A stretch of DNA of 64,000 nt from Cycas panzhihuaensis (Eukaryota; Plantae; Cycadophyta), in contig CM041465.1 of the NCBI GenBank assembly GCA_023213395.1, positions 179,187,741 through 179,251,740 on the forward strand, in the 5' to 3' direction. The number at the start of each line of letters is the position of its first letter. Position 1 is the stretch's first letter. Below the pieces are notes generated by a model. The model had not been told where the DNA came from. It did not search any database and was given only the letters and a program-made list of their open reading frames with translations. Shown here piece by piece: positions 1-64,000 of the stretch. The position numbers were made by a program, and so were the translations under genes.

Positions 1-1692
1 AGGATTTTAGCTATCACTTAAGGGATTCAGGGATCAGAGGCCCCTTAGGGAGGGATTTGGAGATGGAAGTTGCTAAGAAATTTTTTTAGGGGTATTATAA
101 ATCTCATTTAACCCATGATTTTGTATTCATTGTATTATAATATGGCTATATCTATATACACTTGTGTAGTGATACATGTAAAAAGGATTGAAAGAAGATT
201 AGGGCTTTAAATAATTGTACTATGTAATTTTTTAATAATTACTCTAAATAATAATATGGTACATCATCATACCAGAATCTCTATGTTGTTTTTGTTGGTG
301 TATTTAGATTATTTCTTTTGCATGGTTATAAGTTTTGTTTTATTGCATTACTTATATGCTATATCTTTTCTTCAAGGTCTTCTTATGTTTAGGCTTTTCA
401 TCGCCTTATTTCCCTAGGTTCTTAAGCTAGTCTCATTCTCATTTTCATAGGATCACATTATTAAAAATTTGTCCATCCTTATGTCCAATATTATCTAATT
501 TACATGTATTTTAATAGGACTTATCAGGTGCATTTTGAGCTATCCCAATTTGACCTAAACCTCATGGTTGTTTTCTTATGGACTTTTTTCTTTTTTTCTT
601 TTTCTGTATTTTACTTTATCTTCATTCATCTTGATTTTATTCATATTCTTACTTTGCCTTATAGCTCATGTTTGGGAATGCAGTGAGATTTATTACAGGA
701 TGTTAATTAGCTTCATTCCCATACTATTTTTTATAAGTGCTTGAGAGCTAATTGTAAATTCCTTTAAAATCAATAAGCAAAGGGCAATTTCATTTATTTC
801 TTTTATTTGTTCTATTTCTTATTTTATTTTGCTTTTTTTTTGCCAATGCTTTCATGGATAACCCTTCTTCTTTCCTCCTTCCATTATGTTCTATATTTCT
901 TAAATATATAACAACATTAGCTTTAGACACATGATAATTAATGCTCCTTTTTTGTTTCTCCCTTATTTGTACTTGGCTAAGGCTATGATGTGTAAACATT
1001 ATCATGTAGGGATAGATGGGAGAATCCTACATTCCACAAAACTAAGCTAGGTTTCAATCCCTCCACATTAATTAACTTTGGCTACCATTAGGGTACCAGG
1101 TTAATCTTCCATCTTGGTCTTTAAAGTTCAAATTCAATCTTGCCTATAATAGAATTTGGCGTCATTGCCACCGTCTTTCAATGCTGAAAGTTAGTTGATA
1201 AAGATCTTTTACATGGTTTTTTCCCTCCCTTTCATACCGCATGCATATTAGTTATTTAACAAGTCAAGTGTTGTCATATTCCTTTTCTTCATCATTTCCC
1301 CTTTAAGTCATTCTTCCCTCATTAGAGTGGACCAAAATCCACACAAAACAAAGTCACTCTTACTTGGCATCCAAAATTTTGTTGGCCAAGCTCAATACAA
1401 AACTAGCTTTCAAAGCAAGCAAATGCTTTTCTACTCAACTAAAGATTAACTTTCAAAGTAAGCTAATGCTTTTCTACAGATAAATCAAATAAAAAAATTA
1501 TCAAACTTGATATTAAGTCTTAAGGGCCACAACGCTCATAATATGACAAGGGTATTAAGAGATTTTCTATTTATTTTATGGCTGATATTTGATATCCCAA
1601 ACAACTTTAATAAATAATGGGTCCCAGACTTGCAAATGCCATAGAGGCAGCACACTTCTATACTTTTCAATTAATTAAAAAAGAAAAAGATC

Positions 1693-1730
1693 GAGAGAGA
1701 GAGAGAGAGAGAGAGGGGGAGAGGGAGGAA
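1693..1730. repeat. (GA)n microsatellite / purine tract upstream of the GDSL gene
   Basis: gagagagagagagagagagagagggggagagggaggaa seen directly. Confidence 0.9.
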
Positions 1731-1978
1731 GAAAATTAATGTGATACACTTTATCAATGAATTCCCCCAAAAATTCCGCCCAGATTTTTATTGGGGGTGA
1801 ATGTCCTGTTCACACGTTGCATTATCCTTTTAATCTCTATCGTCAGCTAATCCGCCGTTCACACACCGTAAATGGTTCACCAAAATCAAAGAAACTTGTC
1901 CCTACCGTATTATCTCTCAATGATTCCCCTACCTACCACGCAAGTCTTCTCGGCGTGTTGTCTGTACATGCGGAGGTG

Positions 1979-2062
1979 CCGAGGTCGAATCCCTTGTAGA
2001 AATCGGTTCATTCATTTGTCCCGAGGTCGAATCCCTCCTAGAAATCGGTTCATCCAACTGTC
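1979..2062. repeat. 42-bp tandem duplication in the GDSL promoter/5'UTR
   Basis: ccgaggtcgaatccct..tagaaatcggttcat.ca..tgtc at 1979-2020 and 2021-2062. Confidence 0.9.
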
Positions 2063-2144
2063 TCATAAATGCAATGCAGTAGGGTCTCGTATTTGAAGTC
2101 CGAAGCACATTCACAGATCAGAATTTTCCGCCTTCGAAGAAGAT

Positions 2145-4056
2145 ATGGGGAGACGACCTCAGGCAGTTACCTTGCTGGGTTTTACGGCATTATTGATGCT
2201 GCCATATGGGCCGCTGGCCGAACCAGAGGGGTCTGAAACCGCGTTCTTCATATTTGGAGATTCGTGCGTTGATCCCGGCAACAATAACTACATTTCTACC
2301 GCACCTGGCTTCCAAGCCAATTATCCTCCCTACGGAAACAATGGCTTTTTCGCAAAACCCACCGGACGCTTCTCCGAAGGGAGGATAATCGTGGACTTCA
2401 TAGGTGAGTCTGAGGCTTCAAAAAATAAATAGATGAAATAAAATTCTATCTATAGAATTGTTTGGTTTGCCCGTGAATAAGCGATAGGTGACTGATTCTG
2501 TATCTGTGTGCGTTTGCCTCCATAAAGCTGAATACGCAGGGCTACCGCTCATTCCACCGTTTTTAGAGCCTAATGCCGATTTCACCAAAGGGGTTAATTT
2601 TGCATCAGGGGGAGCAGGAGTTTTGGCCGAGACAAACGAAGGATATGTGCGTATATTCTGATATATGTGCTGTAATATTGCTTAATTTCTAATTGATGGC
2701 TCCTCGGCCTTTGAATTGTTATTTATTGATTTTCTGGGGCTTCAGGCGGTTGATCTGAAGAAACAGTTGCAGCAATTTGGGGAGGTTCAAGCATTGCTAA
2801 CGGAAAAGCTTGGTTCTGTCAGAGCAGAGAGACTGTTTGCAGAAGCAGTGTATTTCATAAGCATTGGCAGCAATGATTATATGGGAGGCTACCTCGATAA
2901 CCCCGCAATGCAGGAACTGTATACTCCTGAGGAGTATGTTGGAATGGTCGTTACTAACTTGACCAATGCAATTCAGGTAAGATGATCTTAGTCTATCATT
3001 ATCCCAAAGTCGCTGAAAACTAGCCCTAAAAGTGGTTAATCTAACGGTTTAGGTGCTCTCCAACGCTCTGGGGGATCATTGCAACCGTGAGATGGCTCAA
3101 TCCTTGCACTCGTGCATGTTAGTTTTTATCGTTAATACGCCGCTCTCCAAGAATTCTGGACATGGCGTTGGATGCTATAGAACGTACTTACCTCTATTAT
3201 TTTGTCCACGTTCCATTTAAATTCCAACATCCAAGGGCTATGGGGTTTCTCAGGTCTATTCTCTGCAATTGAATCTTGGTTTCCAATGAATCCAAGCGCC
3301 TATCAAAGGTGCTGGAAGTAATAAATAAAATATATCATTCAACGAGAGGATGTAACCCGTTGTCCGATGGTCGTATGGCAGACTCTGTACTCGAAAGGGG
3401 CGAGAAAATTTGGGAATTTAGGACTTTCCCCGTTGGGATGTTTACCGATTATCAGAGCAATGGCGAACGATCCAAATGGAGGGTGTCTGGAAGCAGCTTC
3501 TGCTCTGAGCAGAGCACACAATGCTGCTGTGTCCGGGGTACTCAAGGGGCTTTCATCTGTTCTGCCAGGCTTCGAATTTGCCGATTCCAATTTCTACGAT
3601 TTTCTGAACGATCGGATGAATCACCCATCCACATACGGTCTGTAACTTGCTCTCTTTTCTCATCTGACGGCATCATAATTCAAATATCTTATTATTCCGC
3701 GTTATTTACTGAATTAGTATCGTGGTCGGTTTGATTCCAAAGGATTCAAGGAGGCTGTGAAGGCGTGCTGCGGTAGCGGTACCTATGGAGGAATATATAG
3801 CTGCGGAGGGAGGAGGGAGGTGAAGGAATACGAGCTGTGTGAAGATCCAAAGGAGTATATATGGTGGGATTCGTACCATCCAACGCAGCGCATTCACCAA
3901 CAATTTGCAGAGGCAATTTGGGGGGGATCCAATGAAATTGTTCAACCCGCCAATCTCAGTAAACTCTTCCGATATGACCAACCCATTACTCTTGGAGATG
4001 CAGCTGATGAGGTCCAAGATATTGGGGCTGCGAATACGGGTTTTGCACTGGTATAA
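2145..4056 (+). CDS. GDSL esterase/lipase (SGNH hydrolase, GLIP-like), 5 exons: 2145-2403, 2528-2646, 2746-2976, 3382-3637, 3743-4056; 392 aa
   Basis: Block [35 protein letters not shown], block [22 protein letters not shown] and catalytic WWDSYHPT. All four introns are GT..AG, and the exons sum to 1179 nt in frame. Hydrophobic N-terminus is signal-peptide-like. Confidence 0.95.
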
Positions 4057-4892
4057 CAGCAGGCTTCAAAACGAAACCAATTGATGTCACCCGAAATATT
4101 GGTATTGTTACTGTTGATCAGTGTGAGGAACATGGTTTGGCTAGCGCTTTGAGTCATCATCCAATACAATCATAGTTTAAATGAATTTGTTATTAGCAAA
4201 TGTTACTGTAAGTATTCTTTAACGTATTGCAAACAGTTTTAATAAGAAGAAAAGAATACTGAGCTTTGGTTAATTCATAACTATAGGGTACGTTACAATA
4301 CTTGTGTAATGTTATTGTTGTTAGGTTACATCAATAATAAATGTGTAGTATAGGAGGTGGTATAATTACTAATTACTAATGTACTAAAACCTAGGGCTTT
4401 ATCTTATATAACTAGTAATTGGATCCATCATTCTTTATGACATAGATTATAAGTGTCCTAAAACTAGGTGTCTTATTATATAGTCTTATAGATTATGTAT
4501 CTTTTTCATCCTTAAAAAGGAGAATATTTTTATTCTATTTTGGGAAGAGAGGAACACATTCAAAGAAAGGAGAAATGAGAGAGTTATTAGGGATGGATTG
4601 TATACAGAGTGAGATCTAGTAGAGGTATGTTGGTAGGTGACACTCATATCTACATTACTAATTTCTTTTATTTTAGTTATAGTGAAATTTATACTATTGG
4701 TAAGGTTATGTTATTATCATATGTAGAGACTTCCCTAGAAGGGATTATGAACATACCAATTGCTTTTGTGCTCAATATACAAAAACTTCTTCTATGGTAA
4801 AAATACATATATATGTTGTGTGGTATACAACAATGACTTGGTTTGGGACCATGTATTGATTTTATATATTAATGGTTTAGTCTATGACTATA

Positions 4893-5368
4893 TGATAGAA
4901 GAATTAATGATTGAATTTATTAATTTATTGATGATTAATTGTATTGCATTTTTGTAATGTGTTGTAAATGATTTATATTAAAGACATTGTTGTCGTAAAT
5001 GGGTTAAGTGATAACTTAATATTATGAACCTAGGTGTGTGGGAGTACTTTTGCTTTCAATCTTAAAATATTATAAATGTGGTTTAATCATGCAAGGTAAC
5101 AACTATCACCTTGCATGATCTTATGTTTATTATTCTTCAAGTTTATTATCATTGCCTCTTGTGTTGCATATGTGAGGCTCTTGTATGTAAATATATTATA
5201 TAAATGTATCTTCATGAAAAATTAATGCAATTATGATTACTTTTGGAGCTATTAAGTAATTCATCACATCCTTTATTAAAATGTTTATTGAATGTGTTAT
5301 TCAATATATTATGCATATGAGTGATATTAGAACCTAGATCTAAACTAGGCCTAATCCTTCGTCTTTCA
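4893..5368 (+). repeat. 5' LTR of element A
   Basis: TGATAGAAG...TTTCA, followed by the PBS; homologous to 11852-12309. Confidence 0.9.
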
Positions 5369-6784
5369 CTTGGTATCAGAGCTACTTTTAGATCCAACTT
5401 TCAAAACACTTTCAAAGACATAACTGCTATCACAAATTACATCAGCTAGTTGATCAGAACCAACTTTCAAAGCTATAGATTTAGCCTTAGTTTTATTTAT
5501 CCTTTGCCCTTGTTACTCAGTTGATCACTCAAAGATTTTATATCTCAAAGCTTCTTAGTTTTTATTAATGTATATTTCCCAACAAGAAAGATTTGTCATT
5601 AATCATGCATCTTTTACAACCCTAAGCATTTTCCAACTTGGAAGGATCTTTTAATGCCTGCGTGCCTTTTTAGTATAAGCCAATTGATAAATGAAAAATG
5701 CTTATGTTGTATGAAGCCTCTTGACAAGACCCTAAAAATACTTGGCATTAACAACTCATAATTGTTAGACATTGTTACAACTCACCATTATAGTCTTAGA
5801 ATTGTTTGGAACTCTATGTTTTTTAGTTTGCATTAAGCTCCTTAACTTTGTTATAGTTGATCAATGTGTCTTTGAGCCTTTGAGACCATATTGTAGATCT
5901 GACAAGGAACATCAAACCCAATTATCACTACATGATGATTTCAATATATTTTTCTTACCTATTTGTAGCTCTTTGTGTCAATTCAAGTTTGAACTTGCAT
6001 CTGCAGCTCCCATGTGTGTTTGCATACTCCATCGATGTTCTTTTTGGCTCCTCAAGCAACTACAATCAAACAGAGCTACTAATTATCTACTACCATTTTT
6101 TTGGTGCTTGCGTAAACTATATCACGCCTTTTTTTATGACTCCTTTGTATACCTTATCTCTTCACTTTATGTTGCCCTTCTCTCGACTTCTCACTATAGC
6201 CACGATAACTCCTAAGATTATTACATGTTAGTAACTAGATCTTATTGATAATAGAGGCAAATAGAGGTAAAAAGTAGAGTTTTATTATTTTGAATTTGAT
6301 TGATCTAATAACAGTAGGGGATTTGGGCAAAATTGTGCACTTCAACTTATTCTAATTTATTGGTAGGCTGATGAAACTATGACATATGACTACTCAAACT
6401 GATCTTGGCTATGACATCTTCTTATTGGAAGAATTAATTTAAGATTCTGCAACCTCGGTAAAGAGATTTAACCCTTTGTATGTAACCTATTTCGTCATTT
6501 TTTAAAATCTTATCATTTCATTTTATTTTTTATAAAATTTAAAAACTTTAGGATATAAAAATTAGCATATTCATAGAATATTTTATTTGTGATAAAGGTC
6601 CCTAATCTAAAGTTAATCTTTTTATCCTTTTTAATCATTTTTAAAGCTTTTTAGGCCTATTTTTTAATCATTTTTAAGTAACGTTTTAGTATTTTTAAGG
6701 TTTTTTTCATGTTTTTACTGCTTAAAACATAAATTTTAATATTTTAATGATTAAAAAATTCTATAAAAAATTAAAACATTAAAA

Positions 6785-7250
6785 AAGATAAATACCTAAA
6801 TTGAACAATCGATTACTAGCCTTACAAGAGGAATAGATATGACTCTTAAAGTTACCACTCTACACATACTAGTGGTCTTTCTTAAATTCTATGGATATTA
6901 GAGAAAGCCATTAACTATCAGGTGTATTAAGTAGTAGGATAAGGTATTATACCTCAAAACCTTGGAGTTTGGAGACCAGGCTAAACTTGAAGAGGTGAGC
7001 GCCTTGGTTGTTAAGTGTGTCCTTAGACGAGGATCTGTCATTCAAACCATAAATCTAGCACAAATGGATCAACGATATTGGGAGACGCAACAGAACTTTC
7101 TATAGTGCCTGTGTGTCTTTAGGTATATTGGGTCCCTTAGCTGCCACTTATCAGTAGTTATGCCATCAGATAGAACTATCTCAACTACCAAGGGTTATTA
7201 AGAATAGAGACACTAAGACATAGATCCTAGTTTAACATACCCTTTTAGGT
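6785..7250 (+). ncRNA. Candidate conserved structured RNA in the Copia 5' leader, older decayed copy (function unknown)
   Basis: Colinear blocks shared with 38510-38976 (aattgaac, aagttaccac, agccatt, ctatcaggtgtat, gtttggagacca, gatctgtc, cataaatc, ggtata, gggtccc); ends ~25 nt before the gag remnant. Confidence 0.6.
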
Positions 7251-7275
7251 AGATAGAGTATATATTTCAGACATC

Positions 7276-10200
7276 ATGACACTTTAAATGATTATAGTTA
7301 ATGTAATTAAACTTTCTGGCAGTGATAATTTCTTGGCTTAGAAGAAATAAGTCAAGAACATATTAATAATAAATAAACTTTGGCCTTATGTTTATAGAAA
7401 AATTCCTATTCCAATTGCCACTAAAGGCCCTTATGATCCTAAGAATCTCATTCCTCCTAATCTTGATGTTGCAACATCCTTTTAAGAGGATGAAGAAGTT
7501 GCATTTTCCTTTTTGTACTTATCCTATGAAGATAGTATTGATTAGAACATTAAACAAGCCCTTACCTCTCCTAATGCTTGGAATATCATTTGTGCACTCT
7601 ATGAGAGGAAGAATAATACTGTTGAGAATATAAGGTCCCAAACCTTAAGCCACCATAAGATCTAAACTATTTTGCAACTAGTCACAGGAATCAAAACTAA
7701 GATTTAACATGCAAGTTCTAAAATTAGAGACAATATAACAACATCAATATACAAACTAAACATCACATATGCACATGATATAACGTGGTAAAACCCTAGT
7801 AGTGTACTAGGGAAACATCCACATAGGAAATGTATCGATCTTTATTGCTGTAGAATGAAAAAATAGTACATCTTAGTAGCAGAGTGCTCTCAGGAACAAC
7901 AACCAGTCGTCGCCCTCATCACAGTATATTACATTACATTACAACATAATAAGAAAAACCCTAAAACGAACTACATGAGAGGGACATCCAAGGCATGAAT
8001 CTCAACCGTAGAATCTAGGGTATTTGTATCGAATGACTCTGATTCTCTTTACATTTTAATAAGGTTTACAGGGCTAATTTTTTTGGTCGGAGGCTATCGC
8101 TCTCAAACCCCCTCTTAGAGGGGGGCGTTCCATGCCCCCCCGCACCCCTCGTCCAAGGGGGGCTCCCGCCAACCTTGGAATCCCCCAAGAAAGATTAGGG
8201 GGGGAAACCGCACTGAAAACATGCTAAAATTTTAGCCTTAAATGATTGTTGTCACAATCATTTAAGGCTAATACTCTGTGAGAGGAAGGATAATACTGGG
8301 AAAGTGATGCTTAAAGCCTAACTTTACTCCATTCCATTTGTAGGATCTATAATAACTTATTTATCCTAAATCAACGTGATTAAGAATCAGTTAACGGTGA
8401 TGGGTCAGCCACCAGATAACAATGATCTCATATCCTATATAATTAATATCTTGCCATCTAGATATAATTACCTTATATTTAATTTGTCACATATAGATCA
8501 ACTTGTCACTATTGACTTTAATACATTTGAGGATCTATTACTCCAAGAAGAATGTATTCAAAATTGATAAGGGAATCTAGGTGCTTTCTCTTCTATATCA
8601 GCATTTATAACCTATCATAGAGGAAGACAATAATGTTGATAATTAACCCATAATTCTAGTTTAATGAATTTGAACTAGCAACCACACCAACAACGATATC
8701 AATCGTATTATCCTTAACCACCATACAATCCTCAGGTTGTTTGTCATTATTGTAGTAAACCCAAATATATAACACCTAATTGTAGAAAAAGACAAGATAA
8801 CCTTCAACAATGATAGTTTTGAAATTGCCCTACTATGTAGGGTAATAAGAATCATGGATACAAAAATTATTAGGGATCACAAAAGTAAAATTAACCTAAT
8901 TATTTAGGATTAAGGAGATAAAATCAAAATACTCCATATGACAACTAAAAGAATAGGAATCATAACTAGAGACAGAATCAAGAAGGCCACATGGCCAACT
9001 CTCAAAATCTCTTCTTTGCTACTTTAATAATTCAATATTCTAACATATATTGGTTGATCAATTTGGGTGTTTCTTGGTATATGACTGGTTCAAAAGAACT
9101 TCTCACAGATATAAGACTAATTTAGGATCAATCAATCACTTTTGGAGATGATATTATTCCAGAGGTTACCAAGATTGGCAATGTTCCTAGTTTATTGAAA
9201 AATTCAGATACCCTACATCATCTTAATAATATTTTCTAAGTACCTAATATGACATGTAACCTACTATCTATTAGCTAGAAAAATAAATAAAACTTTGATG
9301 TTTCATTTAGTCTTCTTTGAAAATACCTGATTACTGATCTAAATGGCAGCCTAATTACCTAAGGAATCAAAGATTAGAGACTATACAAGATTGATGCTAT
9401 AACAAAATCTTTAATCTAGTCACATGAATTTAGTTCTTGTAGTAATTCAACTTCCACTTCTAATCCTTCTACTTCAACCTTATATTCAGATGAGCAATTT
9501 GCTTCAAAAGCATTTATTTTTTAAAGACTTCCAAAAGACTAGTTATGACATCAATGTCTAGGTTATTTGAACATGAGCAATCATCATCTACTTTATAAAT
9601 TGAATATGGTGCATAGCATATTGAATATAAAGCAGACTAAATGTATTTATAAAGTTTGTGTTATGGGCAAATATCATTGGGCTCAATTTAGGTTAGATGG
9701 AAGAGCTTGACATGCCAATGAACCTTTAGGCCTAGTACATTCAAATATCTATGGGCCCATGTCACAAGCATATTTTGGAGGCTATCATTATTTCATTACA
9801 TTTATTAATGATTATTCGAAAGAAGTGTGGGTCTATTTTTGGAAGTAGAAATCATAAGTCTTTGATAAGTTTAAAGAATTTAAGCATGGTGTTGAATTAG
9901 AATCTAGAAAGCCACTTAAAATCCTTCGTTATAATAATAAAGGTAAATATACATCAAATGAATTCACTAAATTTTGTAAGGATAATAGCATCAAATGGTA
10001 ATTTTACCCCCTATACATACCTCAGTAAAATAAAGTTATTGCAAGAATGAATTGCATGCTTGCTGCTAAGAATTTAGGACTTCAATTCTGGGTTGAATCC
10101 CTCTATACAACCATTTATCTCACAAGCAGAAGCCCAACTAATATAGTATTGAACATTACTCTCGAGAAGGGCTAGTCAAGTCAAATAAACACTTTTGGTT

Positions 10201-11845
10201 GTACAACATATATGCTTATACCGAAAGAACAAAAGAAAATGTTGAACAATAAAAACAAGAAATATATCTTTATTAGTTATTAACCTAGCTATAAAGTATA
10301 CAAATTATATAATCCTACTACCAAGCAAATGTATACATATTAGGATATTATTTTTTTAGAAGAGAACTAAGATTTAGATGTTACACAAATTTCATTCTTT
10401 GATGATCAGTTTGAAAATGTACCAACTACTCCTCCTACTCCTTAAAATATTCCTACATAATAAATATCTACTGCATCAATATATACCCCTAGTATATAAT
10501 CTATACCACCTATCTTGACATCTACATTTACTCTGGTGTTGACTATGATGATATATTTGCACCAGTAGCTAACATGACCACTATCAGGCTTATTTTGGCA
10601 CTTATAACTCAATTCAATTGGCCTATTTATTATATGGATGTAAAAGATACCTTCTTAAATAATAATTTTTAAAAGGAAAAATATTTAAATCAAGCTCCTA
10701 ACTTTGTTATTTGAGGAAGAGAACACCTAGTCTGTAAGTTAAAAAAATCCTTGTATAGACTTAAGTAATTACTTCGTGCCTATTATGTGAAAATTGATGA
10801 ATATTTTTAAAAGCATAGACTCATTTGCTCATCTTTAGATCTAAATCTATATATTAGAATTTATAATAGTTTGATCACTCTAATTGTAATTAATGTTGAT
10901 AATTTATTGATAATTGGTAATAACACAAAGTGGATTATATGTCTTCAAGGAGAATTGAAAAATAACTTTGAGATAACTGACCTTAAGTTCTTTTGCTATT
11001 TTTTAACATAGAAGTCTAGTAGGAGTTAGGCCATATCTTCCTCTTTTAGTTTAAATATACAAAAGAGATTCTTTAGAAATTCAAGATGGAATAATATAAA
11101 CCATCCCCAATTCCTATGGAGATAAGTCTAAAATTGAATATTGATGGGTATGGAAAGCCTTTGGATCCTACATTATATAGGCAACTTATGAGGAAATTGA
11201 TTTACCTCACTCATACTCAACCTAACATTACATATGCCATTGGGATCTGTTCAAGATTCATGATACAGCCTAAGACTTCACATTAAAAAGAAGCAATAAG
11301 GATCTTGAGATATCTTTAGGGTACTCTAGTTTGGACTTGATTATTATCATATGAATAATTCTTTATTGACAGGGTATACAAATGTAAATTGGGTTAGATG
11401 TAAAGATAGTCATAGATCAACTTCAAGTTATTGTTTTAACCTAAGTTCTACTTCAGTTTTATGGTGTTATAAAAAGCAGCATAATATCACTTAATCTTCA
11501 ACTAAAGCTGAGTATAAAGACGTCGTTAGTGCAACTACTGAGGCTATCTAGCTTAAAAGGATTTTTAAAGAGCTTAGAATTAATTAGATACAAGCTACAT
11601 TACTATTCTAAAATAATCAAAGTATTCTTAAATTGACTAAGAACCCTCTGTTCCTTGCTAGAACCAAACACGTTAAGGTTCCCCATCACTTTATTAGGGA
11701 GCATGTACATGATGGTGAAATAGATTTGGTCTACAAGCCTACCAATAATTAAATAGTTGATATCTTCATAAAAGAACATTCTCGTGATAAATTTGAAAGA
11801 TTTGGAATTGACCTTGGTGTCAAAATTAATGAACTCATCATTAAG
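7276..11845 (+). pseudogene. Copia gag-pol pseudogene of element A
   Basis: KLSGSDNFLA* gag start; protease-like site ~9050; integrase LVHSNIYGPM/YFITFINDY 9730-9820; RT GVDYDDIFAPVA ~10535 (RT N-terminus appears deleted); RNase H ARTKHVKVPHHFIRE ~11660; many stops. Confidence 0.85.
7622..8272. mobile_element. ~650-bp LTR-like fragment inserted in gag of A, flanked by a 26-bp duplication and ending in a perfect 18-bp hairpin
   Basis: actct(a/g)tgagaggaag(a/g)ataatactg at 7596-7621 and 8273-8298; ttagccttaaatgattgt-tgtc-acaatcatttaaggctaa at 8232-8271. Confidence 0.7.
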
Positions 11846-11851
11846 AGGAGA

Positions 11852-12309
11852 TGATAGAAGAATTAATGATTAAGTTTATTAGTTTATTAATGATTAATTA
11901 TATCACACTTTTGTAATATTTTATAAATAACTTATATTGAGGGTATTATTATCATAAATAGGTTAAGTCACAACTCAATGTTATTAAATTTTACTCTTAA
12001 TATTAAAATATTATAAATATGATTTAATCATATAAGGTACTAACTGTCACCTTGCATGATCTTATATTTATTATTATTTAAGTTCATTGTAACTATCTCT
12101 TTTGTTACATATTCAAGGCTCTTGTATATAAATATATTATATAAATATATCGTCATGAGAGATTAATACAATTATGATTACTTTTGGAGCATTTGAGTAA
12201 TTCATTGTCTCCTTTATTGAAATGCTTATTGAATGTATTATTCAATGTATTATACATGTAAGTGAGATTAGAACCAAGGTCTAGACCATACCTAATTCTC
12301 CCTCTTTTA
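11852..12309 (+). repeat. 3' LTR of element A
   Basis: Follows the PPT; colinear with 4893-5368, differing mostly by transitions. Confidence 0.9.
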
Positions 12310-12733
12310 CCATACATCAATAATCTATGATAATAACTTAATATGAAATTATGCATTATTGATTTGTTTTAGGACCATGTGTATGAGCTACTATTAGTTT
12401 TAGTCTTGATATATTAGTATGGGAAGAAACTAAATGCAATGAAATACTATTAAATAAACCTTAAAGTTTTTATATTAAGCCATAGTTTAATTGATAGTAG
12501 TGAGCTAGTGGTTTTGAGATGTTGAATTAGGAGTTGGATCATCAATGAAGAGTCGAAATAAATTACCTTAACATTCATATCATGTGCGTCATCTTAGGGA
12601 CAGGTTCTTATATAGAGTTTTTAAATGGTTATGGGGTGAATACCTTTAAGTAATTAAATTTTTTCCACTTAAAGATAAGTTTACTCTCTCTTGATCATAT
12701 TTAAATATTCTATAAAAGTTATAAATTAAATAT

Positions 12734-15700
12734 TATTGGGGTTAATTCCCCTCACCTAACACCCCCACATTTGGAGCATGTGAGTGCATATTTTCTCATG
12801 GTAAGTTAAGGTGAGTTTACTTTATTATGTTTTGTTATTATTTTAATGTCAAGTTTTTATTTTATATTTGTTTAAATTCTGGAGGTTGAGGAGGTTTCCC
12901 TCATTTCTTAAATGTATAAATCTTATAGGGTGCATAACCCTAGTATTCTTCAACACCACCAAATATTGGAATTATATTGTACTTTTCACAATAGCTTCAT
13001 GAAATGATGTTTTGAATATTAATATTCAACATGGCTTGAGTTATATGTGATCACTTGTTTGGCTTTCTCTCTTACATTATTCAATTCTAACATTATATCT
13101 AAAAGCTATTAAATATCTAATTTTTAACATGGTATCAGAGTTGTGACCAAATTTTAACATGGTATTAGAGTAAATTCTAGTGCATAGCTTCTAGTTCTTA
13201 ATTCTCTCAATGAAAGTGTGGTATACAACTCCTTGTTGGACTCCTAGCAGGCTGATCTACTCAACAAAAAAAATGGCTTGAGATTTCATCCTCTTTGAAA
13301 AGAGATATTGTGATTCAAATTTGTGATCTTCACTATATTTGATAATAGTTTGTTCTTTATATTTTTATATGCATAAATATATTTTGTTATGTAGACTTCC
13401 ATTGGTACTGATCTAAGGAGCTCTATTGTGTGAAAGCCACATTTATTCATAGCTATTTTTGGGAAATATTTTAGTGCTTTGTATAAAGGATTCAAAGATT
13501 TGTTAGAGGTAAACTCTAGTAAAAGTAAGATTTGAAAGCAATATTTATTAAATATTTCATTTATTTTTAACATTATTTGTTATATAGTTCTTGAAAAATA
13601 TTTAATATTTTGATACTTAAGAATTATTTAATCAGTATTTATTTAATATTTACATCTAAATTAATTGTATTCAGCATAACAATAGCCTAGTTTAATTATT
13701 TTTAAAATTTATTTGATAAATATTACATTTTAAACTATTTTTCAAAGGTTTTACAAGGTTTCTAGACTTTCACAGCTCTATTCTTCTCAATACAAAATTA
13801 TTTTTTAAAAATTCTATATCTATTGGGTACCTCTCATTATTATGTCTCTTTCCCTAAATTTTGTCTTATTTCGAGGCCATTTGATCCCTAGTGAAGGTTT
13901 CACACTCCTACTTTGATTTGTCATTTTTGCATGCAAGTCATGTAAGCCTTAAAAAGGTACCTGTGTTATTTTTGTGATATCTCTGCAACTGTTTATCTAA
14001 TTTATGAAGTGTCTAAAGTATCAAAAAGTTGATTTAGAGCTCTACAATTTTGAGTCTTCATTTGCTTGATTTGAGCCATTTTTTATAGAGTTTGATTAGG
14101 TCAAAGTTGACCTTATTTATTGAGATTACTTCATTAGCCACAATCATGTCTGTTCATCGTTTCTTTAATATCTTGAGCTCTACAACTCTAAATCGTAAAT
14201 CGTTTGAACTGTCTGAAAAATATTTCAGAGATCTTTATAATAGAATAACTTTCAATTCATTTTGTAGGTTGTTGAATCTCCTCGAGTTAAGGTTCTAATT
14301 CAATCCTTCTTAGACATTTTGGTTACATTTTTTAAACCAAAACCTTTTGCAATTGAATATATTTGATTAATATCTATCTTTTAGCTGATTATTAATAATA
14401 TTTATTGATGTTTATTAGACTTATAAGCTAAAGGACCCCTTGTTACACTTAAAATGAAAATTGAGTACTTATTAACTTTGGCATTTCATTTTTATTATAT
14501 TTAAAGGTATCTATAAGCTATTTTCTTAATTGATTAAGAAAATTTTATTGAATATTAGTGTTTGTTTAAGTCCATTTTTGTTTCTTATTTGTTTATCAAG
14601 TATACTTTATTTTTCAAAAGATTTTTTTAAATAGCTCATTCTTGTCTTACTTATACTTCATCTAGAAGTATTTACCAACTATTGTTTATACACTTGATCT
14701 CTCTTTTTATAAGTTGAAGGAATTTTAAGTTGCTTAAGGCCTCTTCACATTCCTTAAAGACATTTATGTATATCTTCACATAAAATTGATATATATCAAA
14801 AGATTTAAGTTCTTTATTGTATTCTATAAGACTTCTTATGCATTCTTGGTGAAAATGACATAAGCATTGATTATTCTTTTTTTTCTTAAGAATTGATTAG
14901 TTCTTTAAAGGATTCGTGTTCTTTATTTAAAATATTTTTAAGCATTTAAAAATTTATTGATTCATTTATAAATCCTTCATTTGAAAAGCATTAAGAGTTG
15001 CTTCAAGATTCTTTATTTAAGGAGATTTTCTTATTAAGACATCCTTGTATCAAAGCATTCAAATTAAAATAGCATAAGCATTCTTTTATCTCTCATTCTT
15101 TCAAGCAAGTTGTTTATTTTGTTGTTCAAAGAAAGGGAAATGATTGCATATTCACATCTACATTACTTCATTAAAGGAAATATTTCCTGTGATTTAAAAG
15201 CTTTAATGAGATATACTTCTTTTGTTTAAGATTTATTCATTCATTAGAGATTATGATTCAGTAATTACAATGGCAATGATTGAGAACAACACTAGGTTTT
15301 ACATATTTGATAGGATAAATTTTTATAATTACAAATATATATTAAAATCTCACTTTGTTAAAAATAACTTATGAAAAATTATAGAACATGGTTACGAAGT
15401 GAATGAACTTAATTTTAGATAAAACTTTAGAAAAGATAATGAAGCATTGGCACTAATATTTTATATCATTAATGATAATGTATTTACTCATGTTATTGAT
15501 TTAACCGCATCTAAATCTATATGGAATACCATGGAGTTAATTTGTAGGGGAGAAATTTTAAAATTAAATGAATTTATCTATATTAATGATGTGTTTCCTA
15601 TGAAACATATGGTAGAATAGGTAAATTTTGATGAAAAGATCAATGTTGTAAGTATTTTTTGAGATTCCAATAAGATCAATGAACATAATAATGCATGTAC

Positions 15701-16402
15701 ATATAACACAATTGATTCTCATAAGGCACAAGATTAAGAAGACCAATTCAAAGATGGAGACATTACTACTCATTTGAAGAAAGCCACACCTATTTGGGAA
15801 CCATTTAAGATACTCATTGATGAAAAGATGATATTATAAGTTGATGACCACATTAAGAATGGAGATAAAGCTATAAGATACAAGTCTAATCTCTTCTTTA
15901 GAATGTACCTCAAATATGTATTCCGCAAGTTTAAAGAGATATTGAAGATGTATATGATGGACATTAAGGGGGAGAATGTTGGGGTTAATGCCCCTCACAT
16001 GACGCCCCCATGTTTAAAGCATGTAAGTACACATTTTCTCATGGTAAGTTAAGGTGGGTTTACTTTATTATATTTTGTTATTAGTTTAATGTTAAATTAT
16101 TATTTTATATTTGTTTAAATTCTACAGGTTGAGGAGGTTTTCCTACTTCCTCAAAGGTATAAATCTTACGGGGTGCATAACCTTAGTGTTCTTCAATACC
16201 ACCAAATATTGGAATTATGTTGTACTCTTCATAATGACTAAATGAAATAATATTTTGAATATTGATCTCTAACACGTCTTGAGTTATATATGATCACCTA
16301 CTTGGATCTCTCTCTTACATTTTTTAATTCTAACATTGTATCTAGAAGTTATTGAACATCTAATTTTTAACATGGTATTAGAGCTATGATTAAATTCTAA
16401 TA
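12734..16402 (+). mobile_element. Element B: non-autonomous gag-only (TR-GAG-like) LTR retroelement
   Basis: 426-bp LTRs 12734-13159 and 15977-16402, perfect TSD aatat, PBS 13160-13170, PPT aagggggagaa 15966-15976. Only a decayed gag N-terminus (~15268-15570), similar to that of element G; no pol. Confidence 0.88.
15268..15570 (+). pseudogene. Copia gag N-terminal remnant in element B
   Basis: DNEALALIFYIINDNVFTHV...SKSIWNTMELICRG aligns with element G DNEAFALMFCALEDHVFP...SKEAWDTLQLIYEG. Confidence 0.7.
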
Positions 16403-16697
16403 AATATTAAGATTCCATCACATGTATAGAAATTTATACTTGGATCATATATTTTAAATCCCATTATAAAGAAAATTATATATGCAAACTAGTGCCATAT
16501 AGTATGTTTTTCTTAGATTCTCGTATTATCAATATAACGTATAGCTTACTAGTCTTATGGCTTAGTATATATTATTATTATTTTGGCAATTTAGTTTAGA
16601 TGATCTTGAGAAGGTAGTATCCTTGGTATTAAAAAAGGAAAAGAGAAAAAATATATATTATTATTATATACCATTTAAGATATTAGGTTGTCATGAG

Positions 16698-17420
16698 TGG
16701 TATCGAAGAAAAAGGATTCAAAGCTTAAGAGAACCTAAATTACAGTGCTAATCTATGAGGTAAATTCCTTTTTAAGCCTATAGACCATTTTAGCATCTAA
16801 AATAATATCATAGATCTAAGATTCTTATGACCTAGGAACTCATAAGAAGGTAAATTACTCTTTGCAAATAAATTCAACAAAGCTAAGTATTAAGGGGTAC
16901 AACCCTAATCAACCTTAAGGATTTTGTTAATAGAGGAGGATAAAAAGGAGTACTATAAAATTCATTCCAAAAGGTAAATTATTATAACAGGAGATTATGC
17001 CAACTTAAAGTTTTATTAGAAGTATTAATGTTCTAAAAAATATATACTTGATAGTCTATGGGTTAATTTTATACCAATTTGGAGAAATTTTGTAATAAGT
17101 AGGTTTTATTTTCAAAGTTATAGCTTATAAAGTACATCTCATAACTAATTAGAAATTGGAAAATATAAGTATCTTTATACTATACATAGTTGTTTTTTTG
17201 GTTTAACTATAAATTCCTAATAGAATTTAAGAAATGTTTTCAAGATAGAGAATTTTATTATTCCCTAAGGAACTCCTAGAATAGGAAGTTCAAGCAACTT
17301 CTCTATAAATATTTAGATCAACCTTATGAATTAGCATTAAGACTAAATGCGACATTTAGAAAATTTTTAATCACATATAAAACCTAATTTTGCATCATCT
17401 TATACTTTCTTATAAAACCA
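16698..17420 (+). mobile_element. Possible PBS plus internal remnant of an older host LTR element into which A, B and C inserted
   Basis: tggtatcgaag at 16698 after ...gttgtca; flanks 4300-4892, 12315-12728 and 16408-16697 look LTR-like; boundaries not resolved. Confidence 0.3.
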
Positions 17421-17424
17421 CTAT

Positions 17425-19410
17425 TGTAAAGAAAATAAAGAAGTCAAGATAATGGCAAAAACATAATATGGTTAATTTAGATAATTGTGAAGATGAAGAA
17501 ATAACATTGACAGGAATCTTATGAATAAAATGAGTAGGATTAAAACATACAAAAACATAAGAATCATTAGGTAGAATTAGTTTACCTTTAAAAAATTTTC
17601 ATTCATTAATAATGCTTAATATATAATTTATAAGATACTATACACATATATACAAAATGGGATTGATAATGATTTATAACTAACTTGTAACTTCCTTGAT
17701 GCTTATCATTATATTAAATGATAGCCCTATAAGTCACCAAATATTCTTCTAACTCGTCATTATTATTAGGATCCTTGACATAAATATTAATTTGACACTC
17801 CTCCTTACTATTTAAATCATTGTATTTGATGCTAATATGTAATTTAGATTTGCCAAATTTGTCCCTAACTAATGGTTTGGTGAAGATATTTGGCAATCAC
17901 TCTTATAGGATTATATAAGAGCTCAATCTCTCCATTTTATATCTAATCCTAGAATAAATAGTGATGCGTCTTAATATGTTTGGTGAAAGTATGGAACATC
18001 AAACTCTTAGTAATCTTCAATAGACTCTAATTATCACAGTAAAAAGGAGTTGCCTTATCCTCATAAAGTCCCAAACCACCAAGGACCTATCTCAATGAGA
18101 TGGACTCGTATGTTGATATAATTATAGCTTTGTAATCTACCTCAATAGATGATAATGCAACATCAACTTCTTCTTGTTGTTCTAAGTAACAACAATAGAG
18201 CCCAAACTAAAGTAATGTTCTAAAGTGAACCTTCTACTATCAACACGTTTAGACCAATTAGAATTTGAATACCCTTCTTGCCTAAAATTATCATTCTAGC
18301 TAAATTATAATCTATAGTTTAGTATTCCTTACAAATATTTAAGGATATTCTTTGTATGTTTTTAATGGATTTACTTCATCTCTACCATGAACCTCAACAC
18401 CATAGCAAGTGTAAAGGATATATTAGGCCTATTTGTAGTCAAATAAATCAAGCTAGAAACTGGTCGCCCGTATATAGTGCCATCTATATGATCTTCATCA
18501 TATAGACCTATTAATTTTAGATCTATCTTTAAGGGGATTAGGAAAAGTTTATAGTACTTCATTCTAAATTTTATTAAAAATTTCAATCATACTTAACCTA
18601 TGAAATGATTATTTTTCTAGGCTTTTTCTAAACTTCCACTCTTAAAAAGTAGTGGAGCAGTCTAAGATCTATCATCTCTAATGTTCTCATAAGATCATCC
18701 TTTAGGTCTTCAATCTTTGAGGTAATATTACGTGTAATCACAAGATCATCCATATACAAATGATAAAGATGACTAAATATTCACCTTCAAATTTGATATA
18801 TAAGTTTGGATCAACTGGTGATCTCTCAAACTTGTTATTTAGAAAATATTGATTTATCTTTAAATATTAAGCTCTTAAAGCCTATTGTAAGCTATACAAA
18901 GATTTCTTCAAATAACATATAAAATATTCTCCACATTTTACAATATATCTAGATATATACTCTATATAAACCTCCTCCTCAAAATCCCCATTTAGAAAGA
19001 CACTTTTGACATCAAGTTAGTATAACATCCATTTAAGCTGAGTAGTCATTACTAGCATTAGTCTAACCATCACCATCTTTACTACTAGAGCAAATGTCTC
19101 TTAGTAATTAATACCTTTGATCTGCTTGAAACCCTTCACTACAAGTCTAACTTTGTATTTATCAATTGCGCCACCAGATATAAATTTGGTATTATAGACC
19201 CATTTACATCCAATCGCTTATTTACCTACTGGTAAATCAACTAAGTCCCAAGTTTTATTTTGCTCCATAATATAGATCTCAACTTGCATAATTAGTCTCT
19301 ATTTTTACTCCTAATATACCTTCTCAAAACTCAAAATCTTATTATCATTAAGTATGTCTACCATCAAAGTAAATTTGACCATCTTAGATTTCATCCTTGA
19401 CTTATGTTTT
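17425..19410 (-). mobile_element. Element C copy 1: Copia RT-RNase H, PPT and 3' LTR (continues at 30965-31610 after Gypsy D)
   Basis: LIYLTTNRPNISF and MPNIFTKPL remnants in the ORF track; PPT (rc ctcctcctt) 17798-17806; LTR begins TGTCAAA at 17797 on the minus strand; left boundary approximate. Confidence 0.8.
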
Positions 19411-20111
19411 TATTACATGACCACCCACTATTAAATAAAACAAATTAGCTAGCATATGTGATAAGACACTTTGGTGGTTAGTGTTAACTATTAACATTTG
19501 TGTATGGGCTACTTATATTTTCCAATAAGATTAAAGGTTGTTTATTCCACCAATGATATTTTCATATGAGAGGTGTCTCTTGCGTGTTTAAGGCTGGCCT
19601 TTTATAAAGTAATGACATTATGTATTTATCTTTCTTGAGAGATTATACTTACGTACTCTTTTAGTTTTCTTTAGTGATATTTAGTGCTCTTGAGTGAACT
19701 CCATTACATAATCAAATTTTTGTATTCTACAAATAAAGAATTTTATTTATTTCTTTAGAGTTAATATTTATGCATTAAGTTTTAGTTATTCTTATATGTG
19801 AATGAACCATCAGGATAATCATGTTCTAAGTGGTATCAGAGTCATATTTACAATCAACTTTAAGGGACTAAGACTATGAAGCTATAAGAAAAAAGTAAGA
19901 GACTTGGGTTTTTTGTTTTTCTCCATAATAAAATTTCTTACAAACTCTCTTTTGTATTTGTTTCTATCTTTTCTACTCTATAATAGCTCTACATTTTTTA
20001 TATTATGCTACAAGAATGTAATAAACTCTCCCACCCCCTTTTCCTTATAAGTTAGATAGAGACCCTATGTTAGGAGTCTATAAATATCATAAGGAATTAT
20101 TATTCTCAACA

Positions 20112-23100
20112 TATTAGAATATGTGATTATTTATATATTTATTGTTTAATATTAATGGTATGAACTCACACATAATATCACTCACTATATGCATTGAAAG
20201 ATATGGCAATGTACACTTTTTTATATAAACATCATATTGGATAATATAGAGGGTCAAAATAATTAATAGGTTACTCATAAGATGATTATCACTATAAATA
20301 TATACATACACCACTTGAGAAATTGAGAAAAGTCTTTGACCTAGAGATATATCCATTCTAATATCTAAAAGGAACTCCCAACTTTCACTTTTTCATATAG
20401 TTTTTTTTAATACTAGAATTTTTATGTATAAATTTATTGTCTCTCTTATGGTGTATGCTTCTTATACTTGATACGTTATGATTTATATTATTGCTCTTTA
20501 TATTTATTTTACATACATGATCTATATACATTCCATGTGAGATAATTCACTGATTATATATGTTTGTTATACTCCTATTACTAATAATCATTATATCATA
20601 ATATGGTATCAAACTTAAATTCTTAATTCTAATATGGTATCAGAGGCATGTTATGAAAAGGTCTTATCCAAATAGGTGGAAGCCTGTATAAAGCCAATTG
20701 ATGAGCTCGTATTCCAATTATAGAGCTAATGACAAATCTAGTATATGAGCTAGTATAAGAGCTAGTTATAAGATGAATTTGTTGAGCTAAAAATCTCAGT
20801 ATACTAGTTATTCTAATGATATATGACTATGATTTTGGGTCTAGGTAAAGTTGATGAAAATAAGATGAGAGTTGCATATAACAGATAAAGTTGCATGATG
20901 ATGAAATAATGATATTGATAAGTAATATTAATTTTTAAATTTTTGTGGGGAACTATTTAGGCATGTTATATGTATATATTTGAGACATAGAGGTATTTGA
21001 AGCAAGTCCCTTGAATGATAAGGAGATATTAATGTCAATTAAGTTTGCTAATGTAAATTAAGCCTTGCAGACATGATTGAGGTTTTATGAAATTGGTCAC
21101 TTTACTTAACCTTATAACTAGTAAGCAATGAAGATATTAAATATAACTTAGTACCCCATTAATATGTGAAACAAGCAGTAGGCATGTACAAAATGATAAG
21201 TGACAAATTAAGATAGGTATGAGGCAGTATTTAATACTAAATTTAAAGGCATCTAGCATGCATTAAATTATGGTAATTATGAAGCTATTTTGATTTTGAT
21301 AGCATGAAATGAGATGTGATATTTATGAGGATATCATTATTATAAAGAGCATGTGATATATGGGAAAAGCACATATATTATTGATACAGGGTTTGATAAA
21401 GGTATTATTAGATGAGAAAATATACTCTATTTTAAGTATATATCTACAAGTTGGTTGCTTCTATTTTTGCCTATTTTTAGGTCATTTCTATTCTAAACCC
21501 ATTTGAAACCCTATTTCTCTATTTTGCATTCGCATTTGGAGTCATTCTATTTGTGTTTTTTGTAAGTGACCTAAATTCAATTTATATGTAATTTTGGATG
21601 GGTGATTAAGTTTTTATTCATTTTCATGGTCAGACAAAAGCTAAGATAAAGGAGTAGCATAGAGACAAGAGATAATGCTAGCACAATGGTGTGAAAAGTA
21701 TTAGAGGATATTAAAATTAGTATTTTAATAGAAAGATATAGAGGGAGTTAAGTAACGACCATAGGTGAAGGTTTGCCAAGAATTTAATATATATAATGTA
21801 GTGCCATACCTTGCCACCACTTATTATATATATCCAAAAGTAGGTTTATTGACTATTGACTTTTGTCTCTAACACGACAAATTTTTTAAAGAGGGTTATC
21901 TTAGGAATCTCTATTGAACATCCATCCTCTACTATTGGCTTCATAGGATCAAATGTTAAATCAAATGTGCATTCTTTTATATTTCCTCATTTCTTTAATG
22001 GATCATTTAGGCTTTGAATAAGTGAAAAAGCTTGATGTTTTTAGGTAATCTCGAGGAACCTTGCAATGATAATTTTACCCATTGATTACATTCTAAGCAT
22101 TTGATTAAATAGTTGCGAGAGATAGGATTTGGTAATTAAGTTATGTTCTAATGGTGAGGCAGCTTACTTATATAAGATTAGCATAATAAATGACCAAAAG
22201 ATAACACCATTGGAATCTTCTCTTATTTATTATATTACTAAAAATAGATTGAACATTTGAGAAAGCCCACAAAGGTTGCCTACCCACGCATGAAGAATGA
22301 AAATCTATGGCCACAGATCAACACCTAGTAATTACATAAAGAAATTATAGTAAAAGTATAATAGTTATAAGATATCAAAGCCACACCTTTGAAGAAATAT
22401 AATGCACCAAGCTTGTGAAGAAATGATTACCAAAGATGAAAACTCTGTATAGATGGATCTAACATGCTATTACAAAGAGGAGAAGTTCACTCATAAAAAA
22501 TGCATACTTGGATCATACATTGTGATTCAATTGTAAAATAGTATACAAAAATTGATCCAAAGGAGAATATACATATAATAGAGAAATTACCCACAAAGTA
22601 GTAGTGTGTAGGTCATAATTAACAAATGTAAAAATTATATTAAATATATTTGATTTTTTTTTTATTTAAAAAATTAAAATAAGTTATTTTTGATAAGTTC
22701 TAAAATCCACAAATCCCTCTTGCACTTTAGCAAATGGTCACATGGAGACAATGCGTGACCAACAACCCAAGCCAAAAGGGACTAAATAATTTTTCTTAAG
22801 GATCACACACTTTTTATGACATATTAACATAGTTTTTACCATAAATTCTCATTGGAGTATCCTTTTTTCATCCCATTAGTTAAATTAAAAATAGAATTTT
22901 GAGACAATTGAAATGAGTGATCATAAGGCATATTTAAAAGATTAAGTGATAGAGATATTAATTGATAAAATTAAGAAAAATTATTTTAATCTCATAAAAC
23001 ATTAATTTTATGATCTCTTTCAGAAACGTTTTCACATATTTTGATGTTTTCAAGGGTTTTAGATATGATGATAATATTATTATTAATAGATGAAGAAAAA

Positions 23101-24867
23101 AAAAAGAAGAAGTTTAGTTTAAAATAAAGATATTTAAGGCTTATTTATGATAATTGAAACTCATAATAGATAAAAAATTTGTAAAGTAGATTATGTTTGA
23201 TATGATATTAATATTAAAAAAATTTAATATATGTTTGACATGAGAATCCCCCTTAGCATCCATATATTTGATTTAGTGTAAGTGCATGACACTTATCAAA
23301 TATCATTGATCACTTAGTTTGAACACTTATTCTTGAATGAATGATTTATGACATATATTTTGATGAATTATGACACCAATTAATATCTTGATAAAGGGTC
23401 TAGTTTGTTTATTGAGGAGAAGTTAAGAATTCCAATTATGTTATAAGGCAAGAATGAAAAGTCTTGAATATTTATTTACCTAACATACTAATTCAACTAT
23501 TGAGGTTCTCTAGCTGACATATGATAAGTGTTTGTACATGAGAAATCTAGCTTACAAGAGGTATAGAAACACATAATTTATATTCCTTATTACAATTAAC
23601 TTATCTTGGCTAGGTAGCTTGGCATATTCTTAGAGTTAATATATTTGGATGATAAAATTGATAATGATGTTTTTATTATTGGTTACTAAAAAAAAGTTGC
23701 AAGTGTATAGAAGCATCAATAAAGATAGCACGTAAGATATTTACTTATATATAAGAGGCAAGATGAATAATACTACTCTTATATAATACATAGATTATGT
23801 TGTTAATCTCATATACAAGGGGTGAGATATTTTATGCTACTCTTATTTACTAATAAACCATATATAAGAAGCACTTCCTATATAACTACTTATTACATTT
23901 ATTAGTTACCTATATATTTCGATATATGGTTATTATTTTATATCAACATCAATAATTATTTTTAAGGTTGTTGATGATTGGTTGACAAATGATGTTTGAC
24001 AATAGCTTTACAGGTGAATATATAAAGATATTTAAGAAAACACTTAATATCTTAGTTTATGTTGATAATTAATGATATTTTATAGGCTGGTTATTCATAG
24101 TTAATCATTGATGATCACAGATGACTATAAGTTAATTACAAGTTTTATAGGTTAATACATATAAAAAATAATTACAATGATGATAAATTTATAGGTTATA
24201 GGTCATGATATAATATAATACAACTTTATACTGATTAGACATAGGTTACAAGATCTAACAGTCATGAAGATATGAAGGTATTAAAGACCAAGAAGATAAA
24301 TAAAATAAAAACTTGAAGATGAAGAATTAAAGATATTACATATTAAAGGGGAATATTAGAATATGTGATTATTCATATATTTATTGTTTAATATTAGTAT
24401 TATGAACCCACACATAATCCCACTCACTAGATATATTTAGAGATATGATAATACATACTTATTCATGTAAACATCCTATTGGATAATGCAAAAACTTAAA
24501 AGAAATAATAGGCTACTCATAAGATGACTATTGTTATAAATATACATACATACCACTTGAGAAAGATCCTTAACCTAAAGATGTATTTATTTTGATGTCT
24601 AAGAGGAGTTCCTAACTCTAATTTTCTCCCATGTTTCTTTTTGCACTAGATTTTTCACATATAAATCTTTTATATTTCTAGCGGTACATGATTCTTATAT
24701 TTGATAATTTATGATTCATGTTATTGCTCTTTATATTCATCTTATTTACATGATCTATGTACATTTCTCATGATATAATTCATTGATTATATATGCTTGC
24801 TACACTTATATTACCAATAATTATTATATCATAACATGGTATCAAACTTAAGTTCTAAATTCTAACA
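20112..24867 (+). mobile_element. Element E: non-coding (LARD-like) LTR element nested in the leader of D
   Basis: LTRs 20112-20634 and 24354-24867, PBS tggtatcagagg 20635-20646, PPT aaaggggaa 24345-24353, no recognisable retroviral ORF. Flanks caaca/tgatc are compatible with a CpG-decayed TSD. Confidence 0.85.
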
Positions 24868-25449
24868 TGATCAAGCATACATGAAGCAAAGAAAATTCAC
24901 ATTTCTTACATAAGCCTTACATATTGCCTAACTATAAAAGCAAATCTCCATGTACCTTTAGGTATATTAGAGGATCCTTTTGAGTTATCTATTTATACAT
25001 AATATAAGCATATTGTCAATTTCTTATCATCTATAGTACATTAGTTAGTAGTTAGTGCTAGAAGCTACCATTATCAAACATCTTTGCATGACTCTCATAG
25101 TTATAACAACATATATTCCTCTATAATTAGTACCTTGAGATGTTAAGATGGGCATTGGTGTTAATAGAGAAGTTTATTAAAGGGCCTATAGACCAAGTAA
25201 ACTTATGTCAAGGTCCAGTAGGATGCCTATTACATCTAATACTACTATATTACTAAAAATTATTGAGATTATTATACTTCCACAAATAAATAAAGTTTGA
25301 GATTACAAATTCTATAACATCAATAGTGTAATAACATAATAGTATATTATAATAACAACACTAAAGTATACATAGACTTATTCTTATTCAAACCTTAAAT
25401 CTAGAGTTGAGTCCTTGACTTCAAAGTCTAGCATTCTCTTTTTTACCCC

Positions 25450-25460
25450 CTCTCTCTCTC

Positions 25461-25498
<38 letters not shown>

Positions 25499-25573
25499 CA
25501 CACACACACACACATACACATACACACACACACACACATATATACATACATATGTATGTGTGTGTGTATGTGT
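25450..25573. repeat. Compound microsatellite (CT)n-(TG)n-(CA)n-(TA)-(TG)n
   Basis: Seen directly. Confidence 0.95.
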
Positions 25574-26399
25574 AAGAGCTATCTCCTAGTACATAGGTTC
25601 AATTCAATAAATATTTGTTGGATTTAGATGAAACATACACCATTTAGTTCAGTGTTAGAAAAAAAAAAAAGTCCATGACCCAAAATCAACCCTAGTTATT
25701 TATACATCTTATTTCAATCAATGCATTGTATAGATCATTTTTCACTAGGGTCATTTAAACCAACTTTTTAGTAATATGTAAGCATTGTACAAGCTCTATA
25801 ACTTAATTTTTTCATTTAAAACTCACCTATGTTATTTCAATAAGCTTTTCATACTCATAATACTACACTAAGTGAATTTATTAAGAATTTTTTGGGGTCA
25901 ATAAGATATAAACATCCCCCTTCCTCTTCTTGTTTATACCATTTCCTAATCCTTTAGTCTTATTCTATCTGTTTACTTTTCCTTCTTCATGAATACAATT
26001 CTATTTACTTATCCCTCTTTTTTGAATTTTCTTTCTCCTTTTATGCAATAGTGGATCTTATATTAATGGTTCCCATATAGGTAGATCACATTGAGATTTA
26101 GAGGTTCTATTTACAATACTAGATTAATATATTAAGAAGTTTGATCAAAAATAGGATGCAATGGATCAATGCATGAAGGATATTATCTAGAAATAAGACA
26201 CAATGGATTTATACATCAAGGACATTAACTAGAAATAAGATGATTTTGGTAAAATATTAAATAAGATACTCATACATCTAGCATAGATTTCATCCACCTC
26301 TTACATGCCATGTCTCCCATCTCTGCCTCATAATACAACAGGTCCTTCCCTTCCACTATTAGAGTAATAATCTGTTTATAAAATTCATATCCTAACATT

Positions 26400-29300
26400 T
26401 TATCACAACTTCAATAAGGACTTTACACAAAGTTAGACCAGTAAAATGGAATATTATTTTTCTTTAAATACTATATCAGTGGGGTAACAAATAACTTCTA
26501 TGTCAATCCATGTGGATGGAAAATAACATTACTGGTTCCATTGGTTACAATATAAGAACCTATCAAATCAAATATAGGACACATTTTGTAAGAAATTTTT
26601 TAAGCAATATGATAATATTGGAACCACTCTTTCTTTAGCTAACTTACTCAATTAAAATAAATGACATTAGTAGAACCTTACATATATGACTTTTAGGCTT
26701 TGCAAAATTAAGTTTCCCAACCACTCAATTATAAGATTCTCATTCACATCTATATATTAGGACTTAAAGAATATATTTAAATGCATCTAAAGCTCATAAC
26801 CTTATACACCATAAGAGATGTTATTTTGATAGTAAAACTAGTCAAGGCTAAGGTTGCAATAGAATGCTCATCTGCCTTCAAGCAAGATGCCCCTTGGTAC
26901 TAGTGTTCCCATCCTTCATATGAATAACATTAACATCCCCATTCTAATGAGGTGTATCACTTAATAGTAGATGCTCCTCCTAAACTAGTACATGTTCCAT
27001 TAATAGAAGTTGACATACGACTCAAGGCTAGCCTTTGCATCAAGTGCTTGAAAAAATAGGTTCTAAGTCATATAAGCATATGCAAACTAAGATGCATGAT
27101 TTTAACTATTAACCTTGCCATTGAAGAAGATTTTTATACTAAAGAATAACTTGAAACTAATGATGAGTTGCCTAAGTATACTCCCCTCTTAACCCCCAAA
27201 TTGAAGTCTATTTATTAGATGTTTCTTCCACATCTAATCTAGAACCACTTAATGTGAAAGGTACCCTCCATAAAACACCCATACCAATATCAATCGACAA
27301 TAACATATGATTGAATTCATTGGTATATCCTTAGCTTACCAATTAAATCTTTATATCATAATGAAGACTATACTTACTTGCTCCTTACCAGGTCATCAAA
27401 CTTTATATTATGTAGGAACTATAAAAAACATATATGTTCATATTAGTACCTATTGTTTAACCTTTGATTTTTATGCCTTGTCTATATGAGCATCTAATGT
27501 TATTCTAGTGGTCTAATGACTTCAAATCCTTAATACATACAACATGAGTAACTCACCTAATATTTTGTTTATATTATTTAAGGATCATATGGGCCAAACA
27601 TATAAATTATATGTCATTCAATCACCCTCCCAATAGACTTGTCTCTCTAAATCAAATGCACAAGTATTCGAATAATAATGTTAGTTATATCATTTGTATT
27701 AATAATATTCAAGCCTCCACTAATACCCATCCTAATATTTAAAACCTTATAAATAAATACCAATCTATATTCCCCCTCCCCCCCCCCTTCTAATCACTCC
27801 TCCACTAAACTATAATTTTCATCATTCAATTAAACTTAAAACACCCCATGATACCATTAGCCTTCATCCTTATTGATATTTCTACTTTAAAAGAAATGAA
27901 ATTAGAAAAATCACTAATGAACTAATCAACATGGGCATTATATAGCCTAGTAAAATCTAATATGTTGTACCAATTACCCTATTGTAGAAAAAAGATGGCT
28001 CTCTCCAAGTTTGCATCAGCTACCGTAAACATGGCAAAATCACAATTAAAAGTAAAATTTCAACACCTTGAATCAATGACATGCTTGATAAAATCCATGG
28101 GGCCACTATTTTTTTTAAATTATACCTTTAATTTGGTTTGTATTATATCCTAATTACCCCAAAAGACCATCATAATAATTCTTTTTAAATACATCACGGG
28201 CATTTCAAATTTTAAGTCATGCATTTTAGTGTATTTTATGTCCCCACTACCTTCTAAACATTAATGAATAAAATTCTTACCCTATATCTTTATAAATTTA
28301 TCATTGTCTTTTTTGACAACATTCTTATTTATAGTCTAAACTTGTATAACTACCTTCAACATTTAGAAGGTATCCTTTAGATTGTCATGCAGTGCAACCT
28401 TTATACTAACCTATCTAAATGCTAATTCGGTAAGTCAAAACTATAATATCTAGGATATATCATATTATCAAAAGGTGTTTGGGTTGATCTAGATAAAATC
28501 TCTATCATTATTATATGTCCCACACCTAGAAATCTCATATAGTTAAGGGCTTTTCTAGGACTTAGTATTTTACCATAGGTTTATTTAAATTATGGCTTAT
28601 TTAACAAATTTACTTCAGAAAGACACATTCTAATAATCTCAACAAATAGATGATGATTTCAATAATCTAAATCCCATCATGACGTCCATCCTAGTCTTGG
28701 CCACCCCCAACTTCTCTTAACCATACTAGTTAGAATATGGCATTTTAGGATTTAGTATAGGTGTTGTCCTTGTGTAGAACCTTCATCTAATAGTATTTAA
28801 GAGTCATAAATTAAAGACCATAAATATCACTTGTCAACTTATCAAAAGGAGATGAAAGATATTATGCATTCTATAGATAAATAATACCATTATCTTTTAG
28901 TTTTTAAGTTCATCATTTTAATAGATCACTATAGTCTCTTTCACTTTTATGATCAACTGATTCTATTAAAAGAACAAGAAGTGCTTAGTTTCACTATCTC
29001 ATATTAAAAAGGAAAGGAAAATATAGTCATTGATGCACTCTTCCACCTCCCCATTGATCCTTCTAGTCATGAACCTACTATTTATGTAATCTCTAAGATG
29101 TAATTATTATGTTTAACAAATATAGTAATGAAAATCAAGCTCAAATGGATTTTGACCAATGGGCCTCCAAAGTGCATAGTCATAAAGATTAGTCTTTATA
29201 CAATACTCACCTCTTGTAGTGAAACCATATTTTTATTTACTCAATATCATCTTTCATGCCAAGTATTTTATTTGAATACCACTCCACTCCTCTTAGTGGC

Positions 29301-30520
29301 CACTTAGGCTTTGATAAAACTTATCATCATATTCAATCTAATTTTTACTAACCCCATATGAAATCCTCCACTCTTATATTTATTTTAGAATATGATACCT
29401 GCTTAAGAAATAAAGATGATACAAAATCTCAACTAATTCTTATTTAGCTTTTGCATATCCCTTAAGATAAATAGCAAGATATTGTTATGGATTTCATCAT
29501 GGGTTTACCATTATCTGCTAGTTTTGATTTGATTTTAGTAGTCATCAACAAACTCACTAAGTATGAACATTTTTTACCTATTCATATTTCTTACAAAACA
29601 TCTTGCCTTGTTGATATCTATATTTAGTCTATTTTTTACCTCTATGGATTTCCATCAATAATAGTCTGTGATCAAGATCCTGAATTTACTAACACATTTT
29701 AGCAAGAACTATTCTGCACTTATAAGACTTTATTCAATGTGAATTTAACTTATCATCTATAAACTGATGGGTAATATGAAGTTTCAAATAAAACACTAGA
29801 GACGTACTTATGATGCTTTATTTTTAAACACCAACATAAATAGACATCATGGTTAGCCCTTGCAAAATATTGGTATCATTTATCCCATCACCCAACTATT
29901 ACCATATCCCTATTTATAGCCCTTTATAGATATCCACCCCCATCTTATCATACTCTTACAACTTTCTAACTACTACAGTTCAATAAAAACTTTAGGATAT
30001 GGATCAAATTCTTCATACAATTAAACAAAACCTAGAAATAGTCTAAAATCATATGAAATAACTTGTTGATTGCCACCATCATTCTAATCAATCGTTTTCT
30101 ATCGGTGATTTAGTCTTGCTTCACCTCCAATCATATAAATAATGGTCCCTAAAATATCATAAAATCCAAAAGCTTAGTCCATGATATTATGGCATATATA
30201 AAATACTTCAAAGGATTCGTAAAGTTACCTATACACTTGAACCTCTACCTAACACAAAAATACATAATATATTTCATGTTTCTTACCTTAAGAAGCACAT
30301 TGGTAAAGACATTATCCCTTAGTATATACTACTAATTCTCAATGAAGAGCAACATCTCACTATTCTTCCTAACTATATTTTAGATAATTGATAATGTTAC
30401 CTTCAAAATAATACCATTTTGTGTAATTGGTGTAATGGGTTAGTTGTGAACCTGAGGAAGTAACGTGGGATTTAATCAATTATGTTAAGAAATACCATCA
30501 TCTTATTAGCTTTGAAGACT
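26400..30520 (+). pseudogene. Gypsy gag-pol pseudogene (PR-RT-RH-IN-chromodomain)
   Basis: Protease PLNVKGTL ~27245; RT FIIVFFDNILIYS ~28296; integrase GHLGFDKTY, DIVMDFIMGLP, IVCDQDPEFT, and GPY/F-like YYGIYKI...IHNIFHVSYLKK; chromodomain-like LV*WVSCEPEEVTW ~30427. Boundaries approximate. Confidence 0.85.
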
Positions 30521-30964
30521 CAATATCTCAAGGGAGGGTACCTGTTACATGATTGACTATTATTAAGTAAAATTAATTAGCTAGAACATATGATAAGAAA
30601 CTTTAATTGGCAGTGTTAATAATTAACCTTTATGTGTGGGCCACATATCTCTTCCAATAAGATTAGAGATTAGAGATCATTTATTCAACCAATATTGTTT
30701 TAATGTGAGAGGCCCCTCATATCTATTTCAAGTTGACCTTTTATAAAGTGAGGATATTATGTATTTTTATTTCTTAAGAGATTATACCTTGGTAATCTTT
30801 TAGTTTTTTTAATGATCTTTGGTGCTCTTAAGTAAACTTCATTATGTAATTGATTTTCTATTCTACAAATAAAGAATTACATTTACTACTTCAGAGTTAA
30901 TATTTGTGCCTTGAGCTTGAGTTATTCATATATGTGAAAGAACCATTAAAATAATCACATTTTA

Positions 30965-33900
30965 GTTTCCCTTCAGTTTCAAGTAATTGAGTATTTTTTA
31001 TGGTTTTAACATACTATTTAGAAAGTTTCTTAGTAGGTGGAGTAATCTTGAGCTATACTTTAAGTTGTTATTTTTAGTATTTTAATACTCCTCCACTACT
31101 TTTGATTCTTACTTAGTATTTGTCTCAACATGCTACTATCTTAAAGTGTTATACTCAGGCTATTCGTTAGGCTATTCCTTGATTTGCTTCTTTTTATCTT
31201 GCTATATCTTAAAAGTATTTGAGTCAGTAACCTACTTATCAAGTTCTTCAAAGATGACATCCTAATCTCAAGTTGTATATGCCTTTCTACTCACTAACTC
31301 AAATATCCAATGCACTTTACTTTCTTTATTGTAACTGATGAGGATACACTTAAAACGTTTATTATTATTATTTTGATATTTCTCTTTTAGAACACACACA
31401 CACACACACACACATACACAAAATGCTCCTAATGATTTTAAGATGGCTCACTATAGATTTTCTCCTTGGCTAGGCTTCTTTTAGTGTCATACTTCATCAA
31501 AATCTTATTGGTGAAATATGTTATCATCTAAATAGCTTTAACCTAAAAGGACTCTCAAAGATTCCTTACTTTCATCATTAACTTGACCTTTTTTACTAAA
31601 GTACCCTTCATGTTTAATATATAATATATAAGTTACTACACACACACACACACATAATATGATTTATAATGGTCTATAATTGATCTATAACTATATTAAC
31701 ACTTGCCATCACATTAAATAATGACCCTATGAGTCACTAAATATTTTTCTAACTCGTCACTACTATTGGGACCCTTGATATAAATATTAGTTCTAACACT
31801 CATTTTTAATATTGAAATCATTGGATTTAATGCTAATATACAATTTGGATTTATCAAACTTGTCCCTAATTAATAGCTTGGTGAAGATATTTATCAATTA
31901 TTCTTTAGTAGGCTTGTATAAGAGCTCAATCTCTCCATTTTGGATCTACTTCAAGGTGAAATAGTTATGCACCTTAATGTGTTTGGTGGGAGCATGGAAT
32001 ATCATACTTTTAATAATCTTGAATAGACTATCATTATCATAATACAAAGTAGTTTCCCCTTCCTAATGAAGTCCTAAATCACCAAGGACCTATCTCAATG
32101 AGATGGATTCATAAGTTATTATAACTATAATTTTATTCTGTACCTTAATAGATGATAATGATACATTCAATTACTTCTTATTATTCTAAGTTATAATAAT
32201 ATAAATTAAACTAAAGTAATATTCTAACATAAACCTTATACTATTAACACATCTAGCTTAATTAGAATCTACATACTCTTCTCACTTAAAATTATCATTT
32301 TAGCTAAACTATAATCCATAGCTTAATACTCTTTACAAATATCTAAGGATCTTCTATATATGTTTTCAATGGATTTACTTCATCTTTGCCATAAACCTTA
32401 GTACCATACCTTATATAAAGGATATATTAAGCCTATTTGTTGTCAAATAAATAAAGCCAGTAATTAGCTACCTACATATAGTACCATTTATCTAATCTTA
32501 ATTATCTAGATCTATTAATTTTGAATGTCTCCATGGGAACCAAGGAAGGTTTATAATCCTAAATTTTAAATTTCTTAAAAATTTTTCATACATACTTAGC
32601 ATATAAAATGATTATTTTTCTAAGTTTTTTTCCAAGCTTTCACTTATAAAAAGTAGTGGATTAGTCCAAGATCTATCATCTCAAATGTTCTCTTAAGATC
32701 ATCCTTTATGTTTTCAACCTTTGAGGTATCCTTACCTATGATCACAAGATCATCTATATATAAAACCATAAAGAAGATTGAATATTCACCTTTAACTTTA
32801 ATATATAGGTTTGGATTAACTAGTGACCTTTCAAACTTGTTATTTAGAAAATATTGATCAATCTTTGAATACTAAGATCTTAGAGCCTATTGTAAGCTAT
32901 ACAAATCTTTCTTCAAGTGACGCATAAGCTATTCTCTATATTTTAATATATATCTAGGTGGCTACTTCATATAAACCTCCTCCTTAAGATCTATATTTAA
33001 GATGGCACTCTTGATATTAATCTAGTATAACAACCATTTAAGCTAATTAATTATTACCATCATCAATCTAATCATCACTATCTTTACTACTAAACTGAAT
33101 ATCTCCTCATAATTAATACCTTTGATATACTTGAAACCCTTTATTATAAGTCTAGCTTTATATTTATCAACTCAACTACCAGATTTAAATTTGATCTTGT
33201 AAAGCTATTTACATCTAATCACTTATTTACTTACATGTAAATCAACTAAGTCATAAGTTTTGTTTTTCTCCGTAACATAAATTTTAGTATCCATAATTAT
33301 TCTTTATTTCTTCTCCCAGTATTCCTTTTTAAAACTTAAAATCTTATTAACATTAAGCATATCTATCATTAAAGTAAATTTGACCATCTTGGGTTCCATC
33401 CTTGACTTGTGTTTCCCTTCAATCTTAGGTAATTAAGTTTCTTATATGGTTTTGAAATACTATTTGGAAAGTTTTTTGGTAGATTGATCAACCTTAGTTT
33501 ATACTTTAAGTTGTTATTCCTAAGCATCTTAATACTTCTCCTCCTCTTTTTTTATTTAACTTTTGGTTCCTACTTAGTATTTAGCTCAATAAATTATTAT
33601 CTCAAAGTACTATACTCAAGATATTCCTCAATCAACTTTGTTTTATCATGTTATATCTTCAAAGTATCTAAGTTAGTAACCTACTTGTCAAGTTCTTCAA
33701 AGATAATATCCCAATCTTGAGTTGTATATACCTTGCTTATCACTAACTCAAATACCTAAGATACTTTACTTTCTTTATTGTACCTGATAAGGATACACTT
33801 AGAACTTTTATTATTAATTTTTTGATATTTCTTATTTAGAATGTGTGTGTGTGTGTGTGTGTATTATTCTCAATGATTCTAAGATAGCTCACTATAGGCT

Positions 33901-35273
33901 TTCTCCTTGATTAGGCTTCTTTTGGTGTCATATTTCAAATACACTTTATCAAATTCCTATTGGTCAGATATATCATTGTATAAATAGCTTTAGCTTAGAA
34001 GGAATCTAAGACATTCTGTACTTTCATCACTGGATTAACCTTTTTGAATAAAGTCATATTCATGATTGATATATTAAGTACAAGCTACTATATATAGATA
34101 GATAGGATTGATAATGGTCTATAATTGATTTATAAATGCCTTTACACTTGCCATCATATTAAATGATGACCCTATGAGTCACCAAATATTCATATGACTT
34201 ATCACCATTGCTAGCATCCTTAATATAAATATTAATTTTAACATCCCCCTTTCATGTTTAGATCATTGGCTTTAATGCCAATACACAATTTTGATTTGTC
34301 AAATTTATCCTTATCTAATAGTTTGGTGAAGATATTTGTTAGTTACTATTTAGTAAGCTTATACATGATCTCAATTTCTCTATTTTAGATCTAGACCTAG
34401 ATGAAATAGTGATGCACGTTGATGTGTTTAGTGGAAGCATTGAACATTAGACTCTTAGTAATATTTAATAGACTTTAATTATCATAATACAAAGTAGTTG
34501 CCTCATCCTAGTGAATTCCCAAATCATAAAGGACCTATCTCAACAAAGTGGTCTTATAAGTTGCCACAACTATAACATTATATTATATCTTAATAGATGA
34601 TTATGTAATATTCAACTATATTTTATTATTCTAACTGGTAATAATAGAACCCAAACTAACATAATATTCTAAATTAAACCTTCTACTACCAACACATCTA
34701 GCCCAATCAAAATATGAATACCTTTTTTGCCTAAAATTATCATTCTAGCTAAACCCTAATCCATGGTTTAGCATTTCCCAGAAATATCTAAGGATCTTCT
34801 TTGTATGTTTCCAATGGGTTTGCACTAACTTTGTTATGAACCTTAGCACCATATCAAGTGAAAAGAATATATAAGCATATTTTTAGTTGAATAAATCAAG
34901 CTAACAACTAGCTACCTTTATATAGTGTCATCTATCTAATCTTTATCATTTAGGTCTGCTAATTTTGAATCTGTGTCCATGGGGATTAGGGTAGGTTTAT
35001 AGTCCTCCATTCTAAATTTCTTTAAAATTTTTCATGCATATTTAGCCTATAACATAATTATTTTTCTAGGCTTTTGCCAAACTTCCACTCCTAAAAGGTA
35101 GTGGAGTAGTCAAAGATCTATCATCTCAAATGTTCTTTTAAGATCATCCGTTTAAGTTTTTCACTTTTCAAGTATTATGATCTCCTAATGTCATATATTT
35201 ATAAAACCATAAAGATGATCGAGTATTTACCTTCAACTTCTATATATAGGTTTACATCAATTGGTGACCATTC
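30965..35273 (-). mobile_element. Element C tandem copies: end of copy 1, copy 2 (~31611-34060) and start of copy 3, each IN C-terminus-RT-RH-PPT-partial U3
   Basis: LTR-start/PPT junctions at 31798 and 34243 repeat that at 17797; period ~2.44 kb; RT/RH segments colinear. Confidence 0.85.
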
Positions 35274-35609
35274 TGTTGGGAATAATCCCAATGTTTGTGC
35301 ATTAGAGCGCTTAGGGCCCCTCAAAGCCACCTTTGAGGGCCCCTAGGGCACCTTGAGCCGTTCAATAGCCGCCCGGACCGACCAGTCATGTGAGGTACGT
35401 ATCACCGCTATTTATTTTTTATATTTTTTCAAACTAACCTTATTTGTTGTGCAGCTAGGGTGATGGCCCCCGACGCCTCCCCGAATTCTCTATATAAGGG
35501 TTGGGAATACCTCCATGGTGTTTAATAACACCACCACTCTTTCAGAAATTGCCGTTGTACTCAAGATGAAAGTGTCGTGATGTCCTGCTCTGCTCCTCCG
35601 GCTCCATCA
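35274..35609 (+). repeat. 5' LTR of element G
   Basis: TGTTGGG...CATCA; TATA box ctatataag ~35490; hairpin ccctcaaag-ccac-ctttgaggg. Confidence 0.95.
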
Positions 35610-36242
35610 TTTGGTATCAGAGCTACGTTGTCTATTTTTTGGTTTTGGTTGCTCAAACGTCCGACGGAACATAGTTATATGACTGCTCGTTGAGATTCTA
35701 GCGAGCTCACCGATCTACTAGAGAAGACGGATCTGGATTCCATCCACTGTGGAGGAAGCTCTCCCGCTCGGAAGTTTGCTCTCCATACGGAAACCAGGTT
35801 CTTCGTTTCCGTTTTTATATTTTTCAACATATAAATAAAAGAAATTTTTTTTGATATATGCTTTAGCTTGATAGATCTGTAGTTTGTGATCCTCTGTGTT
35901 AGCCTAGCATCCCTCAGTTTTCTCATAACCATCCCGCAATCAAAGTGTATCTGCATATTAGCCCTCTCTCTATTTACTACATACTCGCTGCCATTATTTA
36001 ATCTTGGCGTTCAGGCTCTCGTTTTGCGATTCAGGCTCTCGTTTCTTCTCATCTTTGTGTCTCCTTTATGCTTTCCGCCCTTACCTAAGATCGCATATCC
36101 AGCGTATCGCCTTGGGAAAGCATACTCTCCGTGCTAAGCCTCTGTCAGTTATCTGCGTTTGTAAACACCTGCTCTCTACCATTATCTCCGTCCGTAAAAC
36201 GTTCTGTTTGCCTCCTTATTGCGTCGCCGCTATCGGCGCCTG

Positions 36243-36437
36243 TCTGTTTCTGCGTCTCTCTAAGATCTCCGTTTGGATTCCAATCAGCGTATGATTTGAT
36301 CTTCGTCTTGATATTGTTTCTGTTCTGCATCTCTCTAAGATCTCCGTTTGGATTCCAATCGGCGTATGATTTGATCTCCGTCTTGATATTCTTTCTGTTC
36401 TGCGTCTCTCTAAGATTCTGTTTGAATTCCAATCGGC
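36243..36437. repeat. 75-bp tandem repeat (~2.6 copies) in the leader of G
   Basis: tgc(g/a)tctctctaagat recurs at 36251, 36326 and 36401. Confidence 0.92.
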
Positions 36438-36456
36438 CCAATCGGCACGCTGCATT

Positions 36457-36740
36457 TTATCTTATCATCCTTGATACAAGCTGAGCTCCTGTTTATTGTT
36501 TTCAGCCTTTCTGTTTTCCGTGTAGGTCATATTGACCATTGCTGCATTCATTACGATCCCTCTTATTGTTACGGTTTGCGTTTATTTAGCGCTGTGTCTT
36601 ATCTTATCGTCCTTGATATTGTCAAGCAAGCAAGCTGAGCTCCCGTTTATTGTTTTCAGCCTTTCTGTTTTCCGTGTAGGTCATATTGACCATTGCTGCA
36701 TTCATTACGATCCCTCTTATTGTTACGGTTTGCGTTTATT
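36457..36740. repeat. ~153-bp tandem duplication in the leader of G
   Basis: caagctgagctcc...ggtttgcgtttattt at 36477 and 36630, nearly identical. Confidence 0.92.
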
Positions 36741-38509
36741 TATATATTGCAGCTTATATATTGCGCACTTATATTGTATTCCATTTTTTGCATTCGCTCT
36801 TTATCGGCTTTGTATTATTTTGGTTTTATAGAAGTTTGAAAAATAAATTTGTTATATTTTTTTAAAAATCCGGTCTTAAAGGTATTAAGTTCTGTTTTTA
36901 ACTCGACGAGCGAGTTCACCCTCTTGGCATCGGAGGTTTCCGTTATCTGACTGGTCTTGGGTTCAATCCCAGCTCAGTCCCTCTTCAGACCCGATTTTAA
37001 AGAAGTTTATCAATTTTAAACCTTATTTTTTTTAAATTTTATTTTTCCATAGTGTTATTGGCGTTTTTTTGGCCATAACTTTTCTTTGGCTCATCGGTTT
37101 CAGACGAAACCTATGCCAATAGATCACAAATTTTTCGTAGATTGATTTCGACTAGTCATAAGACAAATTTGGTGCCCATTTGATCTCGTTTCGACCTTTT
37201 TAACATTGGACTTTCGAAATTTCAGCATTTTTTGCATTTTTAACAAAATCGGTTTTAGAACTGGCTGTCATTTACTTTTGGTAAACTGTTTTGTATCTGA
37301 ATTTTTTCTATAGTGATCTACGTCATATAGACTCTAATACCCATCTTTTACTTTAATTTTTTGACTTCATTTTTACTAATATTTTAATCGCTAAAATAAG
37401 AAAATTAGTTGTTTTTGCCTGTTTCTTGAACATTCTCCATAAAGACACTTGTCACATTTTTCACTATAACTTTTATAATTTTTATCAGATTTCATTTCCG
37501 TCAGCTTTGTTGGGAAGCTGACTCATTTCTCTTCACTGTGATATATTTTTTCATATATTTTGACATATTTTGCTTATATTTCAAATCAGCTAAAGTTGAG
37601 GTATTTTATTGGCCTAAATCTGTTGTTTCTTACACTTGTTTAATATATTCTTTCAACATTTTTAATTGGCAGAATATTAATTACTTCATCAATAATATTT
37701 AATCATTTTTTAAACTTTTCTAAGGATTAATTAGTATTTTTATGCAATTTTTGCCTACCCTGCTCCTGTTAGGCTCCATAAGGAGGTCCTTTCCTTTGCC
37801 TCATTCAAAACGTGATTTATTGGTATCCATTTTCAAAACCATCTATTTTATTGGATTCACATTTCAGCAATCTACATATTGATAAAATTTTAAGCTATTC
37901 TGACCTCATTCAATATAGTTTTCAATCTGTTAAAGTTGAGTATATATATTCATCCTAACAAGCTTGTCTTCTTTCAAAATTGTAAAGAAAACTCTAGTTC
38001 ATATTTCCTTGTTTACTCAAGTTTCTGCTTGATCTTTCTACAATCACTTTACATTATTTTTGAACTAGCATTTGTTTATAAGGCAATACATAAAAGTTGT
38101 TCTTAAAAGAAGTTTTTTTTTACATTGAAGATTTATTATTCATTTAAGAAATTGGCATCTGTTTGAAAACTATCTATTCTCAAAAGTTTATTTTTAAATC
38201 TTGCATAAGTGAAAAGTTTTGAGCATCATTACTTCCTGTTTGATTGTTTTACTTTAAAAGTGTATCAAAGTTCTTCTTCATTATTGGAAAATATCATCCT
38301 TCTTGCACTTATAAAAGGAAAATTGCATTTCTTTTCAAAGGCATCTTATATTTGTTTGAAGGACATTATATTTTTTTTGAAAAAAAGCAAAAAGAGTCTT
38401 TGTAAAAGTTTTCATTTCATCTTGCTTAGAAGCATTTTATTTTTTCAAAGGAATTTATCTTTTTCTAAGCAAGACCACATTGCTAAATAGATTAGTTTTC
38501 ACATTAAAT

Positions 38510-38976
38510 AAGATAATCCCGAATTGAACCACACTTTTTACCAGCCTTGCAAGGGGAACGGTTAGGACCCCTGAAGTTACCACCCCGCACACGCTAATCG
38601 GCCTACTCATATTGGATGAGGACAGCCATTAGCTATCAGGTGTATACGGTGGCAGGCTGAGGTGCAGAACCTTTTCTTTTTATGGTGTTTGGAGACCAAG
38701 GCTAGACCTGGAGAGGGTGAGTGCCTTTGGTTCAAGAACCTTCACCGCTAGATCTGTCGTTAGGCATAAATCCGGCGCAGGTGGACCAACAATTCAGGGG
38801 GGTGTCAAAACCTTCTTAGCAGCCCACGTACTGAGGTATATAGAGCCTAGCGCTCAGTACCGGTATAACGGGTCCCTGTTTTGCCATCGTAAGCGGGCGC
38901 CATTGATGAATAACAGCAGAAGGTTTCCCAGGAGAAACATAAACTTAGAGCCTAGTAGCCTTTCAGGTCCTAGTTC
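38510..38976 (+). ncRNA. Candidate conserved structured RNA (IRES/packaging/ribozyme-like; function unknown) upstream of gag in element G
   Basis: GC-rich island in an AT-rich leader with many nested complementary segments; homologous to 6785-7250 with compensatory differences. Confidence 0.65.
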
Positions 38977-39109
38977 ATTTGTTCAAACTTTTGAAAACCT
39001 TGGGATATATATTTGGAAATAAGTTCTTTCATTTAAGTTCTTTCAATTTTTTACATTCAAATATATTTTGCTATTGCATTTATCATATTTTATACAACTT
39101 TAATTTAAA

Positions 39110-42100
39110 ATGACATCTAGTTTTGGGAATATGATTATTCCTAAATTTGATGGAAATATTTTTCTTAACTGGAGTAGGAGGATGAGGCCCATCCTCATAG
39201 CAAATGAAATGTGGGATATAGTGAGAAATGGTTACAATGACTTAGGATCAAATCCAACCGATAATCGAGAAAGCTACATACAAAGAAAATATCAAAAGAT
39301 AATGAAGCCTTCGCCCTTATGTTTTGCGCTCTGGAAGACCATGTTTTCCCCCGCGGTAGTGAATCCATTAAGTCCAAAGAGGCTTGGGATACTTTACAGC
39401 TTATATACGAAGGGGCCGTGTCCTCTAAACTACAAAACTTAAGAAGTAAGTTCGAAAATTTACGTATGATGCCTCATGAATCAATAACTGAATTTATGAC
39501 CAAGATTCAAGACATAGTTACCAAATGAGGTCCCTTGGGGATACCTTAACCGAACAAAGAGTTGTTGAACGAATCCTTCATGTGTAGAGCCGTTAGACGC
39601 TGAGATGGTAGCTACAAGTATTAGTGTATCTAAAGACCTAAGTACACTTAAAATAGAACAACTTCTCGCTATGCTCATGTCCATAGAAGAGCAACAAGCT
39701 GCCAACGAAACCTTAGAACATGCCTTTGCTACAAAGGCCAACATTCAATCTAATCCTCAAGATGGCACTTCAAAACAAAATGAATCTCCTCTAAGGCGAA
39801 AAGATGAAAACCCTAGAAATGAACCTAGACAAAATCCTCCACGATACCAAGCTCCTCATAATAGACAAGGACGACCCCCACAACATGAAAATTCTCCAAG
39901 ACATTCGAACACTCAAAGAAACCCTAACCAACGAAGACAAGTTGAAAATCATTCTTGCTGTCCACATTGTCATGGGAACCCACAACCTTCTAGAACACCT
40001 CAAAACTATCGTGATCAACCAAGAAATAATCATACTCAATTCTGTGAGGAAAGGGGGAGACCTTTCAACCTTGATCACTCTCCACCAAGGAATCAAAATC
40101 TTAATTATGGAAAAAGAGATCAACTATATTGCACTTATTGTCGTAGAAATGGTCACACTGAAGATAAGTGTTTTTCCAAACATGGACCACCCTCTAGAGG
40201 ACATGTGTCAAATACATCAGAATCTAAAATTAATAATAGGTTATTTCTATCTAGTTTTTCAAACCAGGAAGAAGAGGATGATAGTTGGTACATTGATTCT
40301 GGTTGTTCCACCCACATGACCCATAAAGAACAATTATTTCAAACTTTGGATACAAATAAGAAAGGGTCTATTATGTTTGGAGACAACACTTCTCACCAAT
40401 CGATTGGAAAAGGTAACATTGCCTTATTGACTGATAGTGGTGAATACAAATATTTAAATGATGTTCTATACGTCCCTGCTTTAAGGAAAAACTTACTATC
40501 GGTAGGACAGATGATGGGACAAGACTATAAAATAATTTTTGACAACGGCGAATGTGTCATTAAAGACAAATGACAAAATGAAGCGATTGTTGCTAGGGGT
40601 ATCATGACTAAAGATCGTTTATTTAAACTTACTATCACCCCCTCAGAAACATATGCCCTTAGAACCATAACTACTATGGATAGTGACCTATGGCATCGAC
40701 ATTTCGGTCACCTTAATTATACAAGTTTAGCCCTTATGAAAAGATTAGATATGGTTAATGGCTTACCCCCTATTCATGTTAACAAAGAGTTGTGTGAGGG
40801 ATGCCTTCTTAGAAAACACCATAGAGAAATTTTTCCAGACTTTAGCCATCGGGCATCTACCCCTCTTCAACTCATCTACACAGATATTTGTGGTCCAATG
40901 ACCACTCCCTCCTTGGCAGGTGCCAAATATTTCCTTACATTTATTGATGACTTTACAAGAAAGACTTGGGTGTTCTTTCTCAAATACAAATCTGATGCTT
41001 TTGACCACTTTGTTGACTTCAAAACCTTCGTTGAGCGACAAAGTGGATATCATATCCTCTCCTTAAGATCAGATAATGGGGGAGAATTTACCTCTAATAT
41101 CTTCAAGGATTACTGTATCCAACATGGGATTAGGCGACAACATACCAACCCCTACACCCCACAACAAAATGGTGTAGCTGAAAGGAAAAATAGAACTATC
41201 GTAGAAATGGCACGTTGTATGCTTAAAGATAAAAACTTAGGCCATGAATTTTAACAAGGCACCATACCAGTCTACTTACTTAATCGATGTTCCACAAAAG
41301 TCATAGGGGAAGACACCAGAAGAAGCATGGACAGGTTATAAACCTAGTATCCGACACCTTAAGGTATTTGGCTGTTTAGCCTATGCCCATGTCCCTGACC
41401 AAAGAAGAACCAAATTAGATGATCATAGTGTAAAATGTATCTTTATTGGATATAGTGAATCATCAAAATCTTACAAAGTTTATGATCCCAAATCCCAAAA
41501 AGTTATACTGAGTAGGGATGTCAAATTTTAAGAAGACACCTACTATCAAAATAATCACAAACAACAAAATGACATTACTATTAAGTTTAATGCATCAAAT
41601 ACATCCAAATATGTGCCACCTATGTGGAGAAATTCTCCAGAAACTACTAGGAAAACAACATCACCTCAACCACCATCACAACCGCTATCCAAATGGGTTC
41701 AACGCAATCATGACTTAGGAAATATATTAGATAACAATCGAAGATCTACACGTTCACACAAAGTTAACTTTGCTCTAATGAGTAAGTTACTTGAAAGTCA
41801 TGAGCCTCAAACCTTTGGTGAGGCTAATCAACATGAGTGCTGGCAAAAAGCCATGCAAGAGGAATATAAATCTATCGTTAAAAATGATACTTGGGAACTT
41901 GTAGACTTACCACCAAGAAAGAAAGCCATTGGAACCAAATGGGTTTATAAGACTAAGTTCCACTCTGATGGATCAATTGATAAATATAAAGCTCGTTTAG
42001 TTGCCAAAGGATATGCCCAAAAAGAAGGCATAGACTATACTAAAACGTTTGCCCCAGTTGCTAGAATGGAATCAGTTCGCATGATAATAAGTTTAGCCGC

Positions 42101-43310
42101 CCAAATGGGTTGGCCTGTTTATCAAATGGACGTAAAAAGTGCTTTTTTAAATGGTTATATCTAAGAAGATATCTATGTCTCTCAACCCCTCAGTTTTAAA
42201 GTCAGGGGGGAAGAAAACAAAGTGTATAAGTTAAAGAAAGCGTTATATGGTCTAAAACAAGCACCTAGGGCTTGGTATTCCCGTATAGACACATATCTTA
42301 AAGATCAAGGGTTTGAAAGATCTCAAGTAGATCCAAACCTATACACCAAAATTAAAGGAAATTCGATATTGATCGTAGGACTTTACGTAGACGACTTAAT
42401 TTATACCGGAAATGACTCCCAATTTTTAAGTCAATTTAAAGAAGCTATGTATAAGGAATTCGAAATGACAGACTTAGGTCTTATGCACTACTTCTTAGGA
42501 TTGGAAGTGTGGAAAGATAAACAAGGAATATTTATATCTCAACGTAAATATATATTAGACCTTCTATAAAGATTTAATATGACAAACTATAAACCATTAT
42601 CAATACCAGCAGAAATTGGAATTAAACTCTCTAAGACAGATGACTCAACCTCAGTTGATCCCACTCACTATAGACAACTGATTGGTAGCCTACTTTATTT
42701 AACCTCTACTCGACCTGATATAACATACTCTGTAAGTGTTGTATCTAGATTTATGCAGGATCTAAAGACATCCCATTGGCAAGCTGCTAAAAGAATCCTT
42801 AGATACCTTAAAAGGACTTCAGACTTTGGACTATACTACAAACCTACATCCGAGTTTGCTTAAAGTTACACAGTTGATTAGGTGGTGATATTGATGATAG
42901 AAAATCTACTTACGGTTATGCATTTAGTATGGGATCACAGCAGAGCTTGGAGTACAAAGAAACAAAATACCGCTTCCTTATCCACAAGCGAGAATATAAA
43001 GTCGCGATCTAGGAGCCCGTGAATCAATCAGTTAAGAAGACTCTTACAAGATTTTCAAATTAAACAAGAAGGCCCCACTAAAATTTGGTGTGATAATCGA
43101 GCTATTCAAATGACAAAAATCCAAAGATTCCACGGTAAAACAAAGCACATTGAAACTCAATACCACTTCATTCGGAACTTGTACAAGCGTAAGAGATAGA
43201 GTTGACTTATCAGAATATCAAGATCAAACAATGGATATTTTACAAAGGCCTTGGGAAAAATCAAGTTTGAAAAGTTCAGAGATGATTTAGGAGTCATACA
43301 CATTGGGCTT
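39110..43310 (+). pseudogene. Copia gag-pol polyprotein of element G (stops and frameshifts)
   Basis: Gag IPKFDGNIFLNW; zinc knuckle CTYCRRNGHTEDKC; protease WYIDSGCSTHMT; integrase WHRHFGH..CEGC, DICGP, LRSDNGGEF, PQQNGVAERKNRT; [29 protein letters not shown]; RNase H TKHIETQYHFI. Confidence 0.95.
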
Positions 43311-43320
43311 ATGGGGAGAA

Positions 43321-43649
43321 TGTTGGGAATAATCCCAATGTTTGTGCACTAGCGCCTGTGGCCCCTCAAAGCCACCTTTGAGGGCCCCTAGGGCACCTTG
43401 AGCCGCTCAATAGCGGACCGACCCAGGTCATGTGAGGTACGTATCAACTTATTTATTTTTATATTTTTTCAAACTAACCTTATTTGTTGTGCAGCTAGGG
43501 TGATGGCGCCCGACGCCTCCCCGAATTCTCTATATAAGGGTTGGGAATACCTCCCTGGTGTTTATTAACACCGCCACTCTTTCGGAAATTGTCGTTGTAC
43601 TCAAGATGAAAGTGTCGTGATGTCCTGCTCTGCTCCTCCGGCTCCATCA
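43321..43649 (+). repeat. 3' LTR of element G
   Basis: Matches the 5' LTR, followed by TSD cattc. Confidence 0.95.
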
Positions 43650-43654
43650 CATTC

Positions 43655-43915
43655 AAACTTATTATTTAAAAAATATTGACTGATCTTAGAATACTAAGCT
43701 CTTGGAGCCTATTATAAGCTATACAAATCTTTCTTTAATTGACATACAAGTTGTTCTCTATATCTTTCTATATATCTATGTGGATACTCCATATAAACCT
43801 CCTCCTTAAGATCTCTATTTAGGAAGGCACTCCTAGCATCAAGTTGGTGGAGCTATTATCATCACAGGTCTAATCATCATTATCTTTGCTACTAGAATGA
43901 ATGTCCCCTAGTAAT
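43655..43915 (-). mobile_element. Continuation of Copia C copy 3 RT after the G insertion
   Basis: Colinear with 32832-33110 and 18829-19110. Confidence 0.8.
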
Positions 43916-45949
43916 TATCAGACCATTTTCTTACCATTCTAAAAAGAGGAGTTTTTAAAATTTTTAAGTTTATGTACAAGGATATGAATACAATGAGGGG
44001 GTAGTAGTTATAGGATAGTTGGGTTCTTGGTACTCTAATTGTAAATTGTTATATATAAGTGTCTAAGTTTATCAAATAAGATTAAGTTTATTGTAGGGCT
44101 TAAAGATTCATAAGTATTATTTTCAATATGGGAGGTTTTAATGTGGGAAGCATTGACACATGTAAGAAGAGCTGATGAAGGGAGTTCCAATGCAAGGGAA
44201 AGAAATGGAATAACTTATATTCTTGTAACTTATGTTCCCACAACTAAAGTTCCTATAGATAACTAAGAGTGTGTGTTCAAAGTAATTTTTAAGTGATTAG
44301 TACGAAAGTCACTTGCTAGAAAGCTAAAATAAAATAGTGGGTCCTACTTTGTAACTTTTAAGTGATTTATGGAAAGTGATTCATAGGAAATAAATATCTA
44401 TTATCAAGCCTACAAAATGTTCTCCCATAAAATCACTCTAGCTTGAAGACACGTTTCAAAAATGCTCATCTCATATGAAGTTATTTTGCAAGAAAAACAC
44501 ATATTAGAGAAGGAAATGGATACTATAATAAACCATTCTAGCAATCCACTTTTCCCCAATGCAAGGAGGACTCTTCATTAAGTTTGATCACTAAAGTAGG
44601 AACCAAAAAATACCTTCAATATGGGAAGTTACATGTAATACAGAAAATTAAAATGTTTGTGACAATTAAACATTAAGGTTTTCTTTAAAAATAGTTTTGT
44701 AGATAATTTAGGATGGTTACACATAACTAATACTATAAAATACATCACAAGGAGGAGGAAAGATAGGGGGGTAAGAGGACACCCAATTTGGTTAGTTTAG
44801 TATACCTAGTAACAACTGAGATTTCTACTTTTATTCTTCTTTAATTTGATCTTTCTAGGGTTTCTTCAAAATTTGTATAGCTTATGGCTTTTAAGTTTCT
44901 ATCTACAAGCAGTATGCATGTCATTGCCTCTAAAGGATAAAACCCCATAGTCAATCTGGGGTATTTCATAGCTTTAAACTCTTTATGTTGTATATATAGC
45001 TTATTGTATTCTATATAAAATAGTTTTAAGTTATTAATTTTCTATTAAGTAAAACATAATTATACTTAGTTTACCCAACTATCATATTTAACTTTAGGAA
45101 ACCTAATTTTCTCTTTCTTAGTCTACTCAAATTTGGTGCTATCCAACTAGTTTACTAATATAGTAAAAATCTCATACTATGTATGTGATCCTTTGAAGTC
45201 AGATTTGATTTTGGTCCTAGGTATACTTCTCTTCATTCTTTATTTTCTGTTTTCATCACTTTAAAAAATAGAAAAGTATACAAAAATATAAAGAATCCAA
45301 AATAACATATTTAATCATAATGTTATATTATTATTGTATATATTAAATTTTTTGAGCCAAAAGTAAAGAACAAACTGGAGTAAATCATTCTATAGTTATA
45401 CCCCAATAGTTATGTCTAATGATCATTGAATAATTATAAACCACTTAAATAATAAATTGGGGAGGGCATAACTTCAGAGGTCAATAAATTTGGTGACCAT
45501 ATTAAGGATGATCATCTCCATATCATTTCTATTCTAGTTTTTCATTTATTATAGGAGTCAAGCTTACATTTTATGAAATTAGATAGAAAGCTAAATAGGA
45601 CTTATACCTATTCTCTTAAGGCTTAAGGAGTTAACAAAAATCTTAAGATTCATCCTTAAAAGAAAAACTATTTCCATTGATTTCTTATGTAAAAGGGAAT
45701 TAAAGAGGGGCTAAATTTTTAAGAAGCCTCGGCATCACTTTAACTCTAGCCTTTCCAACTATAACACAACAACTAAATCCACCATAAAATCTACTTCTTT
45801 GGGTGTAATGTAGTCCACTTAACTTGCAAGGGCAATAGATTCCAATCTCATATAAAGCTTTAGAGGCCTGCCCCAAACTCAATGGGGATAGGTCAATGAC
45901 AATAGAATAATATATTGAGAATTTCTTAATGATATGCATGACATTTAAT

Positions 45950-46471
45950 ATAATTGATGTGAATATTATAATTAGGTTATTTATCCACTCATTGATTAAT
46001 AATACAATTACATGGTTTTATACCTTGCCTAATTCTATTATTAGTATTTGGGATGAACTGATGTTATAGTTTAAGAATAAATATAGTAGTAGGAAAACAC
46101 TAGTGATTTTGACAATAGAGCTTTCAATCATGTAGAAAGATGCCATGAAAACAATCACTAATTATGTAGAGAGATTTGAAGACATTGAAGTAGATACTCT
46201 AATTGTGAATAAGCCTTCATGTTTTATCCTATAAAAATGGTTTCTTAATGGATTAGATTATGAAATAAGAATGATGATAGTCTTGAAAGATCCTACTAAT
46301 TACCAACACATGAAGACTCTTATATTGTACTTGGGGTCTCTCATAGATCATTGGGGAAGGTCTTTAATTCCTATAAATTAGAATCCAAAGAAGGAAATAT
46401 TTCTTTCTTAATCTCAACAAAATAAACCAGGTACTTAAGCTACCATAAGGAAGTTACATGATGAAGTTAAG
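45950..46471 (+). pseudogene. Degenerate Gypsy-type gag remnant (continues briefly after 49492)
   Basis: IWDEL..FKNKY and WFLNGLDYEIR-like remnants; possible PBS tggtgcta ~45134; weak. Confidence 0.4.
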
Positions 46472-49400
46472 TGTTAGAAATCATAAATATATAGATCATT
46501 TATGTACATAATAAGCACAAAATGAACAAGCACATAGTAAAATTATTATGGAAAATTTTGTAATAAAAACCCACCATAGAATATATCAATTACATTGATA
46601 TAAAATTCATAAAGTAAAATGGACTTTAGATCCCTTTAAATAGATCCATAAGTGCCTCACATATTACATATGTATTACATCTATTAGCCTATAATAATAT
46701 TATTATATCATGATAATATTTGCATAATAATGTGCCACATTGACATTAGTTAGGTTAAGTAGATAACATGCCTCTCTAATGTCCTCCCTTAATGTGAATG
46801 TAGGGTCTTGAAGTCTTCCCAAGGGTTGGACTAACCTTTATCTTTATCCTTGTTAATAGATACCCTAGTAAGAATAACTTCACTATATCCTAAATTTACA
46901 TGAATCTTAATGAAGTGGTCTTTAGTAAGAGCTTTAGTGAATACGTCTGCAAGTTATTCTTCGCTTAGATAAAACCCAACCTATAACTTCCATTATCTGA
47001 TCTACTTACAAATATAATGGTGTTGAATCTTGATATGCTTTATACGTGCATGAAATTCTAGATTCTTTAAAAAATCAAATAACACTCTAATTATGAGTGT
47101 ATATAATAAGTATATCAAAAGATATTCTAAGAGTATTTAAAAGTCCTTACAACCATACAACTTCCCCTACATTGATACTTGATACTTGGTACTTAGCCTT
47201 TGCAGAAGATAATACTATAGTGGATTACTTTAACCCATTGCCAATACCCAAAATGAATCCTATTGTTGATTTTCTATTTTTTGTATATCCATCCCAATCT
47301 ACATCAGTATACCCATATAAGTTTGCCTCTCCACCATGAAGGTATTCAAGGCCAAGTTTAAGTGTGCCCTTAGCATACTTTAGAATCCTCTTTATAATAA
47401 CCTAATGAGGTTCTTAGGGATTCTACATGTAATGAGATACCAATCTAATAGCATAAGAAATATCAAGGCTAGCATGAGTTAAGTAAATTAAACTCTATAC
47501 CAATTATTAATACAAGTCCTATCTACAACTGGCTTATTTATATCCTTCAAAAGCTTTATGCCCTCTATACATGGTGCCTTCACTAGTTTGTAATCCTTCA
47601 TCTTGAATCTCTTAAGTAAGCTTTTAGCATACCATAATTGTAATATTATAATGTGATAATCCATCTACTTAATCTCAATACCAAAGAAGTAATAAAGATG
47701 AATGAGATTTTTCATATCAAAAGTATATCCCAAGTAGGACTTTATAACTATAATAGTCTTATTACAACTGTTTATAACAACAAGGTTATTAATATATAAT
47801 ACAATAATAACTATTACAATTCCTTTATTTCAAATATAAAAACTTGACTCCAAATATGTTGTTATAAAACCATCTTCCTTCAATCTAGTATCAATCTTAT
47901 CATACAAAGTACATGCCACTTGTTTCATGCCATAAAGATATTTTTTAAAGGGGTATACTAAATGCTCCTAACATTCCTTTATGAAACTAAGAAGTTGAGC
48001 TATGTAGATCTCTTCTTTCAAGTCTTTGTTAAGGAATGTTGACTTCATACCCATTTAATATAACTCCCAACTATATGTATCTATTAAAGCAATGATCAAT
48101 TAGACAATTGACATCTTAGAGATTGGTGCAAATGTCTCATCATAATTAATTCTTTCTTTTTGTTTAAAATTTTATACAACAAATCTAGCCTTGTACTTAT
48201 CTACCTCTCTATTGGAGTGATACTTGACCTTATAGATGCACTTATAACTAACTAGGCTCTTGGATGGAGATAAAAGAACCAAATCCTACATATCATTCTT
48301 CATGATCAAATTATACTTATCCTCTATTGTATCTCTCCATTGTAGATCTTCTTTCTCTTCCTCATAAGAAATAGGATCACTAAAATTATTAGTGTCCACC
48401 ACCAAAGTTTAATTAGCATATTGACTACTTATTCTTTTACCATCTTTAAGATCTTTAACCATCATATCAGAATCCTCAATAGTCATCTTAGCCCATAATA
48501 GAACATAGGGTGTTGTCCATGGCTTGACCAACAATAGCTCCTCATCATTACTCCCACTAAGTCCTACTTTTATTTTTGACATAATATTAGGTTCATGAAT
48601 CTCTATACCTATTGAAGCATGACTTAAAAAGGGAAGAAGTGGAGGATAAAATCTATTTTCAGATGACCTCTTAGTATGATACGTCATTGACTCATCAAAT
48701 TTAACATAATATATATGTACCCACTTGAAATAACAACTTGTTATATCACTATTAAATGATATCAAGGATAGCTCAATGTATATCAAAAAATGACTTTAAT
48801 ATCAATTTGATCTTAATGGTGATTCGATATATTAAGGGTGTCTCAATATAAAGTAAATATAAATATTAATATATCAATTCAACCTTATGCAATATGACAT
48901 TGATATATCAAAAGGCAAAAAATAATGTTGAAATACCTTCATAAGCTGTAAATATAATAATAAAACCATGTGAACCTAAAAAATAGATAATAAAAGACAT
49001 CAAAAGACTTTATTTGATTATTGTACCTTATGGCTATTCTTTCTACTATTAGAGAAGATGATCCTCAATGAAGGGTTAAGTCAACATAACCTGGCAACTT
49101 GTGATCTAAAAAAAACTCTACATAGTGTATGTCTACTTATGCACAATTATCTATTTTGATACTATATTAGAAATCACAAATATATAGATCATTTATATAC
49201 ACAATAATCATAAAATAAATAAGTACATAATAGAATTGATATAAAAAATCTTACAGTAAAAATCCACCATAGAATATATCGATTACATTGATACAAAATT
49301 TGTAAAGTGTAATGGACTTTAGATCCTTTTAAATAGATCCATAAGTGCCTCATATATTACATACATATTACATTCATTGGCCCACAATAATATTATTACA

Positions 49401-49487
49401 CCATATTATTATATCATTATAATATTTGCATAATAATATGCTACATCAATATTGGTCAAGTTAAGTGGATAACATGCCTCTCTAACA
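46472..49487 (-). mobile_element. Element I: internally deleted Copia retaining RT-RNase H between two LTRs
   Basis: LTRs 46472-46781 and 49165-49487, perfect TSD ttaag, decayed PBS 49154-49164, PPT (rc tcctccctt) 46782-46790; RT/RH remnants ~46860-48400 (LADVFTKAL, KYKARFV). Confidence 0.9.
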
Positions 49488-49998
49488 TTAAGTACTAGAA
49501 GCATCAAGCTAAAGGAAAAGAACAGCAAGGTAATATTTCTATTCTTTTGAAACCTAAATTAGAGTCAATAAATCTTTATTTATAAGATGATTTTAATGCA
49601 ATGAGCATAGATGAATGAATCATCTAGCTTAAGCATTTGAATGATTATGGTGATAAATAAGATAAAGCATCTCAATCTGGTTTTAGAAACACAGTGGCCA
49701 CTTTTAATAGTTTATAATAAATTATTATAAACTTTGATAAATCAATAAAATAACAAGTTAGAGGAACTAATTAGAATATTGATGGATATAATGTAGTTCA
49801 TTTTTTATTTGATATTTAACTAATTATAGCAGAAGAATGTGATGAGTGTTAGAATATGTGATACTTTTATATATCTAATATTTAATGCAATAGTAGACCC
49901 ACATAAAATTCCACTCACTAAAAGTATTAATAGATGTAATATGCATGATTATTCATATAAATATCCTATTGGATGATGAAATAACTTAATAGATATAA

Positions 49999-52900
49999 TG
50001 TTAGAAATAAAGATGATAGGATTACTCTAATACCATGTTAAAAATATGAAAATGCAATAATATAAACTCATGAGTATAAAATATCAAACATATAAAGTAA
50101 ACATCATCAAACATAATCATCACTATAAGACACCAAGATTTATATGTGGAAAACCTAATGTGGGAAAAACTATAGGAGAAGGTGGAGTTAGGACTCCACT
50201 TATGATCATAAGGATTACATCTTTCTCCTCTCTTCTTTCTCTAATTCTCAAGTGGTGTGAGTACAAATATATAGTGATAATCACCTCATGAGTAGCCTAT
50301 CATATACAATGAGTCATTATATCATCTAATAGTGGTATAACATTGATATGTATGCATCTCATATATCTCAAAGTAGGTGAATTGTGGGAAGTATATGTGT
50401 ATAATAAGTCCATATTAAACATTATGTTTTAACACCTCCTCATAATATTTGATATCCTTAAATCTTGATCTTGGGTCTTTATGTCTTCATCTTATATACT
50501 AGCACCTATAACCTATAATTGTCATATGTATCATGTATGTAATATCACCTATAATATATTTCCTGTATTCTATATCCTATATCCTGTAATCACCTCATAA
50601 GTAGCTTATCATATACAATGAGTCGTTACATCATCTAATGGTGGGATAGCATGGATATGTATGCATCTCACATATCTTGAAGTAGGTGAATGGTGGGAAG
50701 TGAATGTGTATAATGGACCCACATTGAACATTATGTTTTAACACTCTCCCATAATGTTTAATGTCCTTGAATCTTGATCTTAAGTCTCCATGTCTTCATC
50801 TTGTATGCTGGTACCTGTAACCTATAATTGTCACTTGTATCCTATATGCAGTATCACCTGTAACCTATATCCTATAACCTATTTCCTATATCCTATATCC
50901 TGTAACCTATTTATTATATTTTGTATCCTATAATCTATTTATTGTATCATGTATCCTGTAACCTATTTCCTGTATATTACAGGTGAATTTGTCATACCAT
51001 ATAGCTTGAGAAGAGCTTCTATATTAATCACCAAAATTATCTGTAACATGTAAAAGACCTCTATCTATATGCTCTCTCTATAAACCTATATATGAAGTGT
51101 TTTGTGCACATCTTCATACCTTTACCTGTGTGGTGGCTATTTTTAATCTATATTAAGTTGTCCATCAAATCAAGTAAAGTGATATCTGAGTCCATATAAA
51201 ATAAAATCCATCTACCGAAATACATGGGTGACCAACTATTATAATCACTAGCTTACTAGGAAATTACTTCAAATACATGGTTCATCTTCTTTCCAAATTG
51301 CTTGTAGGACTGATAAAGTTTCATCAGTTAGATTAGGTTGACAGTTAGATCATCTTGAACAATCAACTCTAAGACCATGTTGAATCACTTAATAATGGTA
51401 AGTTAATTGTAATAAGGAAATTGTACTAATATCTAACTAAATAATATAAATTACTTCAATATCTAGGTGATATGTATATTTGTTTAGGGTTTTTGTTATA
51501 TGCTAAACCAAATATGATGTTGTAAAGGGGGAAATCAATAACCAGCATATCAAGGATATATTATATCATAAATCCATCAAATATGTCTTACTTAATTAAA
51601 ATTTTCTAATTGAAATTTGCCTCAAAATGTCATAAATAGGCCTTAAAATACTTGATGTTAAACTAAACTTTAATAATCATCCACCATTCTTCAAAAATAA
51701 ATTCACCACCATGTTTAGAGCCATGAAAAAGATTAGAATTGACTAAAATTTTAGAAAAAGATAAAGCTCAAATAGCTTGGATATAAAAGTCAACTTGAGT
51801 GGTAAATATCTCCCTCAAATTAGCTCCAAATCTAGCTAAATTTGATTCCAAATTGTAGAGCTCTAAATCAAATTTTGAATACTTTAGATGATTTGCAAAT
51901 TGAATAAATAGTTATAGAAATAATCCAGGTAACTTTTTTGAGCTTTATGTAAGCTACATGCAAATACAGATAACTAAAGTAGGAATGTAGAACCTTAACA
52001 GAGGATCAAATGGACTTGGAATGAGACAAAATTTTAGAAAAAGAGACACAATAATGATAGGTACCTAGTAGAATTAGAAGTTTTGAAAAAAAAAAAAAAA
52101 GACTCTCATTGAGGAGAATAGAGCTATGGAAGTCTAGGGTTTTTTGTAGACTATACAATGAAGAATAGAGCTAAAAATAGCTAAAAAACTTCAGACAGCT
52201 CATATGTCAGGCATTGGAAATGGGTGTGGGACTGCTACAAACCCTAGTAATGCTCCAACAATTAATAATCATCAGTAATATGATTGCAACAAGCAAAAAA
52301 TATGATTTTTCACACGTTTTCTTCAACAAAATTAAGTAAAACCCCAAATGGATGCAAACGAGCTTTAAAATCTACTGTGGGAGGCTAAAATCTCTCAAAA
52401 CCAATTGTGTATGAGCTCCAGCACTGCATGCTTCAAATATAGGCACCAACATGTATGAATGAAATATCCACATAAAATCACATATAAACATACCATCAGT
52501 ATCGATTGTGTCTTATGTATGTGACTTGATAGGCTTGAAGTAGATAAGCAAGATCTTCACCTTGCCATAGTAGCTTGGATGTAGCACTACTCTAATACAT
52601 TGTTAGAAATAGAGATGACAGGATTGCTCTGATACCATGTTAAAAATATGAAGATACACTAATATAAACTCATGAGTATAAAATATCAAACATATAAAGT
52701 AAATATGATCAAACATAATCATCACCACAAGACATCAAGATTTATACGTAGAAAACCCAATGCGGGAAAAATCATGGAAGAAGGTAGAGTTAGGACTCCG
52801 CTTATAATCATAAGGATTACATCTTTCTCCTCTCTTATTTCTCTAGTTCTCAAGTGGTGTGAGTACAGATATATAATGATAATCATCTCATGAGTAGCAT

Positions 52901-53036
52901 ATCATATACAAGGAGCTATTACATTATCTAATAGTGGGATAACATCGATATATATGTATCTTATATATCTCGAAGTAGGTGAATAGAGGGAGGCGTATGT
53001 GTAAAATAAGTCCACATTAAACATTATATTTTAACA
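49999..53036 (-). mobile_element. Element F: non-autonomous non-coding LTR element inserted in the 5' LTR of E2
   Basis: 436-bp LTRs 49999-50434 and 52601-53036, perfect TSD tataa, decayed PBS 52589-52600, PPT after 50434. Confidence 0.92.
50279..50897. repeat. ~310-bp tandem duplication of U3/PPT/3' internal segment in F
   Basis: aatcacctcat.agtagc...ttttaacac..c.cataat...cttgatctt at 50279 and 50588. Confidence 0.85.
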
Positions 53037-53979
53037 TATAATAGGTTATTCATGAGGTGACGTATCTATAAATATATATACACACTACTTGAGAACTTGA
53101 AAAAGAAAAATTGACTTAGAAATATATTTATTTAATATCATAAAGAGGAGCTCCTAACTCCAACCTTCTCCTATGATTTCTTTTACACTAGTTTTTTCAC
53201 ATATAAATTTATTATCTCTCATATGCTATATGTTTATTAATACTTTATATTATTTATACATATTTCTTATGTTTATAATTTATATTTTATATTATTGCTT
53301 TATATGCTTATTTTATATTATATGGTTTATGTACATTCCTTATTATATGATTAATTGACTATACATAATTGATATATTTTCATTATGCATAATGAGTACA
53401 TTCTAATATGGTAGTAGTTAAATTTAAAATTCTTACATGATATGAGAGCTAAGATTGAGCTATTAGAGCTTAAGGTTATGAAATTTTTTTTGGACATTTG
53501 TAAATGTAGTTTATTAGAGCCATGTTAAAGTTTATATGAGCCAGTTAATGCTAGTGATAGAGCCAATATAAACTAGTTGAGTCAATGACAAAGTTAGTAT
53601 AGGAGCTAGTTTAAGGAAGAATATTTGATGAGCCAAAAGTTAAATATGCTAGTGACATATGACTAAGATTCTAGGGCAAGATGATTTAGAGTTACATATA
53701 AATAATAAATACAGTAAACTATTGGCATGTTTCTATTTAATTTATTATGGACATTTATTTAGTATGTCAATACCATATTCTAGAATATGTAAGTTTAAAT
53801 CATATCTATCAAGATGATGTAAACATTTTTTTTTTTTGTAAGATAAAATGAATTTATAGTGGGTTTGAGCAGGATCCCACAACCTATTACATCGGAAACT
53901 TTTGTGTTACCATGAGATATTTGACCGTTACATCCCTACCTGCCCAGGCCAGAGCTACCTGCCGGGACAAGCCCCACGG

Positions 53980-56900
53980 CTAGCTGTTACAGATCATATC
54001 CTTCTCCACCAGAACCATAAGATCCCTAGGGAAGTCACTCTTCCACACTTGACCTTCCCGGTGCCTTGCCCCCCAGTTTGCCAAAAAGTCAGCTGGTTTA
54101 TTACCTTCTCTCAAAGTATGCCTTATACGGGCTTCTGCCTGTCCCTTGATGATCTCTTTGGCATCATTGAAAAGGGACTGGAATCTCCAGTCTGGAAGGG
54201 CCTCACCTTTCAACGTCTTAATCACCACCTCTAAATCCCCCTCTAATAACAGACGTTGAATATTTCCTTCAACTGCTAGGTCTAGGGCTTTAAACATAGC
54301 TTGCATTTCTGCGTAGTGGTTTGCCTGACATTCATAGTAGTTCGCGAAAGCCCTGATAGGGGAACCAGTGCTATCTCTACATATACCCCCTCCACCATCT
54401 TTCCCAGGGTTCCTTTTAGCAGCCCCATCAAAATTAACTTTGCTCCATGTCTCCTCAGGAGACTGCCATTCTGACTACGGGCCTCACGCCTCAAATACAG
54501 GAAATATACCCCATTTACTTAGAATCCTGCTCTCTATCAAGGAAAGACGTTTTTCTTTCACATTTCTAACATTTTCCCTAATGTCCGAGCATATTCTATT
54601 GAAAATAGCAATCTGGTCCATCTGGTTTTCCTGAAAAAAACACCGATTCCTCTCTTTCCAAATATTCCAAGCCAAAATTGGGAGCGCAATCTTCCAGATC
54701 TTTCGAGTTCTCGCTCGAAAGGGCTAAGCCAGGCAAGCCATAAGTCAAAAGTCTTTTTTGAAAATGTCCAGCAAACCTCTAATTTTTCAAGTAACATCCT
54801 CCAAACCTCTCTTGTAAGAGCACACCCAATGAAGATGTGGTCCATGGATTCCTCCTCTGAGTAACATAAAATGCATCTATTTGCCAACTCAATACCTCTC
54901 TTCTTAAGATTGTCTATAGTGAGGATTTTATTCATGAGGCAAGTCCACTAGAAAATAACAATCTTAGGAATAATAGGAAGCCTCCAAACCCCTTCAAGGG
55001 TTGGATTCCTCTGATCCCCTCTAGTTAAATAGAGGAAATGGTATCCTTGTTTAACGGTGTAGTCCTCGGACGGGCTGAGAGGCCACACAACCACATCTGG
55101 CGAATTCATTATGGGGATATAATTCTTACGAAGAATCCTTTTTAGCTTGTTTAGGCCCTCTTGCAATCTTTCTCCTTGAATTTCCTCCAGAGACTTCCAA
55201 CGCCTGTTTTTGCCACTCCCGGTCCAATAATCCTTAACCTGAGTGCCATATTGCCTGACACAGAGCCCCATAATAGGTGCCAGGTCTAGATAGTCCTTAA
55301 GTGCATTATCGTAGCACCATGCATCCTCCCAGAACCTTATGGAGTTACCATCTCCAAGTCTCCATTTTAAGCCATTCCTTATAGCTCTCCGTGCTTTAAG
55401 AATGCTTCTCCAAACAGTGGATCCGATCTGCGAAGCGTCATTCTGAATAAGAGAACCTCCTTGTATGTATTTTCTGGTCAGGATCTTCTCCCAAAGTCTC
55501 TCACCCCCTTTAAATAACCGCCATCCCAACTTTGCCCCTAGAGCAGCGTTGAAAGGAGGAATTCTTCTCAGGTTAAGACCACCAGCACATTTCGGGGTGC
55601 AAACTTTATTCCAGCTTACCAGATGTATTCTATCTTTGCTCTCTTTCCCCAACCAAAGGAATCTCTTCTGGATGGATTCAATAATGTTTGATATGCTCGC
55701 CGGAACTCTGAATATAGATATCCAAAATACTGGAATGCTCTGCAGTGTCGTAGTGACTAGTTGGAGCTTCCCAGCTAGACTAAGCAGGGCACCTTTCCAG
55801 CCTGCCAACTTCCTTTGCATCCTATCAATGAGGGGGTTCCACATGTCCTTGGACATTTTCCCTACAAAGAGTGGCAGACCAAGGTAGATTATGGGAAGCT
55901 CTTTAATGCTCATCTCTAGGATTCTACTTATCCTGCCTTGAACATGGCCTGGGGTATTTATAAAGAAGACACTACTCTTATTCAAGTTTATTTTTTGGTT
56001 CGTGGCCTCCTCAAAGTAGCCCAATATCTCTTTAAGTTTAGAAGCCTCTCTCAAAGAAGCCTTACCTAAGAAGATGTTATCGTCCACGAATTGGTGATGG
56101 ACCACTGTATCCACACCAGATGTCGGCTTTATACCTTTTATGGCTCCCTGCCTTCTGACAGACTCCAGGTTTCTACCCAAAAGCTCAGCCATTGTAATAA
56201 GCAAGAAGGGGGAGAAAGGGTCACCCTGCCTCAAACCCCTAAATCCTAGGAAGAACTTAGAGGAAGAGCCATTTATGATGACAGAGAATTGCGGGTTACC
56301 AATGCATAGCTTTATCCAATCCCACCAAGTCTCCTCAAAACTAAATGCACCAAGGCAATCTATCAAACAGTCCCAGGAGACCCTATCAAAAGCCTTCATG
56401 AAGTCGAGCTTGATAAGCATCACAGGCTCCTTTCTCTCCGCCGCTGAATGGATTGTTTCATGGACAACGATATAGCCATCATATAACTTCCTGCCCCGAA
56501 GGAAACCATCTTGATTCTGGGAAATAATATTTGGCATAATTTTCTTCACCCTATTCACCAAGACCTTTGTTAAGATTTTTTATTTAACGTTGCAGAGGCT
56601 AATGGGGCAGAAGTCCTCCATCCTTTTTGCCCCATCTTTTTTTGGAATAAGGACCAGGAATGTGGTCTGTCATTCCTGCAGGATCTTTCTATTTGCTTGG
56701 AACTCCTTCATTACTTCCATGAGATCCCCTTTAATAATGTCCCAGAATTCTTGAAAGAACCCCGGGGGAAATCCATCAGGACCTGGTGCTTTATCTTTCT
56801 TCATACCGAAGAGAGCCTCCCTGACCTCGTCCTGAGTGAATGGGGCTGTAAGCTGGGCATTCTGCTCTTTGTTCACCAAGCATGGTATATTATTTAGGAA

Positions 56901-58164
56901 ATCTTTCCTCCTTTCCTCATCCCCGCCTAGTGGTTCAGTAAAAAGGTTCTTGAAATATTCGCATGCCAGCTCCTTCATGTCTTCAACCGAGCTGACAGCG
57001 GATCCATCTTCCTTTTGAAGACTATTAATTCTATTGCTCGCCCTATATTTTACTGTAGTCATATGAAAAAATCTAGTATTTCTATCGCCTTCATCCAACC
57101 AGAGGGCCCTAGATTTTTGTCTCCAATGGATCTCCTCTCTGTTGAGGATCTCCTCCATAGTCTCAGTGAGCTCCTTCTCAGCCTTGTCAAGCTCCGCTGA
57201 TCTTCCCATCCGTTCAATTTGATCCTCTATACTTTTCAAATCCTAGATAGTTTTATCCTTTTGTTCATTTATGTTTTGTAACACTTCCTTGTTCCAAGCC
57301 TTTACTTGTCTTTTGACCCAGTCCAGCTTCTTTGAAAATCTATACATAGCATGTCCTCTGATGTCAATGCCCCACCACTCCTCAATTTTTTTCTGAAGGT
57401 CTGGATGGCGAAGCCACATTAATTCGAACCTGAAGGGGGCCCCCATAAAATTCCCCGAATCTGAAAATTGCAACAAGAGGGGCGAGTGGTCAGAGCTGAT
57501 CCTCGGCAATGCCTCTAAGGCATAGTCTGAGAAGCATCTCATCCAATCATAGTTAACCAAAGACCGTCGACTTGATTTGAATAAGGCTGTCTCCCAACCT
57601 CTTATTGGACCAGGTGAAGGATGCCCCCCTGAGATTAACATCTTCCAACCCCCCCTGTTAGAGGAAATCGCCAAACTTAGCCATACTAGTGGTCCACCCC
57701 CTGGTGCCTCCTCTCTTGTCACCAGGGCATAAAGCTGAGTTAAAGTCACCCGCCAACAACCATGGGAGCCGGCAATCCCTGTGTACCTCTATCAATCTAT
57801 CCCAAAGCCTCTTCCTGGCTGTTTGAAGAGTTGGGGCATACACATTAATAGCAAACCATGTAATGTTGTTGCTTTTGTTTATTAGCTGAACCGAAATGAA
57901 GGATTCGTCAATCAGAAGGATTTCTCCTAACCAAATAGATGGGTTCCAAAGCACCATTAACCCCCCGACTCCTTGGCCATAGTCCCTCTCTATGCCATCT
58001 GCATGCTTCCAAATTTTATTTCTGATCTTTGGTCCATTTTCCTTGCATAGCTTAGTTTCTTGTAGAAATAATAGATCTAATTGATGTCTAATTCTCATAT
58101 CCTTAATGATTCTTTACTTTGAGGGGGCATTCAAACCCCTAATATTCCATGACATAATTTTCAT
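53980..58164 (-). pseudogene. L1 ORF2: AP endonuclease - RT - zf-RVT - RNase H (several stops/frameshifts)
   Basis: MKIMSWNIRGLN, FLQETK, WLLAGDFN, SDHSPL, KAPGPDGF, KLDFMKAFDRV, GLRQGDP, QFVDD, YLGLPL, RCILC..EESMDHIF..C, NFDGAAKG, EGD, HTLREGNKPADFLAN. Confidence 0.95.
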
Positions 58165-59536
58165 CGCTTCTTTCTCAGTTTCCAAACCTCAGTCGTATCC
58201 CCTTTTGGGGGATCTCTGCCTGTTGTACTGGATCTAAGAATAGGTCCTTCGAGGAAAGCTTCCTTTAAAGTTTTTTGGGTGCCTAGATCTACTTGGGCAG
58301 CCGAATCTTTCTCCTTTTGCAGCCTAGATGGAGGTCTTCCAACCTTCTTCTTGGCTCCCACGTCAGGCATCTTCTTCTGTGACAGATGCGGTAATGGATC
58401 AAGGGTTGACCTACCTAGTTCCTTAGGCACCTCGGCACCGTCAAGCCCCTGATTGACTTCAACTTCTGAGGCGATTCGCCTCGATCCAAATGCATTATAT
58501 CCTTCTTCTCCTTCTACCTTAGTGGCCCGTGCAGGTCAGTGTGGACTGGAGGACCTTCACCGTAGTGGGAAAAATCCCCAACTCCAGCCACTCTAGCTGA
58601 ACCCTCCGGAGGCACAAGGACCTGTGCCACTTGATCATCTTCCTCCAAGAGCGTGTCCTCCTCGTTTGGGTCAAAACCCAAGTTCGGGGAGGAGGCCTCA
58701 GCGGCCTCTAATGGTGCTAGGCATTCAAAGCCCTCCCCTTTTTCTTGGGGGTTTGACTCAGGTGGATCTTCTTCTTTCTCCTCTTTAGAGGGCTGCACTC
58801 CTGGGCACTTTTAGGGCAGATGCCCCAAATTTCTACAGGTTGAACATCTGAAATGGTCCAACTCATAGACCAACGGTTGAACCCAACTCTTATCTGGAAA
58901 ATCCATCTAAATATCATCCAAGAGAGGCTTGTCTAATCTTGCCAAAGCACAAATTCTGGCATTTATAAGCCTGCTCCTGTTCTTCGTCGCGGAGTCAACT
59001 GCTAATAGAGGGCCCACTAATTTCGCTATGCCTCTAAACACCTCAGGGTTCCAGTGGTGAAGGGGGAGGCACGGGAGTTGGATCCATATGGGAGCTTGTC
59101 TGATTTTAGGACTCGAGGGATTAAAGTCCCTATGCCATTTCTCGAGAGATAGGGCCTTTCTTCTGAACATCCAAGGAGCCCTGATCAGTATACTAGACAT
59201 GTCTTCATAAGAGGCGAATTTAAATAGCACACAGCCCTTAGGCATGGCTATTACCTCCACACTGCTCACAATTTTCTATTTTATCTTTGTCCATGTCCTA
59301 ATGGCTTCCAGCCCTAGTCTGGGGCCTGAGAATCTGCCCACCAGGCAATTCTCCCATAGTTTTTTACTTTTTTCCACCAAAGCCAGAGGGATCTTCAATC
59401 TAGCTTTGTTGTCCTCGAACATAGGTGTTAGGTCAAAGGATTCCTCGTCATTTGTTTTCAAAACATCCTAGTAGGTTCTCCCTAAAACCAAGTTAGGGTT
59501 CTAGTTCTGATTTAGATGGGAATGATCTGTTTCCAT
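58161..59536 (-). pseudogene. L1 ORF1 (DUF4283-type plant L1 ORF1), disrupted
   Basis: WENCLVGRF, LFKF, APWMF, APIWIQLPCLPLHHW, ARIC motifs typical of plant L1 ORF1; its TGA overlaps the ORF2 ATG. Confidence 0.85.
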
Positions 59537-62446
59537 TTTTTTAAAAATTCAGAACAAAGAAGAAAGCTCCAAGCATAAAAATAGTAGCATACCATTTCAA
59601 CTTCGAACTTGCTATCCGAGGGGATATTATCCAAGATCCTTGCTGTGTGCCCTATGTCCCTCTCCAAGAACCCTCTGACACCACAGATAGATCTGTTATA
59701 TTATCTGTTTGAGAAGCTATGGGACCCGTGTCCCTCCCCAAACCTCTTCAAGCCTGTTAGTCCCGCATCATCATGGCGGTGCACCTCTTTTTGGAGGTCT
59801 AACCCAGGATTCAGAGAGCCTAGCGTCCTCGGACGAGCTATAGCTCCATTAACCTGAAGATCCTATAAGCATCCTGCTCTGGCATCTTTACTTAACGAGC
59901 CGTATACCCCCTGGGTAATCACGCTATCATGCTGCCTATCCACAGTCTCTGCTTGAGCGACGAGGAGGATATGACTATTAGCTCGAACAAAGACCAGTCG
60001 GTCGGCTCTACCAACACCCTCCAAGAGACGCCGTGGTGTCCATGGCCAAGAATTTTCGATCCCCGTCTCCAACGAGCTGATCTCTAGCAGCCTCACGATC
60101 GCTTGGTAAGCCTGCAAACCCTAGCTTCCGTTCGTCGTCGCCATCACAACCCTATTTATGTGGATATTTTAAGATGATGTAAACATAAGAAATAAGAAAA
60201 AAATTATTTCTGGTTACCTTCACTAATATATGCTACAAACCTATAGAGGTAAATAAGATTCAGTTGGATTAGCCATCTTACCAAATTATAAGTAGTTATA
60301 GCATGATCATCAAATTGTTTTGAAGACTCAATATCTATTAGTAATGTAAAATGGACAATAGGTTTGTATTGATTAATATGAAGTAAAATAAAATTATATG
60401 TGTTATTAAGTGAACATGATATTTTGATATATTTATTTAAATTTAAATTTTTATATAGTTCATCAACAATTAGTCATATGGAGGAGCAAATATGACTAGA
60501 AGCCTAACACCTAAAAGGCTAAACTAATTTTTTAAAGGGCTACATAGTTTGTTAAGACATATTGATACTTTTTAGACTAGAACTTTTCACTAGAATATCA
60601 TATTCAAGTGCCATTAATTATATTGGAAAGAGAATTTTAAGGTAATCAAAATGAGTGGTTGCAAGATATATTCCAAAAATTAAATTATGGAGATTTTAAT
60701 AGATAAATTTGAGCATACTTACTTTGACATCATAAAAATTATAAAATTTAAGATTTTTCAGATCTATTTTGGTATTTTCTGATGTTTATAAAGGTTCTTG
60801 AGATCATGATGATGATATTGATGAGAGATAATAAAAGAAAAAAATAAGTTTGGTCTAAAATTAAATAGTTAAAGGCTCATTTATGATAATTTAAGGTTTA
60901 AATTAAATAAAGGTTAATAATGTGGGACATATTTGAAGTAAAATTTATTATGGAAATCTTAATACATGCTAGACTTGATTAATTCCCTTAGTACTTGACA
61001 TATTTAGTCTAGTTAAGAGCACTATAAATTAAATGTCATGACCACCTATTTATTAGACACCTATTTGAATTTATAAATGATGATTAGTGACACCACCGAA
61101 TATATTGATAAAAGGACTAATTTATTTGTAATGTTTGTTTATTAGATAGATGATGAGTTAATGACATTTTCTACCTATTTATAAGTCATAGAGAAGAAGT
61201 ATAATGTGTTGATTAATTAGTACTAAATTTAGCTATTGAGGTTATCTAATTGATATATGATATATGTTTATCATTGAGAAATATGACTTGTCATATATGA
61301 TAAGAGGTATAGGAATATATTATTTATATTACTTTATTATAACTAAATTGTCTTGGCCAAGTGGTACACCATATTCCTGGAGTTAACATATTTAGATGAT
61401 TAATTTATTGATGTTGATGAGTTATTTATTAGTTACTAAAAGAAAGTTGTAGATGTATGTATAAGTGTCAATGGAGGTAGCACATAAGTTATTTGCTCAT
61501 ACACAAGAGGCAAGATAAATGAAGCTACTCTTATGTAACATATAAATTATGTTATTATTCTTGTATACAAGAGGTGAGATTTTATGATATTATTATAACA
61601 ATATTTTATGTAATAACAAGTGTTATTTTATTTAGTGATGAACTGTATATAAGAAATATATCATAGAAAACTAGCAATTACAATAACTAGTTATCCATAT
61701 ATTTTAGTAGATGGTTATTATTTTATATAGACATTAGTAATTATTTTTATTCATGAGATTGTTAAGATAACACATTAACAATGTTGATTAATCATAGCTT
61801 TACAAGTAAAGATATAAAGTCATTAAAGAGAAACGTTTATATAAACATAACAAGTGAAAGTCATGAAACTAAGATTAGTTATGTGATTGATTGATGATTA
61901 GTATACAAGTATTTTATACATGTAATTATTATAATTGGTCATTACTGATCATAGATGACTACATGTTATTATAGGTTAATTTCTTATAGGAAACAAACAT
62001 GATGTTGATAAATTTATAGGTTATATATGTTACAAGTTGATATAATATATTATAGATTTGATAGAAATTTTAGCATATGGGAAAAGCAAAAGAAATAGAG
62101 ATGGAGGTTGAAGATGAAGAATTAAAGATTGAAGACATTAAATATTAAGGGGGAGTGTTAAACTATGTGATACTTTCGTATATCTAATATTTAATATAAA
62201 TAGTGGAGCCACATAAAATTCTACTCACCAAGAGCATTGATAGATGTAATATGCATAATTATTCATCTAAGTATCTTATTGGATGATGAAATAATGCAAG
62301 AGATATAATAGGCTATTCATGAGGTAATATATCTATAAATATATATGCATACTACTTAAGAATATGAGAAAGAAAAATTGACCTAGAAATGTAATTATTT
62401 AATATCTAAAGAGGAGCTCCAAACTCTAACCTTCTCCTATGGTTTT

Positions 62447-63594
62447 TTTAAATTAATGTGGTAGTTGTTTGTTATGCCACTAAGTTAATATTAATGTGGT
62501 TTAACTAAGGTGATTAAGTAAAAAGATATGAGTTATTCAGAGGGTCACAACCCTAATCGAGTGACACCTCTTGGAAGAATATAAAAGCCTTGAGGCATTG
62601 TGTATTCAATATATCAAAATCATTATGAAATGATCAATGTGATCCAAAAAAATCTTTTTGTGGTGGGTTTTTTTCTTGGACGGGTTTTCCTACATAAATC
62701 CTGCATATTGTGCATGTATATTCTGTGTGTATTTTTATTTACTTACTATGTATAGTTAAAGATTCTACGAATGGAAACATACCTATATGATTTCATGTTC
62801 CCAAACATGGTATCAGACCCTTAGAGTCTTACACAACTGAAGCCTAACATTGAGTATAGCAATGAGATCGTCTGTTGTTGGGTGAAGCTGTCAAACCCAA
62901 GACTTGTCTTAAGGGTCCATCATCTCTAATAATGTGCAGAAGTAGGCACATCATATCAATGGTGGTTAAAGAAGCAAAAATCATTATTCAACAGGGTATA
63001 AGTGTTTATTAGAGTTAATATTTAGGCATGAAGGCCATATTTATTGTTGGAGTTAGATCATTGAGAGTCATCCAAAGCTAGTTGATGATCTGTTACAGTG
63101 ATTCAAGCTAACAAAGCATGCAATGATGGTGATTCAGTGACTATGAGGATAGCCAAGCTTATGTACATGTAAGTCCTTTATATTTCTTATCAAAATGTCA
63201 TAAAAAAACTATAAAATAAGGTGGTTTTTAGGTATTGCTTGTTATCAAACCTCTGTGCAGCACATGTAGATGAGATTGGAGCCTATATTGGTAATTTTTT
63301 ATCTAAATATAAGTGTTATATTAAAGTTTATAGTAGTAGAAGGCTATTTTATTGAAATATTTCTACTTTTTAAGGATATTGGAGACTTGTGTACACAAAC
63401 TAAGCTTGAAATAGCCATATCAAGGCTAGTTGGGCTCTTGTTATCATGCTTGGGCATGTTTGAAAGTTGGCTGAGTATTTTTTTTGCTGTTCTAGGTCCT
63501 TTAAAAGTTGACTAAGTTGAATTTATATTGATGGAGCACTTCTTGCACTAATTGGGCATACCTTAAAGTGTGTGTGGCTCCTTCAAGACTAGCT

Positions 63595-63629
<35 letters not shown>

Positions 63630-64000
63630 AGTTGGGTATGTGTAAGGAGTGTTAGACTAAATTCAGGCTGTTTACCAATCGTACAATATGTTGGAATGCC
63701 AAATACTAGCTGTTGGTCTATCTAGAGTATGCAGCCCATGAGTGTAATATGATAGTTGTGTCCTCCCATATAACGTGGGTGATTATTCTTTGGTGTTCTT
63801 TCACTAAGTTACAACCTTAATAACTTCTTTAAAATATAAAATTAAAAGATTATAGCACGTGGGTTTAGTGAAGAGATGCGATTATCCATATAAAGTTGCA
63901 CTTTTTGGAATATGCCTTTTGTCATATTCCCCTTAATAAAAGATTATAAAAGATCCCTTTAAACTATTAATATATTATATTTCTTCATAGTGTAACGTAA
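62447..64000 (+). mobile_element. Element H: LTR (~62447-62807), PBS and leader of a further LTR element running off the window
   Basis: Interrupts the E2 3' LTR; TATA-like tataaaag ~62580; ...aaaca followed by PBS tggtatcaga 62808-62817. Confidence 0.65.
63597..63626. repeat. (TA)n microsatellite
   Basis: Seen directly. Confidence 0.95.

Follow-up and report, generated by a model that had tools for sequence, protein, structure and literature searches.

Two Copia retrotransposons of Cycas panzhihuaensis share, directly before gag, a non-coding block that is real and colinear in both and is the best-conserved nucleotide stretch of the pair. Both elements lie in the window, by which we mean the whole 64,000-nucleotide stretch of DNA that was analyzed; one of them, element G, is complete, and the other, element A, is old and heavily decayed. 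The core of the shared block (hereafter the island), about 300 nt long, has evolved more slowly than any coding part of the two elements. With a probability of roughly 0.35, we propose that the island would work as a cis-acting, psi-type signal for packaging or dimerisation on the full-length RNA. It is best explained as a candidate clade-wide trait, namely a selectively conserved non-coding cis element of long-leader Copia retrotransposons. The locus matters for two linked features: a non-coding block that is more conserved than RT and a 3.5-kb leader that is almost free of AUG.

Element G spans positions 35274-43649 on the plus strand, with its LTRs, target duplication, PBS, and gag-pol domains in place. 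The 5' LTR (35274-35609, 336 nt) contains a TATA-like box at 35492-35498 and is 92.6% identical to the 3' LTR (43321-43649, 329 nt), ahead of which lies a polypurine tract. The 5-bp target duplication CATTC flanks the element at 35269-35273 and 43650-43654. Between the LTRs, and like them on the plus strand, a PBS of the initiator-Met tRNA (iMet) type (35612-35623) is followed by a U-rich, weakly folding, AUG-purged leader (35626-38500), the conserved island core (38500-38800), the GC-rich 3' third of the island (38801-38966), and a weakly folding, AT-rich spacer of 143 nt with 21% GC and no ATG (38967-39109). The gag-pol region (39110-43320) encodes DUF4219, Pol_BBD, gag_pre-integrs, rve, and RVT_2 domains, and in-frame stops and a shift of frame interrupt it; the gag ATG, with an A at -3, is at 39110. 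A preliminary description of this DNA had reported a 3.5-kb leader and, before gag, a GC-rich island. We confirmed both: 3.5 kb separate the PBS from the gag ATG, and the island, whose GC content of 47-54% compares with 24-30% in the flanking sequence, stops some 135 nt short of the ATG. The helices that the same description proposed fall partly in the core (H1-H8) and partly in the 3' third (H9-H11). An ATG-less open frame of 55 codons (38949-39113) runs through the AT-rich spacer of G and stops at a TGA that overlaps the gag ATG (ATGA), an arrangement that may be due to chance.

Element A is bounded by LTRs at 4892-5369 and 11851-12310, which are 79% identical. A colinear homologue of the island had been announced ahead of its gag, and we found it there, from 6776 to about 7250; the homologue of the core occupies 6776-7085 on the plus strand and shows heavy C>T and G>A change. 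The remainder of the two leaders is not alignable, as had also been described: outside the island, blastn between A and G recovered only the PBS region (23 nt, 5366-5388 in A) and short RT/IN stretches. To call the two Copia families "unrelated" was an overstatement, since the PBS, the gene order, and pol are common to both, with 40-48% amino acid identity in pol (IN/RT; tblastx between decayed copies). Gag has diverged far more than the island, with an identity of 44%. The comparison involves these two copies only, A being long dead, and the LTR identities of 79% and 92.6% put the post-insertion decay of A and G together at about 14%.

When A and G are compared by blastn, the island scores highest (241 nt, 69% identity, E 1e-15), the best match in RT having 149 nt, 68% identity, and E 8e-6. 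In a global alignment, the sliding identity per 120 nt tops out at 0.62-0.69 over 38460-38760; elsewhere, it reaches 0.57-0.63 in the RT cores, over a background of about 0.45-0.5. The preliminary description had put the conserved island at about 450 nt, which is right for approximately 38500-38800 but not for 38801-38966, where identity is 43%, i.e., background. The core is 68.5% identical between the two copies, or 83% when C>T and G>A changes in the old copy are ignored, with 12.5% transversions. The corresponding values are 57%, 72%, and 20.7% for the RT core and 51%, 64%, and 27% for all of gag-pol. Differences between the A and G islands are chiefly C>T (31) and G>A (35), and about one-third of the island's G and C positions were altered by such changes in A. 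Within the core, a 21-mer is conserved at 38625-38645 of G. A second PBS-like site in this 21-mer was considered but gained no support, as the 6-nt core that it has in common with the PBS is at chance level. Altogether, the alignment supports the presence of a non-coding block directly before gag that appears to be under unusual constraint.

Recombination between co-packaged LTR retrotransposon RNAs is well known, and the island could in principle have no function of its own, being either a block exchanged by template switching or the youngest piece that the two elements have in common. Given some 14% of post-insertion decay, the divergence that is left in the island is indeed modest. Its borders are sharp, however: the leader just upstream is 53% identical and gag 44%, so that neither flank was transferred along with it. 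In addition, the GC-rich composition of the island is upheld in the young copy, G, within a U-rich leader. We therefore hold a block devoid of function to be highly improbable.

The island does not behave as coding sequence. Indels between A and G measure 7, 2, 1, 1, 3, and 2 nt, the core has stops in all frames and is crossed only by short ORFs, and a 101-aa ORF over the 3' half of the island is without a Pfam match, which together rule out a protein-coding exon. Captured fragments of host genes in the G leader likewise gained no support, since the ORFs of the leader have no Pfam match. In agreement with the earlier view that no known RNA family is involved, Rfam gave no match at the gathering score over the whole 64-kb window. 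When positions 38000-39500 were searched at E 10, nothing matched inside 38531-39500; the lone match that touches the island interval is a minus-strand CRISPR-repeat at 38498-38530 (E 9.6), which with 17 bits against a gathering score of 45 bits is noise. A tRNA scan of the window with ARAGORN found none.

Searches for relatives gave a similar picture at the nucleotide level. No third copy was detected within the window by nhmmer with a two-copy island profile. Exact-pattern scans of viral, metagenome, and genome contigs with three conserved island blocks returned isolated chance matches of the motif alone, those in genomes and metagenomes being a Pedobacter sequence and two unrelated IMG/VR contigs. 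The integrase of G retrieved no related locus among viral contigs. At the protein level, the closest relative in a gag-PR search stands at 37% (Ginkgo), and a search with the gag N-terminus returned no candidate. Between 45% and 68% of the 31-mers of this stretch are present in sequencing runs of about eleven organisms from 13 studies, which indicates that the element family is high-copy and common to related species.

The preliminary description took the island for an RNA fold under selection. Every helix arm that it quoted is present in G where it had been placed, and the minimum-energy fold of G regains the helices of domain 1. Selection on the fold, by contrast, found no support beyond chance in tests of stability, consensus, or pair retention. 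The minimum free energy of the whole island, set against dinucleotide shuffles, has a z score of -0.47 on the plus strand and +0.40 on the minus strand. Three domains of G, cut at the closing helices of the preliminary description and thus with borders chosen post hoc, reach z scores of -2.3, -1.7, and -2.1. The last of these corresponds to the 3' third (38801-38966), which is not conserved in A, and domain 1 folds equally well on the minus strand (z -2.8). In A, the domain versions score -0.4 and 0.0. The RNAalifold consensus of A and G amounts to -26.6 to -30 kcal/mol, versus about -90 (-93) for G alone and -67 for A alone, which corresponds to an SCI of about 0.35, and it regains only H6 and part of H7.

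We assessed pair retention with structures derived from G alone, against a null in which A's substitutions were permuted among positions with the same base. Of the 36 pairs of domain 1, 27 survive in A, where the null gives 25.0 ± 2.0 (P 0.23); of the 45 pairs of domain 2, 25 do so, where it gives 27.1 ± 2.4 (P 0.87). Substitution rates are equal at paired and unpaired positions of the island, and the A island is not more stable than its own permuted versions (z -1.0). For helices H1-H8, 37 of 48 pairs are kept against 29.8 ± 2.9 (P 0.009), but these helices had been picked with A in view. The claim that differences in A preserve pairing was not borne out: among the changed pairs of H1-H8, pairing is kept in 9 and lost in 10. 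Both sides of a pair changed three times in these helices, in each case from G:C to A:U by transitions of the deamination type; with about one-third of G/C positions changed, chance alone should yield a few doubles of this kind. G>A changes, by which a plus-strand pair is broken, stand at 6 to 3 relative to C>T changes, which leave a G.U. For comparison, the 282 conserved columns of G contain 218 chance stems of at least 5 bp; 84 of them are at least 80% retained in A, and 37 show at least one "compensatory" double change. This calls for caution in scans of deamination-decayed genomes, where G:C to A:U "compensation" and hand-picked helices are to be expected by chance.

Two details are compatible with a hairpin model, although they are anecdotes: in A, the stem of H6 is intact at all eight bases whereas four of the five in its loop differ, and H7 has lost one base from each arm in A, each from a homopolymer run. 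The A/G pair has little power to test a fold because much of the difference between the copies is neutral decay of a dead one; a conserved RNA fold of the island is possible. Long-range pairing of the island with U5/PBS was not above shuffled controls. By eye, no hairpin-loop palindrome common to A and G was seen; the palindromes present in G, such as 38750-38755 and 38897-38902, either differ in A or have no aligned counterpart there, as judged by eye from two copies. Only two blocks of the 5' UTR of G fold strongly, and the island is one of them (-45.6, -45.4, and -35.3 kcal/mol in three 150-nt windows), whereas the leader elsewhere ranges from -9 to -32 kcal/mol per 150 nt, even at 45-50% GC. 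The second such block, at 35670-35819 just past the PBS, reaches -44.9 kcal/mol per 150 nt and is not aligned with A.

We then consider the sequence that leads up to the island. The preliminary description assumed a long AUG-containing leader; that of G is instead strongly depleted in AUG. Its pre-island part (35626-38500, 2875 nt) contains 7 ATG, against 39.6 ± 5.3 expected from dinucleotide shuffles, among which the lowest count was 25 (500 shuffles). CAT, the reverse complement, occurs 77 times there, so the opposite strand carries 77 ATG. The shortage of ATG extends over all six 480-nt segments of the leader; no other of the 64 trinucleotides is as depleted (z -5.2), and CTG, TTG, and ATA, each one step away from ATG, rank among the most enriched. 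Ten uAUGs are found in the whole leader, three of them in the island. All ten have a pyrimidine at -3, and nine lack a G at +4. The uORFs are 2-14 codons long, save two of 38 and 46 codons, and the one nearest to the island on its 5' side terminates at 37880, leaving a gap of about 620 nt. The leader is U-rich and G-poor, and an avoidance of poly(A) signals, which we had considered, is accounted for by composition. The leader of A shows no purge (23 ATG vs 21 expected), which decay or a family difference could explain. A tandem duplication with a unit of about 150 nt (89-99% identity) occupies 36448-36742 of the G leader, and the uAUGs at 36291 and 36366, upstream of it, lie in similar repeated contexts.

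Given the AUG purge, the weak contexts of the remaining uAUGs, and the mostly tiny uORFs, ribosomes appear to scan from the 5' end. This suggests that 40S subunits scan the G leader from its 5' end, and that ribosomes cover several kilobases in order to reach gag. A kilobase-scale, AUG-free 5' UTR is unusual in itself. Only if an RNA is scanned do its uAUGs have consequences, a reasoning that underlies the uAUG-insertion test on the HIV-1 leader, which is also without uAUGs and scanned (PMC3130279).

This bears directly on the earlier proposal that the island is most simply an IRES bypassing an AUG-containing leader. With such a cap-independent element, the island would be the point of ribosome entry, and the AUG-free spacer the way to the gag AUG. 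The layout is suited to it, with about 300-450 nt, several hairpin domains, then 143 nt of AUG-free spacer and an AUG in good context, and with a partner of host origin (ribosome, initiation factors), it would be understandable that the island is better conserved than Gag. In viral genomes, the IRES is typically the nucleotide stretch with the highest conservation. Picornavirus-type IRESs (about 450 nt) resemble the island in size, predicted domains, unstructured spacer before the start, and high conservation, but the island has no Rfam match and no covariation, and its upstream leader is purged of AUGs. The purge points to scanning: internal entry would make uAUGs irrelevant, so that 2.9 kb cleared of them, with those that remain in weak contexts and mostly heading tiny uORFs, counts against an IRES (by the logic of PMC3130279). 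The island itself holds three uAUGs, no Rfam IRES family matched even at E 10, and the SCI of about 0.35 does not point to a conserved multi-domain fold, in a comparison of two sequences with low power. An IRES thus appears very unlikely.

A ribosome shunt would be another way across such a leader. With the shunt leaders of the pararetroviruses CaMV and RTBV, G shares a long leader, a structured block, and an AU-rich, landing-like region before a long ORF. Shunt leaders carry many bypassed uAUGs and depend on a short uORF whose end lies just a few nucleotides ahead of the base of an elongated hairpin (PMC5902531). The few AUGs of G, and a nearest uORF that ends about 620 nt before the island, led us to reject a shunt of the pararetrovirus type.

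The scanning evidence also weighs on a role of the island at the DNA level, where host transcription factors would bind it as an internal promoter or a downstream transcriptional enhancer. Ty1, with its internal promoter, and Drosophila copia, with an enhancer in its leader, provide precedents. Like the copia enhancer, the island would be a conserved regulatory block in a Copia-type leader upstream of gag, but its size is far greater, and 3 kb separate it from the promoter. Long exact blocks of its primary sequence are conserved without a sign of a fold, and substitutions are equally frequent at paired and unpaired positions, as a DNA element would have it; a host partner would here too account for conservation above that of Gag. 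The motif TATATATTT occurs past the island in both elements (39004-39012 in G, 7259-7267 in A), but DNA this rich in AT commonly contains TATA-like strings, and TATATATTT is not equally far from the gag ATG in the two elements: some 100 nt in G, some 15 nt in A. Dense constraint over about 300 nt also exceeds that of a usual promoter. Finally, the upstream AUG purge indicates that translated RNA spans the whole leader, so that a separate internal start is not required; the purge speaks against an internal promoter as the main route to Gag. We consider a DNA-level element unlikely overall.

Splicing signals were examined as well. A donor-like motif (38714-38722 in G, site 38717; 6992-7000 in A, site 6995) and an acceptor-like pyrimidine tract with AG/GT (38957-38968 in G, site 38966; 7240-7250 in A, site 7248) might bound an intron of about 250 nt. 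Alternatively, the donor-like site might bind U1 snRNP and protect the long AU-rich transcript from premature polyadenylation. Site 38717 is the only one in the 3.5-kb leader that agrees with at least 8 of 9 donor consensus positions, and it is kept in A; the candidate introns have similar lengths (250 nt in G, 254 nt in A), and the interior of the interval is poorly conserved in its 3' half. However, the interval is GC-rich, unlike plant introns, the acceptor of G has AG dinucleotides close upstream and failed the acceptor filter, and a donor-like hexamer is not rare by chance in 450 nt. Splicing would also leave the 215 conserved nucleotides upstream of the donor unexplained. A role in splicing or U1 binding is accordingly quite unlikely in our view. 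An intron comprising the whole leader was rejected, as it conflicts with an AUG purge over the entire leader.

We favor instead a packaging or dimerisation signal on the genomic RNA. Retroviruses and Ty elements keep such signals between the PBS and gag, and these leader signals are typically the most conserved nucleotide stretch of retroelements. The island occupies the same position, with the PBS at 35612-35623, the island at 38500-38966, and the gag AUG at 39110. It resembles the psi and dimerisation signals of retroviruses and Ty in this placement on the full-length sense RNA, in its several hairpins, and in its top conservation. It differs from them in that it lies 2.9 kb past the PBS rather than adjoining it, shows no conserved palindromic loop, and has a fold that is only predicted, while Gag is much more diverged than the island. 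This last difference means that a conserved host partner fits better than one encoded by the element, though the CCHC knuckle of Gag could serve as a conserved reader of the island.

From these observations, we infer a role of the island at the RNA level, together with a binding partner. The island would be carried on the sense-strand full-length RNA, where it would close the 2.9-kb U-rich, AUG-purged leader. The 40S subunits would load at the 5' end and traverse the whole leader, including the island, and then the AUG-free spacer up to the gag AUG; with this layout of purged leader and spacer, the island is not needed as an IRES. Lying between the PBS and gag, it may act as a psi-type packaging or dimerisation signal, and Gag/NC or a host factor bound there could block scanning and thereby switch the RNA from translation to packaging. 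More tentatively, a plant Copia clade may possess in the island a large functional RNA module of a kind so far undescribed, a structured platform for a conserved host factor at the end of a kilobase-scale, AUG-free scanning runway. It would decide between Gag translation and genomic-RNA packaging or gate the arrival of ribosomes at gag in some other way. Such a module would have no counterpart in Rfam. To our knowledge, how plant LTR retrotransposons split one RNA between translation and packaging is poorly understood, and the cis-acting RNA signals of plant Copia elements are almost uncharted. If the island is a packaging or translation-control module, it would offer a handle on the activity of a high-copy element family.

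The surroundings of G consist of further repeats. G sits inside a copy of another Copia-like repeat, whose RT is on the minus strand and whose sequence (17612-19409, 31610-33414, 34062-35267, and 43652-43917) resumes right past the 3' target duplication of G. This repeat has three occurrences in the window, two of them nearly in tandem at a spacing of 2445 nt. Farther downstream, a GC-richer block (54000-60000, 44-47% GC) contains a 537-aa RVT_1 ORF of the LINE type on the minus strand (54948-56561), the RT of which has its closest relatives in Logan contigs (52-63% identity), followed by Pinus taeda (about 30-39%).
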